In this document: positions 1-64,000 of the stretch, one piece after another
Layout of the letters: each line of letters begins with the position of its first letter
Numbering within the stretch: position 1 is the first letter of the stretch
Source: a bacterium
Lineage (GTDB): Bacteria; Patescibacteriota; Minisyncoccia; Phycocordibacterales; UBA2100
DNA: 64,000 nucleotides
Assembly: GCA_038128225.1 (NCBI GenBank)
Contig: JAYPJF010000001.1
Location: 168,092 to 232,091 of the forward strand
Direction of reading: 5' to 3'
Made by a program: the position numbers and the translations under genes
Notes under the pieces: model-generated
The model's input: the letters and a program-made list of their open reading frames with translations, nothing else
Database searches by the model: none
Told to the model about the DNA's origin: nothing

Positions 1-378
1 CGTGAGTCTTTCCCGTTCAGAAACCGAGAGCTCTCCTACAGTGACCGCAACCCCGCCTTTCGCACCACCATACGGAAGTCCCGCAAGCGCATTTTTAATC
101 ATCATAAGAAATGCGAGCGTTGCGACTTCTTGTTCATCAACACTTGGGTGATACCGAAGTCCGCCTTTCGTTGGACCAAGCGCGTCATTATACTGCACTC
201 GAACGCCATCAAAAATACGTGTTGTTCCGTCGTCCATGCGTACGGGGACTGCGACCGAGATGACCCGTTGAGGGTGTTCCAGCAACGCCCGCTCGTGTGC
301 AGACAACGCAAGCTCGTCAAGAAGCGCTTCTACACGAGACCGGCACGCAATACATACATTCTTGTCATGATGCATCAT
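1..378 (-). CDS. gdhA: Glutamate dehydrogenase (Glu/Leu/Phe/Val dehydrogenase family), N-terminal 126 aa. The gene continues past the left edge of the window.
   Basis: Reverse-strand translation from the ATG at 378 reads MMHHDKNV...RVQYNDALGPTKGGLRYHP...LPYGGAKGG, which are classic GDH motifs. There is no stop before position 1, so the ORF is missing from the ORF track. Confidence 0.8.
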   Translation of the reverse strand, partial: MMHHDKNVCIACRSRVEALLDELALSAHERALLEHPQRVISVAVPVRMDDGTTRIFDGVRVQYNDALGPTKGGLRYHPSVDEQEVATLAFLMMIKNALAGLPYGGAKGGVAVTVGELSVSERERLT

Positions 379-505
379 AGGACGCTGATTGTAACATGCG
401 GTTCTTGCTTTTTTTTTGCTTTCATATATAGTATTCGTACAGCTGAATACAGGAATGTATTTAGTCCGCCGCAGGCGGACATTTTTATTAAAAACAACGA
501 TACCT

Positions 506-1723
506 ATGTCATTATTTGATCTCAAAGCACTTAATGTTGCACTTGATGAACTCCAGCAAGAAAAAGGGATTTCGCGGCAATCGGTAGTCGGTGCAATCGA
601 AACCGCTCTTGCGACCGCATACCGCCGTGAATACGGGAAGCGCGGACAAATCATCCGCTGTTCATTCAACCCAGAAACAGGTGACGCTGAATTCCGTCAG
701 GCAAAAATAGTTGTCGATAACACGCTGGTGCGCGCAGAGACGGAAGAGCCGACAGATGAAAACGACCATCGCTCGCGCTTCAACTCCGAACAACACATCA
801 TGATCGAGGACGCGCGCCGTATTCGCAAAGATGCACAACTCGATGATGAGATAACGTTTGATCTTGAGCGCCGTGATGATTTCGGCCGCATCGCTGCACA
901 AGCGGCAAAGCAGGTGGTGATGCAAAAAATCAGAGAGGCGGAGCGTGACTCCATGATGGAAGAGTTCGGTGAGCGCGAAGGTGAAATCGTGACCGGCCAC
1001 GTACAACGGTTTGAGCGCGGTAATCTTTTCATCGATCTTGGCCGTGCAACAGCAGTACTTCCCTACGAAGAACAGATACCAGGCGAACGATATCGCCAAG
1101 GCGAACGCATTCGCGCGCTCCTCTTCAAAGTTGACGAAAATGCGCGTGGCTCGTTTTTGCGTCTTTCACGATCACATCCACGATTTCTCGTAAAACTTTT
1201 TGAAACCGAAGTTCCTGAAATCGCACAAGGACTAGTTGAGGTGAAAGCGGTGGTGCGTGAACCGGGAAGTCGCGCCAAAATTGCAGTTATGTCGAAGGAT
1301 AGCCACATCGATCCAGTAGGAGCGCTTGTCGGTCAGCGTGGCGTCCGTGTCGCTGTGGTTACCTCGGAACTCGGTGGAGAAAAAATAGACGTTATTGAGT
1401 GGTCAGAAAACCCAAGCGCGTTCGTTGAAGAGGCGCTAAAACCTGCTGAAATTCTTGATATTCGCCTCGATGAAGACCAGGGTATTGCGACTGTTGAGGT
1501 TTCGGAAGACCAGCAGTCTCTTGCAATTGGACGCGGTGGCCAGAACGTTCGTCTCGCAGCGCGTCTCACAGGATGGAAAATTGACATTCGCTCAGCAAAA
1601 AGCGCTGAAACAGCAGAAGAGACGGATACTGAAGCCGCTTCAGACAAACCAACTGAAACCGCAGAAGAAGAAAATGGTGCTGAAGAAAAACAAGACGCGG
1701 CTACGAACGAAAAAAGCGAATAA
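506..1723 (+). CDS. nusA: Transcription termination/antitermination factor NusA
   Basis: Translation starts MSLFDLKALNVALDELQQEKGISR and includes S1/KH-like regions (AIGRGGQNVRLAARLTGWKIDI) and an acidic C-terminal tail. The likely start is the ATG at 506, inside the track ORF 416..1723. Confidence 0.9.
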   Translation: MSLFDLKALNVALDELQQEKGISRQSVVGAIETALATAYRREYGKRGQIIRCSFNPETGDAEFRQAKIVVDNTLVRAETEEPTDENDHRSRFNSEQHIMIEDARRIRKDAQLDDEITFDLERRDDFGRIAAQAAKQVVMQKIREAERDSMMEEFGEREGEIVTGHVQRFERGNLFIDLGRATAVLPYEEQIPGERYRQGERIRALLFKVDENARGSFLRLSRSHPRFLVKLFETEVPEIAQGLVEVKAVVREPGSRAKIAVMSKDSHIDPVGALVGQRGVRVAVVTSELGGEKIDVIEWSENPSAFVEEALKPAEILDIRLDEDQGIATVEVSEDQQSLAIGRGGQNVRLAARLTGWKIDIRSAKSAETAEETDTEAASDKPTETAEEENGAEEKQDAATNEKSE

Positions 1724-1759
1724 TGTCCCCGGGGGGACATTTTACCTGTTTCGCGCGAA

Positions 1760-2293
1760 TTAGTTTTTTGAACTAAATCGTTCAATACACTCCTTGATAA
1801 CAGCCACGGCTTCCTCCTTTCCTCCGTACCCGAGCACTTTTGTCGTGCCTCGCTTTTTCAAATCTTTATATGTATTGAAGTGATACTCGATTTTATTCTT
1901 CCACTGCTCTCCCAAATCATCAAGTGACTTGATCCTGTTGCCGCTGTCTCGGTCATCTGAGGGAACACAGATGATTTTGTGGTCTTTTTCACCATCATCT
2001 TCAAAGTTAAGAACTCCAAGAATGGTCGCTCTGACCACCACTCCAAGCGGGAGCGGTTCTGGAGAAACGATAAGTGTGTCGAGCTCGTCACCATCTTCGT
2101 CAAGCGTGCCGGGAATAAACCCGTAGTTTGACGGTTTTGCAAAAATCGCAGGCTCAACACGGTCAAGTTCGAACGTGCCTTTTTCTCTATTGTACTCAAT
2201 TTTTAAAATCGACTTTTCAGGAATCTCAATTACTGTGGTGACTTCATATTCTTGTATGTCACCTGGGGTATATAGTTTGTTGTAATCAGTCAT
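1760..2293 (-). CDS. ppa: Inorganic pyrophosphatase (family I)
   Basis: Translation reads MTDYNKLYTPG...EIPEKSILKIEYNRE...DGDELDTLIV...KIICVP. It is about 177 aa from the internal Met of the 220-aa track ORF. Confidence 0.85.
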   Translation of the reverse strand: MTDYNKLYTPGDIQEYEVTTVIEIPEKSILKIEYNREKGTFELDRVEPAIFAKPSNYGFIPGTLDEDGDELDTLIVSPEPLPLGVVVRATILGVLNFEDDGEKDHKIICVPSDDRDSGNRIKSLDDLGEQWKNKIEYHFNTYKDLKKRGTTKVLGYGGKEEAVAVIKECIERFSSKN

Positions 2294-2434
2294 GCGGCGA
2301 TAGTAGCACACCCTTCCGTTTCGCCAAACGTAAGAACAGTCGTCCCCAGTCGTCTGGCACAGTGTACGCCCCCACGGTGGTATGCTAGTGATGACTACGA
2401 CACCGTAGGCGTTTATCAACAAGCTAGATTACAT

Positions 2435-3343
2435 ATGAGTGTATACCTACACGCAGCTAAGGTTTTTGTTTTTTCATTACTCATCGCCGGGAGTATGTTT
2501 CTTTTTGCTTTTGCAGAAGAGACAACCACTTCTGTAGACGCAACTGTCGAAGTTGGTGTTTCAACCCAAAAACCAGGCCCAAATCAGAAACTTAAAGAAC
2601 AGCGCCAAAACGGCGTCAAAACTTTCCAAGAAGAGAAGAAAAATTTTATTCAAAACCGCCAAGAAGATGTCCAGAAAGCAATGGAAATACGCATGGGCAT
2701 CAAAGAAGACCGGCAAGAATTTCGTCAAGGCGTTATCGACGAGTCGAAAACGATGCGGGGAGAGACCAAAGCAAAACTACAAAACGCCTCAACGACCGAA
2801 GAAAAGAAAGGTATTCTGAAAGCAGCACAAGAAAAACGCCAAGAATTCCGGCAAGATGTTGCTGGTGAACGTAAGGCGCTTGCTGAAGATTTTAAAGGGC
2901 GCCGCGAGGAAATTCGAGAAGCTACAAAACAGCGAGTTGTTGAACGCATGGGCCTTGTTATACAGCGCCTTACTAATTCGCTTGAACGATTCGATCAAAT
3001 CATCGCACGAATGCAGTCGCGCCTTGATAAACTCGTGTCGCAAGGCGTGAGCACCACCAACGCGCAGGCAGCTCTCGACACCGCGAAAGGTAATGTGACA
3101 ACGGCAAAAAATGCAGTCGCGAGTGCAAAAAGTGCAATTGAGGCCGCGGCTACAGCCGAAGATCCAAAGTCTGAAGTAGAAAAAGTCCGCACTGCCATAA
3201 AAACTGCAACCGAGGTTATCAAAAGCACTCACCAAGCAATTAGAAAAGCGGTCGAAGAAATCAAAAAAATAGCTCCGAAAAATACAACCGTATCGGCAAC
3301 TACGTCCGTTGAAAGTACGAGCACTGTCGAATCAAATAATTAA
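2435..3343 (+). CDS. Hypothetical secreted coiled-coil protein with an N-terminal signal peptide and repeated Q.EFRQ motifs
   Basis: Hydrophobic N-terminus FVFSLLIAGSMFLFAFA, followed by a K/E/Q-rich helical region. Confidence 0.5.
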   Translation: MSVYLHAAKVFVFSLLIAGSMFLFAFAEETTTSVDATVEVGVSTQKPGPNQKLKEQRQNGVKTFQEEKKNFIQNRQEDVQKAMEIRMGIKEDRQEFRQGVIDESKTMRGETKAKLQNASTTEEKKGILKAAQEKRQEFRQDVAGERKALAEDFKGRREEIREATKQRVVERMGLVIQRLTNSLERFDQIIARMQSRLDKLVSQGVSTTNAQAALDTAKGNVTTAKNAVASAKSAIEAAATAEDPKSEVEKVRTAIKTATEVIKSTHQAIRKAVEEIKKIAPKNTTVSATTSVESTSTVESNN

Positions 3344-3359
3344 TAACTCATAGCTATAT

Positions 3360-3728
3360 ATGGATCAACAATCGCCTATTACAACACCGTCATCAAATCA
3401 AAACCCACTACCCCCCCAGGAACCTGCTGAGCACCACGGCTCTTTAGGTCCTATCGTTGGTGTTGTTGTAATCATTGCACTCCTCATGTTTGGGGGCCTC
3501 TACTTCTGGGGTGCACAACTCAATAATGACAATGACGATCAAGTTCCCTACATTCCTGAAGAATCAGCTGCGCCACCGATAAACGATAACTCTGACCTGT
3601 CTTCTTCTGATGGTGTCGCAGCAATTGATTCTGACATAGCGGCAACCGACATGGCTGAACTCGAAGCTTCACTTGATGCTGATTTAAAAAGTATCGAAAG
3701 TGACCTTGGCGAACTCGACACCCTCTAA
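3360..3728 (+). CDS. Hypothetical small membrane protein with one TM helix and an acidic C-terminus
   Basis: TM segment GPIVGVVVIIALLMFGGLYFWGA. A terminator hairpin follows the stop. Confidence 0.45.
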   Translation: MDQQSPITTPSSNQNPLPPQEPAEHHGSLGPIVGVVVIIALLMFGGLYFWGAQLNNDNDDQVPYIPEESAAPPINDNSDLSSSDGVAAIDSDIAATDMAELEASLDADLKSIESDLGELDTL

Positions 3729-3741
3729 GAACTGACCCCAA

Positions 3742-3772
3742 ACAGCCGCCCTTCACGGGCGGCTGTTTCGTT
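3742..3772 (+). terminator. Rho-independent terminator hairpin (acagccgccc-ttcac-gggcggctgt) followed by a T-rich stretch
   Basis: Perfect 10-bp stem seen directly in the sequence, located after the 3360..3728 ORF. Confidence 0.5.
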
Positions 3773-3786
3773 GGTAGACTCGCGTA

Positions 3787-4851
3787 ATGTCAGCAACAAT
3801 TAGCTCAAAACAAGCCTTCCCGGAAACTTCAGAGGTTGAAATAAAAGCCTCTCTGTCACCGGAAACACTTGTGTCGTTTCGTGCTAAAGCAATCAAAAAA
3901 TTACAAGAAAAAGTTTCAATTGATGGGTTCCGAAAAGGCCATGTGCCTGAAGATCTTGTGGAGCGTCACGTGGGTGCGGATACCCTTCTCGAAGAAGCTG
4001 CCGATTTGGCGCTTAAGTCGGAAGTGCCGCTCATTCTTGCCCAGGAAAACGTACTCGGTATTGCAACACCGCGAATCACCGTTACCAAACTCGCGCTCGG
4101 TAACCCGCTCGAGTTCACTGTGCGCATTGAAGTGTACCCGACAGTTACTCTCCCTGACTATAAAAAAATCGCCGCGCAGCTCAACAAAAAACGCGAGCTC
4201 GTACACGTGGCCGACGCAGAAGTTGCCGAAGTACTTGTTCGCCTGAGACGTGAGCGCGCAAAAATTGACCGGATCGAAAAAGGCGACAGTGCAGAAGATG
4301 CAGCAAAAAATTCTGTTGAACTCCCAGAGAAAGACCTCCCAGAACTGGACGACGCGTTCGTCAAAGGTCTCGGATATGAAACTCTTGCCGACTTCACTGA
4401 AAAACTCAAGGAAAACATCCAAAAAGACAAAGAGGCGCAGGCACACGAAAAACATCGGTTACTCATCATCGAAACAGTCAGTGCAGAAACTAAAACTGCC
4501 ATTCCTCATACGCTCATCGAGCATGAGGTGCATAAGATGGAAGCGCAATTTGAGTCCGACCTGAAGCAGGCTGGCATGTCATTCGATCAATATTTAACAC
4601 ACATTAAAAAAACGCACGAAGATCTGCATAAAGAATGGCACGAACCCGCTGAAAAACGAGCGAAAGTAGAGCTCATCCTCGCTGAGATCGCACAGAAGGA
4701 GAATTTAAAAGCGAGCGAAGACGAAGTGCGAAAACATGTGGCGCACACACTCAAAACACACAAGGATGCGCCTGAGGAACGCGTATACCAATATTACAAC
4801 CACGTTTTGCGTAATGATGCTGTGCTCCAATTTTTAGAAGAGCAAAAATAG
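3787..4851 (+). CDS. tig: Trigger factor (short form)
   Basis: GFRKGHVP motif and ribosome-binding N-domain features. It sits immediately upstream of clpP in the classic tig-clpP arrangement. Confidence 0.75.
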
Positions 4852-4906
4852 GCGCGAGCCACAAATTGTGATACGATGCGCGGGTATGGATACTCCGAAA
4901 TCACAG

Positions 4907-5455
4907 ATGTTAGTGCCGATGGTGATCGAGAAAACGAGCTTTGGCGAGCGCGCGTTTGATATTTATTCGCGTCTTCTTAAAGATCGCATTATCTTCCTCG
5001 GTGGCCCAATCGACGACCACGTGGCAAACCTCATCATCGCCCAGATGCTTTTTCTTGAGTCGGAAGACCCCAAAAAAGACATTTTCCTCTATATCAACTC
5101 CCCAGGCGGTGGCGTCACCGATGGTATGGCGATCCTCGACACAATGAACTACATTAAGCCGAATGTCTCGACTGTCTGTGTAGGTCTCGCGGCTTCGATG
5201 GCTGCCGTTTTGCTTTCCGCGGGAGAAAAAGGCAAGCGTTTTGTGCTCCCAAACGCAGAAGTTATGATTCATCAACCGCACGGAGGCGCCCAAGGACAAG
5301 CAGCCGACATTGAAATCAGTGCCAAGCGTATCATTCGAATGCGCGAACAATTGGCTCAAATATTGGCTAAAAACACCGGTCAACCCCTCAAAAAGATCCA
5401 AACCGATATGGACCGCGATTTCTTTTTAGAATCAGAAGAGGCAGTGCGATATTGA
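4907..5455 (+). CDS. clpP: ATP-dependent Clp protease proteolytic subunit ClpP. It ends at an in-frame TGA where the conserved C-terminal Gly is expected.
   Basis: Translation reads [33 protein letters not shown]...[18 protein letters not shown]...MIHQPHGG. The downstream in-frame codons encode IVDKVLK, which is the canonical ClpP tail. The track ORF begins at 4868. Confidence 0.85.
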
Positions 5456-5668
5456 ATTGTAGACAAAGTGCTGAAATAGTGGCCCGTCACTCTCTCGTTT
5501 TTCAAAAAAACATGGTACACTTGCTGCGTACCGTTAATAAATAGTCATTACGTCACCGTGCGCTTATGCCATTACTAGACGCCTGCACATCAGATACGAA
5601 GCACCGAAGCATCGATTCTTGTATACAGCGTTTGAGTTACTAGCCGCGCGCGGGGATTTAACCTGCGT

Positions 5669-7198
5669 ATGTCATTAAAAATTTTGTTAGCTTTGCTCGC
5701 AGTAGCGGGCCTCGTCGGCGGAATTGCGGGCTATTTTCTCCGATGGATAGTCGCGCTCGGGAAGCGTGGCTCAATGGAACTTGAAATCAAGCAGATGATG
5801 CTTGAAGCCCAAGAACAAGCGAAGCGTATTGTTTCAGATGCAGAGCAAGAGGCGAAAGTAAGGGAGGAAAAAGTGAGTGAAGAACAAAAAGAGCGCGAAC
5901 GCGATCTGAAGAAAGTTGAGGAACGCTTAGTGCGTCGCGAAGAACTCCTCGATAAGCGGCAGAATGATCTTACGCAAGAACAAACTGAGGTGCGAAACAA
6001 AATCGAGGAGGTACGCAAACTTAAAGAGCGTGTCGACGGTATGGCGCGAGAACGCGAAACAGAGCTTGCAAAAGTAGCAGAGCTTTCAGTTGATGACGCA
6101 AAAAAAGAGCTCGTACAAGTGATCGAAAAGCAATACGAAAACGACCTCGTGCAGCGCATTCACAAGATGGAATCGGTGGGCAAAGAACGCTTGGAACAAA
6201 AAGCTCGTGAAATCCTCACCTCATCAATCCACCGCATTGGAAATTCAGTGGTTTCCGACGTACTCGCCACCACCGTACAGCTCCCCAATGATGAGGTGAA
6301 GGGTAAAATCATTGGTAAAGAAGGGCGCAACATTCGTGCGTTTGAACGAGCGACAGGAGTTGATGTGATCATTGACGATACCCCTGGTACAATCACTCTA
6401 TCTTCGTACGACCCTGTGCGCCGCCAAGTCGCACGCGTTGCGCTTGAAAACCTTATTCTCGACGGGCGAATTCAACCAGCAAAAATTGAAGAAGTGGTAG
6501 TAAAAGCGCAAGAGGAGATTAATCACATCATGAAAAAGAAAGGTGAGGAAGCGGCGTTTAACGCGCGCGTCACCGGCCTCGATCCGAAACTTCTTACCAT
6601 ACTCGGCCGCTTATACTTCCGCACGAGTTACGGCCAAAACGTCCTTGATCACTCCGTAGAAATGGCCCATCTTGCGGGCATGCTTGCTGAGGAGTTGGGT
6701 GCAAATGTCGCGGTTGCACGCGCAGGAGCGCTCATGCATGACATTGGGAAAGCCATGGATCATGAAGTCCCCGGAACGCATGTAGAGATCGGCCGACGCA
6801 TTCTTCAGAAATTTGGTGTAGACGAGGGGGTGATAAAGGCAATGCAGGCGCACCATGAAGAATACCCGTACGAAACCCCTGAGAGTATGATTGTGCAGGT
6901 TTCTGACGCAATTTCTGGAGGACGCCCTGGGGCTCGCCGAGATTCGGTAGAAAACTACATTAAACGCCTTGAGGAGCTCGAATCTATTGCAAACAGCTTT
7001 AAGGGAATTGAAAAAAGCTACGCCATTCAGGCCGGCCGTGAAGTTCGGGTCTTTGTAAGACCTGAGGAAGTCTCGGATTATGAGGCACGCACGCTTGCTC
7101 GGAGTATCGCTGACAAAATCGAGTCAGAAATGCAATATCCGGGAGAGATCAAAGTGCACGTGATCCGTGAAAATCGCGTTATTGAGTACGCACGATAG
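5669..7198 (+). CDS. rny: Ribonuclease Y
   Basis: N-terminal TM helix, a KH domain (GKEGRNIRAFERATGVDVIIDD) and an HD domain (HSVEMAHLAGMLAEE...LMHDIGKA). Confidence 0.9.
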   Translation: MSLKILLALLAVAGLVGGIAGYFLRWIVALGKRGSMELEIKQMMLEAQEQAKRIVSDAEQEAKVREEKVSEEQKERERDLKKVEERLVRREELLDKRQNDLTQEQTEVRNKIEEVRKLKERVDGMARERETELAKVAELSVDDAKKELVQVIEKQYENDLVQRIHKMESVGKERLEQKAREILTSSIHRIGNSVVSDVLATTVQLPNDEVKGKIIGKEGRNIRAFERATGVDVIIDDTPGTITLSSYDPVRRQVARVALENLILDGRIQPAKIEEVVVKAQEEINHIMKKKGEEAAFNARVTGLDPKLLTILGRLYFRTSYGQNVLDHSVEMAHLAGMLAEELGANVAVARAGALMHDIGKAMDHEVPGTHVEIGRRILQKFGVDEGVIKAMQAHHEEYPYETPESMIVQVSDAISGGRPGARRDSVENYIKRLEELESIANSFKGIEKSYAIQAGREVRVFVRPEEVSDYEARTLARSIADKIESEMQYPGEIKVHVIRENRVIEYAR

Positions 7199-7324
7199 GA
7201 TTTTTTGACAAATTCCCTTATTCACAGCCATTTATAAAACGTGTTGACACTGCGCCCTCATTTTAGAACAATAGTGGGGAGCTTATAAAGCGGTCGAGAT
7301 TTAGCCAGGTTTCATTACAATACC

Positions 7325-7597
7325 ATGAACAAAGCAGATCTGATTGATCGCATAGCGAATACCTGTGGCTGCACCAAGGCAGACGCGGAACGCATGATGG
7401 ATACGGTGATCGACACCATTACCGCTTCCCTCAAAAAAGGCGAAGAGGTTGCGATTGCAGGATTGGGTAAGTTCACCGCTAAAATGCGCGCAGGCCGCAC
7501 CGGCCGCAATCCGCGCACCGGCGAATCGGTTCAAATCCCGTCAATGCGCGTCCCTAAGTTCAGCGCTTCAAAAACACTGAAAGACGCGGTGAAATAA
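7325..7597 (+). CDS. hup: DNA-binding protein HU
   Basis: Translation reads MNKADLIDRIA...GLGKFTAKMRAGRTGRNPRTGESVQIP. Confidence 0.9.
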   Translation: MNKADLIDRIANTCGCTKADAERMMDTVIDTITASLKKGEEVAIAGLGKFTAKMRAGRTGRNPRTGESVQIPSMRVPKFSASKTLKDAVK

Positions 7598-7614
7598 GGT
7601 TTCTGTACAATCAA

Positions 7615-7639
7615 AAGACCGCCTCTGGGCGGTTTTTTG
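7615..7639 (+). terminator. Rho-independent terminator after hup (gaccgcc-tctg-ggcggt + TTTTTT)
   Basis: Stem plus T-run seen in the sequence. Confidence 0.65.
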
Positions 7640-7762
7640 ATGCGCGGCTATATGTGCACGCCGCTTGCTAGCTATAAGTTATTCCAAGGTGCTACCATAG
7701 ACATAGTTGCAAAGGGCAATTACTAGGCTGTCTTCCCAAGAGAAGACAGACAATGTATCACT

Positions 7763-7861
7763 ATGGATAACCAAGAATGCGTGTGCCAGGGTGCAGCCCA
7801 GTGTCCAGAAAATTGCACCTGTGATTGTCATAAGGGCGCAGAAAGCGAAACAAGTGCATAG
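7763..7861 (+). CDS. Putative 32-aa cysteine-rich micro-protein (MDNQECVCQGAAQCPENCTCDCHKGAESETSA), metallothionein-like
   Basis: Six Cys plus one His in 32 aa. A strong hairpin at 7872..7904 follows the stop immediately. The ORF is below the track size cutoff and was found by reading the sequence. Confidence 0.3.
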   Translation: MDNQECVCQGAAQCPENCTCDCHKGAESETSA

Positions 7862-7871
7862 CTTCAACAAC

Positions 7872-7904
7872 AAACACAAACCGCCTTTGAGGCGGTTTGT
7901 GTTT
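7872..7904 (+). terminator. Strong hairpin (aaacacaaaccgcc-tttga-ggcggtttgtgttt), a probable intrinsic terminator for the micro-ORF
   Basis: Perfect 14-bp stem ending in a T-rich 3' arm. Confidence 0.45.
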
Positions 7905-8078
7905 GGGAGAACTGCGCAGTAAAAGGTACGGCGCCCGTCCATTCATATATATCCGTTGTTTTGTGCAGAATACTAGAAATAGCTCTAATTCCCCACTGCG
8001 CCGACACGATCAAATTATTCTTTGCCGAACTAATCCAAGGGTTCGCGAAATGAGTGTAACTTTGTTCGTTGAATTGCA

Positions 8079-8110
8079 AAAGAAAAGCCGCTCCCGTTGC
8101 CAGGAGCGGC
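8079..8110 (-). terminator. Terminator hairpin (gccgctcc...ggagcggc) with a T-run on the minus strand, downstream of the 8122..8832 gene
   Basis: Stem seen in the sequence. On the minus strand it is followed by TTTTCTTTT. Confidence 0.5.
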
Positions 8111-8121
8111 CAGTTTAGCGA

Positions 8122-8832
8122 TTAGGCTTGGTGCGGCCAGTGCTCCGTCCCATCGGAGTCAATCCAGTGATATGACTCCGGGTCGTCCGGCGACCCGCAG
8201 GTCACGGTGGCATACCTGCCGCCGTGCTCTGCGGCGAGAAAAATCTTCGTCGCTGCGGCGCGAGCTGCCTTCTCCTGCGGAACACGGAAGCGGAAGGACC
8301 GATTCTTTTCGCCGTTCCGCCCCGAATGGGCGAAAAGGACGAGGTCACTGACATCAGCGCCTTCCTTCGTATCCCACTCGGCATGAAAGTACGCGGCATC
8401 CGCCACCATCTCCTGTTTTTCCGCGAGAAGGTTGTTGACGGCGCGGCTGGCCACCTCGCAGTCAACCTCCTCCCAAAGTTCTTCCCACAAGGTGGACATC
8501 ACTTCGGGAGAGTCCTGGTAGGTCCGGTTGTGCACACGCCGTTCGACGAAGTTGCCGCGCTTGACGAGCACGGCGATCGTCACAGCTTCCAGAAGTGGCA
8601 GTGGGATACAGAGCGAGCTTTCACCTGCCCGCACCACCACCAGGTCGAAATAAGACTCAGACGAGGAGCCCCCATCCGGGTCCTGTGTTTCGATCTCGAC
8701 CTCAAGCCCCTCAGGCTTGTTGTCGAGATACTCCTGAAGCACCACCGCGAGCGCGGTGTTGGCGAGAGAGTAGTCCCCGCCGCTGACCTGCTTTGCGCGG
8801 TTGCCGATCTGGACAATTTTGTGTAGGTTCAT
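8122..8832 (-). CDS. Hypothetical protein of 236 aa. The gene is GC-rich (about 60% against a background of about 48%) and is likely horizontally acquired.
   Basis: Intact ORF with a strong GGAGGAGGG Shine-Dalgarno site, its own consensus promoter and its own terminator. I do not recognise a family for it. Confidence 0.55.
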   Translation of the reverse strand: MNLHKIVQIGNRAKQVSGGDYSLANTALAVVLQEYLDNKPEGLEVEIETQDPDGGSSSESYFDLVVVRAGESSLCIPLPLLEAVTIAVLVKRGNFVERRVHNRTYQDSPEVMSTLWEELWEEVDCEVASRAVNNLLAEKQEMVADAAYFHAEWDTKEGADVSDLVLFAHSGRNGEKNRSFRFRVPQEKAARAAATKIFLAAEHGGRYATVTCGSPDDPESYHWIDSDGTEHWPHQA

Positions 8833-9006
8833 ATCGCCCTCCTCCGGGCTGGTTCCGCACTTGGCGAAGCCGTGAGTTCCACATCAGTTCTCTCTAATGT
8901 GGGGAAGGCCGCATCGTTGCGGCTCCAGCTTTGGCACTAGCGAAGTACCGCCGAAACTGGAGCCGCAGAGAATCTTAATCTCAAAAATCTTCTCTAATCT
9001 GATTGT

Positions 9007-9035
9007 AATATACAATGTTCTATGTTTATTGTCAA
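9007..9035 (-). promoter_or_regulatory. Near-consensus sigma70 promoter (TTGACA-17-TATATT) driving the 8122..8832 gene through a leader of about 170 nt
   Basis: Read on the minus strand: TTGACAataaacatagaacattgTATATT. Confidence 0.45.
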
Positions 9036-9165
9036 TATAAAACTGCGGACTAAACCAAAGGTGTTATAAAATCTTGAGTATCGCATGCCCAAACGTTCTT
9101 TTTTCCCAAAAGATTTAGAGTGCGCGCAGGACAGCGGCGAGCGCCCATTTACAAATCCTTGATTG

Positions 9166-9184
9166 GTGCGGGATGCGGGAATCG
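9166..9184 (-). repeat. 19-nt direct repeat of the tRNA-Gly 3' end (gtgcgggatgcgggaatcg), att-like
   Basis: Identical to 9312..9330 inside tRNA-Gly. No complete tRNA can be folded around this copy. Confidence 0.5.
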
Positions 9185-9312
9185 GTCACGAGTTTCGCTC
9201 TGCGAACCCTCGACCCCGCCTCAGCCCGGCTCGGGCTTCCGGCTTTCGATTCCCACCCTCCGTTACAAAACAACAGTCATCGTACGCTCACGCGTACTCT
9301 TCGTTTGTTTTG

Positions 9313-9383
9313 TGCGGGATGCGGGAATCGAACCCGCGACCTCAGTTTGGAAAACTGATATTTTACCATTAAACTAATCCCGC
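9313..9383 (-). tRNA. tRNA-Gly (anticodon TCC)
   Basis: Reverse complement reads GCGGGATTAGTTTAATGGTAAAATATCAGTTTTCCAAACTGAGGTCGCGGGTTCGATTCCCGCATCCCGCA. It folds as a cloverleaf with anticodon loop TTTCCAA and no encoded CCA. Confidence 0.75.
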
Positions 9384-9459
9384 ATAGGTTTGCACATACT
9401 ACCAAAATACTCCCAAACACAAAGCCCCGCTTTAGCGGGGCTTTGTTCAGTCCACTTCT

Positions 9460-9603
9460 CTATTCATCACTTCCACCCATATCAACCGTCTCCTCATCGC
9501 TCTCTTCTTCCCCCGCCTGGTCACATGTACCACCGCACGCAGAGCACACATCATCATGAGTGCATTCTGATGCATCGCATGAACACTTTCGTTGTTCGTC
9601 CAT
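9460..9603 (-). CDS. Putative 47-aa cysteine-rich acidic micro-protein (MDEQRKCSCDASECTHDDVCSACGGTCDQAGEEESDEETVDMGGSDE)
   Basis: Six Cys arranged CxC-x4-C-x5-C-x2-C-x3-C. On the minus strand a terminator hairpin (aaagccccgc-taaa-gcggggcttt, plus 9421..9444) follows the stop immediately. Confidence 0.3.
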   Translation of the reverse strand: MDEQRKCSCDASECTHDDVCSACGGTCDQAGEEESDEETVDMGGSDE

Positions 9604-9619
9604 ATTTAAAAATTAACTA

Positions 9620-9757
9620 TTATTGTTCCTCTCCTACCTCTCCCTCTTCTGCAAGATTCCCCTCCTCTGGCTCGCCTTCTCCCTCGAGATCCTCACCCAC
9701 CTCAGGCTCACCCTCTCCTTCTGTATCCGCGAGCCCAAAAACCTCATCATCAACCAT
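9620..9757 (-). CDS. Possible 45-aa highly acidic peptide (MVDDEVFGLADTEGEGEPEVGEDLEGEGEPEEGNLAEEGEVGEEQ) upstream of the Cys-rich micro-ORF
   Basis: Intact ORF on the minus strand. Its strong purine bias may instead reflect an RNA element. Confidence 0.2.
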   Translation of the reverse strand: MVDDEVFGLADTEGEGEPEVGEDLEGEGEPEEGNLAEEGEVGEEQ

Positions 9758-9864
9758 ACTTCTCAAAAATAACTTTTAAAACAACGGCATTGTATGATGG
9801 CCGTTCAGGCCGTCAAGACTTGTATTGGGGATTGAAAGTGGTCTTGTGTGAGCGTATAGTCACC

Positions 9865-11046
9865 ATGATGGAGTTTCAAAAAATCGCGGTTGCGACACTT
9901 GTTGTGCTCTGTGGAGCTTTCTCTCTCGTTATGATCGTGTATTCAGCGCGAGAGCGAACGGCGGAGCGCGACACGCTTACCCACACAATACAGACAATCA
10001 ATCGAGCGGCTTCGCTTGTTTCGGTGGTTCCAGAAATGGCGGCATCGGAATCTGTGCCAAAAAATCCACAAAACCTTGAACTTGCAACGGCACCAAAAGC
10101 GATCTCGTCACATGTAGCCACTCCGTCGCAGAATAAAATCGAACCGCCGCCTCCAAACAAAAGTGATGAATTTCCGGTTGCACGAGTGCAGGAGCCGTAT
10201 CCCTATGCCACAAAATCATTCGAGCTTATCAACACCGAAACGCGCGCTGCGGTTGTAAACATATTCTGTACGACCGGCGGGATGAGCCTCTCTCCAATCA
10301 GCGCAAGTGGTGTCATGATCGATTCTCGCGGAATACTCATCACAAACGCCCATGTTGCTCAATACGTTCTCCTGGAACAAACGACCACCATACCCATATC
10401 ATGTCGTGGCCGAATCGGCTCCCCGGCGACTGACCATTACGCGCTTTCAATACTATACATTTCACCAGCGTGGGTTAAAGAACACGCGGGTGACCTCGTT
10501 ATATCCCGCCCTACAGGAACCGGCGAACACGACTGGGCGCTTCTTCTTGCAACGCCACTCGCCTCATCATCAATTCCTTATCTCAAACCTGACAGCCGCG
10601 AAGGAATTGCGTTTGAGGGGGACGACGTCCTCATCGCAGCCTATCCCGCGGGTTTCCTTGGAGGATTTATCACAAGTTCTGGGTTGTACGTATCATCAGC
10701 GGTAACTACCATCAAGCAACTCTTTACATTCACTGATCAGGGCGCAATCGATCTCGTCTCGCTTGGCGGGTCGGTGCTCGCACAAAGCGGCTCATCTGGC
10801 GGTGCGGTGGTAAACGCATGGGGCCGTCTGGTAGGACTTGTGGTTACTTCAAGTGACGCCGAAACTACAGCGGAGCGCGATTTGCGCGCAATAACATTTG
10901 CGCACATCGATAGAAGTATGCGCGAGCAATATGGCGCGAGCCTCGAAAAATTCCTCGATAGCGACGTGCGTGCCAAAGCTGATGAATTTCTAGAAAAAAA
11001 CGGCATTGAGCTCGCGGAAAAACTTACTGAGGTGCTGAAACGCTAG
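9865..11046 (+). CDS. Membrane-anchored trypsin-like serine protease (S1/DegP-like)
   Basis: N-terminal TM helix, His motif TNAHV and serine motif GSSGGAVVN. The track ORF begins at 9790. Confidence 0.7.
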   Translation: MMEFQKIAVATLVVLCGAFSLVMIVYSARERTAERDTLTHTIQTINRAASLVSVVPEMAASESVPKNPQNLELATAPKAISSHVATPSQNKIEPPPPNKSDEFPVARVQEPYPYATKSFELINTETRAAVVNIFCTTGGMSLSPISASGVMIDSRGILITNAHVAQYVLLEQTTTIPISCRGRIGSPATDHYALSILYISPAWVKEHAGDLVISRPTGTGEHDWALLLATPLASSSIPYLKPDSREGIAFEGDDVLIAAYPAGFLGGFITSSGLYVSSAVTTIKQLFTFTDQGAIDLVSLGGSVLAQSGSSGGAVVNAWGRLVGLVVTSSDAETTAERDLRAITFAHIDRSMREQYGASLEKFLDSDVRAKADEFLEKNGIELAEKLTEVLKR

Positions 11047-11921
11047 AGCCAGCGATTATGTGCGAACAGATAGGTCACCACAGAAACTACTGCGATGATA
11101 AGCGCGATGATTGCAAAAAAAGCCATCGGATGACCATCGATCGGTAACATAACGTTCATACCAAAAAGAGAGGCGATGATCGTTGGAATGGTAAGGAGGA
11201 TCGTAAGCGCAGTTAGCCGACGCACTACCTTATTGAGTCGCATCGATACTAATGTTGTGTGGGCGCTTCTAATATTTTGGATTGTTTTAAGCACATTTTT
11301 TCCATTTTCAATAAGTTGGTTATTTGCGAGCTGCACATCCTCGACAAAATCAAGGTCCTCCTCAAAAAACTGGATATGCTTCCCTGCGATGATCTGCTGT
11401 AAAGCAGCGTTTGTGGGCACCAGAGCGCTCACGAATTCGTTGATCGTGTACTCGAAACGCACCAACTCTTCGATCCCGCGTTCGGAAACCTCCTGGATGC
11501 GCGCTCGATTACGCTGAACATCACGCTGCATGGTTACGAACATGCGTGTATATTCGCGCTCAATTGCACGCAACACCTGAAGAAACAATTTTGTTTTTTG
11601 TGTAGTGAACACGTCGGCGTGTTCCATAAACTTTTCAAACCAGGCTGCCTTTTCTTGAAACACCGCAAGCACAAAATCTCCCCCGACTACGATAAGCACT
11701 GGTGAGGTCGTCACTTCCTGATCCGCATGCACCGGGTAACGAGTAAAAAAATAGGCGACCCCATTTTCGATTTCAAAACGGGGAGTTTCAAAAAAGTCGC
11801 GTGCATCAGAAATAACTCCTACATCGAGCTTGTGCTGATCAACAAGCGTTGTTTGTTCCGCATCCGAAAGTTGTACCGCTTCGACAAAGACCCCGGCACG
11901 TGGCGCCTCGAGAGTTTTCAT
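11043..11921 (-). CDS. corA: Magnesium/cobalt transporter CorA
   Basis: GMN motif (LFGMNVMLP) and two C-terminal TM helices. Confidence 0.8.
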   Translation of the reverse strand: MKTLEAPRAGVFVEAVQLSDAEQTTLVDQHKLDVGVISDARDFFETPRFEIENGVAYFFTRYPVHADQEVTTSPVLIVVGGDFVLAVFQEKAAWFEKFMEHADVFTTQKTKLFLQVLRAIEREYTRMFVTMQRDVQRNRARIQEVSERGIEELVRFEYTINEFVSALVPTNAALQQIIAGKHIQFFEEDLDFVEDVQLANNQLIENGKNVLKTIQNIRSAHTTLVSMRLNKVVRRLTALTILLTIPTIIASLFGMNVMLPIDGHPMAFFAIIALIIAVVSVVTYLFAHNRWL

Positions 11922-12009
11922 CTTTTCATCTCCGCGAGCCCTAAATCGATACGCGATCATGCGTCGAGCATACCATGACAGACGGATGCTGTGATATGCT
12001 TATGTACTA

Positions 12010-12906
12010 ATGCGCCACCTGGTACGCACCCAACAATTCGATCGAGACGCACTCACTGAACTTTTTGAGGTCGCCACCACTCTCGAGCATCATCGAGATG
12101 ACTCACTCAAAGGCAAAATCCTTGCTTCGTTATTCTTTGAACCGTCAACACGCACGCGCCTCTCCTTTGAAAGCGCAATGATGCGATTAGGTGGAAATGT
12201 TATTTCCATGGAAAATGCGAGTTTGTCATCATCGGCAACCAAAGGAGAAACAATCGAAGACATGGTTCGCATTGTTGATAATTATGCAGATCTCATTGTT
12301 ATGCGGCACCCTGAAGCCGGCGCCGCCGAACGCGCAGCGTCTGTTTCGGAAGTTCCGATAATCAATGCGGGAGACGGTACGGGCCAACACCCCACACAGG
12401 CGTTCCTTGATGTGTATACTATTCAACGAGAGTTAGGCGGAGTTGATGGCCGCACCATAGGTATCGTTGGTAATCTTAAATACTATCGCTCTGCTCGTTC
12501 GCTTGCGTACGTGCTCTCAAAATTTGACAACGTTACAATTATTTTTGTTTCTGCGCCGGAATTACGAATCAAAGATGACATTAGAGCGCATCTTACTGAA
12601 CACCAGGTCGCGTTCGAAGAAACGGAAGACCTGGCGCGTGTTATGCGAACCGCTGACGTGGTATATCAAACACGTATGCAAAAAGAGTGGCTGAGCGACG
12701 ATGAATTCGCTCGCCTTTCTAAGCAATTCATTATCACGCGAGACATGGTCAACACCATGAAAGATCCGGCAATTCTTATCCATCCCCTACCGCGCGCCGG
12801 AGAAATCACTCCCGAAGTTGACGATTCGCCACACGCTGTTTATTTCAAACAAGCTGAATACGGTGTATTAATTCGCATGGCACTACTTACGCAGCTTTTC
12901 AGCTAA
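12010..12906 (+). CDS. pyrB: Aspartate carbamoyltransferase catalytic subunit
   Basis: Motifs STRTRLSFE, HPTQ and HPLPR. The HPLP motif points to ATCase rather than OTCase, which has HCLP. Confidence 0.8.
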   Translation: MRHLVRTQQFDRDALTELFEVATTLEHHRDDSLKGKILASLFFEPSTRTRLSFESAMMRLGGNVISMENASLSSSATKGETIEDMVRIVDNYADLIVMRHPEAGAAERAASVSEVPIINAGDGTGQHPTQAFLDVYTIQRELGGVDGRTIGIVGNLKYYRSARSLAYVLSKFDNVTIIFVSAPELRIKDDIRAHLTEHQVAFEETEDLARVMRTADVVYQTRMQKEWLSDDEFARLSKQFIITRDMVNTMKDPAILIHPLPRAGEITPEVDDSPHAVYFKQAEYGVLIRMALLTQLFS

Positions 12907-14687
12907 GCGTGTAGCCCGATCTGGTGGTCGTACAAGCGTCTGTAGACCCCGTTGTCGCGCTGCAACAGCTCTTCATGCGTCCCCTGTTCTGCAATTGCCC
13001 CGCGCTCAAATACCACAATAGCGTTCGCTTTCCGGACTGTTGAAAGACGGTGTGCAATCACAATAGTAGTACGCCCTTTCATGAGGGTTTCGAGTGAAGC
13101 CGCAATTTCCGATTCTGTTTTTGCATCAAGGGCGGATGTTGGCTCATCGAGAACGAGAATTTTCGGGTCGCGCAAAATCGCGCGCGCGATTGCAATGCGC
13201 TGTTTTTGCCCAACAGACAATTTAACGCCTCGTTCCCCCACCATCTGACTGTACTGTCCAGGAAACGTTTCGATAAACGCGTGTGCTCGCGCCTGCACTG
13301 CCACCATTTTTACCTGCTCATCAGAAGCGTCTGGTTTTCCAAAACGAATATTGTTGATAATAGTGTCGTTAAATAAAACGGGTTCTTGAGGAACTACTGC
13401 GATTTGATCACGCAATACCCTGAGTGCAACTTCACTTGTACATGCCCCGCCGATCGAAACACTCCCGCGGGTCGGGTAGTAGTAGCCTCCAATGAGTTCA
13501 ATCACCGTAGTTTTTCCAACCCCAGACTCGCCAACAAGCGCGATTGTTTCTCCGGCTTGTATCGAAAAAGAGATGTCATTAAGTACGGTACGATCGGGCG
13601 CGTCCGGATATGCAAAAACCACATGATCAAACAGTATCGAGCCGTCCTGCGGTATTGCGCTTCCTGCATGCAATCGCTCCGGTTCAATTGCCAAAATACG
13701 TTGCACGTCATGAATGGTGGTGAGTCCGTTCTGCACCAAGTTCCAGTTTCGAGCAAGTTGTGCAATGGGTCCAAAAACTAAAGCGGTATAGCCATTAAGC
13801 GCTACCAACTCTCCGATACTCAACTGCTGTATAGAGACAAAGTAGACAGACCCGACAAAAACAGCTAATTGTGTAACCGTGGCTGAGAAACGCTGTGAAA
13901 ACTGGATGGTCGCCCATACCATTTCAATTTTTATCCATTCGGTATACGCACGCCCAATAAATGCGTTTGTTATGCGAGCAGCCACATACTCTTCGGCGCG
14001 CGCGTGCTTTACGGCCTGAATGTTCCCCAGCGCATCGTACGCGTCTCCATACGCCTCATTCCACGCCTGGTTCCCTGCCCGCTGCAGATTCGCAAGTGGC
14101 AAAGCCGTCTTGAATGAGATAAGTGCGTACACCACCATACCTGCAAATATAGCCCCGGCAAGCATAGGCTGAAGTACATATGCAAAACCCAGCCCAATAA
14201 ACATACTCAGAATTTGCGGCCCAACACCCAAGAGAACATGTTCGATCAATTCAGAGAGATACCCACTACCGCGACTAATACGGTTATTAACCTCGCCCGA
14301 GCGCCTGCTTTTATGAACGCTTATCGGCAAAAATAATAACGCATTAAACCAACGGGAAATGGAAAGTGTGTGTAGGTAGGATCCAAACCGCCTCGATTTG
14401 AGGCCAAGTTGCCAATCAACAAATGTCATTGTGCATACAACCAAAAACCAAAACCCAAGCGCCGTCATCCACGCTCGAGATGCCGGATTTTCGTTCAACA
14501 TTATCAATGAATCTATAAAACCGCCAACCAAGTACGGCACGGCCGCACCAACAGTTGCAGAAACAAGAGAGAGTAGGATAAGCACAACTGAGTCGCGACG
14601 GTGTTCCGCCATATATGAAAAAACAAGACCGATCGGCTTTTTAAAGTCACTCCACGTGAGTGGTTCCTGCTCCATACCAATACTCAT
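12903..14687 (-). CDS. ABC transporter, fused permease and ATPase (MsbA-like exporter)
   Basis: Six-TM N-domain, Walker A GESGVGKTT, signature LSVGQKQRIAIARA and Walker B ILVLDEPTSALD. Confidence 0.85.
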   Translation of the reverse strand: MSIGMEQEPLTWSDFKKPIGLVFSYMAEHRRDSVVLILLSLVSATVGAAVPYLVGGFIDSLIMLNENPASRAWMTALGFWFLVVCTMTFVDWQLGLKSRRFGSYLHTLSISRWFNALLFLPISVHKSRRSGEVNNRISRGSGYLSELIEHVLLGVGPQILSMFIGLGFAYVLQPMLAGAIFAGMVVYALISFKTALPLANLQRAGNQAWNEAYGDAYDALGNIQAVKHARAEEYVAARITNAFIGRAYTEWIKIEMVWATIQFSQRFSATVTQLAVFVGSVYFVSIQQLSIGELVALNGYTALVFGPIAQLARNWNLVQNGLTTIHDVQRILAIEPERLHAGSAIPQDGSILFDHVVFAYPDAPDRTVLNDISFSIQAGETIALVGESGVGKTTVIELIGGYYYPTRGSVSIGGACTSEVALRVLRDQIAVVPQEPVLFNDTIINNIRFGKPDASDEQVKMVAVQARAHAFIETFPGQYSQMVGERGVKLSVGQKQRIAIARAILRDPKILVLDEPTSALDAKTESEIAASLETLMKGRTTIVIAHRLSTVRKANAIVVFERGAIAEQGTHEELLQRDNGVYRRLYDHQIGLHA

Positions 14688-14688
14688 T

Positions 14689-14759
14689 TCGGGGCGCCGG
14701 GAATTGAACCCGGTCTACATGCTCCCAAAGCACGCGTACTACCGGTATACTACGCCCCG
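14689..14759 (-). tRNA. tRNA-Pro (anticodon TGG)
   Basis: Reverse complement reads CGGGGCGTAGTATACCGGTAGTACGCGTGCTTTGGGAGCATGTAGACCGGGTTCAATTCCCGGCGCCCCGA, with anticodon loop TTTGGGA. Confidence 0.75.
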
Positions 14760-14843
14760 AGAATCCGCATCATATCATTGATTATTCAAGATGGCCAAAT
14801 TATATAAGACATTTCTATGTCCTATATAGTGTCCTTTACGGGC

Positions 14844-15203
14844 TTATACATTTTCTATGTATTTTACCTGAGCTCGTTTTTCACGCTCGGACACGTAGAC
14901 TGCAATCACGTCAATTTGGGGATCTAGCACTATTTCACGTGAAAACATATAAAACTCGGCAACTTTTCTTATCTTTTCAAGTTTTCTGTCATCAACGAGT
15001 TCTTCTGGTCTATACTCGATAGTAAGTGACCTTTTTTCACGTGAAATGGTCTTCACCTCAACAAAGTGAATTTTTTCTCCTTTTTTGGCAATAACATCCA
15101 CTTCTCCAAACTTTTTTCTGTAGTTTCTCTCCAAAATCGTGAATCCTTTTGTCTGGAGGTACTTTTCGGCAATAGATTCACCAAGCATGCCGATCCTATT
15201 CAT
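14844..15203 (-). CDS. yraN: YraN-family (UPF0102) endonuclease
   Basis: Translation reads MNRIGMLGESIAEKYLQTKGFTILERNYRKKFGEVDVIA. Confidence 0.75.
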   Translation of the reverse strand: MNRIGMLGESIAEKYLQTKGFTILERNYRKKFGEVDVIAKKGEKIHFVEVKTISREKRSLTIEYRPEELVDDRKLEKIRKVAEFYMFSREIVLDPQIDVIAVYVSEREKRAQVKYIENV

Positions 15204-15482
15204 GATGTGAGTATAACATGGTTCACGTGAAAACACTTACTGTTACTTCGAAACATTTATGAGCAAAAAATGTCCTTTAATCCACATGTCCACAGGGTTT
15301 TCCACAGTTGGCCGATAATTGACCTACACGCTGTTTGTTTTGTACTGGTTTATTTTCATTGACTTTCCGTGCTTTTAAATGGTACATAGACTCCAGCGTT
15401 CTTCTAAAGATCTTTGTATTGCTCTTTATGTCCCGTTCTTTATTTTGGCCTTTATTTAGTCATTCGGGGTCGCTCTTGCCGT

Positions 15483-16508
15483 ATGCAATACAAAATTATC
15501 CTTCTGTTGTCTTTTTTTATACTTGCTGCAGCCACACTGCCGCTTTCCGCTCACGCGCAAACGGTCTCGGCACAGACCCAAAGTGCAATTTTGTGCCAAC
15601 CTATGCAAGTGGGTGAATTTAAGCCTTTTGTATACAATGGTATCTTAAATTCCTTTGAGTACACCGCGCAGCCGGGTGAGTACCCGGTGACACCTACGAT
15701 TTTTATTGGCAACGTAATCTTGAGTCCGCATTTCACCTCGGTTTGGACGAAAAATGGGAAGGTCATCTACCATGTCGACGTTCCAAGTTGGATTTCGACG
15801 GGGAACCCTGTTTCTGTAAAAATAACTCAGAACATCCCAGGATGCGCACGAGACTACATGTTCTCAGTTGGACTTCCTCGTCAGACGCAGGTTATTACAC
15901 CGCGCCCACAACCAGCCGTTCCCGCCATGCCCCCAGCACCAATTGACTTGCGATGCACAGAACGAGACGGAGTTCTTGATCTTGAGTGGAGCACTTCACA
16001 ATCCTCAGGTGATCATTTTGTTCTTAAACGCGGAGAAAAAGGCTCTGATCCTAAGACAATTATCCCTCAGCTTCCGCCAAATGTTCGTGGGTTCACAGAC
16101 CCTCTTGTAGAACCTGGCGTTCTGTACTCCTATCAAGTTGATTTAATGCGTGCCGGTGTCGTTTCAGGTTCTTCGAAACGCGTCGATTGTTCCACAAAGC
16201 TTGACCAATCTGAGGTACCCGCAACCACAACGTCTACTAGCAACGTTTGCACGTCACTTCCTCTCGGTATCTGGGTGGGGCTACTCATCATCCACATCGC
16301 GGTGCTGCTTGGCATCATTGGCCATCTCGAAGCCTTGCTTAAAGACGGGGGGAGTAGATTCATTATCGCGCTCTGTCTGCCGTTCTTTATTTTCTGCGGT
16401 TTATGGATCGCACTCGATACATGCCGTGCTTATCCGCTATTTCCCGCACTCGTCGCGTTTCTCACACTTCTCACACTCGTCACGCCAAATTTATTGAAAA
16501 ACAAGTAG
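15483..16508 (+). CDS. Hypothetical surface protein with a signal peptide, an Ig/FN3-like domain and a C-terminal multi-TM anchor
   Basis: N-terminus MQYKIILLLSFFILAAATLPLSAHA and hydrophobic C-terminal helices. The track ORF begins at 15414. Confidence 0.5.
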   Translation: MQYKIILLLSFFILAAATLPLSAHAQTVSAQTQSAILCQPMQVGEFKPFVYNGILNSFEYTAQPGEYPVTPTIFIGNVILSPHFTSVWTKNGKVIYHVDVPSWISTGNPVSVKITQNIPGCARDYMFSVGLPRQTQVITPRPQPAVPAMPPAPIDLRCTERDGVLDLEWSTSQSSGDHFVLKRGEKGSDPKTIIPQLPPNVRGFTDPLVEPGVLYSYQVDLMRAGVVSGSSKRVDCSTKLDQSEVPATTTSTSNVCTSLPLGIWVGLLIIHIAVLLGIIGHLEALLKDGGSRFIIALCLPFFIFCGLWIALDTCRAYPLFPALVAFLTLLTLVTPNLLKNK

Positions 16509-16578
16509 GATTTAGGCGATTACTGTTGTACAGAGCAGTATGATGCGCTATACTCCTGCCACGCTACTGTAGCGTGAG

Positions 16579-16649
16579 GCGGGTATAGTTTAGTGGTAGA
16601 ACGTCAGATTGCCATTCTGAGGACGGGAGTTCGATTCTCCCTACCCGCA
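16579..16649 (+). tRNA. tRNA-Gly (anticodon GCC)
   Basis: Sequence reads GCGGGTATAGTTTAGTGGTAGAACGTCAGATTGCCATTCTGAGGACGGGAGTTCGATTCTCCCTACCCGCA. Confidence 0.8.
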
Positions 16650-16659
16650 CTCTTTTTTG

Positions 16660-16731
16660 TGCTCCCGCCAGGATTCGAACCCGGAATAACGGTTCCGAAG
16701 ACCGTTGTGATATCCATTTCACCACGGGAGC
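16660..16731 (-). tRNA. tRNA-Arg (anticodon TCG)
   Basis: Reverse complement reads GCTCCCGTGGTGAAATGGATATCACAACGGTCTTCGGAACCGTTATTCCGGGTTCGAATCCTGGCGGGAGCA. Confidence 0.75.
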
Positions 16732-16763
16732 AACTCGTGCGCACATAGTACGCGCATACTACA

Positions 16764-18236
16764 ATGCATGCAATGAGATTTAATCTCCCACAGGAAGTGC
16801 TCGTGATCACAAACACGTTGGCGACACGTGGATACGAAACCTACCTTGTTGGTGGCTGTGTGCGCGATCTTATCTTGGGGCGTGAGCCGAAAGATTGGGA
16901 TTTAACCACAAATGCAGATCCTGAAAAAATCCAGTCAATTTTCCCTGACTCATTTTATGAAAACACCTTTGGGACCGTCGGGGTGAAAACAGGCTCGGAG
17001 GATACGCGCCTTGCAGTTGTCGAGATAACACCATTTCGAGAGGAAGGGAAGTATTCAAACGCGCGCCACCCAGATGAAATACGCTTTGCAGATACAATTG
17101 TTGAAGACCTCCGCCGCCGCGACTTTACCATTAACGCACTCGCATACGAACCCCATCGGGACGAGTTGGTAGACCTCCATGGAGGAATCGAGGATCTCGA
17201 GCGCAAGCTGCTTCGCACCGTGGGTGACCCGCGTGAGCGTTTTGCCGAGGACGCGCTTCGCATACTGCGCGCAATACGTATTAGCGCTGAGCTCGATCTC
17301 ACCATCGAAGCAGAGACTTTGGCGGGTATTGTACAAAACGCCACGCTTCTCAAACAGATTTCACGAGAACGCATCCGCGACGAATTTATCAAGATTGTCG
17401 AAACAAAAACTCCTATGCAGGCTCTGTTTATCGCACAAAAAACAGGTGTTTTGAGCCATATCGTGCCACACCTCGAAGAGGGGATCGGCATCAAACAAAA
17501 CCAGGCACATGCGTATGATGTGTTTGAGCATTCATTACGGACCTTACAGCATTCAGCGGACAAAGCGTGGGGGTTACCAGTCCGCCTTGCAGCGCTTCTT
17601 CATGATGTAGGGAAGCCGGCAACACGCCAATGGTCACAGGATAAAAATGATTGGACGTTTTATGGACATGAAGTAGTGGGGGCGCGAATCGCTAAAAAAA
17701 TACTTGACGATTTGCGATTTCCCAGAGAAATCACTGACGAGGTGTGTAACCTCATTCGATGGCACATGTTCTTTTCTGATCCAGACAAGATAACCTTGTC
17801 TGCAGTTCGTCGGACCATTGCTCGAGTTGGGCAAGAGCGTGTCTGGGATCTTCTCAACTTACGCGTGTGCGATCGTATTGGCACGGGTCGACCAAAAGAA
17901 CATCCTTTTAGACTCAGGAAATATGTGTCGATGGTCGAAGAGGTAATGCGGGATCCTGTTTCGGTTAGTATGCTCAAAGTGGATGGAAGGCACATTATGG
18001 GTTTACTCGCTGAGAAACCAGGGCCTCGTGTCGGGTGGATGCTTCACGCACTACTTGAAGACGTACTCGACGACCCTACAAAAAATGATCTCGCGTATCT
18101 TAATGCACGACTTCAACAACTAACACAGTTGCCCGATGAGGAGCTTAAAAATATCGGAGAGCAAGGTAAAAAACGCAGAGAAGAGGAGGATGAAAAGGCT
18201 ATACAATCACTGCGCAAGAAACACCATGTCGTGTAA
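16764..18236 (+). CDS. cca: CCA-adding tRNA nucleotidyltransferase with an HD domain
   Basis: GGCVRD nucleotidyltransferase motif and a C-terminal HD domain (LLHDVGK). Confidence 0.85.
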   Translation: MHAMRFNLPQEVLVITNTLATRGYETYLVGGCVRDLILGREPKDWDLTTNADPEKIQSIFPDSFYENTFGTVGVKTGSEDTRLAVVEITPFREEGKYSNARHPDEIRFADTIVEDLRRRDFTINALAYEPHRDELVDLHGGIEDLERKLLRTVGDPRERFAEDALRILRAIRISAELDLTIEAETLAGIVQNATLLKQISRERIRDEFIKIVETKTPMQALFIAQKTGVLSHIVPHLEEGIGIKQNQAHAYDVFEHSLRTLQHSADKAWGLPVRLAALLHDVGKPATRQWSQDKNDWTFYGHEVVGARIAKKILDDLRFPREITDEVCNLIRWHMFFSDPDKITLSAVRRTIARVGQERVWDLLNLRVCDRIGTGRPKEHPFRLRKYVSMVEEVMRDPVSVSMLKVDGRHIMGLLAEKPGPRVGWMLHALLEDVLDDPTKNDLAYLNARLQQLTQLPDEELKNIGEQGKKRREEEDEKAIQSLRKKHHVV

Positions 18237-18271
18237 AAAGATGCGCCGCCCAACGCATCCGTAGGCGGCGC

Positions 18272-18823
18272 TTATACAAGCTTCGCTAAAAAATTCCGCA
18301 CGAGAGCCCGCCCAAACATACTCGATAACTCTCCTATATGAGGAACAAGCGTCTCTCGCAATAGTAAAAGATCTCCTTTATGACATCGAGCACCCTCAGA
18401 TCCGCGCTCTCTTCCGAATATTGCGAGCTGAGAAAGCCTAAACCACCGGGCCATAACAATTTCCTTGTCCCGAGGCTTTAATAAGCCCGGATTTCTTCGG
18501 TACCTTTCGGCAGGGACAAGTCCAACACCAAAGCGGGTCCGTTCAAACTGGTTCTCGAATAGGCGAACACGCTCGGGGAACGGCAAGTTCGTCTCCTCTT
18601 CAAATTCTCTTCTGTAAGGAGATTCTCCACTTTTGCTTGCACCTCCAGGAACGCGCCATTGAGGTGTTCTTTTACCGCCTCCGTGGTCAAGTACCCATAG
18701 ACTTTCCGGTTGAGAATATGAAGAAAATGAGTACCCTCCGACATTTCTTTCTTGTGTTTCAAACCTAACCAGAAGAAATCGTTCAAGACCGAGCGTTGGT
18801 CGATTCAGCGCTTCGATACTCAT
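18272..18823 (-). CDS. Nudix-family hydrolase (divergent Nudix box)
   Basis: Motif WRVPGGASKSGESPYRREFEEETNL resembles GX5EX7REUXEEXGU with a shortened linker. Confidence 0.5.
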   Translation of the reverse strand: MSIEALNRPTLGLERFLLVRFETQERNVGGYSFSSYSQPESLWVLDHGGGKRTPQWRVPGGASKSGESPYRREFEEETNLPFPERVRLFENQFERTRFGVGLVPAERYRRNPGLLKPRDKEIVMARWFRLSQLAIFGRERGSEGARCHKGDLLLLRETLVPHIGELSSMFGRALVRNFLAKLV

Positions 18824-19094
18824 AACTAGTCTCCTTTCTGGAGAAAGAGTGGCACAAAAAATATAAAAAACAACCGCCTTTCGGCAGTGTTCCCCGAAAG
18901 GCGGCTTCAATCTTCTTGAAAACGGTACAAAAAATACCATTTATGACAATCAGCTCAATGAGCTTACTATTACATTGTGTGCGCTTTTTTGTACTCCGCA
19001 CGTGCCGTAGGCACGATGAAGATTGTTTAAAGAACCTCTGAAGTAAAGTGTACGCATCTATAGGACAGAGTAAAGGACACTTCTGTGGATAACT

Positions 19095-19895
19095 TTACTG
19101 AGTGTCCTTTATATCGATCGACACCGGGCAATGGTCAGAACCATACACTTGTGCATGAATGCGCGCCTGAGAAACAAATTTACCGAATCTCTGGCTCACA
19201 AAGAAATAGTCTATCCTCCAACCAATGTTTCTATCCCGCGCGTGCGAAAAGTTACTCCACCACGTGTAGTGCCCGTTGCCTTTCTGAAAAACCCTAAAAG
19301 TGTCAACAAAACCGGCTTGTTCAATATTGTCGACACCAGATCGCTCTTCTTTCGTAAACCCATGCTCGCCTTCGTTTTGTTTTGGTTGTGCCAAGTCATC
19401 TTCAGTGTGCGCGACATTTAAATCTCCACAAAATATAAGTGGTTTTTTCTCATCTAACACCTTGCAATACTCTAGAAATGCAGGGTCCCAGTGCTTATGG
19501 CGCATCTCCAGACGAGAAAGATCTGGTTTTGAGTTCGGTGTATATACCGTCATCAAGTGAAACGCGTCGAACTCAAGGGTTATAACCCGTCCTTCTGTGT
19601 TTAGATCACCGTATCCATCCGTAAGGTGGTATTTATCAGTGATTTCTTTGGGAAACCCTAGATACACTGACTGAGGCTGCCGTTTTGTGAATATGGCGGT
19701 GCCACTATATCCTTTTTTTTGAGCAGAATTCCAATATTCCTCGTATTCAGACAGTTCGATCTCGGCCTGCCCGCGCTCGGCCTTGGTTTCTTGGAGACAC
19801 ACGATGTCAGGCTTAAGCTCCTCAAGCATAGGGAGAAACATTTTTTTATTATGGACCGCACGAATGCCGTTTACGTTCCAAGACACAAGTCGCAT
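19095..19895 (-). CDS. xth: Exodeoxyribonuclease III (AP endonuclease)
   Basis: Translation reads MRLVSWNVNGIRA...CLQETK...GDLNVAH...SDHCPV. Confidence 0.9.
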   Translation of the reverse strand: MRLVSWNVNGIRAVHNKKMFLPMLEELKPDIVCLQETKAERGQAEIELSEYEEYWNSAQKKGYSGTAIFTKRQPQSVYLGFPKEITDKYHLTDGYGDLNTEGRVITLEFDAFHLMTVYTPNSKPDLSRLEMRHKHWDPAFLEYCKVLDEKKPLIFCGDLNVAHTEDDLAQPKQNEGEHGFTKEERSGVDNIEQAGFVDTFRVFQKGNGHYTWWSNFSHARDRNIGWRIDYFFVSQRFGKFVSQARIHAQVYGSDHCPVSIDIKDTQ

Positions 19896-19912
19896 ACAGT
19901 TTATGCTATCAC

Positions 19913-20893
19913 TCAGCTTCGCTTTCTTCCATGGAACTTTTTATGTACTTCTTTAAGGTGTTTGTCGGTTACGTGCGTATAAATCTGTGTTGTATTAATG
20001 CTTGCATGCCCCAAAAGAGCCTGAACACTACGAATATCTGCTCCATTCTGCAGCAGATCGGTAGCAAATGAATGCCTTACAATGTGCGGGGTCACTTTTT
20101 TAGTGATACCAGCCTTAATAGCGTTGCGTTTCACCATGCGCTCAATCGAGCGAACAGTGAGGCGGCTCGCTTTGCCGCGTGCACCCTTGCCATAGTGTAC
20201 AAAAAGCGCCCCGTCGAGATCTTTGCGCGCATCGAGATACATTTTTATAGCCTTCTTAGCCTCGGGTGAAAAAAATACCACGCGCACCTTCTCGCCTTTG
20301 CCGCGGACAGAAAGCTCATCCCGACTTAAATCAACGTCTCGATCAAGTGAGGCAAGTTCTGAGACACGTAGCCCTGTTGAAAAGAGTGTCTCAAGAATCG
20401 CTCGGTCACGCAATCCTTGGAGGCTTTGGAGGTCAGGGGCAGCAAGCAACCTGCCTAATTCTGCCTCAGAAATAAGATCAATCTCACGATCGGGTAATTT
20501 TGCGAGCTCAATTGTTTCCGGCTCAAGTGTTTTGACCCGACATTTACGCAAATACTTCAAAAACGCCCGGAGCGCGATGAGGTAGTAATTCTGAGTTCGC
20601 CTCTTCATTGATCCGCTCACTCCCTCCTGTCGATTGAGCCAGAGCCTGAATTCACGCACAGCGGTCTGTGTTATGTCTTCAGGCTTTTTTGCCTTAGTTT
20701 GAGAGAAAAAACGGGTGAGATACCGATCGTAGTTTTCGACCGTTTTCACCGAACGCCCGCGCTCGATCTCTACATACTCAAGAAATTGCGCCTTGTATTC
20801 TTGGAGATCTGTCGCCACAGGATTATTGTACCTGAGACAACCGGTCAAAGAAGGGCTTGCAATAAGCGAAAGTGCGTGGTACTCTCTCTCCAT
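19913..20893 (-). CDS. xerC: Tyrosine site-specific recombinase XerC/XerD. An alternative GTG start at 20818 is possible.
   Basis: C-terminal catalytic motifs HSFATDLLQNGADIRSVQALLGHASINTTQIYTHV. The ATG at 20893 overlaps the rpsO start codon. Confidence 0.8.
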   Translation of the reverse strand: MEREYHALSLIASPSLTGCLRYNNPVATDLQEYKAQFLEYVEIERGRSVKTVENYDRYLTRFFSQTKAKKPEDITQTAVREFRLWLNRQEGVSGSMKRRTQNYYLIALRAFLKYLRKCRVKTLEPETIELAKLPDREIDLISEAELGRLLAAPDLQSLQGLRDRAILETLFSTGLRVSELASLDRDVDLSRDELSVRGKGEKVRVVFFSPEAKKAIKMYLDARKDLDGALFVHYGKGARGKASRLTVRSIERMVKRNAIKAGITKKVTPHIVRHSFATDLLQNGADIRSVQALLGHASINTTQIYTHVTDKHLKEVHKKFHGRKRS

Positions 20894-21158
20894 GTTGACG
20901 AAACAAAAGAAAGCAAATGAGATCAAAAAAGCACGTCGCCACGACACCGACACCGGTTCTCCGGAGGTGCAGGTTGCGGTTTTGACTCGTCGAATCGATG
21001 AACTTTCTGAGCACTTGCGAAAAAATGACAAAGATAAACATTCGCGCCGCGGCTTGCTCGGACTTGTTGCAGACCGTCGTCGACACCTCAAGTATCTTGA
21101 GAAACACAACAAACGCTCGTACAATGCGCTTGTAAAGAAGCTTGGTCTGAAGAGATAG
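20892..21158 (+). CDS. rpsO: 30S ribosomal protein S15
   Basis: Translation reads MLTKQKKANEIKKARRHDTDTGSPEVQVAVLTRRIDELSEHL. Confidence 0.9.
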   Translation: MLTKQKKANEIKKARRHDTDTGSPEVQVAVLTRRIDELSEHLRKNDKDKHSRRGLLGLVADRRRHLKYLEKHNKRSYNALVKKLGLKR

Positions 21159-21211
21159 AGCTTCTTTTTATATATTGGGGAGTGTACTTTTATACACCAT
21201 AGTATTGTTTT

Positions 21212-21784
21212 ATGTCAGTAATTAAACATGCGCAGCAGCGCGTGGGAGTTTTTATAGATACGCAGAATTTGTACCACAGTGCAAAAAACTTGTATCGTGC
21301 CAAAGTTAATTTTGGAAATGTCTTAAAAGAAGCAGTCGCGGACCGTCAATTGATCCGTGCCCGTGCGTACGTGGTCCACACCGAAGGAGGCGAAGAACTG
21401 CCTTTCTTTGAAGCCCTTCAGAAACTTGGGATTGAGATACGGACCAAAGAATTGCAGGTTTTTTTTGGGGGTGCGAAAAAAGCAGATTGGGATGTAGGTC
21501 TCGCAATAGATGCGGTTGTCGCTGCACCAAAACTTGACGCAGTTATCCTCGCAACAGGGGACGGTGATTTTGTGCCTCTCGTGCACTATTTACAACAAAA
21601 TGAGGGGTGCCAAGTTGAGGTAATTACGTTTGGAAAATCAGCATCAAGCAAGCTTAAAGAAGCCGCTAATGAATTTATCGATATGGACCTTGATCCAAAA
21701 AAGTACCTTATCAATTATCGCCCAGCTCGCTCGAGTGGAAAACGGGCCACGCCGGTTACTACAGAAGACAGCGCTGCTGGGTAG
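21212..21784 (+). CDS. NYN-domain (LabA-like) protein
   Basis: Translation includes VGVFIDTQNLYHSAKN...ILATGDGDFVPLV. Confidence 0.7.
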   Translation: MSVIKHAQQRVGVFIDTQNLYHSAKNLYRAKVNFGNVLKEAVADRQLIRARAYVVHTEGGEELPFFEALQKLGIEIRTKELQVFFGGAKKADWDVGLAIDAVVAAPKLDAVILATGDGDFVPLVHYLQQNEGCQVEVITFGKSASSKLKEAANEFIDMDLDPKKYLINYRPARSSGKRATPVTTEDSAAG

Positions 21785-21817
21785 ACCTTGCGCTTCTTTC
21801 TTAATATTACATAATCC

Positions 21818-22087
21818 TTGCGGTCACTCGTAAAGAGTGCCGTTCTTGAAAAGGAGAGGTTTATGTTTCGATTGGTCGCTCAGTTTATTGCCATGGCGAT
21901 GATCGCCGTGGCAATCGCCGCGTGGCTCGTGGTCAAGAGTGGGCTGCCGATGAACGAGAGTGTGGCGCCCTACTTTCCTGAGGGGACAGCGCAGATCTGG
22001 GGCCTCGGTTCGGCCGGGATCGTGCTCTACGTCGTAACCCTCTTCACCGGCGCCTGGGATGATGCGGGAGACAGCGAAGACGCTTAA
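21818..22087 (+). CDS. Small hypothetical membrane protein, GC-rich (about 63%), with a strong AGGAGAGG Shine-Dalgarno site
   Basis: Two hydrophobic helices, followed by a rho-independent terminator. Confidence 0.45.
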   Translation: MRSLVKSAVLEKERFMFRLVAQFIAMAMIAVAIAAWLVVKSGLPMNESVAPYFPEGTAQIWGLGSAGIVLYVVTLFTGAWDDAGDSEDA

Positions 22088-22121
22088 AGGCTTCCAGTCA
22101 AGGCGTGTGACCGCAAACGGG

Positions 22122-22157
22122 AGCGGCGCAGCAATGCTGCGCCGCCTTCTTTTTTTG
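22122..22157 (+). terminator. Rho-independent terminator (cggcgcagc-aat-gctgcgccg + TTTTTTT)
   Basis: Stem plus T-run seen in the sequence. Confidence 0.65.
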
Positions 22158-22219
22158 GGTAATGTTTGTTAGAGTGCGGCTATTATACACGCGGTCTTTA
22201 GGTAGGCAGTATTCAACAA

Positions 22220-24406
22220 TTGAATGCTGAAACCTGGAGGTCGCACAATAATGCGATTATGCAGAAAAAAGAATATTCGATAGAAGTAGGCGGAAAAACA
22301 CTCACTGCTTTGTTTACCGACTGGGCACAACGAGCGAACGGTTCAGTCATTATGCGTTATGGAAACACCGCAGTACTTATCACCGCTGTCATGGGTGGAG
22401 AGAAGACCGGTCTCGGCTACTTTCCGCTTTCTGTTGAGTACGAGGAGAAATTTTATGCAGCGGGACAAATTCTTGGAAGTCGCTTTATGCGTCGTGAAGG
22501 TCGCCCTTCTGATGAAGCAATCCTTTCTGGACGCATTATCGACCGCACAATCCGTCCTTTGTTCGAACAACACATTCGTCGTGAGATCCAAGTGATTGCG
22601 ACCGTGTTGTCTACCGAAGAAGATGACGCGGACGTCTTGGGGGTTATTGGAGCATCTCTCGCGCTTGGTACGTCAAATATCCCATGGCGAGGACCGGTCT
22701 CTGCGGTGCGTATTGGCCGTGTCGCTGAGAGCGAGTCGTTCATCATAAACCCAACATACAAAGACCGTGACGATGATCGATCTGTACTTGATGTTCTTGC
22801 GTGCGGAAAGGATGGTCTCATCAACATGATCGAGGTTGCCGCAAAAGAAGTGGGTGAGGATGAGCTTGGGCGTGCGCTCGAACGTGCGGTGGAAGAACAC
22901 AACAAGCTTCAAACATGGCAGCAAAACATTATTACTGAGATCGGAAAAAAGAAAGTTGAAATTCCAAAACCACAACTTGTCGCTACAATTCCGGAAGCGT
23001 TTGCGCCATTTGTTCAGAAACTTACTGACGCGATTTTCGCAGGACCAGGTAAGGACAATATAGACGCGGTGAAAGCTGAATGGTCAGCGTTTGTAAAAAC
23101 CCTCGAAGGCACAAACCCTAGTGACGCCGATGATTACTTCGAACATTGCGTGGACGAAATTGTTCACCGAGAAGCGCTCGAGAATGGACGCCGCCCCGAC
23201 AACCGAAAGTTTGACGAGATTCGCCCTCTCTTTGCACAGGCAGGTGGAATTTCTGAGATCATTCACGGAACTGGAATCTTCTACCGTGGCGACACACATA
23301 TATTTTCCGCACTCACGCTCGGGGGGCCCAGTGATGCACAGCTACTCGACACTATAGAGTACCCTGAGACACATAAACGCTTCATGCACCATTACAATTT
23401 TCCACCGTTTTCAGTTGGTGAAACAGGGAAGGTTGGTGGCACAAATCGCCGCATGGTTGGTCATGGTGCCCTCGCTGAAAAAGCACTCCGTGCGGTGATC
23501 CCTGACAAAAACACATTCCCGTATACTATCCGCATCGTTTCTGAAACTCTCTCATCAAACGGATCGAGTTCTATGGGCTCTGTCTGCGCATCAACACTCG
23601 CCCTCATGGACGCGGGTGTCCCTATCACCGCTCCAGTTGCCGGTATCGCAATGGGTCTCATGATGGATGAAAAATCGTATAAAGTGTTGACTGATATTCA
23701 AGGTCCCGAAGATCACCACGGTGATATGGATTTCAAGGTCGCTGGAACGCGCACGGGAGTAACTGGCGTGCAGATGGATGTGAAAGTGAACGGGATTCCG
23801 GTTCCAATTCTGCGCGAAGCATTTGCACAAGCACAAAAAGCGCGTTTTGAAATCCTCGAAGTATTGCGGAGTGCAATTTCTATTCCTCGCTCGGATATTT
23901 CCCCGCGCGCGCCGAAGATAATCACCATGAAAGTAAAAGTGGAGCAGATCGGCTTGGTGATCGGCCCGGGCGGAAAAATGATTAACGGCATCAAAGAGCG
24001 CACCGGCGTCGAAGAGATTACTATAGAAGATGACGGCACGGTATTTATTACCGGTAAAAACGGCGCCGCCGAAAAAGCGCATAAAGAAATCTACGATCTC
24101 ACTCGTGAGTATAGCGCGGGAGAAAAGTTCGAGGGAGAAGTAACACGACTTCTCGACTTTGGTGCGTTTGTAAAAATTGGACCAAACACCGAAGGGTTGG
24201 TGCATGTTTCAGAAATTGCGCCGTTTAGAATCGAGAAAGTAAGTGATGCGGTTCAGATTGGTGAGGTGGTTCCTGTTATAATCAAAGAGATTGACGAGAA
24301 AGGACGTTATAATCTCTCGATCAAAGCAGCAGACCCTGCGTTTGCGGAACGCAAAGGTCTAAAAACGAACCATGGACCCCGACCAAGCAAAGAACAAAGC
24401 GAGTGA
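22220..24406 (+). CDS. pnp: Polyribonucleotide nucleotidyltransferase (PNPase)
   Basis: Two RNase PH domains, a KH domain and an S1 domain. The gene ends with TGA, so TGA functions as a stop codon in this genome. Confidence 0.9.
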   Translation: MNAETWRSHNNAIMQKKEYSIEVGGKTLTALFTDWAQRANGSVIMRYGNTAVLITAVMGGEKTGLGYFPLSVEYEEKFYAAGQILGSRFMRREGRPSDEAILSGRIIDRTIRPLFEQHIRREIQVIATVLSTEEDDADVLGVIGASLALGTSNIPWRGPVSAVRIGRVAESESFIINPTYKDRDDDRSVLDVLACGKDGLINMIEVAAKEVGEDELGRALERAVEEHNKLQTWQQNIITEIGKKKVEIPKPQLVATIPEAFAPFVQKLTDAIFAGPGKDNIDAVKAEWSAFVKTLEGTNPSDADDYFEHCVDEIVHREALENGRRPDNRKFDEIRPLFAQAGGISEIIHGTGIFYRGDTHIFSALTLGGPSDAQLLDTIEYPETHKRFMHHYNFPPFSVGETGKVGGTNRRMVGHGALAEKALRAVIPDKNTFPYTIRIVSETLSSNGSSSMGSVCASTLALMDAGVPITAPVAGIAMGLMMDEKSYKVLTDIQGPEDHHGDMDFKVAGTRTGVTGVQMDVKVNGIPVPILREAFAQAQKARFEILEVLRSAISIPRSDISPRAPKIITMKVKVEQIGLVIGPGGKMINGIKERTGVEEITIEDDGTVFITGKNGAAEKAHKEIYDLTREYSAGEKFEGEVTRLLDFGAFVKIGPNTEGLVHVSEIAPFRIEKVSDAVQIGEVVPVIIKEIDEKGRYNLSIKAADPAFAERKGLKTNHGPRPSKEQSE

Positions 24407-25604
24407 CGGTGAAACCGAAAGTGGGCTGCGAGGCGATGTAGCAAAAATTCTCAACGAGATTACATTGCCTGAAAAAAGAACGTTTCACGCCAAAGCTGAC
24501 GTGCAGCGCCCTAACTTCCAACTCCCACAATCGTCTGCACCAGTGACCGTACACCGAGAAGCTGCACCGGCACGTATACCTGTTTCACCACCGCGCGCGG
24601 AAGAAAAATCACCAGATACCGTCCCACACATACAAGAAATTCCTCTCCGTGCCGCTCCAGAGACCAGCGCTTTGTCAGGTCCAAGCATTGTTCAACAGTT
24701 GCATGACGTCAAAAGCGACGGCCAACTTGCGCCTGTGAGAACGCTTAAGTTTGACCTCCAAGAACTCGTGAAAGAGAAAAAAATGTCGCTTGTACGCGCT
24801 GCAACTCTTGAAAGCGAAAAGCGACGCAAACGAGATGAAGCCGCGTCAGGACTACAGCCCCAACGGCCACGCCGCCGCGTGGTGGGGTACGTCGTTGGAA
24901 TTTTCTTTTTTTTCGTTATAGGGTTTGCGGCGATTGCTGCAGTGCTCTTGATTGAAAATGAGCGCGCGCAGCCCGCTCAGCAAGTGTCAGAATCGGCACT
25001 CATGTTTGCAGAGAACACGCTTGTCTTCCCACTTACCGAAGTGGCACCTCGAGAAACAAAACAACGCCTTGCCGCGGCGCGAACTCAGCTGCCCATCACC
25101 CTTGGCGCGATTACGCGAATCGTGCCACTTGTTTCATTCTCTGATATTGAAACTGGAGAAAAAATTGAGCGCCCGGTAAATACTCGCGAATTCCTCGATG
25201 CGCTTGGTGCACGTCCTGGAGATGATTTGGTTCGGGCATTTGATGATGAGTTTTTCTTTGGTATGCATTCGATCGGTGAAACGGTTCCTGTGTTTGTCAC
25301 ATCAATCCGCTCCTACGAGCGCGCATTTGCCGGAATGCTCGCATGGGAAGCGCGCCTCAATGAAGACTGGGCACCCATCTTTTCACTCTCCCCCCACGAG
25401 GCGCGCAAACCTGATGGAACGCTTTCCCTTTCGCGTTTCGAAGACGCGATTATCCGCAACTTTGACGTGCGTGTACTTAAAGACCCCGAAGGGAATGTCC
25501 GGATGATGTATTCGTTCCCGACACAAGATATTTTAGTAATCGCCGAAAGCGCACACACGCTTACTGAAACCCTCGCCCGTCTTCAGGCACAGCGTCGTAT
25601 TTAA
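24372..25604 (+). CDS. Hypothetical membrane protein with a single TM helix. It overlaps the pnp 3' end by 35 nt.
   Basis: TM helix VVGYVVGIFFFFVIGFAAIAAVLLI. Confidence 0.45.
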   Translation: MDPDQAKNKASDGETESGLRGDVAKILNEITLPEKRTFHAKADVQRPNFQLPQSSAPVTVHREAAPARIPVSPPRAEEKSPDTVPHIQEIPLRAAPETSALSGPSIVQQLHDVKSDGQLAPVRTLKFDLQELVKEKKMSLVRAATLESEKRRKRDEAASGLQPQRPRRRVVGYVVGIFFFFVIGFAAIAAVLLIENERAQPAQQVSESALMFAENTLVFPLTEVAPRETKQRLAAARTQLPITLGAITRIVPLVSFSDIETGEKIERPVNTREFLDALGARPGDDLVRAFDDEFFFGMHSIGETVPVFVTSIRSYERAFAGMLAWEARLNEDWAPIFSLSPHEARKPDGTLSLSRFEDAIIRNFDVRVLKDPEGNVRMMYSFPTQDILVIAESAHTLTETLARLQAQRRI

Positions 25605-25619
25605 ATTTGCAGACTGTGT

Positions 25620-25997
25620 TTGTGTTGGTATCATGATCGCATGCAGAATCATGATCAGGAACATTTCCGCGAGCGATTACAAAAAGAGCGCCAGGATATT
25701 GAACAAACACTGCGTGAGCGGGGGCATAAAATCGAGGGGCAAGACGATTGGCAAGGCGTTTCTACGGATGTCATAACCGATACCGCCGACGTTAATGAAG
25801 TCGCCGATCAAATCGAAGAGCTCGCAAACAATGTTGCGATCGTCGAAGAACTTGAAAAACGCCTCCACGCCATTACCGCAGCGCTCGCGAAGATCGAAAA
25901 CGGTACCTACGGAATTTGTGACGTATGTGGTGAACGCATCCCACAAGAACGCCTCGAAGCAAACCCTGCGGCTGCAACCTGTACCGCGCACGCATAG
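25620..25997 (+). CDS. DksA/TraR-family C4 zinc-finger-like protein
   Basis: C-terminal motif GTYGICDVCGERIPQERLEANPAAATC. Confidence 0.6.
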   Translation: MCWYHDRMQNHDQEHFRERLQKERQDIEQTLRERGHKIEGQDDWQGVSTDVITDTADVNEVADQIEELANNVAIVEELEKRLHAITAALAKIENGTYGICDVCGERIPQERLEANPAAATCTAHA

Positions 25998-27521
25998 GTG
26001 TACAATACGGACATGAGTTTTGCGCGCATTACGAGCGCACAACCTGACATTCCTCACGCACACCTTGTCGACGTAGAAACCGACGTCGCTCGTGGCCTTC
26101 ATGCGTTTTCAGTGGTTGGTCTTCCAGACAAAGCGGTTGAAGAAGCGCGAGACCGTATCGCGTCCGCGATCAAGCACAGCGGCTTTACTTCACCAAAAAG
26201 TACCAACAAAAAAATAGTTATTTCGCTCGCGCCCGCAGCATTACGAAAAGAGGGTGCGGTTTTTGATGTGCCCATGGCGCTCGGATATCTGCTTGCGGCA
26301 GAAGAAATCAGAGCCGACACTAACACGATGGTCTTTGCAGGCGAGCTTGCGCTCGATGGAAAGGTACGCCCTATTCGGGGCACGCTTTCGATAGCTCTCG
26401 CCGCGAAGACCCGGGGGCTCACCCACGTGTTTGTTCCATACGAAAACGCACCAGAAGCCGCGCTTGTTTCCGGGATCTCCGTGTACCCGGTTACATCTCT
26501 TAATGAACTCGTGGGGCACCTGACCAAAACCAAATTGCTGTCCGTATATACACCTACCCAAGAAACCTCCTCCTCTGAATCCAGCGATGACCTTGAGGCG
26601 ATCCGTGGGCAAGAACATGCTAAACGTGCGCTTGAAATTGCTGCAGCCGGCCGTCACAACATTGCTCTCTTTGGACCACCAGGAACGGGTAAAACCATGC
26701 TCGCGCGTGCATTATGTTCACTACTACCTCCTCTTACTGAAGAAGAGCAAATTGTTGTGACGAGCATCCATTCATACACCGGAACACTTAAGGCCGGTGT
26801 TGCACACCACCCACCATTTCGCGCACCCCACCACACCGCTTCGCATGTTTCTCTTGTTGGTGGTGGTTCAATTCCAAAACCTGGTGAAGTCACGCTTGCG
26901 CACTGCGGCGTTCTGTTTCTCGACGAATTTCCAGAATTTGCGCGTGATTGCATTAACGCGTTACGCCAACCACTGGAAGACCGAGTCGTTTCGGTTTCAC
27001 GAGCGAAAGGCGCGGTGACCTATCCGGCTCATTTTATGCTTGTTGCGGCACTAAACCCGTGTCCCTGCGGTCATTTTGGCTCAGTTCGGTGCACATGCTT
27101 GCCGATCGCAATCGAACGATACCGTAAAAAAGTTTCAGGCCCTATTATGGACCGCATTGACATGTGGGTGCCGGTTGGAAACATTCCCCCCGAAGCGCTT
27201 GCGCTTAGAGGTGTCGGACCGCGTGGAGAGACAGAGGCAGCTCGAGTGCGCGTCGCTGGTGCCCGAGAAATTCAACACAAAAGATTTTCGGACAACAATA
27301 AAGTTAACAGCATGATTTCCGCGCACGATATTGATATTGTTGAGCTTGCTGATACGGTAGAAAAAACTCTGATCGACGCCGCGCGACAACTCGCGCTCTC
27401 TCCGCGAAGCTACCATCGAACAATTAAAGTAGCGCGTACGATCGCAGACCTTGCCGGTTCATCGTCAATAGAAAGCACGCATATGCTCGAGGCGCTTCAG
27501 TACCGACCAAAAGAGTGGTGA
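25998..27521 (+). CDS. comM: Mg-chelatase-like AAA ATPase, ComM/YifB family
   Basis: Walker A FGPPGTGKTM and a Lon-like N-domain. The gene ends with TGA. Confidence 0.85.
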   Translation: MYNTDMSFARITSAQPDIPHAHLVDVETDVARGLHAFSVVGLPDKAVEEARDRIASAIKHSGFTSPKSTNKKIVISLAPAALRKEGAVFDVPMALGYLLAAEEIRADTNTMVFAGELALDGKVRPIRGTLSIALAAKTRGLTHVFVPYENAPEAALVSGISVYPVTSLNELVGHLTKTKLLSVYTPTQETSSSESSDDLEAIRGQEHAKRALEIAAAGRHNIALFGPPGTGKTMLARALCSLLPPLTEEEQIVVTSIHSYTGTLKAGVAHHPPFRAPHHTASHVSLVGGGSIPKPGEVTLAHCGVLFLDEFPEFARDCINALRQPLEDRVVSVSRAKGAVTYPAHFMLVAALNPCPCGHFGSVRCTCLPIAIERYRKKVSGPIMDRIDMWVPVGNIPPEALALRGVGPRGETEAARVRVAGAREIQHKRFSDNNKVNSMISAHDIDIVELADTVEKTLIDAARQLALSPRSYHRTIKVARTIADLAGSSSIESTHMLEALQYRPKEW

Positions 27522-27608
27522 GTATTAAAACGGTTTCTCGCACCTTACTAATTAAAGGCACTTGATTGACGGAGCGTAATCAGGTATTTGGCAGTACTTA
27601 AAAACAAA

Positions 27609-27634
27609 GGCGACAGGCACCGCGGCCTGTCGCT
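27609..27634. terminator. Bidirectional terminator hairpin (gcgacagg...cctgtcgc) between the convergent genes
   Basis: Stem flanked by A-run and T-run, seen in the sequence. Confidence 0.5.
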
Positions 27635-27647
27635 TCTCGTTACGCTG

Positions 27648-27998
27648 TCAATCCCAGATGGTCCACTGTTCCGTGACGCATGCATTCACGTTGTATTCTG
27701 TAACCCTTGTCCCATCTTTCATGATAGCCAACAAATCGTACCTGCAATAGCCGGTACCGTCATCGATGTCGGCTATAATTGAATCCCCCGAGGAAAGAGT
27801 GCCTCCACGAAGCATATCGTAGTCCCAACGACTTTGGCCAACATTTGAGGCATACACCTCGACGATGGCGAACGAAGACTTGTTGACGATGATGATGCGC
27901 CGATCATACTGGTCAGCTGCTGCAAGACTTGCATACGCACCACACATACTGAGGCAAGCTAAAGCTGCGAATGCGGCACGCGACAGGCTCTTCCTCAT
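27648..27998 (-). CDS. Small secreted protein with a signal peptide, GC-rich
   Basis: Translation reads MRKSLSRAAFAALACLSMCGAYA.... This is the C-terminal part of the 272-aa track ORF. Confidence 0.5.
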   Translation of the reverse strand: MRKSLSRAAFAALACLSMCGAYASLAAADQYDRRIIIVNKSSFAIVEVYASNVGQSRWDYDMLRGGTLSSGDSIIADIDDGTGYCRYDLLAIMKDGTRVTEYNVNACVTEQWTIWD

Positions 27999-28128
27999 AA
28001 AACACTCCTTCTGAAAGGGAAGCGGGTGAAAATGAGCTTCCGGTCCGTATTGTATTTTGGAGCTTGCACGAGTCAAGAAAGAGCCGCCGCGCAAAATGCG
28101 CGGCGGCCCCCATGTCGCCAAGCCAGCA

Positions 28129-28485
28129 CTACTGCTCGGCGAAAATACGGCAATTGCCATACCCATCGCGCCGCGCCTTGTCCTTGACGAGCCAAGCTGC
28201 CGCCTGCCAGCTGAATTGCGAAGCGGCAGTATAGATCTCGCCGTCGCAGTCGCCGGCCGCGAAGAAGTGCGTATCAAGTTCGGCAGTGCTCTTGGAACAA
28301 CTGCCGCCCCAGTTAGCGCGACAGCTGGCCACAGCGGCTTTGCGCGCCGACTCCATTGTCGGATACCCCTCGACATAGGAACTGCCGGCGCTACTCGCGG
28401 CAATGGCCGCGTAGCCGGCGTGGACGATACTTGGACTCGCCAGTGTGGCGAACAGCAGGGTTCCAACGAAACCTCGTGTCTTCAT
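28129..28485 (-). CDS. Small secreted Cys-containing protein with a signal peptide, GC-rich
   Basis: Translation reads MKTRGFVGTLLFATLASPSIVHA. Confidence 0.5.
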   Translation of the reverse strand: MKTRGFVGTLLFATLASPSIVHAGYAAIAASSAGSSYVEGYPTMESARKAAVASCRANWGGSCSKSTAELDTHFFAAGDCDGEIYTAASQFSWQAAAWLVKDKARRDGYGNCRIFAEQ

Positions 28486-28662
28486 CCTATAACTCCAGTG
28501 TTAGCTTTTGTCTCAGACAACCGCGTCTTCGACTGCCGCTAAAATAACATATCGCAAAAGTACCGCAAACCTCTGTTGTGCACCACGAAAAGAAGCTCTC
28601 AGCGCTGCGAGAGTCATGAGTAACCCCGCGTACGCAGGAGCTGAGCACCGGCGCGGTGAATA

Positions 28663-29748
28663 TTAAAATGGATTCTTGGCACCACGAATCTCGAAGTGAA
28701 GGTGGGGACCTGTAGAACGCCCGGTATTCCCGACATATCCAATGATCTGTCCCTGTACCACATGCTCACCTGCGCCAACGATTGTACGCGAGAGGTGTGC
28801 GTACAGTGTTTGAGTTCCATTATCGTGACGAATAACGATGTAATTTCCATAACCACCGTTCCAACCGCTTGATCGCGAAATAATCACGTCTCCCGTTGCC
28901 GATGCGAGTACTGGAGTCCCTATTGTCGCCCCCAAGTCAACTCCGTTATATCCGTGAATACCCTGCGTTTTCACCGCATTTGTAACTGGGCGCAAATAGT
29001 ACCCTGAATAGTTGGGAACCCCTGTTGTTCCGCGCACTGTGCTTGTAACCTTTTTAACAGGCTGCGGAATCGCGAGTACTCCATCAGGGACAATTACCAC
29101 CGTCCCTGCGGCGAGCTCTTGATCAGCGTCGATTCCGTTATAGAGCGCGGCTTCCTCAACGTCGCCGCCGTGTTTTTTAATGATATCCCGAATCGTGCCG
29201 CCTGATTTCACGGTATATCGAATACCTGTAACAGGAAGAATAACGAGCTGCTGCCCAGGTTGGATTGCCTGCCCTTTTTTAATGTCATTTGCCCACATGA
29301 TCGTGTTTACTGAAACATCAAACGCCTGAGCTATTCCTGAAAGAGTGTCGCCCTCACGAACAATATAGAGACTGATGTTGGTGTTCTTATTTGAGTTTTC
29401 TTCAATTTCAGCCGAGGTTCCGGAGGGTCCTTCACTTGAAAGCACTGCGGACTCATCAACAATGGTGATGTCACCGCCTCCTTTTGACGGGTTGGGGTCA
29501 ATATTCATCGCGGCCTTAGGAAGCGACATGGTCGCTACCGAGCTTCGATCAAGGCGATACGTTGCGGTATCTGCCTGAATGTTGCCGGTAAAAAACGAAA
29601 GTGCATGAGCAAACATTCCCGCTGATGCAATAGCAGGGGTAAAGGAGCTTACAAGCATTACCACAGGGATTACCGTGTGCACGGCCTGAAAAAGCTTTGA
29701 ATATGTCACCTTCGACGGGACGTCACTCACCGCCTTGGGATCACTCAA
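28663..29748 (-). CDS. LysM-domain M23-family metallopeptidase
   Basis: Two LysM repeats (YIVREGDTLSGIAQAF and YTVKSGGTIRDI) and an M23 domain (HxGVDL...GNTGRSTGPHLHFEI). Confidence 0.85.
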   Translation of the reverse strand: MSDPKAVSDVPSKVTYSKLFQAVHTVIPVVMLVSSFTPAIASAGMFAHALSFFTGNIQADTATYRLDRSSVATMSLPKAAMNIDPNPSKGGGDITIVDESAVLSSEGPSGTSAEIEENSNKNTNISLYIVREGDTLSGIAQAFDVSVNTIMWANDIKKGQAIQPGQQLVILPVTGIRYTVKSGGTIRDIIKKHGGDVEEAALYNGIDADQELAAGTVVIVPDGVLAIPQPVKKVTSTVRGTTGVPNYSGYYLRPVTNAVKTQGIHGYNGVDLGATIGTPVLASATGDVIISRSSGWNGGYGNYIVIRHDNGTQTLYAHLSRTIVGAGEHVVQGQIIGYVGNTGRSTGPHLHFEIRGAKNPF

Positions 29749-30006
29749 ATTGTTTAAAATAAGCCAATTTTTCGGGTACCGCCACCTATTTTCGGGGTAT
29801 TTCGCCTTATTTCAAGCGGAATTAACGGGAAATTCATCAATTGGTACCACGTAGGTATAACTGTAGTATCCGGGAGTCCTGAGTCAACAGCGTATTCACC
29901 ACACAAGTGAATACCGTATATGTCAAGTTTATTGGCCCCGAACGCAGGAAAGGGGCGCCACGGCCGAGACCGAGCGCCCCAAAGTACTGTCAGTTGCCGC
30001 TCTCGT

Positions 30007-30549
30007 TCACGAGAGAGCGCCACGCGCGACTTGCGTCGGGTTCTTGTTCCACGCCCCGATCACATACCCCGCGCCTCCGACGAACGCCGCCAAGATGGCG
30101 ATCGTGGCCGACGTCTGCTCGAAGAACTGCAGACTATTGCGCCCGTACTCGTACCCGACGAAGAGCGCGAGACCGACGGCCCATGCCGTGTTCGAGAGAA
30201 GGTCGAACACGAGGTCGAACGCCCTGGTCGCAAACTGCGCGGCCAGGATCTCGACCATGATGAAGCTGCCGCCGATCATGAAGAGAAGCAGCGTCCCTTC
30301 GCGGCTCGCCTCGGGGAGCCCGACCGAGGTCACGAGCTCCTGCTGGCTGGGAATGGACCAACCGAGCGCAAAGAGCAGCCCCGGGTAGGCGACCAAGATC
30401 GCCCTGAACACCCACCCGACGGTCACGAAGATGAACTTGATGGTGTTGTTCAGCCCCCTCATCACGATCCCCGTGACGAAGCCGAGCACCATCAGCCCAA
30501 GCACCGCGTACCCCACAAGGAGGGCGGCGTTATCCTGGATGTATTCCAT
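30007..30549 (-). CDS. Hypothetical polytopic membrane protein, GC-rich
   Basis: Five or six hydrophobic helices. The overlapping plus-strand ORF 29920..30729 is a low-complexity antisense artefact. Confidence 0.5.
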   Translation of the reverse strand: MEYIQDNAALLVGYAVLGLMVLGFVTGIVMRGLNNTIKFIFVTVGWVFRAILVAYPGLLFALGWSIPSQQELVTSVGLPEASREGTLLLFMIGGSFIMVEILAAQFATRAFDLVFDLLSNTAWAVGLALFVGYEYGRNSLQFFEQTSATIAILAAFVGGAGYVIGAWNKNPTQVARGALS

Positions 30550-30617
30550 GTGTATTCTCCGTTTGCAAACGGGGGGCCTACGCCCCGCCGCGGCAATCTA
30601 TACCACGGTACGGTTTA

Positions 30618-32585
30618 TTGGTCAAGGGTTTCGTGCGATCATGGTATAGTGCCTCGGTGCAGTACCTTAACGATCTCAATCCTGCCCAAAAAAAAGCTGC
30701 GCAGGCAACTACAGGCCCACTTCTCATAGTTGCGGGTGCCGGGGCAGGGAAAACAAAGACTATTACACACCGCATCGCACATCTTATAGTAGAAGGCGCG
30801 CCACCGGATTCAATCCTTGCAGTGACGTTCACCAACAAAGCCGCGCGTGAGATGCGCGAACGCGTTGAACGGCTTCTCGCAAAAATCCCGGAAACCCGCG
30901 CGCCTCTTTCGCTCTACGCAACACAGTCCGGTCCTCTCGTAACCACATTCCACTCTTTGTGCGTACGTATTCTTAGGGAACACGCCGCGAGTCTCAACCT
31001 GCCACGATCATTTTCGATATGGGATCGTGCCGATAGCGTACGCGCAATCAAACAGGCTCTTAAAGACGAGGGCTTTGGTGAAGAGTACGAGGCACGTTCA
31101 ATTCTCGGAAGTATTTCGCGAGCAAAAGGAGACGCGATTACCCGTGAAGAATACGAAACGAGAGTGCGGAATCCGTGGGAGCGCGCCGTCGCGCGTGTGT
31201 GGCGAGTGTACGAAACAGTACTCGCAAAAGAGCGCGCGCTCGACTTCGACGATTTACTTTTGAGCGCGCTTCGGCTTTTGAACAATCAAGAAATCCGACA
31301 AAAACTACAAACCCGTTGGAAACACATCACTATTGATGAATACCAAGACACCAATCGCGTGCAATTTGAGCTTGTGCGCATTCTCGCGGAACCAGAAAGG
31401 AACGTGTGCGCAGTGGGGGATGTTGATCAGAATATTTACAGCTGGCGCGGTGCGAGTATCGAACACTTACTCTCTTTTGAGCGCGTCTTTCCAGGAGCTC
31501 AAGTCGTACTACTTGAGGAGAACTACCGCTCTACGAAAACGATAGTTTCTGCGGCCCATGAAGTTATTTCCAAAAACTCGCAACGAGTCGACAAAAACGC
31601 CTTCACCAAAAACGAGGACGGCGATCCGCTAACGCTCTATCATGGGATCAGCGAGGAAGACGAGGCGCGGTACGTCGCGGAAAAGACCCAGGAATATATC
31701 CGCAGCGGAACCAAACCCGAGCATATTGCGGTGCTCTATCGCGCGAATTTCCAGTCGCGTGTTCTCGAAGACGCTTTCTTACAGGCACATATTCCATACC
31801 GTGTATTAGGAACTCGTTTTTTTGAGCGCAAAGAGATTAAAGACGTACTCTCGTACATTCGCGCCGCGCTCAACCCACATTCAAGTGGCGATATCGCGCG
31901 TGCCGTTGGTGCGCCAGCACGCGGTATTGGCAAAGCGACGCTTGCGAAAATGCTCGAAGAGAATCTCGACGCGCTCGCACCTGCTGCGCGCAGAAAAACA
32001 GAGGTGTTTTATGCCCTCCTATCGGATATCCGCGTCCAAACCCAAACACAACCAGCGTCGTCTGTCGTTCAGTATGTAATTGAAAAAAGCGGCCTAGGTA
32101 CTTCGTACAAGACAGGCGGAGAAGATGGTTTGGAGCGCCTACAAAATGTGACCGAACTGGTGTCACTCGCACAAAAATATAACTCTTTTCCTTCACCAGA
32201 AGGGGTCGAGCAGCTTCTTGAAGACGCTGCCTTGCTTGGAGAACAAGACGAGCTCGAGCGTGCCCAAAGCGCCGTTGCGCTTATGACTGTTCACGCCGCA
32301 AAAGGTCTTGAATTTAATGTTGTTTTTATCACCGGACTTGAAGAAGGCCTTTTCCCGCACGAACGTTTCGACGAGCACGCTGACGAAGAAGAAGAGCGCC
32401 GCCTATTTTATGTTGCTCTTACTCGCGCGCGGCAAAAAGTCTTCCTTTCGTATGCAAAAACGCGATTTGTGTATGGGTCTCGCGCGATAACTATCCCGTC
32501 TCAGTTTCTAGGAGATATTGATCCAGGAAAAATCGTGCACGAGGAGCCACGTCTTTCGGTGTGGGATGAGCCAACGATTAGTTAG
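30618..32585 (+). CDS. pcrA: ATP-dependent DNA helicase PcrA/UvrD. A GTG start at 30657 is plausible.
   Basis: SF1 helicase motifs: GAGAGKTKT, TFTNKAAREM, DEYQDTN and the VHAAKGLEF block. Confidence 0.9.
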   Translation: MVKGFVRSWYSASVQYLNDLNPAQKKAAQATTGPLLIVAGAGAGKTKTITHRIAHLIVEGAPPDSILAVTFTNKAAREMRERVERLLAKIPETRAPLSLYATQSGPLVTTFHSLCVRILREHAASLNLPRSFSIWDRADSVRAIKQALKDEGFGEEYEARSILGSISRAKGDAITREEYETRVRNPWERAVARVWRVYETVLAKERALDFDDLLLSALRLLNNQEIRQKLQTRWKHITIDEYQDTNRVQFELVRILAEPERNVCAVGDVDQNIYSWRGASIEHLLSFERVFPGAQVVLLEENYRSTKTIVSAAHEVISKNSQRVDKNAFTKNEDGDPLTLYHGISEEDEARYVAEKTQEYIRSGTKPEHIAVLYRANFQSRVLEDAFLQAHIPYRVLGTRFFERKEIKDVLSYIRAALNPHSSGDIARAVGAPARGIGKATLAKMLEENLDALAPAARRKTEVFYALLSDIRVQTQTQPASSVVQYVIEKSGLGTSYKTGGEDGLERLQNVTELVSLAQKYNSFPSPEGVEQLLEDAALLGEQDELERAQSAVALMTVHAAKGLEFNVVFITGLEEGLFPHERFDEHADEEEERRLFYVALTRARQKVFLSYAKTRFVYGSRAITIPSQFLGDIDPGKIVHEEPRLSVWDEPTIS

Positions 32586-33063
32586 TTTCGTCAGCAGGAA
32601 AGCTGTCCTGATTTTGCGCTTCCGTATCTTCTCGTGACGCAAGTTCTTCTTCGGCAAGACGCGCATGCTTCTTAAGTTTCAAAAAAAGCCAAAGCATGGA
32701 TAGTGTATACACAGGCGCAATACTTAATCCAGGAATGAGCTCAAAAAATGTCGCGCCGAAAATTGCCAAACGCACTTTCCAGCGAATAAACCCCCCTACA
32801 TGCCAAAGCATGAAATTCAGAATGATGAGTACAGTGAACTTAACGAATACAGTTATTAGAATAGCAAAAATGATGCCGCCAAAGGGAAACAAATACATGG
32901 GGGCGATAATATAGTCGAAAAAATCAATAAAAATCCCCAGTCCAATCGCGAAAAAAGGAGCAAGTCGACTCCCGTCTTCGATAGCCTTGAGAAGTTCTTC
33001 ACCGCTACGCTCGCCAAATTCAGCAAGTTCTTCCCTAAAAATCGGTGGCGTGTCTCGATCCAC
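32578..33063 (-). CDS. Hypothetical membrane protein
   Basis: Three hydrophobic helices. Confidence 0.45.
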   Translation of the reverse strand: MDRDTPPIFREELAEFGERSGEELLKAIEDGSRLAPFFAIGLGIFIDFFDYIIAPMYLFPFGGIIFAILITVFVKFTVLIILNFMLWHVGGFIRWKVRLAIFGATFFELIPGLSIAPVYTLSMLWLFLKLKKHARLAEEELASREDTEAQNQDSFPADETN

Positions 33064-33860
33064 TCACGTATCATAGCATCGTGAAAAAACCGAGACTGGG
33101 GCAGCATTTTTTGAAAGCACGATTCGCACTACATACCTTAGTGCACGCAGCGCGCATTGCGCCAACAGACACAGTGCTTGAAGTTGGACCCGGTACTGGA
33201 AATCTCACCACCGTATTACTTGCGAACGCGAAGCGGGTGATCGCGATCGAAAAGGACCCTGCGCTCATCACGGTGTTGCGCGAACGGTTCCCTGATGCAA
33301 TTAGAGAACAGAAGCTCCTACTTTTCGAGGGCGACATCCGAGACGTTGACCTACAAACATTCGGTACGCGCGACCATGAGTACATTCTCGCAGCAAACAT
33401 TCCGTACTATATTACAGGCGAAATTATCCGAATGTTTTTAACGAACAAAGTACAGCCAAGTCGCGCCGCACTCCTCATACAAAAAGAGGTTGCGCAGCGG
33501 ATTGCGCGGTCAAAAAAAGAAAGTATTCTGTCCCTTTCTGTGAAAGTGTTCGGAACGCCACGCTACATCAAAACGGTTCCCGCTCGGTCGTTTTCACCTC
33601 CTCCAAAAGTTGATTCTGCGATCTTGCTCATTGACGAAATTTCGCGTACCCATCTCACCGAAGTTTCTGAGGAGCGTTTTTTCAAGCTAGTGAAAGCGGG
33701 GTTTTCAAGCAAGAGAAAGAAACTTGCCGGCAACTTAAAAACAATCAGTGATAAAGGCAAAATTACCGAGGCTTTTTTAACATGTGGTGTTCCTGAAAAT
33801 GCTCGCGCCGAAGACGTGCCTCTTTCTGCCTGGCAGTGCCTTGCGCGGAAAATCTCCTGA
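33045..33860 (+). CDS. rsmA: 16S rRNA (adenine1518/1519-N6)-dimethyltransferase
   Basis: Motifs LGQHFL, VLEVGPGTGNLT and NIPYYIT. Confidence 0.85.
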   Translation: MACLDPLTYHSIVKKPRLGQHFLKARFALHTLVHAARIAPTDTVLEVGPGTGNLTTVLLANAKRVIAIEKDPALITVLRERFPDAIREQKLLLFEGDIRDVDLQTFGTRDHEYILAANIPYYITGEIIRMFLTNKVQPSRAALLIQKEVAQRIARSKKESILSLSVKVFGTPRYIKTVPARSFSPPPKVDSAILLIDEISRTHLTEVSEERFFKLVKAGFSSKRKKLAGNLKTISDKGKITEAFLTCGVPENARAEDVPLSAWQCLARKIS

Positions 33861-34193
33861 CTACTGAGAACTCCCCATCATATCGATATGGGTACCCGGC
33901 CACACAGTAAGTGGTTGAATGTACGCGATACAAAAATAAGGAACACTCGCAAGCCCTAAAAGCCATTGTCCCGCATGGTTTGGTGGCCCAAAAAGATATG
34001 TTTTTGTTGACTTAGACCAGATATATGGACCTCCAATCGGTGGCCCCAAGAGCGCGTAAATCACTTGATTATAACAAGGGTGCACTAGCGAAGCCTGGCC
34101 GCCGAAAGGAAATGCGTGTGATACGGCTGGAGTCCACATTAACATTACGAGCAGAAGTAGTATCACGAGCCCAACGCGCATATTTGTAAACAT
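33861..34193 (-). CDS. Small secreted hypothetical protein
   Basis: Signal peptide MRVGLVILLLLVMLMWTPAVSHA. Confidence 0.4.
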   Translation of the reverse strand: MFTNMRVGLVILLLLVMLMWTPAVSHAFPFGGQASLVHPCYNQVIYALLGPPIGGPYIWSKSTKTYLFGPPNHAGQWLLGLASVPYFCIAYIQPLTVWPGTHIDMMGSSQ

Positions 34194-34244
34194 ACATGCA
34201 TTATAGATGTTCGGTAGCTCTTTCGTGCATGATACAGTGGATAG

Positions 34245-35180
34245 GTGGAGTGGTTACGCACACATCCGATCACCGCAACTCTCTTAGGGACACTTGCGCT
34301 CGCCGTGATTGGCGGCGTGTTTGTGGCGAACCGGCTCGCCGTCGATCCAGGAGCCTCGTACGGATCATGGAATCTCAGTGGGGCAGGAAAATTTAACCCA
34401 TCAGTTGGTGGAACCATGGTTTTTGGAACCGCGCCAGAACAATACTCTGAAGATGACTTGCGGTCGTTGCTGGAAACAACTCAAGGACCAACCTACGCTT
34501 CTTTGGTTCCGCAGAATACCGAAACCACGGGGAGCGCTAACGGTTTATCATTACAAGACGACGGCACGTATATTATTGATGACCTTGAGGCGCTTTTTTC
34601 GCGCCTCGCACCCACTGCGCAAATTATTAAACCTGCTAACACGGATGAGGAGCAGACTCTTTCCGATGTGTATGCATATGTACCATCTGGGATTGCCGGA
34701 ACATCTTCACCGCAAAAAGTAAAAACGCGCGCCCAAACAGATCTTTATAATTATGGAAATGATGCTGGTTCGTATATTGAAACGTACTATGAAAATTGGG
34801 GACGAGATCAAGCGCAGATACTGAAACGCTTTTTCGAGGATCGTACAAGCCCTAAAAAACGCGAGGAGGCACAAAAGATCGCCAGCGCCCTGGTTCAAAC
34901 CGGAAAACAGCTGCAGGCAGTGACTACTATCCCACAAACGATGGCGAATGCCCATGCGTCACTTGCTCAAAACTACATCGACGTAGGCACTGCGCTTACC
35001 CCCGTACTCACTGCGCAAGACGATGCGGATGTTATAGCGACAATCGGCACGTACAATCAAACCGCAGAACTCTTTGCTAAATCATTCATTCAGGTCGCAA
35101 ACATTTTTCGCGCGTACGAGGTTACTTTTGCAGATACAGAACCTGGTCACGTTTTTGTGTTTAAGAATGCCGCACTGTAA
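34245..35180 (+). CDS. Hypothetical N-terminally anchored protein, first gene of the T4SS-like cluster and a paralog of 35237..36115
   Basis: One TM helix. The C-terminal domain resembles that of the next ORF. Confidence 0.5.
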   Translation: MEWLRTHPITATLLGTLALAVIGGVFVANRLAVDPGASYGSWNLSGAGKFNPSVGGTMVFGTAPEQYSEDDLRSLLETTQGPTYASLVPQNTETTGSANGLSLQDDGTYIIDDLEALFSRLAPTAQIIKPANTDEEQTLSDVYAYVPSGIAGTSSPQKVKTRAQTDLYNYGNDAGSYIETYYENWGRDQAQILKRFFEDRTSPKKREEAQKIASALVQTGKQLQAVTTIPQTMANAHASLAQNYIDVGTALTPVLTAQDDADVIATIGTYNQTAELFAKSFIQVANIFRAYEVTFADTEPGHVFVFKNAAL

Positions 35181-35236
35181 AAAACCTATTCACGCCCGTT
35201 GATTCTGAGCGTGCGCGCCCTTGATATACTACATAT

Positions 35237-36115
35237 GTGGACCACGAGCCTCGTAGCGCTACGCGTTTGCTTTTTATCGTTGCCGCACTTTCGATTGCGG
35301 GGCTACTCGCGGGTTTTGGTGCCACACTCGGAAAATACCGCGCCCCTGTCGCATCGGTAACTCCAACATGGGTATCCGCAACAAAGACTTTTGAGGAAAT
35401 CGACACTGATGGTGATACACTCCCCGACTGGCAGGAGACGCTGTTAGGGACCGATCCTGATAACATCGACTCGGATGGAGACGGAAAAACAGACTCCTTT
35501 GAGCCGCGCGCCAGTTTAGCCCTCAAAGCGAGCGCGGTCTCTGCGCCCAAATCGGTCACTGATGCCGCCGCGGAACGTCTCGTGCGCCAGTACTTAACAC
35601 TAAAACAAGCAAATGCATACACGCCAGAACGCGGAGAGCAGATCGCCTCAGGTCTTATTGAAAGCATTTATGCAACAGTTGCCTTTGAGCCATTCAACGA
35701 GAGCAGTCTCACGCTGGTGCCTGCGAATAAAGAGAGTGTACTCATGTACCAAGAGCGCTTTCGTGACACGATGGCCGCGTTCCTTGACCTTCAAGGCTCA
35801 GAAATTGCTTTGTTTGGAGAATATGCGAATACAAAAAATGAATACTACCTCGCGCAGCTTGAAGGGCGCGCTTCGTTATATGAATCAGTGGCACAAAAAA
35901 TACTTGCGATCCCAACACCCAACGACATGGCAGCCGAACACCTTGAGGTCGTGAATGGTCTTGCGTACTTTGGTGCTGTATTGCGCGACCTCGCACGGTT
36001 TGGCAGAGACCCGCTCACAGCACTTTCTCTTTTGCGCGCATACAACGAGGCGGAAGAGTATGTCGGGAGTACATTCACTGCACTTTCTTCTCGTCTAAAT
36101 ACACAACAGCTATGA
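35237..36115 (+). CDS. Hypothetical N-terminally anchored protein with a Ca-binding-like D-x-D-G-D repeat
   Basis: Motif DTDGDTLPDWQE...DPDNIDSDGDGKTDSFE. Confidence 0.5.
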   Translation: MDHEPRSATRLLFIVAALSIAGLLAGFGATLGKYRAPVASVTPTWVSATKTFEEIDTDGDTLPDWQETLLGTDPDNIDSDGDGKTDSFEPRASLALKASAVSAPKSVTDAAAERLVRQYLTLKQANAYTPERGEQIASGLIESIYATVAFEPFNESSLTLVPANKESVLMYQERFRDTMAAFLDLQGSEIALFGEYANTKNEYYLAQLEGRASLYESVAQKILAIPTPNDMAAEHLEVVNGLAYFGAVLRDLARFGRDPLTALSLLRAYNEAEEYVGSTFTALSSRLNTQQL

Positions 36116-38379
36116 GTAAATTCGTATACATACCCGCATTGCTGCTCTTAAGCATCCCGATGTGGGTATCCGCTGCGGTCACTTTGGACACAGTGCCGAC
36201 AGATGGTTTCGATATGTCAGGCACTGCTCCTCCGGGGTCAACGGTTACTATCGTGGGCCGCACAAGTCGCGCAACATGTCAGACAACGGCGGATACTAAC
36301 GGCCGCTATACATGTAGCTCGTTCGATCGATCACCCCAAGACGGTGAGACCCTTGAACTCCAGTCAATTGAGAACGGCGTTCGCTCTCCAATAACAGAAA
36401 TCGGAAATGGCGTCCAATTAACTGACGCCTCCCGGGAACGATATAACTTTCAACGCGAAGGAGTTTTTGGATGCGCCGCGGGCGCGTACGCAATGCCTGT
36501 GGGAACACTGCGAGCGATCAGTGGCGTATACGTCCCCGTGAACGACGCCGCGGTAACACTTAATACAGGGTATCTGGTTTACAAAGAGTGCGTGCTGGAC
36601 GGAGTTGTGCGCTCAACAGCTGAGTCGGCAACTGCTGCATTGTCCACAGGGGGGCTTCGCTGGCTCAATGAAGGGAGAAACGGGAACACCCAGTTTATTT
36701 CAAATCAGGAAGCTGAAAAACTCGCCCTTGCTGACAAGAAATATCTTGAGTTTTTGAGAGAATACCGAACCAATGCGCTTTGTGAACCATTCCAACAACG
36801 TGGTCGTGTCGCCGTCGCGAAAATGTACCTGACCCGCCGTGACCCAACAGCCGCATTCCAGTGTACAGCGCCGGTAAACGGCGCCGACCTTGAGACATGT
36901 ATCACTGTAGGAGATGACTTGCGTACCTGCGGAGGCCTACCAGGGTTTATTAAACTTGTACGTGATTCAAATAATAACCCTCTCTTTGCCGCTTTGGCAC
37001 TTGATCGAGAAGCAGCAAATCAGTCGGTTCGTCGCATACAAGATGTCTGGGATCAACTGGATTGGAGCGGTGGCATTTTGCCGCTCGAGGAAGTTGTTTC
37101 AACGGCAACCGAAACAGGGGAGGACCATTTGGAATATCGAACACTTACCCCGGGGTTTCTCATTGCTGCAGCGATGGAGCAGTTCACCACATCGGGGTTT
37201 AGGCAACTTGAAAGCGCCTCTGAAATTGATCAGATTGTTGGTGCGCTTTTTTCTGGTCTCACCACACAAATCGTTGCTGACGCCCGCGGCTTATCTGGGC
37301 TTACAGAAAGTAAAGGAGGACAGGCTCCATACCTTAATCGTCTTACAGCAGAGTCGTCTGCCCGCGTACGCACAGGGGCAACGAACGCCGCTTTAAGCGT
37401 CCTTGGTTCTTCGCTCGAAGCGGAAAATCAATATAACCAGGTCAAAAAGTCCACAATTCAAGAACTCGAACGTTCGATAGCTCGCCTCAAGGCAGCAGAA
37501 GATGCGTGCTGGAATCTTTTAATACCCGCAGTTCAGGCTATTGCACGAGAGTGTGTGCGCACAGAAACAAGCACCAACACGCAAGGAGAGCAAGTAACAA
37601 CATGCGTTGAATACCGGACGATTCCGCTTGCCATTTCAACCTCGACACGCAGGATCACCGAGGGCGTGGTTGCGCTTTCAGTATCGGCAAGTACCACGCT
37701 TCAAGCCGGAGCCTCACTTGCATTCACGGTTCCGCAAAACACTCTCATGAGCAGCGGCTCGCTCGGATTAACAACTGCTTCTGCAGGCGAACTTGGCCCC
37801 GGAACTAATGTTGGCCTTCCAATAAGCGGGACCGTTGCGCCAAGCCCTGGTGGCCGGGCGACGCTCTCGGTAGGGTCGTTTTCGTTCTTTAGTGGCGGCT
37901 CTCTTTCTTTTGATTTGTTCCAGGGGGCTTCGCTCCCTTTGGGTGAAGTGCGTTTTCCTGTGACCGCAGTGTACCCATACACAATAGCCGTCGCGCTTTC
38001 AGTTGAAATTGCCCGATTGTATTCGGACGATGTTGCGCAAGATAGCATCAACCCGCTTCTCAATACTATTCGAACCGATGTACGAAAGTCTGACGAAGCG
38101 ATCGTGTTGCTGCAACGTTTGGTAAACGATGTACGAAACACGTCATCGCAAACCGTGCAACGTCTTGCGCTTGAACGACTCGATACTCTAATTTCCCAAG
38201 GCACTGTTCACACCGCGTATGATGTAAAATCAGCACAATCTCAAAACGAGAGCGTTAAAAATGCTATGGAGGATCTTGTAAAAACCACGATCGAAGAGTG
38301 GGGCACGGGCAGTGGGTGGTGCAACGCTGAAAATCCTACCGTGGTCCAAATGTGGCTCGACCGCTGGCGCGCCGATTAG
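36112..38379 (+). CDS. Large secreted protein (755 aa), a candidate surface or adhesin component of the T4SS-like cluster
   Basis: Signal peptide MSKFVYIPALLLLSIPMWVSAAV. No recognisable catalytic motifs. Confidence 0.55.
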   Translation: MSKFVYIPALLLLSIPMWVSAAVTLDTVPTDGFDMSGTAPPGSTVTIVGRTSRATCQTTADTNGRYTCSSFDRSPQDGETLELQSIENGVRSPITEIGNGVQLTDASRERYNFQREGVFGCAAGAYAMPVGTLRAISGVYVPVNDAAVTLNTGYLVYKECVLDGVVRSTAESATAALSTGGLRWLNEGRNGNTQFISNQEAEKLALADKKYLEFLREYRTNALCEPFQQRGRVAVAKMYLTRRDPTAAFQCTAPVNGADLETCITVGDDLRTCGGLPGFIKLVRDSNNNPLFAALALDREAANQSVRRIQDVWDQLDWSGGILPLEEVVSTATETGEDHLEYRTLTPGFLIAAAMEQFTTSGFRQLESASEIDQIVGALFSGLTTQIVADARGLSGLTESKGGQAPYLNRLTAESSARVRTGATNAALSVLGSSLEAENQYNQVKKSTIQELERSIARLKAAEDACWNLLIPAVQAIARECVRTETSTNTQGEQVTTCVEYRTIPLAISTSTRRITEGVVALSVSASTTLQAGASLAFTVPQNTLMSSGSLGLTTASAGELGPGTNVGLPISGTVAPSPGGRATLSVGSFSFFSGGSLSFDLFQGASLPLGEVRFPVTAVYPYTIAVALSVEIARLYSDDVAQDSINPLLNTIRTDVRKSDEAIVLLQRLVNDVRNTSSQTVQRLALERLDTLISQGTVHTAYDVKSAQSQNESVKNAMEDLVKTTIEEWGTGSGWCNAENPTVVQMWLDRWRAD

Positions 38380-38382
38380 AAT

Positions 38383-40449
38383 ATGTTTTTCCCAAGAACA
38401 AAAAGTAGACTGCGCCCGTTTTTGTTAGTAACACTGATCATGTTCTCTTTGCTAACACTTGGGGCAACAGCGTATGCCGCATCACCCCCGGCTCCTGATG
38501 TGTGTGCTACATACAGATATTTTCCGCCTTTCGAATGCTTTGGCCGGTGGGCAGCAGAATTTCTAGGAGCGGCATTTTTAATTATTACCGGCTTCATCTT
38601 GGGTATTGTTGGAGTCGTTTTTAACAAACTGGTTGAAATTTCAGTAATTGATTTTGCGACATTTTACGACCCAATGAAAACAGCAGTCGAGCTTGGGTGG
38701 TCAACGTTTCGCGACGTCGCAAATATCGCTATTATTGGCGGTTTTGTATTTGTTGCCATCTCGATGATCTTGGGAGTGGAGAAGTTTGGCGCGCGCCGGT
38801 TTGTGGTGAATATTTTGATTGCTGCGGTACTCATCAACTTCAGTCTATTTTTTACTAAAATGATCGTTGATGTTTCCAACTTGTTTGCTTCACAATTCGC
38901 ACAAGCAATCAGCACGAGTACGACAAGTGCAAATATCAGCATTGGCCAAGTAGCGGAGCCTGTCGGTATCGCTGAAGCGTTTTTAAGTTACTTAAAGATT
39001 TCTAGTGTGCTGGATTCATATGGGGCGTTGCAACAACTCGGATCAAACACACAGTCTGGATTCCAGGTGCTGCTGGCAGCATTCTTGGGTTCTGTTTTTT
39101 TTATGCTCGCCGCACTGGTTTTACTGTACGCCTGCGTGCTGCTACTGGTTCGCACCGTCATGATTATTATGCTACTTCTCCTTTCTGCACTCGCGTTCGG
39201 GGCATACGCTGTGCCCACATTCTCGAACTGGTTTGATCGGTGGTGGAAAGAGCTGGTAAAACACGCTCTATTCGCTCCACTACTTATGCTTTTCCTATGG
39301 GCTACGGCCGGAATTTCTCGCGCACTCAGTGGCAGTGAAGGGTCACTTGGCTCGCTTGTCACTTCGCCCGACAGCAGTGTATCCGTAGGGACTGTGGTGA
39401 ACTTTTTTATCATCATTGGCTTACTGCTCGCATCAATCAAAATCGCAAATAGCTTTTCTGCTACAGCAGCAAAACATATGCCGAACTGGAAAGGAGCCGC
39501 CTCGTTTGCTGCAACATTCGGTGCAAACAAATGGTATCGGCCAGTACGAAACCTCGCTCGCTACGGGCTTAGCGCGCGCGCAAATCGAATACTTGAAGGT
39601 GAGAAAGGCGCGCGCATACGTGGAGAATTGGCCAATCTTGAAGAAAATATAAGGAAAGGAACAGCCTCAGGAAATGAAAAAGCTCGCGCGGCAGCGCTCC
39701 AGCGGCGCCTTGGTAACCTTACTGCCGATGCGGAAGGGAGGTTTGGATTCAAGGAGACGTATCTTGGCAAACAAATAGCGGGGTTTGGTAAAATTCTTAA
39801 GGAAGGTCCAGGAAAGGGTGGCGTAGCTGCTTCGCAGCAGAAAGCAGCCCAAGCAGAAATCGAACAAGCTGAGAAAATTAGAGCACCAAGGAGTGCCGAA
39901 AAACAAGAAGCTTTCGAAGCTGCTTTGAAAGATAAGAATGCGGTTGCACAGAAAATCCTACAAGACGCAAAAGCAAGTGAGCAAGCGGCGCGAAGTGAGG
40001 CGGAAAAGCAAATATCACAACTAGAAAGAGAGAGGGAAGTGTACCGAGAATTAATGGGGGCCGGTGATACTGAAAATGCCGCAGCAAACTACACAAGGAC
40101 CGAACAAGCTCTTGGCGAACAGCGTGCACGCATAGTGAAGGCGGCGCAGTCTGTCAAAGAAGCGGAGCGTACACTTGCAAACACCCCATCGGAAGCCCTC
40201 AAGTCTGCCCAGGCCGTTGCAAAAACTGTACAGAACGAGCGTATTGAAACATATGTGACCAACAAGTTCCCAGAAAGTTCGTACAAGCGAGAGTCAGCGA
40301 TGTCACAGCTCAGAAAAACAAAAGAGGACAAGGACAAGGCAAAAATTCTAGAGAAAGGAATCAAAGCGGCGCAAGAACTTTCTGGCGAAGATGTGGGCCT
40401 CAAAAAACCTACTGCTGCTGAATCAGGTGTTGAAAAGAAAGCTGCATAA
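38383..40449 (+). CDS. Polytopic membrane protein with a long C-terminal charged coiled-coil, VirB6/TrbL-like. Assignment is by topology and gene context.
   Basis: Signal peptide followed by at least six hydrophobic helices, then a K/E/A-rich tail. It lies directly upstream of the PrgI-like and VirB4-like genes. Confidence 0.5.
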   Translation: MFFPRTKSRLRPFLLVTLIMFSLLTLGATAYAASPPAPDVCATYRYFPPFECFGRWAAEFLGAAFLIITGFILGIVGVVFNKLVEISVIDFATFYDPMKTAVELGWSTFRDVANIAIIGGFVFVAISMILGVEKFGARRFVVNILIAAVLINFSLFFTKMIVDVSNLFASQFAQAISTSTTSANISIGQVAEPVGIAEAFLSYLKISSVLDSYGALQQLGSNTQSGFQVLLAAFLGSVFFMLAALVLLYACVLLLVRTVMIIMLLLLSALAFGAYAVPTFSNWFDRWWKELVKHALFAPLLMLFLWATAGISRALSGSEGSLGSLVTSPDSSVSVGTVVNFFIIIGLLLASIKIANSFSATAAKHMPNWKGAASFAATFGANKWYRPVRNLARYGLSARANRILEGEKGARIRGELANLEENIRKGTASGNEKARAAALQRRLGNLTADAEGRFGFKETYLGKQIAGFGKILKEGPGKGGVAASQQKAAQAEIEQAEKIRAPRSAEKQEAFEAALKDKNAVAQKILQDAKASEQAARSEAEKQISQLEREREVYRELMGAGDTENAAANYTRTEQALGEQRARIVKAAQSVKEAERTLANTPSEALKSAQAVAKTVQNERIETYVTNKFPESSYKRESAMSQLRKTKEDKDKAKILEKGIKAAQELSGEDVGLKKPTAAESGVEKKAA

Positions 40450-40453
40450 ATAT

Positions 40454-41104
40454 ATGTTGAACTTGAGCAACCTTGATCCCGAGCTGCGCAAAGAGCTTGA
40501 AACACACATTGCAACACTCCCTGTCCCCGTTAAAAAGGCAATGGAATCCGCTGACACATCTCGTCTGCTGCGAGATTTTGCTAAAAAATACCAACTTCAT
40601 TTAGACCAGTGGGGGAAACTCGAAACGGAAGTGTACATGGTCATGGTCGGTCTTGCACCAATACAAGCCCTTGCTTCAAACCTGCAAGTCGAACTTGGCA
40701 TCGGAAACCAGCTCGCTGGCCAGCTTTCAGCTGACGTTAACACTTCTATTTTTGCCCCCGTTCGTAAGGAGCTCGAACATCAGCTCGATCATGTTGCTGC
40801 GCAGTCAAAGACAGGAGCGCCTATTGAGGACATGACCGCGCAAATACTTGAAACGGCACGGCCCAAGCCGCCACAAAATACCGAAACACCGGTTATTGTT
40901 AATAGCGAGACACAGCAAAACAGCGTGACTGAAACACGTCCTGGGCAGGTAACGCCAGATGATACCCAGCCACAGCAAAAAGAATCCTCGCCAGAACAGA
41001 AGGCGGAGAAAACCGGTCCAACATCAGGGGCGTATGCGCCAGGCAAGCCAAGTAGTGAGCGCAAAGAAGTCCATGACGATCCGTATCGTGAGTCAGTTGA
41101 GTGA
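40454..41104 (+). CDS. Hypothetical protein with a Q/P-rich C-terminus, part of the T4SS-like cluster
   Basis: ATG at 40454. The track ORF begins at 40391. Confidence 0.45.
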   Translation: MLNLSNLDPELRKELETHIATLPVPVKKAMESADTSRLLRDFAKKYQLHLDQWGKLETEVYMVMVGLAPIQALASNLQVELGIGNQLAGQLSADVNTSIFAPVRKELEHQLDHVAAQSKTGAPIEDMTAQILETARPKPPQNTETPVIVNSETQQNSVTETRPGQVTPDDTQPQQKESSPEQKAEKTGPTSGAYAPGKPSSERKEVHDDPYRESVE

Positions 41105-41156
41105 ATTTATGCCACACCCATGCGTGCATGCAGTATATCGTTGATATAATGCTTCC

Positions 41157-41669
41157 ATGCAGTTCCAAGTTCCTCAATTCATCGAAGTCGAAGATAAGAT
41201 CATCGGCCCATTGACGTTTAAACAATTTCTATACGTTGGAGGCGGTGCGGGAATCTCATTCATTCTATGGCGCTTGCTGCCGCTCTGGGTAGCAGTACTC
41301 CCTATCCTTGGAATTCTCGGGCTCACCGCAGCACTCGCGATGGGGCAGTGGAATGGCCGCCCATTCATTACCGGACTTGAAAATAGTTTTTATTACCTTT
41401 TGAGTAAAAAATTGTACTTGTGGAGCCAACAACGCAGCCGTAAAAAACCTGAACAAGAGATTGTGGGGAAAGTGTTAGGAAAACAAGAGGTGTATATCCC
41501 GCGACTTGCCGATAGCAAACTACACGAACTCGCGTGGTCACTCGATATCCACGAACGTGTTGAAAATGCACGATTTCGTGATGTTCCTGTTAACGCTTCA
41601 GAAAACGTCGCCGCAACACCAGATGAGGATTTAGCGCTCCGCATCGCGCGCAGCGCACAAATTAGATAA
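41157..41669 (+). CDS. PrgI/VirB3-like small membrane protein
   Basis: N-terminus MQFQVPQFIEVEDKIIGPLTFKQFLYVGGGAGISFILWRLL matches the PrgI-family pattern of a (V/I)PK motif, a hydrophobic hairpin and a G-rich turn. Confidence 0.6.
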   Translation: MQFQVPQFIEVEDKIIGPLTFKQFLYVGGGAGISFILWRLLPLWVAVLPILGILGLTAALAMGQWNGRPFITGLENSFYYLLSKKLYLWSQQRSRKKPEQEIVGKVLGKQEVYIPRLADSKLHELAWSLDIHERVENARFRDVPVNASENVAATPDEDLALRIARSAQIR

Positions 41670-41671
41670 CT

Positions 41672-42331
41672 ATGGAAACAAAAGCAACCAGAAAAGCTTC
41701 GCAAGAATTTGTCCCCATTTCTGAAGTGCGCGATGGGGTTGTGGTGCTTAAAGACGGAGGCATGCGTGTGGTTCTTATGGCATCGTCTTTAAACTTTGCC
41801 TTGAAATCTGAAGACGAGCAGACTGCGTTCATTCTTCAATTCCAAAGTTTTCTAAACTCTCTTGATTTCACTACGCAGATTTTCGTGCAGTCGCGCATGC
41901 TCGATATTCGCCCCTACATTGCAACACTTGAAGCCGCGTACAAAGAGCAGCTTGATGATCTCATGCGAGTACAGATTCGTGAGTATATTGAATTCGTAAA
42001 AAACTTTACTGAAGCGGCAAATATTATGACAAAGAGCTTTTTCGTAATAGTGCCTTATACGCCGGCATTTATCTCATCTCGCACAAATCCTTTTGGAAGT
42101 CTTTTTGGTGGAGGGAAAAAACGCGATGATGCGGCCGCGAACCGTACGTTCGAAGAAAGCGTGTCACAGCTTGAACAGCGTGTTGCGATCGTACAACAAG
42201 GACTTGTTCGCTCAGGTGTTCGTACCGTCCAGCTTGGAAGCGAGGAGGTTATCGAGCTTTTCTACAAACTCTTTAATCCTGGAGAAAGGTCGAAGCCCAT
42301 CGCACTGGTTGACGAAGGTGCGCGTACATAA
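41672..42331 (+). CDS. VirB4/TraE/PrgJ-like conjugal-transfer ATPase, N-terminal fragment. It ends at an in-frame TAA.
   Basis: VPISEVRDGVVVLKDGGMRVVLMASSLNFALKSEDEQ is typical of the VirB4 N-domain. It is in the same frame as 42335..44200. Confidence 0.7.
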   Translation: METKATRKASQEFVPISEVRDGVVVLKDGGMRVVLMASSLNFALKSEDEQTAFILQFQSFLNSLDFTTQIFVQSRMLDIRPYIATLEAAYKEQLDDLMRVQIREYIEFVKNFTEAANIMTKSFFVIVPYTPAFISSRTNPFGSLFGGGKKRDDAAANRTFEESVSQLEQRVAIVQQGLVRSGVRTVQLGSEEVIELFYKLFNPGERSKPIALVDEGART

Positions 42332-42334
42332 GAT

Positions 42335-44200
42335 ATGGGAATACTCGATATATTATTTAAGAAAAAAGACCAAGGCAAAGCCGCTGTGTTACCGGTATTG
42401 CCTGCGGAAATTTACCAACAAGGAGTCCTTGATCTTCAGGATGTTATTGCGCCACATGCGCTCCGGATTAATCCGCGGGAACTCGATTTGGGAGAAAAAA
42501 TTTCAAGAACGTTTTTTGTTATCTCATACCCGCGATTCCTCACTACGGGATGGTTTGCGCCCATCATTAACATCGACAAAGTCATTGATATTACTATTTT
42601 TGTACACCCGATCGACACTAATGAGGTTTTGCGAAAATTCCAGAAAAAAGTAGCTGAGGTGCAGAGTCAGATCGCACAACGTGAAGAGAAGGGGATGGTA
42701 CGTGACCCGATGCTCGACACCGCTTATTCTGACCTCGAAACGCTGCGGGACCAACTCCAACAGGCTCAAGAAAAACTTTTTGATGTGGGGCTGTATCTAA
42801 CTTTGTATGGCGATACACGTGAAGAGGTTGATAAAGCAGAGTCTGAGATCCGCTCAATCCTCGAATCTCGCCTTGTATACCTGCGTCCGGCACTGTTCCA
42901 GCAAGAACAAGGATTTAAAAGTACGCTTCCGCTCGGGACCGACCTTATAAACATACACACTAAACTCAACTCATCACCCCTTTCAAGTATTTTCCCTTTC
43001 ATTTCATTCGATCTTACGTCAGACCGCGGCATTCTGTACGGCATCAACCGACACAACTCTTCACTCATACTGTTTGATCGTTTTTCTCTCGAAAACTACA
43101 ATTCGGTGACTTTTGCAAAATCCGGTGCTGGTAAATCGTACACCACAAAACTCGAGATTCTGCGTTCTCTGATGTTTGATACCGAGGTTATCATTATCGA
43201 CCCTGAGCGCGAGTATGAGTACCTCGCGGAAACCGTTGGGGGCCGCTACTTCAATATTTCTCTCTCTTCAGAACACCACATCAACCCTTTCGACCTTCCT
43301 GTTCCGCGAGAAGATGAAAACCCGGCAGATGTGTTGAGGAACCAGATCATTTCGCTTGTGGGGCTGGTGCGTATCATGCTTGGTGGACTCACTCCCGAAG
43401 AAGACGCAATTATCGATAAAGCGATTACGGAAACATACGCGCTTAAAGACATTACCGCCGATGCTGATTTTACTAATATCGAGCCCCCGCTACTCTCGGA
43501 CTTTGAATTAGTGCTCTCTGGCATGGAAGGTTCAGAGTCTCTCGTGCAACGGCTTTCAAAATACACCAAAGGGTCGTGGGCAGGTTTTATGAATCGTCCC
43601 ACAAACGTTGATATGAACAAGAAACTCATCGTCTTTTCAGTGCGCGACATGGAAGACGATCTCAAACCGGTCGCAATGTACATTGTGACGCACCATATCT
43701 GGAATGCGGTGCGTAAAGAACTCCGCAAACGGCTTCTGGTGATCGATGAGGCGTGGTGGATGATGAAATCTGAAGATACTGCATCGTTCCTGTTTGGCAT
43801 CGCCAAACGCGGTCGTAAATACTATCTTGGCCTTTCGACCATCACTCAAGACGTTGCGGACTTTTTAAACTCACCATACGGTCGCGCTATGATCACCAAC
43901 TCATCGATTCAATTACTCCTCCGACAGTCACCAACATCAATTGACCTCATTCAAGAAACATTCAAGCTTTCTGATGAAGAAAAGTACCTGTTACTCGAAT
44001 CCGACGTGGGGGAGGGGATATTCTTCGCAGGGCTAAAGCACGTTGCGATCAAAGTCATTGCTTCGTACACAGAAGACCAGATTATTACTTCCGATCCATC
44101 ACAAATTCTTGCTATCAGAAAGGCAAAAGAGGAGTTGCGCTCAACCCAAGCGTTACAAGAAGACCAGGTGCCAGGAGTAAGTACCCAAGCAGCACTATGA
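42335..44200 (+). CDS. VirB4/TraE/PrgJ-like conjugal-transfer ATPase, ATPase portion
   Basis: Motifs FFVISYPRFLTTGWF, Walker A KSGAGKSYTT and Walker B LLVIDEAWWMM. Confidence 0.8.
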   Translation: MGILDILFKKKDQGKAAVLPVLPAEIYQQGVLDLQDVIAPHALRINPRELDLGEKISRTFFVISYPRFLTTGWFAPIINIDKVIDITIFVHPIDTNEVLRKFQKKVAEVQSQIAQREEKGMVRDPMLDTAYSDLETLRDQLQQAQEKLFDVGLYLTLYGDTREEVDKAESEIRSILESRLVYLRPALFQQEQGFKSTLPLGTDLINIHTKLNSSPLSSIFPFISFDLTSDRGILYGINRHNSSLILFDRFSLENYNSVTFAKSGAGKSYTTKLEILRSLMFDTEVIIIDPEREYEYLAETVGGRYFNISLSSEHHINPFDLPVPREDENPADVLRNQIISLVGLVRIMLGGLTPEEDAIIDKAITETYALKDITADADFTNIEPPLLSDFELVLSGMEGSESLVQRLSKYTKGSWAGFMNRPTNVDMNKKLIVFSVRDMEDDLKPVAMYIVTHHIWNAVRKELRKRLLVIDEAWWMMKSEDTASFLFGIAKRGRKYYLGLSTITQDVADFLNSPYGRAMITNSSIQLLLRQSPTSIDLIQETFKLSDEEKYLLLESDVGEGIFFAGLKHVAIKVIASYTEDQIITSDPSQILAIRKAKEELRSTQALQEDQVPGVSTQAAL

Positions 44201-45225
44201 GTCGTATTCTCTTTGTTCTTCTCCTTTTAATACCGTGGTCAATAAGCGCCTTTTCTTTTCCGCCACTGGCTGTCGAAAATCCAATTCAAGTTACCTTAAC
44301 CCCTACAACCCCCAAACCTGGTGATACGGTCATCCTGCAGGCAAGTAGCCATATCGTTGATCTTGATAGATCGGTACTCGCATGGAGGATTAATGGCGCG
44401 GTTGTAAAAGGAGGCGTCGGTGAAACTCAAGTGCACGCCGTCATGGGAGTGCTTGGTGAGCCGCTCACGATACAACTTGTTACGGAAAGTTTTGAAAAAA
44501 ACGTATACGAGAATATGTTTCAGGTGTATCCAGCAAATGTGGTAATTGCGTGGGACGCAAACACGTATGCACCAGTTTTTTTTAAAGGAAGATCCCTACC
44601 TTCTCCTGGAGCCACGGTCACCGCGTACGCAGTGACACAGTTTGCGACAGAAACGACCATCATTGAACCTCAGGCGCTTATGTATGAGTGGTCGTTGGAT
44701 GGGAAAACACTTCCTGGTGGTAGCGGTATCGGGAAAAGCTCGGCTACATTTACGATGCCTGAATTCCCAGGCACCTATCAGTTACGTGTTGTTGTTCAGA
44801 CCACGGACGGGAAAATTGAAAGCCACGCCGCAGCGCAACTTACATCCCAATCACCTCTTTTGAGTCTCTATCGAGACACACCGCTTCTTGGCGTCGTCCG
44901 AACATCGTCGTTGTTATGGGATCCACGTATTAACGATGCAGAAGCTACGATCGCAGTGGTTCCTTACTACGCATCAATTACAACCGTTAAAGACAAAAAA
45001 CTTTCATACGCATGGAAATTCGATGAGAAACCGTTCCAACATGACCCAAACGATCCGAATCGCATCACTCTTCTTCTTGGTGATGGCCGCGCCCGGCCAC
45101 GAGCAGCGGTTGCAATTCAGCATCGCGACCATATTCTCCAAACCGCTGACCACGCATGGACAATTAACGTGAACCAGGAAGCGGCGGCGGCGAATAACCC
45201 ATTCCTGCGGCAATTTGACCTATGA
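44197..45225 (+). CDS. Secreted hypothetical protein, beta-rich (Ig-like repeats)
   Basis: Signal peptide MSRILFVLLLLIPWSISA. Confidence 0.5.
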   Translation: MSRILFVLLLLIPWSISAFSFPPLAVENPIQVTLTPTTPKPGDTVILQASSHIVDLDRSVLAWRINGAVVKGGVGETQVHAVMGVLGEPLTIQLVTESFEKNVYENMFQVYPANVVIAWDANTYAPVFFKGRSLPSPGATVTAYAVTQFATETTIIEPQALMYEWSLDGKTLPGGSGIGKSSATFTMPEFPGTYQLRVVVQTTDGKIESHAAAQLTSQSPLLSLYRDTPLLGVVRTSSLLWDPRINDAEATIAVVPYYASITTVKDKKLSYAWKFDEKPFQHDPNDPNRITLLLGDGRARPRAAVAIQHRDHILQTADHAWTINVNQEAAAANNPFLRQFDL

Positions 45226-46427
45226 GGAGAGAAATTATTGTCTGGATTGCTGTTGGAGCGATTACTACCACGCTTATGCTGCTCGCGGGGTGGTACTTTT
45301 TTATTCGAAACCAAGAAAATCAACTCACCCGCGTTTTTGAGGGTCGCGGTTTTGAAGCCACACTTCCTGAAGGAAGTGGGGTAGGAAGCACAGGTTTTAA
45401 TTTAGCGAGTGTTTTTTCATCGCCCACAATTGCCGATGCTGATCCGTCAGCAACAAACACAAACACCCCCTCGCGTCTCTGGCGGGTAAGTGTAATCCCC
45501 TCAGTGGGGTTACAGTTTTTTGGTAGCGAACTATATTACGCTGAACAGCCAACAGGTCATGTATTTAAGGCAAATCCAGAAACCGGAGCGGTGGAGCGCC
45601 TCAGCGCAACACTACTTCCCCGTGTAACTGATGTGGTGTGGGTCGCAACATCGTCGTTGATTGTGCAGCAAACGCCTTCCTTAGAAGAAACCTCGTATTT
45701 CGCGGGCCGTATAGAGACCGCGACGACGACAAACGGTGGTTCTTTGGTTGGTGAGTACTTACCAAAAGATGTTTTTGTGGTTGCTCCTGCAGGGGAATCG
45801 GCTTTTATGTACGGTGTGCGCGCAGGTTCCTCGGCGGCATTTATCGAGCGAACAATTTCGGGTGGAGAGAAACGAGTGTGGACTAACCCTCTGTCACATT
45901 GGATAATTAGGCCAACAGGTGCAGGGTATGTGTTTGTCGAACCACCTTCAAGTGTGGCGCTTGGTAGTGCGTTTATGTTTTCACAAAATACGCTTGTCCC
46001 TCTTGTACAGAATGCGTATGGGTTAATGGTGTCGCGATTTGGTGATCTTTTCAGTGAAACGAGGTCAGGAACTCCTGTATTGTTCACTTTTAAGGACGGT
46101 GCCCGCACCGACCTGCCTTTTGTCACATTCGCAGAAAAATGTGTTCGCGACCCAGGTAAAACAACCCGTGTGTATTGTGCCGTTCCGACCGAGTTTCCAA
46201 AACAGCGCGACAGTGTTGACGCATGGTATCGAGGCGAGGTCCACACGAGTGATCGCTGGTTTGCGCTCGATACAGAAACCAATGTGTCTGAACTCGTTCT
46301 CTCGCCTGAAGGGGAGTACGGCGTCCCACTTGACGTTTCTGATGTAACTATTTCGCGCGACGGTCTCTATCTTGCGTTTATTGATACAATAACAAGTACG
46401 CCTTGGGTGCTCCGCGTCAGGGAATAG
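45222..46427 (+). CDS. Hypothetical N-terminally anchored periplasmic or extracellular protein
   Basis: TM helix IIVWIAVGAITTTLMLLAGWYFF. Confidence 0.5.
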   Translation: MRREIIVWIAVGAITTTLMLLAGWYFFIRNQENQLTRVFEGRGFEATLPEGSGVGSTGFNLASVFSSPTIADADPSATNTNTPSRLWRVSVIPSVGLQFFGSELYYAEQPTGHVFKANPETGAVERLSATLLPRVTDVVWVATSSLIVQQTPSLEETSYFAGRIETATTTNGGSLVGEYLPKDVFVVAPAGESAFMYGVRAGSSAAFIERTISGGEKRVWTNPLSHWIIRPTGAGYVFVEPPSSVALGSAFMFSQNTLVPLVQNAYGLMVSRFGDLFSETRSGTPVLFTFKDGARTDLPFVTFAEKCVRDPGKTTRVYCAVPTEFPKQRDSVDAWYRGEVHTSDRWFALDTETNVSELVLSPEGEYGVPLDVSDVTISRDGLYLAFIDTITSTPWVLRVRE

Positions 46428-46428
46428 T

Positions 46429-46824
46429 ATGCGTGTATTTAAAAAATTACGTTTAGCAATTTCTCGAGTAGTGCCGAGTTTTGCGGCAACATTTCAACCA
46501 ATCACCGACGATTTTGAGCGGAACAGTTTTTTGCTCTCGGCAATGAAATCAGGGAGTGTTGCTGAATTTGTAAGCAGCGCGTTTAAAATCGCGATTGTGC
46601 TTGGAGCTATGTTTGCAGTGTTGAGAATTGGGTACGCTGGATTTTTATACATGACCACCGATGTGCTAGGTGACAAGGGGAGGGCGCGATCAATTCTTAC
46701 AAGCACCACACTAGGACTCGTGCTTCTTCTTGGGGTTTTCTTGATCCTCAACCAGATCAACCCCGAAATCCTCAAGCTTAAAATTCTCTCTTCTGAACAA
46801 AGCGCGCCTGAAGACCGTCGTTAA
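46429..46824 (+). CDS. Small two-helix membrane protein, pilin-like (VirB2/TrbC-like topology)
   Basis: Two hydrophobic helices, AFKIAIVLGAMFAVLRIGYAGFLYM and TLGLVLLLGVFLILNQ. Confidence 0.4.
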   Translation: MRVFKKLRLAISRVVPSFAATFQPITDDFERNSFLLSAMKSGSVAEFVSSAFKIAIVLGAMFAVLRIGYAGFLYMTTDVLGDKGRARSILTSTTLGLVLLLGVFLILNQINPEILKLKILSSEQSAPEDRR

Positions 46825-46826
46825 AA

Positions 46827-47270
46827 CTATTCAGGCTTGTACCTGATAACAAGACGTCGGTTTTTGCCTTCTCCTTGCGACTCAGTGCTTACATTGGGCT
46901 CCTCCGCTAGGGTCGCATGCACAATCATTCGCTCATATGCCGACAAATCACTCATTTCAACATCATATTGGAAAGACCGGGCTCTGCCTGCCATCATTTT
47001 AGCTTTTTGTTGTAACTCTTGAATGCTTTTGGTGCGATAATTATCGACGTCAATCACAAAATGCGTGTCCTCGATACCGCGTTGTTCAGCTATTTTCTTG
47101 GCCACATATTCAAGCGATCGGAGTGTTTCACCTCGTACACCGATGAGTGTTTTTGGTTCGGTTGTTTTGACAGTAAAGATGCGCTGCCCAGCAACAGTCC
47201 CTTCCTCGATTCCGCTATACGGCAGGCCAATATGCTCGAGTAGCTCTGTGACTATCGTTGGTATCTGCAT
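46827..47270 (-). CDS. jag: Jag/KhpB (KH plus R3H) RNA-binding protein
   Basis: KH motif LIGVRGETLRSLEY and an R3H-like C-terminus, located in the yidC-jag pair. Confidence 0.75.
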   Translation of the reverse strand: MQIPTIVTELLEHIGLPYSGIEEGTVAGQRIFTVKTTEPKTLIGVRGETLRSLEYVAKKIAEQRGIEDTHFVIDVDNYRTKSIQELQQKAKMMAGRARSFQYDVEMSDLSAYERMIVHATLAEEPNVSTESQGEGKNRRLVIRYKPE

Positions 47271-47272
47271 AG

Positions 47273-48007
47273 TTATACCGTATCTTTACCATGTTTTTCT
47301 TTCCTTACCAAGAGTTCCTGCCCTATGGTAAATGTATTGCTTACAACCCAGTACAATGCAACAGCGGCAGAAATTGTGTATGCAAATACCCCAACAAGAA
47401 CTGGGAGTACGTACTTTACCTGCACGTGCATACTCCGCATCAAATCGTCCTTAAATGTTGGTGTTCCTTGGGGAGGCTCTGGTTTTTGAACTGACAATAA
47501 CGCGTGTAGAAATTGTGTCACGCCAGCAAGTACCGCAAGCGCCACGCTGCGATCGCCCATATTAATGCCAAAGATGAAATGCATATCAACTGATTCCGGT
47601 GGAGGAACAAAAGAGTATAAAAGTGTCGTATCGATAGTCGGAAGTCCTCCTTTATAAAAAACCCAATACAAGCCTAAGATGACAGGGATCTGAATAAACA
47701 GCGTGGCAATACTTGCAAATGGATGAATATTGTACTCTCGGTACAATGCGAGAGTTTTTTCCAAATACATTTTTTGATCGTCTTTGTATTGTTTCTTTAT
47801 TTCTTCGAGTTTTGGAGCAGCAACGCGCATGGCACGTTGCGTATGAATGGCTTTTCGCGCTAAAGGGAAAAGAATAATCTTAACCGCCACCGTGAGCGCA
47901 ATGATTGCAAGCGCGACATTACTTATCGAAGGAAGTACCGAGAGGAGAAATACGAGACTGTTGTACAGTGGATCGTACACTACAAGGTGAAAGAATGAAC
48001 TGAGCAT
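47273..48007 (-). CDS. yidC: Membrane protein insertase YidC (short form)
   Basis: Multi-TM protein with the conserved GLYWV block, located next to rnpA. Confidence 0.8.
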   Translation of the reverse strand: MLSSFFHLVVYDPLYNSLVFLLSVLPSISNVALAIIALTVAVKIILFPLARKAIHTQRAMRVAAPKLEEIKKQYKDDQKMYLEKTLALYREYNIHPFASIATLFIQIPVILGLYWVFYKGGLPTIDTTLLYSFVPPPESVDMHFIFGINMGDRSVALAVLAGVTQFLHALLSVQKPEPPQGTPTFKDDLMRSMHVQVKYVLPVLVGVFAYTISAAVALYWVVSNTFTIGQELLVRKEKHGKDTV

Positions 48008-48028
48008 AACCCGACCATTATCGAATAC

Positions 48029-48277
48029 CTACCTCTTACGAGCAAGCACCCCTCGTAATGTTTCGATAATGACTGAAAATGGCGCCACAGCAACTTCTCC
48101 TGTAGGCATGATGGTTTTATCATGTATTGAAACCCCTTCTTTTTTAAGAAGCACACACACTGCTCTGGTACGCCTTTTTATCTTGTTGCGAAGAACCGCT
48201 TTATCTGCGGTCTTTTTTGACACCACAATACGCACACCGGCACCGTTGTTTGCTTTTATAAGAAATAAAGGGGTCAT
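48029..48277 (-). CDS. rnpA: Ribonuclease P protein component
   Basis: NKIKRRTRAV motif, positioned between rpmH and yidC. Confidence 0.65.
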   Translation of the reverse strand: MTPLFLIKANNGAGVRIVVSKKTADKAVLRNKIKRRTRAVCVLLKKEGVSIHDKTIMPTGEVAVAPFSVIIETLRGVLARKR

Positions 48278-48406
48278 CTAGATCCCGAGTCGGGTACGCC
48301 CCTTTCGCCGTCGTGAGGCGAGCACACTCCCACCAGCACGTTTCCGCGCGATAAAACCATGGGTTCGCGCACGCTTTCTCTTCTTTGGTTGATATGTTCT
48401 TCGCAT
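48278..48406 (-). CDS. rpmH: 50S ribosomal protein L34
   Basis: Reverse-strand translation reads [42 protein letters not shown]. At 42 aa it is below the track cutoff. Confidence 0.85.
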
Positions 48407-48541
48407 ACCCGCATGGTACTTTTTTTATTACATTCGGCAAGCTTTTTGTGTTGTGCACAGGTTATGCACATACTGCAACACAGAAAGGTCTTTTGTGTGC
48501 TATCTGGGACTCGAGACGCCCATGTATAATGCCGTGTACGT
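48407..48541. other. rpmH-dnaA intergenic region carrying DnaA-box-like motifs (TTATGCACA at 48462..48470). It is part of the candidate oriC.
   Basis: The box matches the TTATnCACA consensus. Confidence 0.35.
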
Positions 48542-49888
48542 ATGTTGAGTGATCGTGAGTTATGGCAAAACGCACTCGTCCAAATCGAGCTTGGGACCTC
48601 TGAGGCAAGTTTTCGGACGTGGTTTAAAGGCACTGATATTGTTAAAAGAGAAAACGGGGAAGTGCAGATCGCCGTTCCAAGTAAAATTGTAAAAGAATGG
48701 TTGCGTGAAAAACATAATAAACTAATCCTCAAAACCCTTCGCGACCTCGACCCGTCGGTTCGCTCAATTGAGTATGTGGTCCATAAAGTAACCAAGCCAC
48801 AACCAAAAGAGTCGCCACATCAATACCAAGCAAACGAAACACTCGAGATTTCTGATCTTTATATCGACAAACGTGATAATTTAAACCCCCGATATACATT
48901 TGAGACTTTTATTGTTGGTAACTTTAACCAACTCGCGCACGCTGCGGCACAAGCGGTCATTCAGCGGCCCGGACTAACATATAACCCATTATTTATCTAT
49001 GGGCACACGGGGCATGGAAAAACACACCTCATCCAAGCAATTGGTAACTATTTCAAAAAAAAGCACCAAAATAAAAAGGTTTTCTATGTGACCTCAGAGC
49101 GTTTTGCGATCGACTATATCAATGCTGTTCGCGTCGGGCGCGCTAATTCGTTTAAAGACCATTACCGACAATACGATGTCCTTATTATGGATGACGTCCA
49201 GTTCATTGCGAACACTGAAAAAACACAAGAAGAACTTTTCCATCTTTTTAACGCGCTCCACGACAATAACAAACAAATTGTTTTTTCTTCTGATAAACAC
49301 CCTAGTCAATTACCTAATTTTGAAGACCGTTTGAAAGGTCGTTTTAGTGCAGGAATGATTGCTGAAATACCTCCACCGGATCTCGAATCACGAATCTCGA
49401 TTATCAAAGCGAAAGGGGATCATTATCATTTTCCTTTTTCTGATGAAAATGCGAAATATATAGCGGGGAACGTCACAGGAAATATTCGAGAACTCGAGGG
49501 AGTGGTAAATATGCTTATTTGCAAAACCCAAGTGAAGGGATCGGTGCTTACCGAACAAGAAATAGCTTTAGTTATCAAACAAACAACAAAGCCGTCTCGT
49601 GGTGTCTCTATTACTGATGTAGTAAAGAAGACTGCGCAATTTTATAATATTGAAGAGAAAAGTATCTACGAAAAAACAAGAAAAAAAGAGGTTGTGCGCC
49701 CACGTCAAGTAATTATGTTTATCCTTCGAGAAGAGTTTGGTGTTTCATATCCAAGTATCGGTGAAAAACTTGGTGGGCGCGACCACACTACAGTCATTCA
49801 TTCTTGTGAAAAAATAAAAGATGAGATCAAACGAGACCCTGTACTCGCTCAAGAGATTGAGGAAGTTAAATCTCTTATGAGTGTATAA
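48542..49888 (+). CDS. dnaA: Chromosomal replication initiator DnaA
   Basis: Walker A GHTGHGKTHL, an AAA+ core and a C-terminal DNA-binding domain. Confidence 0.9.
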   Translation: MLSDRELWQNALVQIELGTSEASFRTWFKGTDIVKRENGEVQIAVPSKIVKEWLREKHNKLILKTLRDLDPSVRSIEYVVHKVTKPQPKESPHQYQANETLEISDLYIDKRDNLNPRYTFETFIVGNFNQLAHAAAQAVIQRPGLTYNPLFIYGHTGHGKTHLIQAIGNYFKKKHQNKKVFYVTSERFAIDYINAVRVGRANSFKDHYRQYDVLIMDDVQFIANTEKTQEELFHLFNALHDNNKQIVFSSDKHPSQLPNFEDRLKGRFSAGMIAEIPPPDLESRISIIKAKGDHYHFPFSDENAKYIAGNVTGNIRELEGVVNMLICKTQVKGSVLTEQEIALVIKQTTKPSRGVSITDVVKKTAQFYNIEEKSIYEKTRKKEVVRPRQVIMFILREEFGVSYPSIGEKLGGRDHTTVIHSCEKIKDEIKRDPVLAQEIEEVKSLMSV

Positions 49889-50087
49889 CGTGTGGGTATA
49901 TATGGGTACAAAAAAAGAACAGTGTGTGTACAGAACAGAAAACCAAAGCGGTAAAAATCTCTTAATAGAATTACTCGGGTTTTTTGTTGATAAGTTCTGT
50001 GCTTATATTTCCTTATCTCTTAGTGTTTTTTCTACTTATACACATATTCGACTCACTAATAGTAGTAATAGGTATTATTAAAAGAAT
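49889..50087. other. AT-rich dnaA-dnaN spacer, a candidate DNA-unwinding element or oriC, with a DnaA-box-like TGTTGATAA at 49985..49993
   Basis: About 70% AT and sits at the canonical origin position between dnaA and dnaN. Confidence 0.4.
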
Positions 50088-51182
50088 ATGAAGTACACCT
50101 GTGAAAAGAAAGATTTATTGCATGCTGTTGAAATCGCAGAGCGTATTGTAGGTAAAAAGGAAAACCTTCCCGTTCTTTCGTGTGTTCTTTTTGATGTGCA
50201 AGAAAAAATCACCTGTACTGCAACCAATCTTGAATCTGCGGTTTGTATATCTATCCCAGGTGCTATACAAAAAAAAGGGAAGGTAGCAGTTCCTGCGACG
50301 CTTCTTATTGGGTTATTAAGAAATTCCCGCGGAGAAAAAGTAACCATTTCAGTTGAGGATGTTTTTACACTCGAATCAGTAGGGTCTGTTGATAAGATTA
50401 AAATAGTTCCTCATGACGAGTTCCCAACAATACCGTTCATGAATAAAAACGAGCAGAGTTATATCCTCCCTATACGTACATTTTCAAACGGTGTCACAGC
50501 GGTTTTATACGCAGCATCAACATCATTAATACGTCCAGAGTTTGCGAGTGTGTATATAACACAACAAAATACATCAATGGTTTTTGCTGCGACTGACTCT
50601 TTTCGACTTGCTGAAAAAAAGATTCAAAGCAAGGAAACAGAAAACATCTTTGATGTCCTTTTACCAACAAAGAACGCGCAAGAGCTTATTTCTGTATTTA
50701 GTGGTGAGGAAGGGGATGCGGTCTGTGTTCTTACGGAATCTCAAATACAAGTAACTGTAGATGGTCTTGTGTATGTTTCTAGGGTTATTGATGGAACATT
50801 TCCTGAATATACCGCCGTGATTCCTAAGAATTTCTCTACAGAAATGACAGTACTTAAAAGTGATTTTGAAAGCGTACTTCGAAAAGGTAGGTTGTTTTCA
50901 AAAACAAACCAATATATAAGTTTCCATATATATCCGCAAAAGAAAATATGCACTATCACCACTCGAAATACCGATATTGGAGAAATGACTGAAACTCTTA
51001 CTGCTGCGCTCTCAGGTGATGAACTTGATATTAACTTTAATATTCAATATCTACAGGATTGTTTATCAACCATACACTCCGATAGTGTTGTGTTGCGTTT
51101 CGCCGGCGCAGGAAAACCTCTTGTAATACAAGGGATTTCTGATCAGACATTTCGGTACTTAGTGATGCCACTTAATAAATAG
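50088..51182 (+). CDS. dnaN: DNA polymerase III beta sliding clamp
   Basis: Three-domain clamp, positioned after dnaA. Confidence 0.9.
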   Translation: MKYTCEKKDLLHAVEIAERIVGKKENLPVLSCVLFDVQEKITCTATNLESAVCISIPGAIQKKGKVAVPATLLIGLLRNSRGEKVTISVEDVFTLESVGSVDKIKIVPHDEFPTIPFMNKNEQSYILPIRTFSNGVTAVLYAASTSLIRPEFASVYITQQNTSMVFAATDSFRLAEKKIQSKETENIFDVLLPTKNAQELISVFSGEEGDAVCVLTESQIQVTVDGLVYVSRVIDGTFPEYTAVIPKNFSTEMTVLKSDFESVLRKGRLFSKTNQYISFHIYPQKKICTITTRNTDIGEMTETLTAALSGDELDINFNIQYLQDCLSTIHSDSVVLRFAGAGKPLVIQGISDQTFRYLVMPLNK

Positions 51183-51184
51183 GC

Positions 51185-53569
51185 TTATTGTATTGAAAAT
51201 TCAACCGAGTCCTGAATAACTCCTAATGAAGTTTCAGCAATTGCAGTCAGTAAGACTGTACCTTTTTGCGAAGGGAACACTGAAAGCGAGAAAGGGCTTC
51301 GTACCGAAGTTCCCATATAACTCCCGTTTATATAGTATGCGACTGAACTAACATTTAGTTCTGCAGGAGCATGCACGGATATTGTAAGTAATTGACTTGA
51401 TGGAACAGAACTCTTTTCTTGCGGATAGGTGACTGCAAAAAATAATGCATTTGATTGTGTGGGTTGTTGTATGTGTGCTGGAAGCATTGGGGCGGTTGTA
51501 GAGAATCCATTTTGTACAGCCCATAGAGCGACAGGGTATTCCCAGAGGTAAAATTGTGGGTCTTGTGTTGGGTTATTTGGGCGCTGATAAGGATTATCTT
51601 TATCTACCCAGTAAAGGATTTCATGGACGCCTTCATTGCTCGCCCACTCCCCGCGTAATACTGGTGGTAATTCTGACGAAGGGAGTTCGTCAGGTTTAGT
51701 AAATGATTGAGGTGTTGAGCTTGCGAGCACCACTTGCATAAACGCGTTCCATAGCGGGGCGATAATAAAACCCGCAACCTTTTTCTCCATAGGAGTATTG
51801 TCGTTATTTCCTGCCCATGCCCCGACTGAAATAAATGGCGTGTAACCAATAACCCATACGTCACGGTAGTCATTAGTGGTCCCTGTTTTTACAGCGACAT
51901 CATGAGTGGGGAAATACAACGCACTATTTGCGCCAAACGCTGGTGTGCGCGCGGTATTATCAGATAAAACACTGTTTATAAGGCGGGCAACAGTAGGGGT
52001 AAGCACTGTTTCACCCGGGGTTTCTTTATAGTGCTCCAACTCATCACCTTTATTGTTTTTTACTGAAAGAACAGAAACTGGCGCGTGGCGCACCCCTTCG
52101 TTTGCGAACACTCCATATGCGCTCACCATTTCAAGTAATGAAACCTCTCCACCACCTAAAACCAATGGGAGACCATATTCATTCAAAGGACGCGTGAGTG
52201 TGGTTATGCCAAGACGGGATGCTGTTTCAAGAGCGGTTTGTACACCAACAAGATAAAGAACTTTGACGGCGGGAATATTTACCGACTGGGCAAGTGCGTT
52301 ACGAAGCGATATGGGGCCACGGAACACATTGTCGTAATTACCAGGAGAATAACATGTATCAGTGGTCTCAAAAAAATTCACCTCACAGGTTGCAGAAAAT
52401 TGTGTTTGGAGGTCGAACACCACTGTTTCTGGAGTGTACCCTTTTTCAAACGCTGCAGCGTAGACGAACGGCTTAAATGCAGATCCAGGCTGTCGTTTCG
52501 CGAGCGCGATGTTAAATTTTCCATCAATAGCGTCATCAAAATAACCACGAGATCCCACCATGGTGAGTATCGCGCCATTTCGTGGGTCAACCGCAACCAG
52601 ACTCGCGTTCTCCGCATTGAATGTGTCTGCATTTTTAAGAGCGTACTCCCGCACGATTTCTTCAGCTTTTTTCTGTAAAGTGTAATCGAGTGTTGTGATT
52701 ACCGAGAGACCACCTTCATTCACAATATCGACACCGTACACCTCTTCAAGGTATTCGCGAATGTAAAAAACAAAATGCGGTGCTTTTATGCCAGTCTCAT
52801 CGCTGCTTACAAACACAACATGTTCATTGAGGGCGTTTTGGTACTCATCTTCAGTAATGAAATTATTTTCACGCATTTTTAGAAGGACAAGATTTTTTCT
52901 TGCTTCAAGCGCGTCGCGGTGATTACCAAATGGCGAGTAGTACGTGGGGGCTTGGGGAAGTGCGGCAAGATATGCTGCCTCTGCGAGAGTGACATCGAAG
53001 GCTGGTTTGTTGAAAAAATATTGAGAGGCCTCCTCAACACCATACAGAGTACCACCGTACGGTGTCTCGTTTAGATAGATGCCCAAGATTTCATCCTTGC
53101 TTAGAACGCGCTCTATCTTGAGTGCAAGTACCCACTCTTTTATTTTGCGCGTAATTGTTTTCTCGGGGGACAGCAGGGTGTTTTTTACTACCTGCTGAGT
53201 GATGGTTGAGCCTCCTTGACTAAAACCACCTTCGCGAATGTTAGCAAAGACTGCCCGCAAGATGGCTGTGGGTTTGATGCCGAGGTGTTCATAAAACTCT
53301 GTGTCTTCAATCGCGATGGTTGCGTTTCTGATATGACGAGAAATTTTATCAAGCGGAACAATCGTGCGGCGCACTGTCCCGTGCACGTCATAAAGCAAAA
53401 CTTCCCCGGTGCGGTCATATATTTTTGTTGATTCGGCGACTTTTCGATTGTGGAAACTCGAAAGCGTGGGGATTTGTAATGTAGCGAACCAAATAAGAAG
53501 TAGGCCCGACACAAAAAACACCCCTGCTGCGGATGCGATTATAAGCGGACGTACCCAACGATAGTGCAT
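51185..53569 (-). CDS. Penicillin-binding protein 1A (GT51 transglycosylase plus transpeptidase) with a C-terminal extension
   Basis: GT51 motifs, SAFKPF (SxxK), SxN and KTGTT. Confidence 0.9.
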   Translation of the reverse strand: MHYRWVRPLIIASAAGVFFVSGLLLIWFATLQIPTLSSFHNRKVAESTKIYDRTGEVLLYDVHGTVRRTIVPLDKISRHIRNATIAIEDTEFYEHLGIKPTAILRAVFANIREGGFSQGGSTITQQVVKNTLLSPEKTITRKIKEWVLALKIERVLSKDEILGIYLNETPYGGTLYGVEEASQYFFNKPAFDVTLAEAAYLAALPQAPTYYSPFGNHRDALEARKNLVLLKMRENNFITEDEYQNALNEHVVFVSSDETGIKAPHFVFYIREYLEEVYGVDIVNEGGLSVITTLDYTLQKKAEEIVREYALKNADTFNAENASLVAVDPRNGAILTMVGSRGYFDDAIDGKFNIALAKRQPGSAFKPFVYAAAFEKGYTPETVVFDLQTQFSATCEVNFFETTDTCYSPGNYDNVFRGPISLRNALAQSVNIPAVKVLYLVGVQTALETASRLGITTLTRPLNEYGLPLVLGGGEVSLLEMVSAYGVFANEGVRHAPVSVLSVKNNKGDELEHYKETPGETVLTPTVARLINSVLSDNTARTPAFGANSALYFPTHDVAVKTGTTNDYRDVWVIGYTPFISVGAWAGNNDNTPMEKKVAGFIIAPLWNAFMQVVLASSTPQSFTKPDELPSSELPPVLRGEWASNEGVHEILYWVDKDNPYQRPNNPTQDPQFYLWEYPVALWAVQNGFSTTAPMLPAHIQQPTQSNALFFAVTYPQEKSSVPSSQLLTISVHAPAELNVSSVAYYINGSYMGTSVRSPFSLSVFPSQKGTVLLTAIAETSLGVIQDSVEFSIQ

Positions 53570-53573
53570 GACG

Positions 53574-54071
53574 TTATTTTACCAAGTGTTTGGCTGTCGG
53601 CGCTCTCCTGTGTGCAAGATGGGTGATACCAGCGGCAAGCGCATCATACTCGTCGTCCACACGCTTTTCTGGAGGCAACCGAAGAAGGCGCTGGACCATT
53701 GAAGTAACTTGGTTCTTGTCAGCTTTACCCCAGCCGGCAACTGAAGACTTGATTTGAGCGGGTGTGTATTCGTGTACTGTAATACCATGTTCGCGCGCTA
53801 TGTATACTAAGACGCCTCGTACTTCAGAAACATACAGAGCGGTTTTTTGGTTGGTATTGAAATAGACGCGCTCAATAGCGCACTCACTAGGGTTGTGTTT
53901 TTTAATGAGGTCCGCAAAAGCACTGCCCACGGACCATAAACGATCGCTGAACGCACTGTTTCGGTCAGATGTGACACAGGTGGAGTAGACGACATGCTGC
54001 GCGGTTGCGTCTCCGTCAAGAATTGCAATACCGCACCGATCGTACCCTGGGTCAACGGCAATCACGCGCAT
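53574..54071 (-). CDS. ruvC: Holliday junction resolvase RuvC
   Basis: Translation reads MRVIAVDPGYDRCGIAIL. Confidence 0.85.
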   Translation of the reverse strand: MRVIAVDPGYDRCGIAILDGDATAQHVVYSTCVTSDRNSAFSDRLWSVGSAFADLIKKHNPSECAIERVYFNTNQKTALYVSEVRGVLVYIAREHGITVHEYTPAQIKSSVAGWGKADKNQVTSMVQRLLRLPPEKRVDDEYDALAAGITHLAHRRAPTAKHLVK

Positions 54072-54079
54072 ATACAATT

Positions 54080-54610
54080 TTACGCAGCGTTTGTGTACAC
54101 TGCTTGTACATCGTCATGATCCTCCAATGCTTCAATAAGTTCCGCAAGCTGTGTTCCGGTTTCATCTGAAATATCGACCGCAGTGTTTGGGGAGTACCCG
54201 TCTTCGGTCTTAGAGAATGCCCACGCCGCTGAACCAGGGTTTGCGAGCGCGACACCGCGCTCGCTTAACAAGTGTCTAATTTCTTGGCTCGTGCGGTTAT
54301 TGTTGTCAGTGAGTGCAGAAATCAAAAGTGCCGCACCGCCTGGACCATACGCTTCAAACAACACTGATTCAAGCGCTGCTGCATCCGCACTCGTCCCTTT
54401 TTGTACAGCGCGCTCGATATTTTCTTTCGGCATATTAATCGATTTTGCGCGCTCGATCACCATTCGCAATGAAGGTGACGACAGGTTTCCACCAGTTTTT
54501 TTGGACTCAACAGTGATGAGGCGAGCAAACTTGCCGAACTCCTTACTTCTAGCGGCATCAGTAACCGCCTTCTTTCTTTTTATTTGTGCCCACTTACTAT
54601 GGCCAGCCAT
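54080..54610 (-). CDS. YebC/PmpR-family protein (short, 176 aa)
   Basis: N-terminal MAGHSKWAQIKRKK hallmark and the DDVQAVYTN C-terminus. Confidence 0.7.
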   Translation of the reverse strand: MAGHSKWAQIKRKKAVTDAARSKEFGKFARLITVESKKTGGNLSSPSLRMVIERAKSINMPKENIERAVQKGTSADAAALESVLFEAYGPGGAALLISALTDNNNRTSQEIRHLLSERGVALANPGSAAWAFSKTEDGYSPNTAVDISDETGTQLAELIEALEDHDDVQAVYTNAA

Positions 54611-54642
54611 AGGCGCAGTCTACAGAACAGTTTTCTCTACGT

Positions 54643-55656
54643 CTACCCGAGCAGCGGCTTTTGTTGCGATGAAGAAAAACCCAGATGTTCGCGCGCCTTA
54701 GCGGTCACCATACGGCCGCGTGGGGTGCGTTCAAGTAACCCTATCTGCATCAAATACGGTTCATGTACTTCCTCGAGAGCGCTTTCTTCTTCCGAAAGTG
54801 CTGCCGCGAGTGTCTTAAGCCCAACAGGGCCTCCTCCGTATTTCTCAATAAGCGTTGTGAGAAGATCGCGGTCATTTTGAGTGAGGCCCAACTCATCAAT
54901 TTCGAGAAGTGCGAGTGACTTACGCACCACGTCGAGAGTGAGCGCTGTGTTAGAAACTTGTGCAAAATCGCGCGCTCGTTTTAAAAGATAGTTTGCAGTG
55001 CGAGGTGTCGAGCGGCTGCGGCGCGCGATTTCTTGCTGAGCGTTTTTTGGCACTTCAATGTGAAGTATCGATGATGAACGATCGAGAATACTAACAATCT
55101 CGTTTTCGGTGTAATACGAAAGCCGAAACAGACCTCCTGAAAACCTGCTTCTGAGTGGAGAGGAGAGCATTGCGACGCGAGTGGTCGCTGCGATAAGGGT
55201 AAATGGCGGCAGTTCAAGTTGCACAGTGCGCGCCGCAGGCCCTTTACCGATGACGATATCGAGCACGCCGGATTCCATAGCAGGGTACAGCACTTCCTCA
55301 ATCGCTTTGTTGAGTCGATGGATCTCGTCAATAAACAAAACATCTCCAGGGCTTAGGTTGGTGAGGATTGAAGCCAGATCACCAACACGCTCTATTGCAG
55401 GTCCGGATGTTGCTTTTAACGACGCACCGATTTCTTTCGCGATAAGATGTGCCAGCGTTGTTTTTCCCAGCCCGGGTGGCCCATAGAAAAGTATATGTTC
55501 AGGTTGTTCGCCGCGTGCTTTTGCGGCAGTGAGAAGCACTGACAGGTTTTCTTTTATGCTTTCTTGCCCAATGTACTCGCGCCATGACTGCGGACGTAGA
55601 GATTGATCGAGTGAACGTGTCGAAATGGGTGGCTCGTGCTCTTTTGGTAAGGACAT
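54643..55656 (-). CDS. ruvB: Holliday junction helicase RuvB. The track ORF begins at TTG 55665.
   Basis: Walker A GPPGLGKTTLA and Walker B DEIHRL. Confidence 0.9.
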   Translation of the reverse strand: MSLPKEHEPPISTRSLDQSLRPQSWREYIGQESIKENLSVLLTAAKARGEQPEHILFYGPPGLGKTTLAHLIAKEIGASLKATSGPAIERVGDLASILTNLSPGDVLFIDEIHRLNKAIEEVLYPAMESGVLDIVIGKGPAARTVQLELPPFTLIAATTRVAMLSSPLRSRFSGGLFRLSYYTENEIVSILDRSSSILHIEVPKNAQQEIARRSRSTPRTANYLLKRARDFAQVSNTALTLDVVRKSLALLEIDELGLTQNDRDLLTTLIEKYGGGPVGLKTLAAALSEEESALEEVHEPYLMQIGLLERTPRGRMVTAKAREHLGFSSSQQKPLLG

Positions 55657-55665
55657 AGTAATCAA

Positions 55666-55694
55666 TTGACAATATTCAACTTGTGTGATACTAT
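55666..55694 (+). promoter_or_regulatory. Near-consensus sigma70 promoter TTGACA-17-TACTAT with no protein-coding gene downstream
   Basis: Reads TTGACAatattcaacttgtgtgaTACTAT on the plus strand. Confidence 0.45.
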
Positions 55695-55700
55695 CGCGGC

Positions 55701-55926
55701 CGGTTTAAAACGCACCATCAGACACACAAATCTCTCAGCGATGAAGAGTTTTTCCAAGGACGGCGATGGTTTTCATCACTTGTGATTGAAATGCTGCCCC
55801 TATCCTTAGGATTGACTCGTCTTTCGATGCTACATTCGGAGCATCGCTGAGAGGTTTGTGGTTCGGATGTCCCCTCGCTTGGATGAGAATACCATCCGCG
55901 GTGGTATTGAACAGTAGTCACACACA
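55701..55926 (+). ncRNA. Candidate structured non-coding RNA of about 225 nt between ruvB and pilB. Its class is unknown.
   Basis: Long-range inverted repeat (tctctcagcgatg at about 55733 paired with catcgctgagagg at about 55850) plus internal hairpins (gatgct-acattcgg-agcatc and aatacca-tccgcgg-tggtatt). Neither strand carries a convincing ORF. Confidence 0.25.
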
Positions 55927-57666
55927 TCACTGCGTGTTCTGTTCCGCGGTTTGTGTTTCCAAAACAAACGCGCGCACATCAACAGTGCGTTCGAGCTCTT
56001 CAAATGTTGTTACGCCACGTAAGATTTTTACCGCGCCGTCTTGTGCCATACGCCGGATTTGCTGGTGTTTTGCTGCGCGCCAAATTTCTCGCTCGCTCGA
56101 CGTGGTGCGAACAGTTTTCTCGATAGTTTCATCCATAAGGATCGCTTCAACAACCGCGATACGCCCTTTGTACCCAACGCCTCCACATTTTTCACAACCT
56201 TTTGGTGTCCACATCAACTCGTGGTTCTGCGGTATGTCTTCTGGGTGGGGGATGTTTGTAAGAAGAGCGTCCATGACAACCTTTGTGGTACCGTCAATAA
56301 TTTTTGGGGTGCGACAATGCTCGCATAAACGTCGTACAAGACGCTGGGCCATGGCGACATTGACTGCTGAACCAAGAATTTCAGCATCGATACCCATATC
56401 AATAAGGCGGGGGAACGTGCCTGCGGCATTATTGGTATGAAGCGTAGAGAATACCAAATGCCCAGTAAGCGCAGCGTGTACTGCTGTGGAAGCAACCTCG
56501 CCATCTCGGATTTCGCCGACCATAATGACGTCAGGGTCCTGGCGGAGTGTTGAGCGCAGGCCTTGAGCGAAAGAATACGTTTTGCTTACTTGGGTTTGCA
56601 CCACGCCAGTAAGGTGGTACTCAACCGGATCTTCGATAGTGACGACTTTTATATCAGGCGACTTAACTGCGGATAGAAACGCGTACAGTGTCGTGGTTTT
56701 TCCGGAACCCGTAGGACCGGTGTTCAAAATCATCCCATTCGGTTTTCGAATTTCGTTGTCGAAAATCGCACGCAAATACGTGTCGAACCCAAGCGCGTCC
56801 ATTGGGAGCGCGATAGTGCTCGGATCAAGAACACGCATAACAACAGTCTCGGCATAGTTTCCGGGAAGTACGGAAGTACGAATCTCGATTTCTTTCTGGT
56901 TTACCACGATTGAGAAACGTCCGTCCTGTGCCATGTTTTTAATATTAAGCTTGAGGCCAGAGAGAAGTTTAATGCGCGAAGAGACGAGCGCGTATGTCGG
57001 GTGGTCAAACGTAAGAATTTCCGTGAGCACACCGTCGAGGCGGTAGCGCATGCGCACCAAGGAGTCTTCAGGTTCAAGATGGATGTCCGAGGCTCCAAGC
57101 GAAAGCGCTCCAGCCATGACAATTTCAAGTACGCGAGAAATTCGATGAGTGTCTTTATTGAGTAAGTTTCCTTGCACGTGGTTGCGCACATCAGCAACTG
57201 TCTGTAGTTCCGAGAGCATCTTTTGAATTGCCTCATTTGAGATTGTGAGAATGCCCGCTTCAGTTTCGGTGGCGAAAGAGAGGTCGTGGTAGCGGTCCCA
57301 CGCGCGCTCAAGCGACGCGCGCGACACCATAAAGCGGCGCACCTGATATCCTAAACGTTCCAAAACCTGTATTGCTTGAAGCGAATCCGGCCGCTCTGGT
57401 GCTCTCATTGCAACATACAGGCGTTTGCCAATTTTTCTGAAAGCAGCAACTTCTGTTGCGCGCGCATCTTTTTCAGTAACTAGGCGTAACGCATCTGTAT
57501 CAATCGATTTGTTAGTCAGATCGGTGTACTCGACGCCATATTTTACCGAAAGCACCCGAGCAAGCTCTTCTTCTTCAATTTTCCTTAGACGCTCTAGGCG
57601 TTCATCGCTTTTTTGGTCATGAAACTGCGCTGCCATACTGCGCATTGTACCATCGGAGCCATTCAT
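55927..57666 (-). CDS. pilB: Type II secretion / type IV pilus assembly ATPase (GspE/PilB family)
   Basis: N-terminal GSPII_E_N-like region, Walker A GPTGSGKTTTL and a tetracysteine motif CEHC...CEKCGG. The track ORF begins at 57756. Confidence 0.85.
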   Translation of the reverse strand: MNGSDGTMRSMAAQFHDQKSDERLERLRKIEEEELARVLSVKYGVEYTDLTNKSIDTDALRLVTEKDARATEVAAFRKIGKRLYVAMRAPERPDSLQAIQVLERLGYQVRRFMVSRASLERAWDRYHDLSFATETEAGILTISNEAIQKMLSELQTVADVRNHVQGNLLNKDTHRISRVLEIVMAGALSLGASDIHLEPEDSLVRMRYRLDGVLTEILTFDHPTYALVSSRIKLLSGLKLNIKNMAQDGRFSIVVNQKEIEIRTSVLPGNYAETVVMRVLDPSTIALPMDALGFDTYLRAIFDNEIRKPNGMILNTGPTGSGKTTTLYAFLSAVKSPDIKVVTIEDPVEYHLTGVVQTQVSKTYSFAQGLRSTLRQDPDVIMVGEIRDGEVASTAVHAALTGHLVFSTLHTNNAAGTFPRLIDMGIDAEILGSAVNVAMAQRLVRRLCEHCRTPKIIDGTTKVVMDALLTNIPHPEDIPQNHELMWTPKGCEKCGGVGYKGRIAVVEAILMDETIEKTVRTTSSEREIWRAAKHQQIRRMAQDGAVKILRGVTTFEELERTVDVRAFVLETQTAEQNTQ

Positions 57667-57730
57667 TGACTCGCGCTGTTTTAATTGTATTGTTGCCACG
57701 GAAAAGCAGATCGAGGAAAGGAGTGGCGAA

Positions 57731-58279
57731 ATGATTTTTATTTCGCGGTTTGTCACGACTTACGCAATCACATTCACACTTGCGCTCGCGACACTCATCA
57801 TGTGGTGGGAATATGATTCGGATTCCCTTAACATAGCCATCAGCGGGACGGAAAAAATACCGTACATACTCGCGAATTGGGAGCTCAATCCATACGCACA
57901 ACTCATCTTGAGCCTGGTGTTCAAAAGCCTCACGCCCATTATGTTGGGGCTCGTCGTCTTGTATCGGACACTTATTGTTGCGCCGCTTTTAAATTTGATA
58001 AGCGGTGTGCACGAGCGCCTCGTGGTAGTCGCTATTGTAATAGTTGCGGCGAACATCTTCTCGCTTGCAACCATTGTGGTACTTGGTGTGTGGGCCCCAG
58101 CCACACTGAACATGTTTCTCGAATGGGGAAGTACGGTACCTGACCTTTTGGTGGCATGGGGGCTCCCGACTGATCTCGCGGTACCGCTACGAACATTAGG
58201 CGGTGCGTACTTGTTTGTCGCGATCGCATTTGTCCTGTTGTGGCGATTCTTCATGGCCGTGGTCGCGAGAATGGTGTAG
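57731..58279 (+). CDS. Hypothetical polytopic membrane protein
   Basis: Five hydrophobic helices. Confidence 0.4.
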   Translation: MIFISRFVTTYAITFTLALATLIMWWEYDSDSLNIAISGTEKIPYILANWELNPYAQLILSLVFKSLTPIMLGLVVLYRTLIVAPLLNLISGVHERLVVVAIVIVAANIFSLATIVVLGVWAPATLNMFLEWGSTVPDLLVAWGLPTDLAVPLRTLGGAYLFVAIAFVLLWRFFMAVVARMV

Positions 58280-58322
58280 TGACGAGGGTCCGCGAGCGCT
58301 TCGGTGCTTGCGGCCTCTTTTT

Positions 58323-58778
58323 ATGAGTTGGTACAATTCACTTGTGGAGAGTACGATCAAAAACATGCACGAAATGCAAAAGGCCGCACAACGAGCGTTG
58401 GAACGATGGGGCGCGGCGGAGCGTGCGTTCGTGGTGGGTCTTTCGGGCGACTTAGGCGCAGGCAAAACCACGTTTGTGCAAGTGCTTGCAAAGGAGTTGG
58501 GTGTCCACGAAACAATCACAAGTCCAACATTTGTTATTCAAAAAACATACCCGCTTAAACAGCAAAAGTTTGCGCGTCTCGTACACATTGATGCGTACCG
58601 GCTTACCAACACCGATGAGCTTGAAGCGCTTGGTTTTAGAGCGCTTCGGGATGATCCGGGAAACCTTATTGTCGTTGAATGGCCGGAACGCGTAAGCGAA
58701 ATTTTAGGCGAGGACGAGCGTATTACCTTTGTTTGGGTAGATGAAACAACGAGAACCGTAGCGTATGAAGCAGCTTAA
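58323..58778 (+). CDS. tsaE: tRNA threonylcarbamoyladenosine biosynthesis protein TsaE
   Basis: P-loop GDLGAGKTTFVQ (YjeE family). It starts at an internal Met of the track ORF. Confidence 0.7.
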   Translation: MSWYNSLVESTIKNMHEMQKAAQRALERWGAAERAFVVGLSGDLGAGKTTFVQVLAKELGVHETITSPTFVIQKTYPLKQQKFARLVHIDAYRLTNTDELEALGFRALRDDPGNLIVVEWPERVSEILGEDERITFVWVDETTRTVAYEAA

Positions 58779-61131
58779 AAAACGTCCTCGCATAGTGCTT
58801 CTTGATGCGCACGCCGTCATTCATCGCGCGTATCATGCGCTTCCGGAATTTACCTCAAGCAGCGGAGAGCCAACAGGAGCGTTGTTCGGCCTCTGTTCAA
58901 TGATGATCAAAATCATCCAAGATTTAAAACCTGAGTACATCGTGGCATGTATTGATTTGCCGGATAAAACGCATCGGCACGATATATATGAAGAATACAA
59001 AGGGACGCGTGCAAAAACAGATAATGCACTTGTTGCTCAGTTGATACAAGCGCCGCGTGTATTCGAAGCTTTTGGCATCCCAGTGTACTCAGCAAAAGGA
59101 TTTGAAGCTGATGACTGTTTGGGAACGATCGTGGCACAACTCAAGCAAGAACCACTCGATATAGTTATAGCTTCGGGTGATTTGGACACACTCCAGCTTG
59201 TTTCCGGGGATCGGGTCCAAGTACTTACACTCAGAAAAGGCCTGTCGGATACAGTTATGTACGACGAGCGCGCAGTTTTTGAGCGGTATGGTTTTGGCCC
59301 CGCACTCATCCCCGACTATAAAGGTTTGCGCGGAGACCCATCGGATAATATTAAAGGCGTTAAAGGAATTGGGGAGAAAGCGGCAACGGAACTAGTTCAA
59401 AAAATTGGCACTATTGAAGCGATTTACAAAGCACTTTCGCGCGAAGAGACCTTGCTAAAAAAAGGATTTAAGCCTCGCGTCATTGAATTACTGCGTGAAG
59501 GAGAAGATGATGCGGTGTTTTCAAAATTGCTCGCGACAATACGGACCGACGCCCCGATCACTTTTACGCTCCCGAAAAAACAATGGACAGAGAGTATACA
59601 TCACGACGCGTTGTTTGGTCTGTTTGACGAGCTTGAGTTCCGGTCGCTTTCTGCGCGCGCGCGGACACTTTTCTCTGCGACGGCAGCACTACCCATACAA
59701 ACAGAGACTGTTACCGAAGCGCACGATATCCAGACAAGCAAAGAGGCGTGTGTTGCGCTCTGGGTGCTGTCTTCTGATATGACAAACCCAACCATCGAAG
59801 ATGTATTTCGTTTCACCAAAACACAAAAACTAACAGAGGCGCATCGGATACTGATGGAACAGTTGAGACACACAGGACGTTTGTGGGATGTGTTCAACAC
59901 AATCGAACGCCCTCTTATTGCGATTACTGAGCGCATGCACGCCGATGGGGTGGGTGTAGATACCGAGGCGCTCAGCATTTTGTCAAAAAAATATCACGAA
60001 GTGCTTGATCGTACATCAAAAAAGATTTATGAACTTGCGGGACACGAATTCAACATTAACTCACCCAAACAGCTTGGAGCAGTGTTGTTTGACGAGTTAC
60101 ACATAACTCCTAAACGACAAAAGAAAACAAGCACTGGCCAACGATCAACGCGCGAAGAGGAATTACAGAAACTCAAAGACGATCACCCGATCATTACGGA
60201 AATTCTTGCGTATCGCGAGCTACACAAACTTGTGTCAACGTATATTGATGCGCTGCCACGGTATGTGGTACGAGGTCGTCTTCATGCCGAGTTTCTTCAA
60301 ACAGGGGCGGCAACAGGGCGTATGGCATCACAAAATCCAGGTCTTCAAAATATTCCGATCAAAGGCGAGTACGGAAAAGAAATTCGCGATGCATTTGTGG
60401 CACGGCCCGGATCCCTGCTCGTGGCACTTGATTACTCACAAATTGAGTTACGAATCGCGGCAGGACTTTCGCACGATACAGTGCTTATGAATGTTTTTAA
60501 AGAAGGCGGCGACGTGCACCAATCTGTTGCAGCCGCAGTGTTTCAGGTTGTTCCGGAAATGGTTACCAAAGAGATGCGACGCCGAGCAAAAGTAATCAAC
60601 TTTGGCATCTTGTATGGTATGGGCGTAAACGCACTACGGTCTGCACTTGGCGAGGGGGTTTCGCGGGAGGAAGCGGCGCATTTTTTGAGCGAATATTTTA
60701 AGAAGTTTCCAGGACTTGCACGATATGTTGATGAAACAAAGCGGCGCGCAGCTGAACAGGGATATACAGAGACTTTTTTTGGTAGGCGGCGGTATTTTGG
60801 GGGGTTCTCTTCGCCGCTGCCACATATCCAAGCGGCAGCAGAACGTATGGCGATCAACGCGCCCATTCAAGGAACCCAAGCCGATATCATCAAACTCGCC
60901 ATGGTGCGCGCAGATGAATGGATCGAAGAAAAAAAATTGCGAGACGATATTAAACTAGTGCTTCAGATCCACGATGAATTAGTGTACGAAGTTACTGAGA
61001 CCAGAAAAGAGGAGGCCATCTCCACAATTCGCGAGATTATGGAATCAGTTGTCAGCGAAAGCGTGCTTGGAGTGCCAATTAAAGTTGATTGCATGGTAGG
61101 TCGGCAATGGGGCACAATGGAGCGATACTGA
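58765..61131 (+). CDS. polA: DNA polymerase I
   Basis: 5' nuclease domain and polymerase motifs (DYSQIELR, RRxAKxxNFGxxYG, QIHDE). Confidence 0.9.
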   Translation: MKQLKKRPRIVLLDAHAVIHRAYHALPEFTSSSGEPTGALFGLCSMMIKIIQDLKPEYIVACIDLPDKTHRHDIYEEYKGTRAKTDNALVAQLIQAPRVFEAFGIPVYSAKGFEADDCLGTIVAQLKQEPLDIVIASGDLDTLQLVSGDRVQVLTLRKGLSDTVMYDERAVFERYGFGPALIPDYKGLRGDPSDNIKGVKGIGEKAATELVQKIGTIEAIYKALSREETLLKKGFKPRVIELLREGEDDAVFSKLLATIRTDAPITFTLPKKQWTESIHHDALFGLFDELEFRSLSARARTLFSATAALPIQTETVTEAHDIQTSKEACVALWVLSSDMTNPTIEDVFRFTKTQKLTEAHRILMEQLRHTGRLWDVFNTIERPLIAITERMHADGVGVDTEALSILSKKYHEVLDRTSKKIYELAGHEFNINSPKQLGAVLFDELHITPKRQKKTSTGQRSTREEELQKLKDDHPIITEILAYRELHKLVSTYIDALPRYVVRGRLHAEFLQTGAATGRMASQNPGLQNIPIKGEYGKEIRDAFVARPGSLLVALDYSQIELRIAAGLSHDTVLMNVFKEGGDVHQSVAAAVFQVVPEMVTKEMRRRAKVINFGILYGMGVNALRSALGEGVSREEAAHFLSEYFKKFPGLARYVDETKRRAAEQGYTETFFGRRRYFGGFSSPLPHIQAAAERMAINAPIQGTQADIIKLAMVRADEWIEEKKLRDDIKLVLQIHDELVYEVTETRKEEAISTIREIMESVVSESVLGVPIKVDCMVGRQWGTMERY

Positions 61132-61133
61132 GT

Positions 61134-61772
61134 ATGTTGTATGTTTTTGTCGGGGACACGATCGCAAGAAATCGCGTGCACACGATTGTACAGGCGCTTA
61201 CTGCACGTGCGCCACACGCCTCAATTTCTACACTCGGCCCTTCAGATCCTATTACTGTAGAAGCGCTCTTTGGAGAACAGGGACTTTTTCACGCCAAAAG
61301 AATTATCGTGCTTGACAGTGTACTCGAAAGCGCCGACGCGGCGCTATTTCTCAAAAAAAACGCCGCAGACATGCGCGCGTCTCCACATGTATTTATTGTG
61401 CGCGAAGAACGGATGCCAAGCACGATACTCAAGGTACTTCAAAAACATGCTGACAAGATTGAGGAATTTCATCCAGTAAAGGCGCAGGCAAAACAAGACG
61501 ATGTGTTTGGTGTTGCGCGGGCGGTCGCGCAAGGCCAGGCTGAACGTGCGTGGATAGTGTATCGAGAGGCGCTTAAAAAAGGCGCAGCGCCGGAAGCGGT
61601 TCATGGTATGGTGTTTTGGCAGCTCAAACAACTCCTCCTTAAACCGGTTTCAATGTGGAAAAAAGAACGGATTGAACAAGCGCTTTCAGAATGCGCGGTA
61701 CTTCCATACAAAACACGCGCTCGAGGTGGTGATGTTGAGCATGCGCTCGAGACTTTCATTCTTTCACTCTAG
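61134..61772 (+). CDS. holA: DNA polymerase III delta subunit (short form)
   Basis: Translation reads MLYVFVGDT...LFGEQGLFHAKRIIVL. The assignment rests on position and weak motif similarity. Confidence 0.55.
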   Translation: MLYVFVGDTIARNRVHTIVQALTARAPHASISTLGPSDPITVEALFGEQGLFHAKRIIVLDSVLESADAALFLKKNAADMRASPHVFIVREERMPSTILKVLQKHADKIEEFHPVKAQAKQDDVFGVARAVAQGQAERAWIVYREALKKGAAPEAVHGMVFWQLKQLLLKPVSMWKKERIEQALSECAVLPYKTRARGGDVEHALETFILSL

Positions 61773-61795
61773 CGTGTGCATAACACGTTGCCGCT

Positions 61796-63196
61796 TTGTT
61801 GAGAGACGGCATACTGGTAGCAATGATTCGCATCGCGATAGCGCTCGTGTTCATCGTGAGTTTGCATAGCGGCATAGTAGTGCACGCACAGGCTCCGGGA
61901 GGCACGGTCGCCGTGTGTCCTGTTTGTGGCATACCCGATTATCCGCCGTGCCCGCCGTGTTATTCGCAGGGTTGTTTTGGTCAGTGTATGGCGCCCGGAG
62001 GTCCGAATATGTGTTTCGGTAAAGGGTGCAGCCAGGGTGATGGAACTACAGACAGCACCGCAGGCGGCATGCAGGCTCTCCAAGATCTTATCGGTAAAGT
62101 CTTACAAGGACTCGGAGGAGGGGGTGGTGGAGGAGGCGGGGGGATGCCGCCATCTTCTTTTGATCCATCATTATATGGACAAAAACAAGTTGATCCGAAT
62201 ACGACAGGCGCGCTTTTCGATGCGGCAAACAGCGTTTCATCAAATGACGTAAACGATTTGGGGAACACCGATAGATCACGAGACAGAGTAAACACATTAC
62301 TTAATGCGTTTGATGAAAAAAACGCAGCTGGCCAAGCGCAAAACACCGGTACTACAACAGAGAACGGTGGCGCCACGGATTCCGTAAAGAAAAATAGCCC
62401 GACCGAATACGAGAGTGTCGCCGACACAGTGCGGGGGCAAGCGCGTGTAAACGCTGAAGCAGAGGCGCGCGCTCAAAAAGAAGCAGAGGCGCGCCTGGCA
62501 GCTGAAAATGCACGTGATGCGCAGCGCGGGGGACTTGCCGGGATCATTGATGACCTTCTCACAAGCGGCAGAAAGTTTTTTGACAATGAGTTACTTATGA
62601 CACGCTCCACGTTTTTGGTGCGCCTGTGCACAAGCAAGCCGTGGGAGTCGAGTTTTCTTGCTCAGTTTTTCCCAAACACTTTTTTCCAAACATTGTGCGC
62701 GCGGCGCGGTGTTGAGACCCCTGCGTCTGAGACAACTACACACACAGGAGTGGCGCGACTTACGTGCACATCGGAAGTTTTTATAGGAGAACCAGCGACC
62801 ATTCAATGGGATTGTAGCGGATCAGTGAGTTCGAGTGATGAAATTCCTACGAATGGGGCCTCTTCAGGCTCGGTTGAATTGTTGCCTGAAGATTCGGAAA
62901 CATACAGACTTGCATGCGGTAACGGGGGCGTTACTTCGTGCGCGATCAATGTAAAGAAACCACGGGTACAACTCATCGCATATCCGGAACGAGTGCCACT
63001 AGGGGCGCGTGCAAAGATTTATTGGGTAAGCGAACATGCGGATGAGTGTGTTGTGCGTGGGCCAAGTTTTGAAGAGCGCGGCGTGCGTGGTGTGGCGACA
63101 ACCGCAGCGGTGCTTGATCGTGTCACGTTTACCGCGGTATGTACACGTGGCGGATATTCAGTCGAAGAGAACATTGTTGTCGATGTAGGCGAATAA
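61796..63196 (+). CDS. Secreted or N-anchored protein with a Cys/Pro-rich N-region, a (Gly)10 tract and a beta-rich C-domain. It is a paralog of the next ORF.
   Basis: Motifs CPVCGIPDYPPCPPCYSQGCFGQC and LGGGGGGGGGGM. It shares the block LCTSKPWESSFLAQFFP with the next gene (LCTNRPWANSFVTSIIP). Confidence 0.55.
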   Translation: MLRDGILVAMIRIAIALVFIVSLHSGIVVHAQAPGGTVAVCPVCGIPDYPPCPPCYSQGCFGQCMAPGGPNMCFGKGCSQGDGTTDSTAGGMQALQDLIGKVLQGLGGGGGGGGGGMPPSSFDPSLYGQKQVDPNTTGALFDAANSVSSNDVNDLGNTDRSRDRVNTLLNAFDEKNAAGQAQNTGTTTENGGATDSVKKNSPTEYESVADTVRGQARVNAEAEARAQKEAEARLAAENARDAQRGGLAGIIDDLLTSGRKFFDNELLMTRSTFLVRLCTSKPWESSFLAQFFPNTFFQTLCARRGVETPASETTTHTGVARLTCTSEVFIGEPATIQWDCSGSVSSSDEIPTNGASSGSVELLPEDSETYRLACGNGGVTSCAINVKKPRVQLIAYPERVPLGARAKIYWVSEHADECVVRGPSFEERGVRGVATTAAVLDRVTFTAVCTRGGYSVEENIVVDVGE

Positions 63197-63197
63197 T

Positions 63198-64000
63198 ATG
63201 AAGCCCGCACTTTTTTTGGTCATCAGCGCGCTTGTGTTTCCGTGTGCTGTGTTTGCAGTCGCTCCTCCTCCAGGAGCGTTGGGTGGCGGTAAACATCCAA
63301 AATGTGTTGCGTGGGTAAGATCAGGAGCAACGACACCTCCTCCGACATGTGAAGTGGAAGTTCCGAATGTTGGGAAAGGTGTCGGGGTCTGTGTTCAAGA
63401 AGAATGCAAAGGGACGGGCGCTACGGGTCTTGGTGACGGGGCCAGCGGGTCGCTTGGCGATCTCGGACTCGGTATTCTGGGACAGGTGGTACAACAAGTG
63501 CTTGGACAGCTTTTGCAACAAGCGCTCGGTGGGGCGCCGGGAGGATCAGGTGGCGGGGCTTTGGGGGGAGGAGCGTACTCGAGTTCAGGATCGGATACAA
63601 TCGATACCGGGGTAACTGATGCGATAAACCGAGCGCTTGATGATAAAGAATTAACTGAAGACGAGGGCAATTTTACTGATTTAGAAGGAGGTTCTTCGGC
63701 GAAGACTATTCTGGACAGTGTGTTTCAAGATCGTAAGGCAGAAAACGAGAGTGAACGAGTTTCTGAAAAAAGGGGCGACGCTCCCGGTTTTGGAGAAGGT
63801 GTAACTCAAGGATTGGTGGGCGGATCAGGTACACAGGCTAGTACTAGTGAACCACAGGCTACGCCAGAAACAACACAAAATAACTCATCGGCTGGTTTCT
63901 ATGGTTCTGCAGTTGCGGCTCAAGACGAAACAATTCTTGGCCGTTTATGCACCAATCGGCCGTGGGCAAATAGTTTTGTCACCAGTATTATTCCTGCATC
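63198..64000 (+). CDS. Paralogous secreted Gly-rich protein. It is partial and runs off the right edge of the window.
   Basis: Starts MKPALFLVISALVFPCAVFA and has no stop before the window end, so it is absent from the track. Confidence 0.5.
   Translation, partial: MKPALFLVISALVFPCAVFAVAPPPGALGGGKHPKCVAWVRSGATTPPPTCEVEVPNVGKGVGVCVQEECKGTGATGLGDGASGSLGDLGLGILGQVVQQVLGQLLQQALGGAPGGSGGGALGGGAYSSSGSDTIDTGVTDAINRALDDKELTEDEGNFTDLEGGSSAKTILDSVFQDRKAENESERVSEKRGDAPGFGEGVTQGLVGGSGTQASTSEPQATPETTQNNSSAGFYGSAVAAQDETILGRLCTNRPWANSFVTSIIPA

Follow-up and report, generated by a model that had tools for sequence, protein, structure and literature searches.

A probable Patescibacteria-clade type IV secretion system beside the replication origin of a Kaiserbacteria-like genome

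The locus raises the question of which machine is encoded by a closely spaced run of genes that an earlier note had described as a divergent type IV secretion system (T4SS)-like apparatus, which in a reduced genome would serve translocation or host interaction. The locus was analysed within a window of 64 kb (the whole stretch of DNA under study), which by its sequence belongs to a Kaiserbacteria-like CPR genome. The proposal is supported and its testable parts hold; the function is one that we infer. Judged from sequence comparison, the cluster is very probably a chromosomal Patescibacteria-clade T4SS in its Paceibacteria (Kaiserbacteria-like) form, derived from MPF_FATA conjugation machinery of monoderms, vertically inherited and situated beside oriC.

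Gene content of the cluster

The cluster was found to consist of 11 tightly packed plus-strand ORFs (A to K, positions 34245–46824) with intergenic gaps of -4 to +56 nt (Table 1). All are intact, with five of the ten junctions lying within 3 nt and three showing an overlap of 4 nt. The packed plus-strand run had been noted before, with a count of twelve consecutive genes; as the ORF at 33861–34193 lies on the minus strand, the run comprises 11 ORFs and not 12. This minus-strand ORF has a hydrophobic segment at aa 7–25 and no Pfam or NCBIfam family, and is present at the same site in 18 Kaiserbacteria-like loci (36–65% identity), 17 of which have it on the minus strand as well. Its place in the secretion system is uncertain.

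Table 1. Features of the T4SS cluster and the adjoining minus-strand ORF
Feature	Position	Strand	Remarks
Unnamed 110-aa protein	33861..34193	-	N-terminal signal-like segment; divergent from operon
A, N-anchored, 311 aa	34245..35180	+	Distant paralog of B, common C-terminal helical domain
B, N-anchored, 292 aa	35237..36115	+	Two TSP3-type calcium-binding motifs; predicted exported helical-bundle domain
C, secreted, 755 aa	36112..38379	+	N-terminal bacterial Ig domain, long helical hairpin (predicted)
D, polytopic membrane protein, 688 aa	38383..40449	+	Candidate "extended VirB6"
E, 216 aa	40454..41104	+	No predicted TM; C-terminal DPYRE motif
F, PrgI/VirB3-family membrane protein	41157..41669	+	Pfam PrgI above cut-off
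G, TrsD-like, separately encoded N-terminal part of VirB4	41672..42331	+	NCBIfam matches
H, VirB4 ATPase, CD1110 / MPF_FATA type, 621 aa	42335..44200	+	NCBIfam conju_CD1110
I, secreted, 342 aa, ~3 Ig-like repeats	44197..45225	+	Signal-like N-terminus, PDB profile match
J, N-anchored, 401 aa, tentative TolB-like beta-propeller	45222..46427	+	PDB profile match
K, VirB2-like T4SS pilin, 131 aa	46429..46824	+	Family-level T4SS_pilin matches

ORF H matched the NCBIfam model conju_CD1110 with 375.4 bits (cut-off 325; model positions 184–733 of 752) and Pfam P-loop_TraG with 87.7 bits (8.5e-25; cut-off 25.8), and among PDB entries the Firmicute protein 4ag5 (3.5e-43) was a far stronger match than the proteobacterial TrwK (7.6e-8). 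The VirB4-like ATPase with both Walker motifs that had been noted earlier is this 621-aa ORF, Walker A (KSGAGKSYTT) being located at aa 262–271 (nt 43118–43147) and Walker B (VIDEAWW) at aa 469–475 (nt 43739–43759). Approximately 180 N-terminal positions of the VirB4 model are missing from H. Matches of G to VirB4 models were found below the curated cut-offs, at positions 99–233 of 894 in NCBIfam VirB4_plasma (3e-8) and 5–116 of 752 in the CD1110 VirB4 model (6e-5), together with a match to NCBIfam TrsD/TraD (6e-6) whose 26 bits are far below the family cut-off of 200. The N-terminal end of an unsplit Clostridium perfringens plasmid VirB4 also aligns with G (E 3e-4), and G and H are collinear on one such unsplit protein. 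The earlier assignment of 41672..44200 to VirB4 is therefore right as to homology, which is significant, but the interval holds two ORFs (41672–42331 and 42335–44200) instead of one. Here the two share a frame and are separated only by an in-frame TAA plus one codon. The split was found in 78 of 78 related loci holding both genes, with a varying relative reading frame (19/34/25), which indicates that it is ancestral and represents neither an error nor a readthrough site.

Immediately upstream of G, in 77 of 80 loci, lies F, for which the PrgI/VirB3-like character suggested for 41157..41669 was borne out by a match to Pfam PrgI (9.3e-8; 33 bits, cut-off 27). Both homologies on which the earlier proposal had been staked, to VirB4 and to PrgI, are thus significant.

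The polytopic protein with a charged tail was recovered as D, which has ~7 hydrophobic segments and a tail of 328 aa, 32% of it charged. Its reported likeness to VirB6/TrbL is weak but consistent and stays under threshold: D matched Pfam TrbL/VirB6 with 16.8 bits (E 0.006; cut-off 25.9), eight of 51 orthologs matched TrbL at E <= 0.01 (best 1.6e-4), and the family profile gave a weak match to TrwI (VirB6) in the PDB at E 0.3. Topology and gene position are compatible with VirB6/TrbL, and D may be described as weakly VirB6-like. The two-helix pilin-like protein corresponds to K (131 aa; hydrophobic helices at aa 47–65 and 89–107). K itself is below the cut-off of Pfam T4SS_pilin (3.8e-4, 20.9 bits against 26.6), and its pilin identity is upheld at family level, with 45 of 49 orthologs matching this model (best 2.4e-10) and seven matching TrbC/VirB2.

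None of the remaining ORFs (A, B, C, E, I, and J) has a Pfam or NCBIfam family above cut-off, and no match to a VirB8-like (NTF2-fold) protein or a VirB1-like hydrolase was detected among them in Pfam, NCBIfam or PDB sequences; B and C were modelled as helical proteins, unlike NTF2 or lysozyme folds. An N-terminal hydrophobic segment is present in six proteins of the cluster region, in agreement with the six signal-peptide or N-anchored proteins counted previously. ORF A carries a TM-like segment at aa 9–27, and tblastn recovered it from only 17 loci. The description of A and B (34245–35180 and 35237–36115) as tandem paralogs finds nothing in its favour by BLASTP (E 7.7) but stands at profile level, where hhalign of the two families gave 98.5% (E 1.9e-15) over the C-terminal 140 aa. 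The DxDGD calcium-binding-like repeat was traced to the 292-aa B, as DTDGD (35402–35416) and DSDGD (35468–35482), and B is predicted to fold as a four-helix bundle with these TSP3 calcium motifs. C combines its Ig domain with a Cys-containing helical core; the model predicts a very long helical hairpin whose tip bears a beta-rich insert, and no known fold relative was found.

E has a conserved N-terminal domain of ~105 aa, a low-complexity and poorly conserved linker, and the conserved C-terminal motif (41078–41092), with no Pfam, NCBIfam or PDB relative. A possible alternative start of this ORF is located at 40391. In 62 loci a plus-strand ORF carries DPYR[ED] at 2–4 residues from its stop; with few exceptions this ORF is the gene immediately upstream of prgI, and elsewhere in these loci the motif occurs just once. 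I, found in 80 of 80 loci, has conserved Trp residues at 63, 165 and 273; its family profile matched a Hoc Ig domain in the PDB (3e-4), and its orthologs gave scattered weak Ig/PKD/BiPBP_C matches. J, found in 68 of the 80 loci, has a TM-like segment at aa 5–23 and a conserved Cys pair (C307 and C319). Its family profile matched TolB in the PDB (7e-4), only two of 47 orthologs matched PD40, and a TolB-like beta-propeller is tentatively suggested.

Genomic context and conservation

The gene order uvrD-ksgA-A..K-jag-yidC-rnpA-rpmH/dnaA-dnaN, with rpmH and rnpA between yidC and dnaA, is kept in dozens of Paceibacteria species genomes. This comparison of synteny among relatives, which the earlier note had called for, shows the cluster position to be fixed across species, and the conserved order with housekeeping genes points to a vertically inherited core operon rather than an ICE. 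The G+C content of the cluster (0.46–0.52) is similar to that of its flanks. H is 75–89% identical across 80 species genomes and G 50–75% across species (median 62%), VirB4 being more conserved than DnaA in 39 of 39 loci; the exported components share only ~26% identity between loci. The best relatives of H are the VirB4 proteins of Ca. Kaiserbacteria, Paceibacterota and Parcubacteria (85–89% identity), which by identity is compatible with a place in the monophyletic Patescibacteria clade nested in MPF_FATA, the nearest plasmid VirB4s being from monoderms at 30–37%.

In profile searches the cluster showed neither VirD4 nor a relaxase, VirB11 or lytic transglycosylase, as had been reported, and the 37 larger ORFs scanned in the rest of the window showed none either. 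The Pfam scan, in which no relaxase family turned up, covered 49 ORFs of the window, a further ~15 being assigned by sequence alone or left unassigned. Neither a VirD4/TcpA-type coupling protein nor a VirB11-type ATPase (~330 aa) was found within 64 kb. The only T2SSE-family ATPase, at 55927–57756, was considered as VirB11 and rejected, as it has 609 aa with an MshEN domain and scores 454 bits for PilB against 48 for VirB11. An M23+LysM endopeptidase is encoded 4.5 kb upstream of the cluster. As for mobile-element borders, no integrase, tRNA target, composition shift or patchy distribution was found around the cluster; the sole recombinase in the window is of XerC/D type and lies 13 kb away, and the closest tRNA is >17 kb away. 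The absence of relaxase, VirD4 and VirB11 from the window and the fixed chromosomal site agree with the view that the cluster differs from ordinary conjugative elements, and no complete conjugative plasmid or ICE with relaxase and VirD4 nearby was seen in the 64 kb.

Comparison with known systems

The same system in the same context has been reported as the "Patescibacteria-clade T4SS" (Quinonero-Coronel et al. 2025, PMC12102498), which adjoins the replication origin in nearly all Paceibacteria, a group of ultra-small CPR bacteria. The present locus shows no difference in kind: it shares the TrsD-like protein, VirB4, PrgI/VirB3 and the VirB2-like pilin, together with a protein that is weakly VirB6-like, has no relaxase or T4CP nearby, and matches the Paceibacteria report in its chromosomal position beside dnaA, dnaN, ksgA, rnpA and rpmH. 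Having no family, A, B, C, E, I and J would be among the unassigned (grey) genes of the synteny figure in that paper (PMC12102498). Compared with the Saccharimonadia cluster of Southlakia epibionticum (SEML1_0006-0019), this locus has one pilin gene in place of an array of six, and Ig-like and propeller-like proteins directly downstream of virB4 in place of a peptidase or lysozyme.

Among the CD1110/CTn2-type MPF_FATA conjugative T4SSs of Firmicutes, whose family cut-off H clears, the order PrgI then VirB4 is likewise found. The VirB4 of C. perfringens plasmid pSXP-169_2 (NZ_CP143494.1) is 32% identical to H, and in the one plasmid region examined the order is MobC, relaxase, VirD4 (CD1115 family, 1.6 kb upstream of virB4), PrgI, an unsplit VirB4 of 783 aa and an SLT hydrolase (an 850-aa transglycosylase), with no annotated pilin. 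In contrast, the window is without MobC, relaxase, VirD4 and SLT transglycosylase; its VirB4 is split, and it encodes a VirB2-like pilin and a different set of exported proteins. In the Trs/Tra systems of pGO1/pIP501 (TrsD plus TrsE), the N-terminal VirB4-like part is likewise a small separate protein just upstream of the ATPase; however, H classifies as CD1110 type, the TrsD score of G is far under the cut-off, and pGO1 is a conjugative plasmid with relaxase and T4CP and without VirB2 pilin. The T4CP-less Bordetella Ptl, Brucella VirB and Helicobacter ComB systems are chromosomal and non-conjugative with no VirD4 beside the machine, as here, but by general background and PMC12857230 they belong to the MPF_T type of diderms, in which VirB11 and an outer-membrane core of VirB7/9/10 are present.

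Alternative readings and proposed function

That the cluster serves DNA uptake (competence), as a T4SS comparable to Helicobacter ComB or archaeal Ced that would import environmental or host DNA, is unlikely. A chromosomal cluster without relaxase or T4CP would fit such a role, as would the lack of nucleotide synthesis in CPR bacteria (PMC10633639), a ComM-like Mg-chelatase ATPase at 25998–27521 and a weak local match between H and the CedB model (5.5e-10; 38 bits, cut-off 700). However, that match spans only ~70 residues of the P-loop region and the cluster has no DNA-binding or ComEC-like component. In S. epibionticum, moreover, uptake relies on type IV pili, and deletion of comEC, which is not essential (PMC10633639; PMC12857230), ends competence and not viability, the T4SS being essential (PMC12857230).

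Conjugative or mobilising DNA transfer, with relaxase and coupling protein encoded elsewhere in the genome, is very unlikely. The ancestry of the system lies among MPF_FATA conjugation systems, T4CP genes are often far from virB4, and CPR genomes commonly encode VirD4/T4CP homologs at other sites (PMC12102498). Against this, the 64 kb hold no adjoining relaxase, T4CP, oriT-type accessory gene or integrase, and a fixed site among housekeeping genes in dozens of species speaks against a mobile element. Of 3,035 CPR genomes only 103 were found to encode a relaxase, and t4cp is not essential in S. epibionticum, unlike other T4SS genes (PMC12102498). That an integrated conjugative element is decaying at this locus, with the in-frame stop between G and H as a pseudogene mark and the conjugation-specific genes lost, is effectively refuted by the universal split in related loci with its varying frames and by a VirB4 more conserved than DnaA, all 11 ORFs being intact and closely spaced and a TrsD plus VirB4 split being known from pGO1-type systems (PMC12102498).

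For the Patescibacteria-clade T4SS favoured here, we infer a role as a pilus or a conduit where the cell meets its host. S. epibionticum requires its homologous cluster, pilins included, for epibiotic growth (Wang et al. 2023, PMC10633639; PMC12857230), these data coming from Saccharimonadia, another class than Paceibacteria and one with a different accessory set. Tubular structures have been seen at a Minisyncoccota-host interface (bioRxiv 10.64898/2026.06.21.733656). In the proposed mechanism, G and H would together form the VirB4 hexamer, docked on F and D in the membrane, and this motor without a coupling protein would extract pilin K from the membrane and polymerise it into a pilus or tube. 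The exported A, B, C, I and J would provide a wall-spanning scaffold plus a host-recognition tip, with roles suggested by their predicted folds: calcium-binding four-helix bundles (A/B), Ig domain and helical stalk (C), Ig-like repeats (I) and a propeller (J). Possible modes include attachment only, or penetration, export of Sec-delivered proteins, or import of host molecules.

The system and its origin-proximal context were already published in 2023–2025 (PMC12102498, PMC10633639, PMC12857230), and what is new is therefore confined to details, mainly of the accessory genes: the conservation of VirB4 above that of DnaA beside the low identity of the exported components, the accessory folds and the near-universal C-terminal DPYRE motif of the gene upstream of prgI. 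The cluster is real and biologically intriguing, and the structure that it encodes may touch the host bacterium and support epibiotic growth.

Organization of the locus and its secretion components

The locus was found to comprise eleven plus-strand ORFs (A to K) within 34245–46824, spaced by −4 to +56 nt. An earlier note had counted an additional ORF, at the start of its interval, as part of this plus-strand run, but that ORF is encoded on the minus strand; its 110-aa product has a signal-like N-terminus, and of the 18 related loci which hold it, 17 keep this strand. N-terminal hydrophobic segments were confirmed by hydropathy for this minus-strand ORF and for A, B, C, I, and J, as were the ~7 hydrophobic segments of D, followed by a 328-aa tail of 32% charged residues, and the two hydrophobic helices of K. 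The scan for regulatory sites was uninformative, with promoter-like sites numbering as expected from shuffled sequence and terminator-like sites lying mostly within coding sequence, and Rfam and tRNA scans gave no match inside the cluster.

Features of the locus and its surroundings. Median identities are over the 39 loci holding every comparison gene, with the window as reference; the value for A, B, C, D, I, and J is the range for these six.
Feature	Window position	Strand	Median identity (%)
XerC/D-type recombinase	19913–21124		
DksA/TraR-type gene and ComM/YifB-like ATPase gene	25620–27521		
M23+LysM protein	28663–29748	−	
Minus-strand ORF	33861–34193	−	
A	34245–35180	+	26–30
B	35237–36115	+	26–30
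C	36112–38379	+	26–30
C, Big_6 domain	36181–36372	+	
C, beta-rich insert	37546–38013	+	
D (VirB6-like candidate)	38383–40449	+	26–30
E	40454–41104	+	
E, C-terminal DPYR[ED] motif (ORF 40454–41104)	41078–41092	+	
F (PrgI)	41157–41669	+	46
G (TrsD-like)	41672–42331	+	62
G, stop codon TAA	42329–42331	+	
G/H junction	42329–42337	+	
H (VirB4 ATPase)	42335–44200	+	78.8
H, Walker A	43118–43147	+	
H, Walker B	43739–43759	+	
I	44197–45225	+	26–30
J	45222–46427	+	26–30
K (pilin)	46429–46824	+	39
rnpA and rpmH	48029–48424	−	
PilB/GspE-type ATPase	55927–57756	−	
KsgA			49.6
YidC		−	43
DnaA			56.9
DnaN			39

The ATPase H scored 375 bits against the NCBIfam CD1110 family of VirB4-like conjugal ATPases (curated cut-off 325; model positions 184–733 of 752). 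It also matched Pfam P-loop_TraG (8.5e-25) and, far more strongly than proteobacterial TrwK (7.6e-8), the solved VirB4 C-terminal domain 4ag5 (3.5e-43). The Walker A (KSGAGKSYTT) and Walker B (VIDEAWW) motifs noted previously are both located in this 621-aa protein. The description of VirB4 as a single gene (41672..44200) did not hold, an in-frame TAA dividing it into two genes, G and H. The 219-aa product of G matches the N-terminal region of a VirB4 model (positions 99–233 of 894, 3e-8), positions 5–116 of the 752-position CD1110 model that H also matches, and the TrsD/TraD family (6e-6), while G and H align collinearly with the single unsplit 783-aa VirB4 of a C. perfringens plasmid. A stop codon closes G in 78 of 78 related loci holding both genes, with the relative frame of H distributed 19/34/25 across the three frames. 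On the basis of (i) the model matches, (ii) the collinear alignment, and (iii) the split in all 78 loci, G is the N-terminal part of VirB4. Because the split is universal and the frames vary, it is considered ancestral and the in-frame arrangement in the window coincidental, and a pseudogene, sequencing error, nonsense mutation or programmed readthrough is ruled out. At the G/H junction, only the TAA and one codon (GAT) precede the ATG of H.

Other recognized components are PrgI (F), which passed the Pfam cut-off of 27 with 33 bits, and the pilin K, which alone scored below the T4SS_pilin cut-off (20.9 bits vs. 26.6) but of whose orthologs 45 of 49 match this family (best 2.4e-10) and seven match TrbC/VirB2. 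D is weakly TrbL/VirB6-like (16.8 bits vs. a cut-off of 25.9); TrbL was matched by 8 of 51 orthologs, and the D family profile reached TrwI at E 0.3. Among the 80 related loci compared, the gene order 3′ of virB4 is I-K-J in 33 and I-J-K, as in the window, in 21. Several have 0.5–1 kb of additional sequence between virB4 and gene I.

Divergence of the exported and accessory proteins

The operon evolves at two speeds, with a conserved VirB4 and fast-diverging A, B, C, D, I, and J (see table). In 39 of 39 loci VirB4 exceeds DnaA in conservation, and it is 75–89% identical across species.

A and B, previously described as tandem paralogs, are distantly related by profile comparison (hhalign 98.5%, E 1.9e-15), although a pairwise BLASTP was null. 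The calcium-binding-like motifs reported earlier (DTDGD and DSDGD) are present in B, the model of which (pLDDT 79) combines a membrane anchor at the N-terminus with a linker bearing TSP3 calcium motifs and a helical bundle. A fold search with this bundle returned generic four-helix bundles only, and one with C only coiled-coil or flagellin-like topological matches with TM-scores below 0.25; neither supported VirB5, VirB8 or lysozyme. C carries a Big_6 Ig domain at its N-terminus (aa 24–87) and a beta-rich insert of ~160–170 aa (aa 479–634) at the tip of a helical hairpin. Most of its 39 aligned relatives lack both, and other relatives bear different decorations, for example an FN3 domain, low-complexity regions rich in Gly/Thr, or additional C-terminal extensions. 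From sequence, I looks like three Ig-like repeats and J is tentatively a TolB-type propeller.

E lacks predicted membrane segments and belongs to no known family, and the family profiles of C and E found no match among PDB sequences. In 62 of the 80 related loci, a plus-strand ORF carries a DPYR[ED] motif 2–4 residues before its stop, including loci where tblastn no longer detects the diverged remainder of E, and in nearly all 62 this ORF is the gene immediately 5′ of prgI. The tail may be a docking peptide.

Genomic context and conjugative relatives

A Pfam scan of 49 window ORFs (12 of the locus and 37 larger ORFs outside it) detected no relaxase, VirD4/TcpA, VirB11 or lytic transglycosylase. 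The T2SSE ATPase was ruled out as a VirB11, being of PilB/GspE type (454 bits vs. 48 for VirB11); this 609-aa protein has an MshEN domain, and its gene has ruvB on one side and a polA-like gene on the other; no further pilus genes were recognized beside it. The recombinase is XerC/D-type and was ruled out as an ICE integrase. The locus is flanked upstream by uvrD and ksgA and downstream by jag, yidC, rnpA, and rpmH on the minus strand, then dnaA and dnaN. The order uvrD-ksgA-A..K-jag-yidC-dnaA-dnaN recurs among the best 80 of at least 590 relatives (one genome per species; flanks of up to 10 kb per side included), which are named Kaiser-, Nomura-, Taylor-, Campbell-, Adler- or Zambryskii-bacteria or Paceibacterota. 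The G+C content of the cluster is uniform with that of neighboring sequence. An ICE or plasmid remnant is ruled out by the kept housekeeping synteny, the uniform G+C content and the lack of MOB, T4CP or integrase among the window ORFs scanned.

G+C content drops to 0.40–0.42 across 48–52 kb, and cumulative GC skew has its minimum at ~36–50 kb with a steady rise from ~50 kb. Together with rnpA and rpmH, which lie between yidC and dnaA, this is consistent with a replication origin adjoining the operon. About 7 kb 5′ of the operon, a DksA/TraR-type zinc-finger gene is directly followed by a gene for a ComM/YifB-like Mg-chelatase ATPase, a family linked to competence.

The M23+LysM protein encoded 4.5 kb 5′ of the operon resembles cell-division endopeptidases; it could stand in for the VirB1-like hydrolase missing from the cluster or have an ordinary role in cell division. 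Its homologs in four related loci (L035, L055, L062, and L072) lie at the far upstream locus edge, at or before uvrD. In another (L040, ~7519, minus strand) a homolog of 52% identity lies ~1.4 kb 5′ of prgI-trsD-virB4, where A–E were not detected.

The best plasmid VirB4s, from Streptomyces, Bacillales and Clostridium, share 30–37% identity with H. The C. perfringens plasmid region encodes MobC, a relaxase, a DUF3801 protein, VirD4, two unknown genes, PrgI, the unsplit VirB4 and an SLT transglycosylase; the window shares with it only the order PrgI then VirB4, and cluster proteins besides G and H had no match in this region.

Relation to the published system and proposed function

Component homology and context support the earlier interpretation of a T4SS-like machine other than an ordinary conjugative element, which is not new since the system has already been published (PMC12102498; PMC10633639). 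The Patescibacteria VirB4 clade is monophyletic and nested in MPF_FATA, with TrsD, VirB3/PrgI, VirB6, and VirB2-like pilins near virB4; relaxases occur in only 103 of 3,035 genomes, T4CPs are mostly distant from virB4, and in Paceibacteria the virB4 cluster is close to dnaA, dnaN, ksgA, rnpA, and rpmH (Quinonero-Coronel et al., 2025; PMC12102498). In a saccharibacterium, Tn-seq identified the homologous cluster and its pilins as essential for epibiotic growth (Wang et al., 2023; PMC10633639); comEC is dispensable there, and a pilus conduit has been speculated (2025 review, PMC12857230). Tubular structures have been described at the interface between a parasite and its host (2026 preprint, bioRxiv 10.64898/2026.06.21.733656). 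The cluster is genuine, although as a kind of system it is not new; the accessory-gene details are the new part.

Beyond the component set and its selective constraint, which are observed, the mechanism would follow known T4SS architecture. It is understood that the N-terminal domain of VirB4 binds VirB3, and that pilus biogenesis in Agrobacterium requires VirB4 (and VirB11) but not VirD4; no VirB11 was detected among the window ORFs scanned. It is therefore proposed from this background that F and D would serve as the docking site for G and H, which would polymerize K, and that the fast-evolving exported proteins would form the wall-spanning and host-contacting parts. At the host interface, the most likely output would be a pilus or tube, whether for export, import or adhesion alone. 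An unlikely, more specific version is a feeding tube, a T4SS-derived pilus importing host macromolecules (RNA, nucleotides, lipids) rather than exporting DNA. In this version G and H, the extremely conserved motor in the cytoplasm, would be linked to fast-evolving exported proteins (A, B, C, I, J, K) that set host range, and the near-universal C-terminal DPYRE peptide of E would make it a docking adaptor in place of a coupling protein.

The system is among the few clues to how the CPR/Patescibacteria, which make up a major share of bacterial diversity, live on other cells, and with its homolog a T4SS was for the first time shown to be essential to its own carrier bacterium. The locus is a clean Paceibacteria example with three testable leads, namely (i) a motor conserved beyond DnaA and joined to rapidly diverging exported parts, (ii) an exported stalk-like 755-aa protein (C) without a known fold relative, and (iii) a conserved DPYRE tail on E, encoded just 5′ of prgI.

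Follow-up and report, generated by a model that had tools for sequence, protein, structure and literature searches.

An in-frame TAA in a Patescibacteria VirB4 locus most probably separates two genuine genes, trsD and virB4

Quinonero-Coronel et al. (2025, PMC12102498) have described TrsD, encoded next to VirB4, as the T4SS component found most commonly in Patescibacteria. In that study TrsD adjoins virB4 in 1,664 of 2,272 cases, its remote homology to the VirB4 N-terminus is stated, the genes listed as essential in Ca. S. epibionticum ML1 include a TrsD homolog, and the T4SS clusters are often found near dnaA; the geometry of the junction, a break point shared with pSK41 and fused TrsD-VirB4 forms are not discussed there. 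TrsD goes unmentioned in the main text of Guglielmini et al. 2014 (PMC4027160). The staphylococcal plasmid pSK41 carries trsC (VirB3), trsD (227 aa) and virB4 (672 aa) in this order, with a 14-nt gap and in a different frame, and VirB3-VirB4 fusions are known in some MPF_T systems (PMC4027160, PMC12102498). A VirB4 encoded by two genes is, in Patescibacteria, an already known and ordinary arrangement.

The window (the whole stretch of 64,000 nucleotides that was analysed) carries two adjacent ORFs, ORF1 and ORF2, which an earlier note on this DNA had described as a VirB4-like ATPase gene split by a single in-frame TAA. The TAA and the common frame are real, but the lesion that this description implies is not, because the split is present in 78/78 relatives. 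We conclude with high confidence that ORF1 and ORF2 are a natural two-gene VirB4 (trsD plus virB4) belonging to a chromosomal Patescibacteria T4SS cluster. The relevant features are, in the order of the window:

36112-38379, forward strand: Big_6-domain protein, an upstream gene of the T4SS cluster
38377-38385, forward strand: in-frame junction TAG-AAT-ATG, internal control for the TAA-GAT-ATG geometry
38383-40449, forward strand: VirB6/TrbL-like polytopic protein (weak TrbL match, 16.8 bits, below the Pfam cutoff)
40454-41104, forward strand: unassigned gene, probable start at 40454, in the upstream part of the T4SS cluster (36112-41104)
41142-41150, forward strand: extended -10-like box TGATATAAT, with its end 6 nt 5' of the prgI ATG
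41157-41669, forward strand: PrgI/VirB3-like gene, 170 aa (Pfam PF12666 PrgI, 33 bits, cutoff 27), with a 2-nt gap to ORF1
41672-42331, forward strand: ORF1, trsD-like gene, 219 aa, ATG at 41672
42329-42331, forward strand: TAA stop codon of trsD, the same in three independent assemblies, with a stop here in 78/78 related loci
42332-42334, forward strand: intergenic spacer GAT, 3 nt, read from the sequence
42335-44200, forward strand: ORF2, virB4 (trsE-type) ATPase gene, 621 aa, ATG at 42335, stop at 44198-44200
43121-43138, forward strand: predicted Walker A motif SGAGKS, ORF2 residues 263-268, from the translation and kept in the alignment with the fused protein P0232
43733-43750, forward strand: predicted Walker B motif LLVIDE, ORF2 residues 467-472, from the translation and kept in the same alignment
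44197-45225 and 45222-46427, forward strand: downstream operon genes, junctions of -4 and -4 nt
46429-46824, forward strand: T4SS-pilin-like gene, junction of +1 nt (weak Pfam T4SS_pilin match, 20.9 bits, below the cutoff of 26.6)

On the window sequence both ORFs lie in one frame with the TAA plus one codon between them, and skipping the stop gives a computed product of 219 + 1 + 621 = 841 aa, which confirms the layout and the joint length of about 841 aa given in the earlier note. Its VirB4 domain assignment also holds, with the ATPase in ORF2 and matches to VirB4 models and chains in ORF1, and the two ORFs jointly span a complete VirB4. Judging by its sequence, ORF2 is a VirB4-family T4SS ATPase that comprises the ATPase domain preceded by what is left of the N-terminal domain. 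It scores 375.4 bits against NCBIfam NF045971 conju_CD1110 (cutoff 325; model positions 184-733 of 752) and 87.7 bits against Pfam P-loop_TraG (cutoff 25.8); PDB entry 4ag5, the VirB4 C-terminal domain, matches its residues 231-586 (E 3.5e-43), and residues 288-735 of TrwK align to its residues 114-552 (E 7.6e-8). Both Walker motifs are intact, and the best 120 homologs measure 609-732 aa and are 85-89 % identical.

Sequence comparison and structure prediction together indicate that ORF1 is a stand-alone TrsD-type protein, the counterpart of the first ~200 residues of a canonical VirB4. The best 120 homologs are 209-240 aa long and carry Pfam PF26593 'TraC-like', and ORF1 homologs come from Kaiserbacteria, Paceibacterota and Parcubacteria MAGs; a Pfam scan of ORF1 gave no match, and its own PF26593 assignment was taken from precomputed matches on an identical protein. 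Against NCBIfam TrsD/TraD NF041427 ORF1 scores 26.2 bits (E 6e-6) and does not reach the curated cutoff of 200 bits, and because of this difference it is best described as a remote relative of staphylococcal TrsD and not as a strict NF041427 member. Comparison with pSK41 TrsD by hhalign gave an E of 1.8e-5 over 167 columns, and ORF1 also matches the VirB4 model conju_CD1110 at positions 5-116. A sequence search of ORF1 against the PDB returned nothing meaningful, and the structural kinship rests on structure prediction plus Foldseek: the top 14 PDB matches of the AF2 model (pLDDT 89.4) are all TrwK/VirB4, and it can be overlaid on the N-terminal portion of TrwK with a TMq of 0.50-0.57 and a probability of 1.0. 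ORF1 is TrsD-like in the broad sense, as a stand-alone protein within the range of ~200-230 aa, homologous to the VirB4 N-terminus and encoded directly 5' of virB4 and 3' of the VirB3-like prgI.

The surrounding genes point to a T4SS of the Patescibacteria type: VirB4, TrsD and PrgI/VirB3 are accompanied by weakly assigned VirB6-like and VirB2-like pilin genes, on the chromosome and near dnaA. KsgA, jag, yidC, dnaA and dnaN flank the cluster, with dnaA 1.7 kb from its end, and the gene equivalent to 46429-46824 in one relative (L085) also has a weak T4SS_pilin match. That TrsD associates with VirB4 and PrgI is presumed from homology to the single-chain VirB4. TrsD and VirB4 would reassemble non-covalently into a VirB4-like unit, and this unit would dock on the VirB3-like PrgI encoded just 5' of them.

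The junction was compared across 78 analysable loci of related species, all fairly close relatives (ORF1 identity 68-78 %); coverage beyond them rests on 50 %-identity representatives, the fused clade and PMC12102498. In every one of the 78 loci a stop follows the ORF1 homolog and an ATG stands at the homologous ORF2 start, with the head M-[AGS]-[LF]-x-D; two loci were scored automatically as non-ATG, but the ATG was visible on inspection of both. The gap between trsD and virB4 ranges from 1 to 476 nt, is of 1-6 nt in 39 of the species and measures exactly 3 nt in five. Because identities of ~72 % (ORF1) and ~86 % (ORF2) are kept across species, both genes are under purifying selection. No fused form was found among the best 120 ORF1 and the best 120 ORF2 homologs, and the protein is stand-alone in 148 of the best 150 50 %-identity representatives. 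Orthologs are hence split at the same point with their separate starts conserved, the very observation that the earlier note had named as a refutation. This speaks against a lesion and supports another suggestion of the earlier note, namely that VirB4 is genuinely in two parts, with translation of the second part beginning at the adjacent ATG.

A sister clade within Patescibacteria (Candidatus Colwellbacteria where the source names it) has TrsD and VirB4 fused, as in P0232, a protein of 797 aa. P0232 shares 42 % identity with ORF1 and 56 % with ORF2 and runs collinear to the pair, its residues 8-210 aligning to ORF1 10-204 and its residues 226-796 to ORF2 30-599. The break point corresponds in P0232 to a linker of 15 residues, modelled with lower confidence, which stands in for the last 15 residues of ORF1 and the first 29 of ORF2. 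The P0232 model aligns with TrwK over its full length (E 6e-26, TM 0.56); it was built from an alignment of natural fusions only and is of moderate quality (pLDDT 72, pTM 0.52), and it was used for the full-length fold match, domain packing not being relied on. A mixed MAFFT alignment of fused, TrsD-only and VirB4-only proteins was discarded, since the first ~116 residues of the VirB4-only proteins were misplaced on the TrsD region.

In some relatives with separate genes, heptad TAG-repeat hairpins occur at the trsD-virB4 junction. An Rfam scan of these hairpin-bearing relatives yielded no credible family, the two matches obtained (E about 0.5) being eukaryotic RNAs attributable to chance.

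As for the expression of ORF2, the geometry of the junction makes it reasonably likely that translation proceeds by termination-reinitiation, in which ribosomes finishing trsD would restart at the adjacent virB4 ATG, because ORF2 is without a Shine-Dalgarno sequence and without a -10 box of its own and the junctions of the operon are tight (-4, 3, 2, 3, -4, -4 and 1 nt). The ORF2 start lies 3 nt from the trsD stop, with no Shine-Dalgarno above background and no -10 box at leaderless distance; this signal is absent at genes here generally, so that Shine-Dalgarno analysis is uninformative for ORF2, and the weak AAGG motif 16 nt 5' of its ATG (duplex dG -4.1 kcal/mol) is within the background range. 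The -10 boxes can be followed across the window: a TAnnnT ending 4-9 nt 5' of the start is found at 16 of 51 gene starts, versus 7.6 % of background ATGs, while the extended form TGnTAnnnT is located 6 nt before the ATG at first genes and not at ORF1 or ORF2. The box TGATATAAT, which belongs to these 16, is probably the promoter of a leaderless prgI-trsD-virB4-... transcript.

The alternative that survives best accepts both genes as genuine but has ORF2 initiated independently, either on a leaderless or short-leader mRNA made from an internal promoter or through direct internal 70S/30S binding. Leaderless-type starts appear common in this genome, and relatives with spacers of 20-100 nt often have -10-like hexamers (TACAAT, TATACT) in the spacer, some of them ~6-9 nt before the virB4 ATG. 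The window, however, has no TAnnnT box at the usual distance in the 22 nt 5' of ORF2, its 3-nt gap fits the tight junctions of the operon's other internal genes, and half of the relatives (39/78) likewise have gaps of at most 6 nt, so that we regard an independent start as rather unlikely here.

A broader proposal is that the separate TrsD is more than a detached piece of VirB4, namely a regulated, exchangeable adaptor. Translational coupling would fix its stoichiometry relative to the ATPase, and the coupling would be preserved by stop-start adjacency, as in the window, or by hairpins. In relatives with spacers of ~70-100 nt, the heptad TAG-repeat hairpins would join the trsD stop and the virB4 start at the base of the stem. 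We hold this proposal to be improbable.

Our results show that the common frame is no more than chance and without function, because the prior expectation is one third, only 18 of the 78 related species are in frame, and a control pair has identical geometry. This control consists of the unrelated genes at 36112-38379 and 38383-40449 in the same operon, where TAG, one codon and an ATG follow each other in frame. The same results bear on stop-codon readthrough, also raised by the earlier note, according to which programmed or low-level natural readthrough of the TAA would give some functionally relevant 841-aa VirB4 beside the separate proteins. The geometry permits it, and the viability of a single chain is shown by the fused homologs that occur naturally. 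On the other hand, the in-frame relation is the least frequent class among relatives (18 same frame, 34 +1, 26 +2), and five of the 18 same-frame loci have the exact geometry of the window, while several others have 2-12 in-frame stops in the spacer. Furthermore, the type of stop varies (TAA in 40 loci, TAG in 31, TGA in 7), no conserved context or structure is present 3' of the stop, and ORF2 carries an ATG of its own in every case. Of the three stop codons, TAA leaks least. Taken in this general form, readthrough is very unlikely; in a weaker and likewise improbable variant, rare readthrough of the TAA would supply some single-chain VirB4 in the window's lineage alone.

Bacterial codes 4, 11 and 25 all read TAA as a stop, and an alternative genetic code for it was rejected on this ground.

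A recent nonsense mutation that pseudogenised a single-chain VirB4 and disabled the motor of the cluster can be given almost no weight. The ORFs do share a frame with one stop and one codon between them, and single-chain TrsD-VirB4 proteins do occur in another Patescibacteria clade, but such a mutation would not account for a stop in 78/78 related species with variable gaps and frames, nor for the fact that 0/78 related loci are uninterrupted and that an ATG is found at the homologous start in every one. Both halves are strongly conserved, and ORF2 in particular keeps its ATG, its N-terminal head and its Walker A and B motifs at ~86 % identity across species. Indeed, pSK41 TrsE aligns at its N-terminus with this head, MGILDILFKKK, while the fused proteins lack it, which argues for an old two-gene state and not for a fresh lesion. 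An assembly or sequencing error creating a false stop at 42329, a general possibility for any metagenome-assembled genome, is just as improbable, since three independent assemblies from separate runs (DRR685533, DRR685536 and DRR404984) share the identical junction, the near-identical ORF1 proteins P0001-P0003 are all of 219 aa, and related species likewise have a stop here.

As a consequence, a pseudogene label would be wrong for the T4SS motor of the window, and its cluster should count as intact. The annotation matters because epibiotic growth reportedly depends on the Patescibacteria T4SS, including a TrsD homolog, in the single strain examined (PMC12102498). Three points go beyond the published description: the break point is common to the staphylococcal pSK41/pGO1 trsD-trsE pair, it falls in a flexible linker within the VirB4 N-terminal domain, and one Patescibacteria clade has both parts as a single chain. 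The split and fused forms offer a natural pair for testing the role of TrsD.

Among known systems, trsC-trsD-trsE (traC-traD-traE) of pSK41/pGO1 (MPF_FATA, pGO1 subclass) shows the same order of a VirB3-like protein, a TrsD of ~220 aa and a VirB4 of ~620-670 aa. The break point is also the same, the ORF1 family aligning with TrsD 40-217 and residue 2 of TrsE with residue 3 of ORF2, although TrsE and ORF2 are only 24 % identical; in staphylococci the system is carried by a plasmid, serves conjugation and includes a relaxase, whereas the window cluster is chromosomal and lies beside the origin. TrwK of R388 (PDB 7o41, 7o43, 8rtb, 8rtd) is one polypeptide where the window has two, and relative to this canonical VirB4 the break falls inside the N-terminal domain, after ~200 residues, and not at the boundary between the N-terminal and ATPase domains. 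The VirB3-VirB4 fusions of MPF_T systems likewise show evolutionary flexibility in how the VirB3/VirB4 module is divided into polypeptides, but they join a different boundary; no such fusion is present at the window locus, which represents the fission direction. With the Patescibacteria T4SS of PMC12102498 the window shares both the set and the order of VirB6-like, PrgI, TrsD-like, VirB4 and pilin-like genes; nothing material differs, and the locus is one more instance of that system.

The earlier note had read ORF1 and ORF2 as a VirB4-like ATPase gene split by one in-frame TAA, and the layout it described is borne out by the sequence, with both ORFs in the same frame and only the TAA and one codon between them:

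41672 to 42331 (+): ORF1, 219 aa, from ATG 41672 to TAA 42329-42331
ORF1-ORF2 spacer: a single codon, GAT, after the TAA
42335 to 44200 (+): ORF2, 621 aa, from ATG 42335 to the stop at 44198-44200, in the frame of ORF1

The proposal that the two together make up one VirB4 also holds, as both match parts of the full-length VirB4 model conju_CD1110 (NCBIfam): ORF1 covers positions 5-116, and ORF2 positions 184-733 of 752 (375 bits, cutoff 325). Pfam P-loop_TraG is also detected in ORF2, which matches the VirB4 C-terminal domain of PDB 4ag5 (E 3.5e-43) and has both its Walker A (SGAGKS) and Walker B (LLVIDE) motifs intact; judged by its sequence, ORF2 is a VirB4-type ATPase. ORF1 was modelled with AlphaFold2 from a 91-sequence alignment (pLDDT 89.4) and the model was searched against the PDB, where it matched only TrwK/VirB4 chains of the R388 T4SS (14 at probability 1.00, TMq 0.50-0.57), followed by noise. 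Because its match to NCBIfam TrsD/TraD is weak (26 bits, strict cutoff 200), we call ORF1 TrsD-like (Pfam PF26593 'TraC-like') and not a member of the staphylococcal family.

To compare the junction across relatives, we retrieved 80 loci with an ORF1 relative from distinct species-level genomes, 78 of which could be analysed at this point. In all 78 a stop codon ends the ORF1 homolog (TAA in 40, TAG in 31, TGA in 7), and an ATG stands at the site homologous to Met1 of ORF2, at the start of a conserved head, M-[AGS]-[LF]-x-D; this includes two loci where extrapolation alone had pointed to a non-ATG codon. The gap between these trsD and virB4 genes ranges from 1 to 476 nt (up to 6 nt in 39 loci, 7-30 in 7, 31-130 in 26, over 130 in 6) and is exactly 3 nt, as in the window, in five species. 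Identity is 68-78 % for ORF1 homologs, with a median of 86 % for ORF2 homologs. The best 120 relatives in the protein database are without exception 209-240 aa long for ORF1 and 609-732 aa for ORF2, the latter 85-89 % identical.

Selected readthrough of the stop codon would join the in-frame ORFs of the window into one product. We reject it because the same-frame layout is the rarest of the three classes (18 of 78 loci, with 34 at +1 and 26 at +2; chi-square p = 0.085), three different stop codons are used, and several same-frame spacers of relatives hold 2-12 in-frame stops. Pseudogenisation by a nonsense mutation is rejected as well: the ortholog comparison that the earlier note had proposed found orthologs split at the same point with their own starts and not one uninterrupted junction, while gap and frame vary and both ORFs are conserved. 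An unrelated pair in the same operon, encoding a Big_6-domain protein (36112-38379) and a VirB6/TrbL-like protein (38383-40449), has exactly the same geometry at 38377-38385 (TAG, one codon, AAT, and an in-frame ATG). An assembly error is dismissed by the identical junction in three assemblies from separate sequencing runs. ORF1 and ORF2 thus prove to be two genes, each with its own start and stop, and purifying selection acts on both.

Searched exhaustively, the 50 %-identity representatives yielded 2,213 ORF1 relatives. Of the 150 best, all but two (148) stand alone, at 146-443 aa, and the longer ones end in low-complexity Pro/Ala/Gln-rich tails; such long C-terminal extensions are seen in the homologs P0139 and P0167 and in other TrsD homologs of 300-440 aa. 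The other two, of about 800-900 aa, led to a clade in which the TrsD and VirB4 parts form one chain of about 790 aa. Its clusters number at least 115, with identities of 59-90 % (proteins P0232, P0263, P0391-P0509), and are assigned to Candidatus Colwellbacteria in those sources that name them; P0409 and P0505 (about 600 aa), among the matches listed, span the VirB4 part only. This fused form is not mentioned in the main text of a 2025 study of Patescibacteria T4SS (PMC12102498). Residues 8-210 of the fused protein P0232 align with ORF1 10-204 (42 % identity) and residues 226-796 with ORF2 30-599 (56 %), and therefore the break in the window corresponds to a 15-residue linker of the fused protein. 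Compared with P0232, only the split form has the 15-residue tail of ORF1 and the 29-residue head of ORF2. The P0232 model, which is moderately confident (pLDDT 72, falling to about 61 near the linker), matches TrwK, the single-chain VirB4 of R388, from end to end (E 6e-26, TM 0.56 normalised either way). By sequence, TrwK 288-735 is the counterpart of ORF2 114-552, which puts the break within the N-terminal domain of VirB4 rather than at its border with the ATPase domain. A similar linker, of about 130 residues, is present in the fused protein P0263; like the extended TrsD homologs, it would fit a disordered region at the break point.

Homology to single-chain VirB4, fusions that are viable in nature and a prgI-trsD-virB4 order that is conserved suggest that the TrsD-like protein and VirB4 would reassemble into one VirB4-like unit, seated on PrgI, the VirB3-like protein. 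As to how ORF2 is initiated, a Shine-Dalgarno signal does not rise above background at the gene starts of this genome. A TAnnnT box, mostly extended to TGnTAnnnT, is found at 16 of 51 starts, against 7.6 % of background ATGs; it ends 4-9 nt 5' of the ATG, and exactly 6 nt from it in 11 of the 16, which suggests widespread leaderless mRNAs, with first genes leaderless. Examples are:

41142-41150: box before prgI, TGATATAAT
boxes upstream of 3787, 34245 and 35237
boxes upstream of 11960, 19895, 33063, 53569 and 54610, all (-)

Neither ORF1 nor ORF2 has such a box at its start, and the operon junctions from prgI onward measure 2, 3, -4, -4 and 1 nt. Given these tight junctions and the missing signals, ORF2 is probably translated by termination-reinitiation coupling, with independent internal initiation as the alternative. 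Of the two-part VirB4 with reinitiation proposed earlier, then, the two-gene state stands firmly and reinitiation is the somewhat favoured mode.

About one-third of relatives have a trsD-virB4 spacer of 66-102 nt. At least 12 of 28 folded spacers form a long hairpin (z -3.5 to -7.9 against shuffles), with a 5' arm of (TAGNNNN)x3-4 whose first TAG is the stop codon of the upstream gene, an A-rich loop of about 35-45 nt, and a complementary 3' arm, (NNNNCTA)xn, that stops some 4-12 nt short of the next ATG. The NNNN positions vary among species while arm complementarity is kept. Hairpins were located in these related loci:

L011: 3382-3478, 4146-4242
L086: 8183-8207, 8597-8627, 9136-9232, 9900-9996
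trsD-virB4 spacer: also L022, L025, L039, L046, L056, L057, L068, L069, L074, L080

One relative has a syntenic stretch of 22 kb in which all seven arrays (0.12 expected by chance) fall in four consecutive T4SS-operon junctions, surrounding a 123-aa 23S_rRNA_IVP/bAvd-family gene, prgI, trsD and virB4. Heptad arrays are absent from the window, and Rfam holds no family matching the hairpins. They might serve for coupling, be cut by RNase III or represent an IVS/MITE-like insert; speculatively, the hairpin would bring stop and start side by side, keeping coupling across a long spacer. In a few relatives, 400-480 nt are inserted between trsD and virB4 (411-nt gap in L007 and L024, 476-nt in L062 and L079), and in L062 this insert holds a 118-aa ORF (3632-3988).

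The T4SS cluster sits within the chromosomal origin region, syntenic with the related loci L085 and L086 and with full synteny in one relative, and is flanked by:

33045-33860: KsgA, upstream
46827-48007: jag and yidC, downstream
48542-49888: dnaA, downstream
50088-51182: dnaN, downstream

In relatives, the 123-aa gene (8210-8581 in L085/L086, 2456-2827 in L011) lies between a gene of about 200 aa and prgI, with CTAG-heptad arrays on both sides; it is absent from the window, where a 52-nt gap (41105-41156) is found. Called at its longest, the ORF that follows the VirB6-like gene overlaps it by 59 nt (40391-40449), and a start at ATG 40454 (4-nt gap) is more likely.

The staphylococcal conjugative plasmid pSK41 has the same order as prgI, ORF1 and ORF2 in the window: trsC, trsD (227 aa) and a gene for a 672-aa VirB4-like protein. 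TrsC of the related plasmid pGO1 is a VirB3 homolog (PMC4027160). The trsD-virB4 gap of pSK41 is 14 nt with a differing frame, whereas that of the window is 3 nt in the same frame. TrsD of pSK41 aligns with the ORF1 family profile over 167 columns (hhalign E 1.8e-5), and TrsE aligns with ORF2 from the third residue of ORF2 (IMAFLKKKKQE against ILDILFKKKDQ); the break point is therefore common to both. According to Quinonero-Coronel et al. 2025 (PMC12102498), TrsD is remotely homologous to the VirB4 N-terminus and outnumbers every other T4SS component in Patescibacteria: 2,272 homologs were counted, and virB4 accompanies 1,664. The same study lists a TrsD homolog of Ca. S. epibionticum ML1 as essential, and places T4SS clusters often near dnaA, dnaN, KsgA, RnpA and RpmH. 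The window agrees with this account, with genes for a VirB6-like protein, PrgI, the TrsD-like protein, VirB4 and a pilin-like protein, and the locus is thus an instance of the ordinary, already described trsD-virB4 two-gene arrangement of Patescibacteria T4SS.

Follow-up and report, generated by a model that had tools for sequence, protein, structure and literature searches.

Positions 55666 to about 55950 on the plus strand of the window (the whole 64,000-nt stretch of DNA analyzed) very probably constitute a real, independently transcribed gene for a structured noncoding RNA of a new family, with a predicted length of roughly 200–250 nt. The RNA is a member of an uncatalogued family in Paceibacteria/Parcubacteria-type Candidate Phyla Radiation (CPR) bacteria, and because none of the 4227 Rfam families matches it, we regard the family as new, a claim made for the RNA family and not for its biochemical mechanism. 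It is probably a new housekeeping-type RNA. All the traits that we propose for the family, an extended −10 element, a long closing helix (P1), a three-way junction, and an RAGGA/UCCU helix with a bulged A, are present in the window. A sequence-only reading had proposed an independently transcribed structured small RNA at this site, and that proposal is now supported by a conserved promoter, a downstream hairpin and U-tract, covariation, strand bias, and the lack of a conserved open reading frame (ORF). The features of the locus are as follows.

54643–55656, minus strand: ruvB, divergent neighbor of the RNA gene
55666–55671, plus strand: −35 hexamer TTGACA (promoter scan; TTGAC[AT] in 56/57 homologs)
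55686–55694, plus strand: extended −10 element TGa-TACTAT, 17-nt spacer (promoter scan; TGn-TAnnnT in 56/57 homologs)
55701–55715, plus strand: predicted 5′ leader, with a start at about 55701 ± 2 judged from the −10 position
55716–55743, plus strand: P1 5′ arm, long closing helix (minimum free energy [MFE] fold; 23/25 P1 pairs change on both sides in the family)
55746–55818, plus strand: P2 arm (window MFE fold; covariation in P2a and P2c, invariant AGGA/UCCU)
55746–55750 pairing with 55814–55818, plus strand: P2a (MFE fold, covariation)
55753–55760 (UCCAAGGA) pairing with 55803–55811 (UCCUUAGGA), plus strand: P2b, invariant helix, with a bulged A at 55808
55762–55765 pairing with 55795–55798, plus strand: P2c (MFE fold, covariation)
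55769–55792, plus strand: P2 variable tip hairpin (MFE fold)
55821–55841, plus strand: P3, short hairpin abutting the P1 3′ arm (3/5 pairs change on both sides, 96% of cells paired)
55842–55869, plus strand: P1 3′ arm, closing helix (MFE fold; family covariation)
55870–55908, plus strand: variable 3′ linker with a local hairpin (GAAUACCA...UGGUAUU, 55887–55908), unconserved in length and sequence in relatives
55909–55960, plus strand: putative 3′ end, a hairpin at 55909–55939 (GAACAGUAGU...ACUGCGUGUUC) followed by a U-rich stretch
55927–57666, minus strand: pilB-type T2SSE ATPase gene, convergent neighbor (PF05157 and PF00437 on the identical contig L002)

A Conserved Promoter and 3′ Hairpin Delimit a Noncoding Transcript

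The two minus-strand genes earlier noted on either side of the region are ruvB and pilB, and the intergenic span between them (55657–55926) measures 270 nt, longer than the approximately 225 nt first assigned to the noncoding region. The plus-strand promoter TTGACA-17-TACTAT described in the same reading is present at 55666–55694, with the TG of the extended −10 element at 55686–55687 and the −10 hexamer TACTAT at 55689–55694; it matches 10/12 consensus positions and is the sole promoter-like site within 55400–56200. Taken alone, the site is at chance level (1 observed vs. 0.9 expected from shuffles). Its significance comes instead from conservation, since TTGAC[AT]-N16/17-TGn-TAnnnT lies upstream of the fold and on the same strand in 56 of 57 homologs. 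The leader is variable in length, the distance from the −10 element to the core ranging from 19 to 149 nt among homologs.

In most family members a hairpin and U-tract follow downstream on the same strand. The conserved 3′ element of the family is UAGCACCC-hairpin-GGGUUUUGUGGUGUAAA, of which the window hairpin at 55909–55939 is a degenerate counterpart, and upstream of the 3′ hairpin the members share a conserved motif, UUGAACNAUAGCAC(C), which in the window reads UUGAACAGUAGUCAC (55906–55920). We infer the 3′ end of the window RNA from these elements because the consensus scan called no canonical terminator there. The putative end overlaps the pilB stop codon (55927–55929) and last codons on the opposite strand.

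Two program-listed ORFs fall in the intergenic region, of 39 aa on the plus strand and 70 aa on the minus strand, and neither is conserved, in keeping with the original statement that no credible ORF is present. No conserved reading frame was found in the family: no frame is open in most members, and core lengths are distributed evenly modulo 3. A small-protein gene was rejected on these grounds; a 7-codon ORF that follows AAGGA in the window is, by eye, absent from relatives.

The RNA Folds into a Three-Way Junction Maintained by Compensatory Changes

The plus strand of 55700–55940 has a predicted folding energy of −86.5 kcal/mol (z = −5.0), with 0/200 shuffles as stable; the minus strand of the same segment gives z = −3.5. 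The fold is closed by an inverted repeat with 28-nt arms at 55716–55743 and 55842–55869 that are 86% complementary. A long-range repeat had been seen previously as a pair of 13-mers about 115 nt apart; it is real, and the 13-mers are the core of the longer arms, which lie 98 nt apart. The repeat 12-mer occurs without a mismatch at these two window positions only. Within the closed domain are P2 (55746–55818) and P3 (55821–55841), as expected from the earlier count of at least two internal hairpins, and the P2 internal loop has UUU on its 5′ side.

To place this fold in a family we assembled 57 homologs, 13 from loci upstream of RuvB relatives and 44 from a metagenome scan; the latter, which score 83–116 bits with the R1 model, are a subset of 61 metagenome loci found by an RNA-only DNA pattern. 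The same R1 model scores 132 bits on the plus strand of the window and 42 bits on the minus strand. All 57 loci share one architecture, in which a P1 of 25–28 bp leads into a tight three-way junction, with junction strands of 0–2 nt, that carries a long P2 arm and a short P3 hairpin; single-sequence MFE folds of 14 members each contain P1, P2, and P3. The P3 consensus is CUUUC...GAAAG or CAUUC...GAAUG, and the window P3 reads CUUUCGA...UCGGAG. Core lengths range from 130 to 174 nt among members. At the P2 tip some members have no more than a 4-nt loop and others a hairpin of up to 25 nt, and the P3 loop also varies freely.

The comparative alignment, which the sequence-only reading had suggested as a check, revealed compensatory changes in all helices across the 57 sequences. 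RNAalifold found them in 28/37 pairs (26/35 in a larger alignment), and with the full structure 90.0% of pair cells in the 57 sequences are paired, compared with 38–43% when the partners are slid. Both sides change in 37/48 pairs, and 0/500 shuffles reach any of these measures. G-U cells outnumber A-C cells (202 vs. 90), and most of the excess falls in P2 and P3; the bias points to selection on the plus-strand RNA and fits the strand of the promoter. Against this background of change, the basal half of P2 is near-invariant (5′ UUUNNC-RAGGA-C-G, 3′ C-UA-UCCU-Y-A[bulged]-G), with no variation at AGG/CCU and neighboring positions among 51 distinct sequences. Members are labeled Kaiserbacteria, Paceibacterota, or Minisyncoccia, and because all come from one clade, with RuvB 65–91% identical to that of the window, some of the conservation reflects relatedness.

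These data bear directly on the reading in which the arms exist only as an inverted repeat in the DNA, be it a palindrome bound by a protein, a cruciform, or a mobile-element relic, with no function as RNA. A long inverted repeat is indeed present, and similar palindromes (CCCGUUAGAG...CUCUAAYGGG) occur near some members. However, the arms covary instead of being fixed in sequence, the inner helices P2a, P2c, and P3 covary too, the 202 G-U pairs amount to G-T mismatches at the DNA level, there is a single copy per locus, and a conserved promoter is directed into the fold, so that we consider this reading extremely improbable. A MITE/REP-type repeat or mobile element was likewise rejected, since the 64-kb window has a single copy and none of the 57 loci has more than one. 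No match to the RNA was found in the viral contigs scanned.

The RNA Gene Is Almost Always Divergent from ruvB

Among the 44 loci found by pattern, a search in which ruvB played no part, 39 have a divergent ruvB beside the RNA, 108–542 nt from the core, as do 13/13 of the RuvB-anchored loci. In the window, 9 nt separate the −35 hexamer of the RNA promoter from the start codon of ruvB. The outer neighbors differ between loci; the next gene is convergent in the window (pilB) and in most loci, and pilB is missing downstream in several. A consistent sigma-70 promoter on the ruvB strand was sought across loci, and none was found. The near-universal linkage and the absence of a recognizable ruvB-strand promoter could together mean a cis-acting, locus-specific role instead of a general role in trans.

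In its explicit form this alternative would have the RNA gene control ruvB (or pilB) from its position, through promoter occlusion or competition, or as an antisense to pilB-ruvB read-through or the ruvB leader. The linkage, the variable outer neighbors, the 9-nt spacing in the window, and the ruvB strand without a consistent promoter all favor it. Yet neither interference nor antisense needs a covarying three-way junction or invariant internal loops, the G-U excess indicates selection on the plus-strand RNA, several loci lack pilB downstream, and in one locus (L130), and probably in its close relative L116, the RNA and promoter are kept where ruvB does not adjoin. We therefore regard locus-bound control as a minor possibility, at about one chance in ten. 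By eye, an AAGGAC motif in the window can pair with the start region of ruvB, but this pairing is not seen in L084. A tblastn search of the window with E. coli RuvA gave only matches with E > 0.4, and no Pfam domain was detected in the best of these ORFs.

The RNA Matches No Catalogued Family

The Rfam scan proposed at the outset was run with Rfam 15 (4227 families), at gathering score and at E ≤ 10, and no family matched the window, the 13 homologs, or L087 alone, the weak scores being snoRNA, leader, or terminator noise; only tRNAs elsewhere in the window reach an Rfam threshold. The models for 6S, SRP, RNase P, tmRNA, 5S rRNA, and Y RNA were silent on every member tested, which bears out, even at E ≤ 10, the impression formed by eye that the RNA is not SRP, 6S, RNase P, or tmRNA. 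We searched the literature on 6S RNA, ncRNA, and structured RNA in CPR, Patescibacteria, and Parcubacteria and found no account of a ruvB-divergent RNA.

Several known classes were considered and set aside on structural grounds. Box C/D RNAs have C (RUGAUGA) and D (CUGA) boxes that form a K-turn; this class was rejected because the apparent D box CUGA is Watson-Crick paired inside P1 and absent from most members, and the best scores were 12–17 bits vs. gathering scores of 40–90. A 5S rRNA-like three-way junction is at odds with the sizes of the arms and with the conserved loops, and RF00001 is silent. A riboswitch or cis-acting leader was rejected, the next gene being convergent in the window and most loci and terminator-type hairpins following the fold, and a hammerhead or other ribozyme core was rejected on the shortness of the junction strands. 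More broadly, a catalytic or ligand-sensing RNA, either a ribozyme or an orphan riboswitch-like RNA working in trans, would account for a tight three-way junction with invariant internal-loop nucleotides, as in some ribozymes and aptamers. The Rfam ribozyme and riboswitch models are nevertheless unmatched, the 0–2-nt junction strands leave no hammerhead-type core, the variable P3 loop and P2 tip leave no conserved loop-loop tertiary contact, the same strand carries no downstream gene to regulate (pilB lies convergent, and the fold is followed by terminators), and P1 is much longer than aptamer P1 helices. We consider such an RNA improbable, clearly less so than a DNA-level repeat and more so than locus-bound control.

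6S RNA (ssrS, RF00013) was weighed as a specific alternative. Here the RNA would bind sigma-A holoenzyme by open-promoter mimicry. P1 would stand in for the duplex downstream of the bubble and P2 for the upstream one, and the junction with P3 would correspond to the bubble and its 3′-side hairpin. Both RNAs have a strong sigma-70, housekeeping-type promoter, which in this family is found across members, distant segments that pair into a long closing helix, a 3′-side hairpin at the junction, and a similar size, within the 6S range. 6S RNAs are poorly conserved in sequence between phyla, a feature shared here and one that counts for this reading, as does the fact that no canonical 6S RNA was detected in the 64-kb window or in the homologous loci examined. 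In contrast, RF00013 finds no match even at E ≤ 10 on stretches of 281–401 nt, and the would-be bubble, open in 6S RNA, is a three-way junction closed by the covarying 5-bp P2a (GC/GU/AU and AU/GC types), the longest unpaired stretches being merely 3–5 nt. The apical arm, P2, can be very short, down to about 15 bp (L004, L090), apparently too short for a −35-like contact, and a 5′ leader and 3′ tail extend past the closing helix. A 6S-type RNA is accordingly an unlikely identity, by our estimate somewhat better than one chance in ten.

SRP RNA (4.5S/ffs, RF00169, RF01854) resembles the new RNA in its long helix and in having conserved asymmetric internal loops near the hairpin end. The P2 5′ strand UUUACC-GAGGAC is loosely like the UUUACCAGGUC stretch of E. 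coli 4.5S RNA. Unlike SRP RNA, however, the new RNA has no covariance-model match, its tip is variable in length and has neither a GNRA-type tetraloop nor an AGCA motif, and it carries the extra P3 branch. We rejected an SRP identity on the P2 3′ strand, tip, and P3 branch, all unlike 4.5S, and on the lineage, which reportedly has no Ffh. Both ffh and ffs are reportedly missing from Parcubacteria (PMC4508563). A tblastn search with E. coli Ffh over about 1 Mb of sequence, a small sample for this purpose, gave no match.

Y RNA/YrlA (Ro-associated) also has a long stem built from 5′ and 3′ parts and a structured end module, and Y RNA is a protein-binding scaffold. The ruvB-divergent RNA differs in having no Rfam match, no tRNA-like module (T-loop/D-loop motifs), and no rsr gene at the locus, and in carrying its conserved bulge in P2 and not in the closing stem. 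The phi29-type pRNA (RF00044), itself a protein binder, shares the three-way junction, long closing helix, and two hairpin arms, but pRNA is phage-encoded, whereas the ruvB-divergent RNA has no phage context, no viral-contig match, no Rfam match, and no conserved loop-loop pairing.

A Possible Role as a Stable Protein-Binding RNA

The function that we favor, at somewhat less than an even chance, is that of a stable protein-binding RNA. The combination of an invariant P2 base with a P2 tip and P3 loop that are free to vary suggests a local recognition site, as opposed to a globular tertiary fold or a linear seed. In such a mechanism the RNA would be made constitutively and abundantly and would act in trans as the RNA of a stable ribonucleoprotein (RNP). 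Its recognition platform would be the part of P2 beside the junction, with its invariant asymmetric loops and bulged A. The long P1, on which the short P3 hairpin is stacked, could confer rigidity and nuclease resistance or present a duplex-mimicking surface. We recognized no known protein-binding RNA motif in P2.

The same conservation pattern weighs on the alternative of a base-pairing regulatory sRNA, in which the core would mainly be a stabilizing scaffold and target mRNAs would base-pair with a conserved single-stranded segment, such as UUGAAC-N-AUAGCAC immediately upstream of the 3′ hairpin. The RNA's own promoter, its terminator-like 3′ hairpin, and the conserved UUGAACNAUAGCAC(C) motif 5′ of that hairpin are in its favor. 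Conservation nonetheless peaks in the paired and looped parts of P2, as opposed to a linear seed, and the U-tract is base-paired to part of the motif. In L085 and L089 a separate strong terminator precedes the UAGCAC element, so that element may fall outside the RNA. We rate this alternative as unlikely, on a par with a 6S-type RNA.

For the protein-binding RNA, a slightly more tentative extension is that it represents a new housekeeping RNP RNA class specific to Paceibacteria-type CPR bacteria, and not a divergent 6S, SRP, or Y RNA, with a function that may connect to RuvB-driven branch migration or to the expression of that machinery; the possible tie to RuvB is raised because the head-to-head arrangement with ruvB is almost invariant. 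CPR/Patescibacteria, whose genomes are stripped down, account for a large part of the diversity of bacteria, and to our knowledge almost nothing is known of their noncoding RNAs. A single-copy RNA kept in reduced genomes, with one of the best promoters of its locus and dozens of compensatory changes, likely has a basic role, and it has been retained in genomes that lost much else, reportedly even SRP. Should it be a functional 6S stand-in or a new RNP, it would bear on CPR transcription regulation or DNA repair. The family also offers a clean marker for CPR genome annotation.

The closest parallel in kind is with orphan structured RNAs, such as the raiA motif RNA and the lineage-specific Rfam motif RNAs, which are likewise defined by covariation, restricted to a lineage, and furnished with their own promoter and terminator; the present RNA differs in that the Rfam 15 search places it in none of them, its CPR hosts have highly reduced genomes, and its adjacency to ruvB is unusually fixed. 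Distant look-alike RNAs occur at two further loci, L012 and L060, for which Rfam returned only snoRNA, leader, or terminator noise; R1 gave no score for L012 and 23.5 bits for L060, mainly from the long stem.

The ruvB-pilB Interval and Its Promoter

As the sequence-only reading had it, the RNA interval is flanked by two minus-strand genes; the intergenic region between them is 270 nt rather than the approximately 225 nt given there, and identical public contigs agree with it in both gene calls and Pfam domains.

54643-55656, minus strand: ruvB, bordering the RNA interval
55927-57666, minus strand: pilB-type T2SSE ATPase gene, bordering the RNA interval

The promoter proposed in that reading was borne out: TTGACA-17 nt-TACTAT with TG before the -10 (55666-55694, plus strand) is the sole promoter-like site that a consensus scan of 55400-56200 detected on the plus strand. 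Taken alone the match is not significant (one found versus 0.9 expected by chance); across the 57-member family, TTGAC[AT]-N16/17-TGn-TAnnnT lies 19-149 nt 5′ of the core fold in 56 members, and the remaining member is cut by a contig end. No consistent promoter-like site was found on the ruvB strand. G-U pairs exceed A-C pairs (202 versus 90 cells), most of all in the P2 and P3 helices, and R1, a covariance model derived from the 14 initial sequences, gives the window 132 bits on its plus strand versus 42 bits on its minus strand. The suspected absence of a credible ORF also held, none being conserved among family members. AAGGAC followed by a seven-codon ORF (AUG GUU UUC AUC ACU UGU GAU UGA; 55756-55790) inside P2 is lacking in relatives and is probably fortuitous.

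The RuvB of the window is at most 74-79% identical to MAG proteins labelled Candidatus Kaiserbacteria, Paceibacterota, Parcubacteria, or Minisyncoccia, except for one 91% relative and an identical sequence, which places the source of the window among the Patescibacteria/CPR bacteria. The operon order is ruvB-yebC-ruvC (53574-55656), with no ruvA upstream of ruvB, and tblastn with an E. coli RuvA query detected no convincing RuvA-like ORF in the 64-kb window (hits at E > 0.4 only). At 46827-51182 are jag/KhpB (R3H) and yidC, then dnaA and dnaN on the opposite strand; since dnaA-dnaN and yidC-jag are approximately 6 kb off, the RNA locus is near a presumed replication origin, suggested to lie approximately 6-7 kb away. 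An integrase gene is found approximately 3 kb from a tRNA pair elsewhere in the window.

9313-9383, 14689-14759, 16579-16649, and 16660-16731: four tRNA genes, the sole Rfam matches in the window
19913-21124: tyrosine recombinase/integrase gene (PF00589)

A Conserved Fold Supported by Covariation

The inverted repeat described from sequence alone is present, with longer arms (28 nt; 55716-55743 and 55842-55869, 86% complementary) that are 98 nt apart and that enclose two hairpins, matching the minimum of two proposed. On the plus strand, 55700-55940 has a folding energy of -86.5 kcal/mol (z = -5.0; minus strand, z = -3.5), and single-sequence folding gave one common architecture in 14 of 14 sequences:

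P1: closing helix of 25-28 bp, interrupted by a single small internal loop
Three-way junction: tight, with strands of 0-2 nt
P2a: 5-bp basal helix of the long arm P2
P2 internal loop: pyrimidine-rich, UUU opposite CC
P2 middle helix: 8 bp; AGGA/UCCU is invariant, and one A is bulged
P2 distal part: small asymmetric loop, helix P2c, and tip
P3: 5-7-bp hairpin abutting the 3′ strand of P1

The P2 tip can be as short as a tetraloop or as long as a 25-nt hairpin, and three loci (L006-L008) have an additional hairpin inserted between P1 and P2. In the window and in one relative, L084, CGAUGCU (55826-55832) is complementary to AGCAUCG (55840-55846); the hairpin that they can form (window 55825-55848) competes with the top of P1 and is not conserved elsewhere in the family.

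Compensatory change, put forward earlier as a check on the fold, was abundant in an alignment of 57 sequences (51 distinct): both sides change in 37 of 48 pairs, and 90.0% of cells are paired in the full structure versus 38-43% with partners slid by one to three columns. Compensatory cells number 374 versus 125 ± 12 in shuffles, and none of 500 shuffles reaches any of five structure measures, a control that overstates significance because all sequences come from one clade, whereas the slid-partner control and the number of distinct pair types are unaffected by kinship. RNAalifold agreed independently with the structure. The covariation, the G-U pairs, and the presence of a single copy rule out a palindrome acting as DNA or a mobile element.

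Homologs and Linkage to ruvB

In the six closest species representatives the arrangement recurs upstream of ruvB, again on the strand opposite to that gene, with TTGACA, the extended -10, a long inverted repeat, and both AAGGACG and UAUCCU; RuvB homologs gave seven further loci. A metagenome collection was then scanned with a pattern of RNA motifs alone, avoiding circularity with ruvB. R1 assigns 83-116 bits to 44 of the 61 matches; the remaining 17 are chance hits, as such a pattern is expected to produce. No match was found in viral contigs, nor a second copy in the window or in approximately 70 non-CPR ruvB loci.

A divergent ruvB lies 108-542 nt from the core in 39 of the 44 pattern-found loci (four of the other five have insufficient flank to judge), and this linkage is kept while outer neighbors differ. 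So striking an association favors a role bound to the locus at ruvB, which we nevertheless consider quite improbable: in L130 the RNA keeps its promoter beside an unrelated divergent gene (17-772, minus strand; 251 aa, no Pfam domain), and in its close relative L116 (1-355) the RNA probably likewise does not adjoin ruvB, so adjacency is not obligatory.

Two Paceibacteria-type genomes further removed from the window (RuvB identity 56-60%) also encode, at the same place, an RNA divergent from ruvB with a TTGACA-17-TGnTAnTAT promoter (L012 2313-2522 and L060 2543-2738, both minus strand); its closing helix of approximately 25 bp (UGUAGACA...UGUCUACA) encloses three hairpins. Neither matched Rfam; R1 scored L060 at 23.5 bits and returned nothing for L012. 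They could be distant homologs or replacements.

Known Families and Possible Function

In the Rfam search suggested at the outset (release 15, 4227 families), neither the RNA in the window nor ten homologous loci matched at gathering score, and nothing relevant appeared at E ≤ 10 in 401 nt of the window, 63 kb of 13 homologous loci, or 281 nt of locus L087. Weak resemblances to box C/D RNA in the window trace to GAUGA and CUGA strings that are paired inside P1 and not conserved. No gene downstream of the RNA shares its strand, which rules out a riboswitch or leader. An SRP RNA is unlikely: no tetraloop is conserved at the P2 tip, and both ffh and ffs are reportedly absent from Parcubacteria (PMC4508563).

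No description of the RNA was found in the searchable literature or RNA family databases, and the comparative sequence evidence strongly supports a new RNA family in a poorly studied, genome-reduced lineage, of interest to RNA biologists and CPR researchers. Lineage-specific orphan RNAs turn up fairly often. The strength and conservation of the promoter, the fold, and the identity of the invariant positions are established; beyond them, we tentatively favor a stable, abundant, trans-acting protein-binding RNA. Conservation is highest at the junction and across the basal half of P2, leaving distal P2 and the P3 loop free. Neither a linear seed nor a compact tertiary fold fits this pattern as well as would a rigid helical scaffold presenting a local site for protein recognition. 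Base pairing as an sRNA through the conserved UUGAACNAUAGCAC stretch is an unlikely alternative mode of action. The most specific known analog is 6S RNA, yet a 6S-type RNA is doubtful, as the would-be bubble is closed by the covarying P2a helix, P2 is very short in some members, and RF00013 is wholly silent.

The 3′ End and Associated Elements

In most members a covarying hairpin and then UUUUGUGG follow 3-105 nt past P1; in L008, P1 runs straight into a U-run, and L085 and L089 have strong canonical terminators. In the window, the corresponding hairpin (55909-55939) is weaker; followed by a U-rich tail, it overlaps the final pilB codons and was not called by a terminator scan. From it we infer the 3′ end and hence a length of approximately 200-250 nt.

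A strongly conserved 3′ element, 3-105 nt beyond the RNA core, consists of (A/C)GA-UAGCACCC, a covarying hairpin (such as CCCGAUUGC...GCAAUCGGG or CCGCAUUGC...GCAAUGCGG), and UUUUGUGGUGUAAA (L148, L147, L146, L099, L086, and others; window 55906-55960). Its U-tract can pair with upstream ACGAUA, perfectly in L137, L144, and L132, and some members carry 45-100-nt insertions inside its loop (L112, L136, L096, L111, L114; L004, L122, L139, L128). In L085 and L089 a separate strong terminator precedes the element, which may thus constitute an independent unit.

Several members (L005, L090, L139, L134, L111, L114, L112) have a conserved palindromic hairpin, CCCGUUAGAGG...CUCUAAYGGG, directly 5′ of the -35 and thus on the ruvB side of the promoter. 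A similar CCCCGUUAGAAAU...AUUUCUAACGGGG is found within the 3′ element of other members, and L060 contains CUCUAAG...CUUAGAG (1422-1486); these hairpins may represent a recurrent palindromic element or operator.
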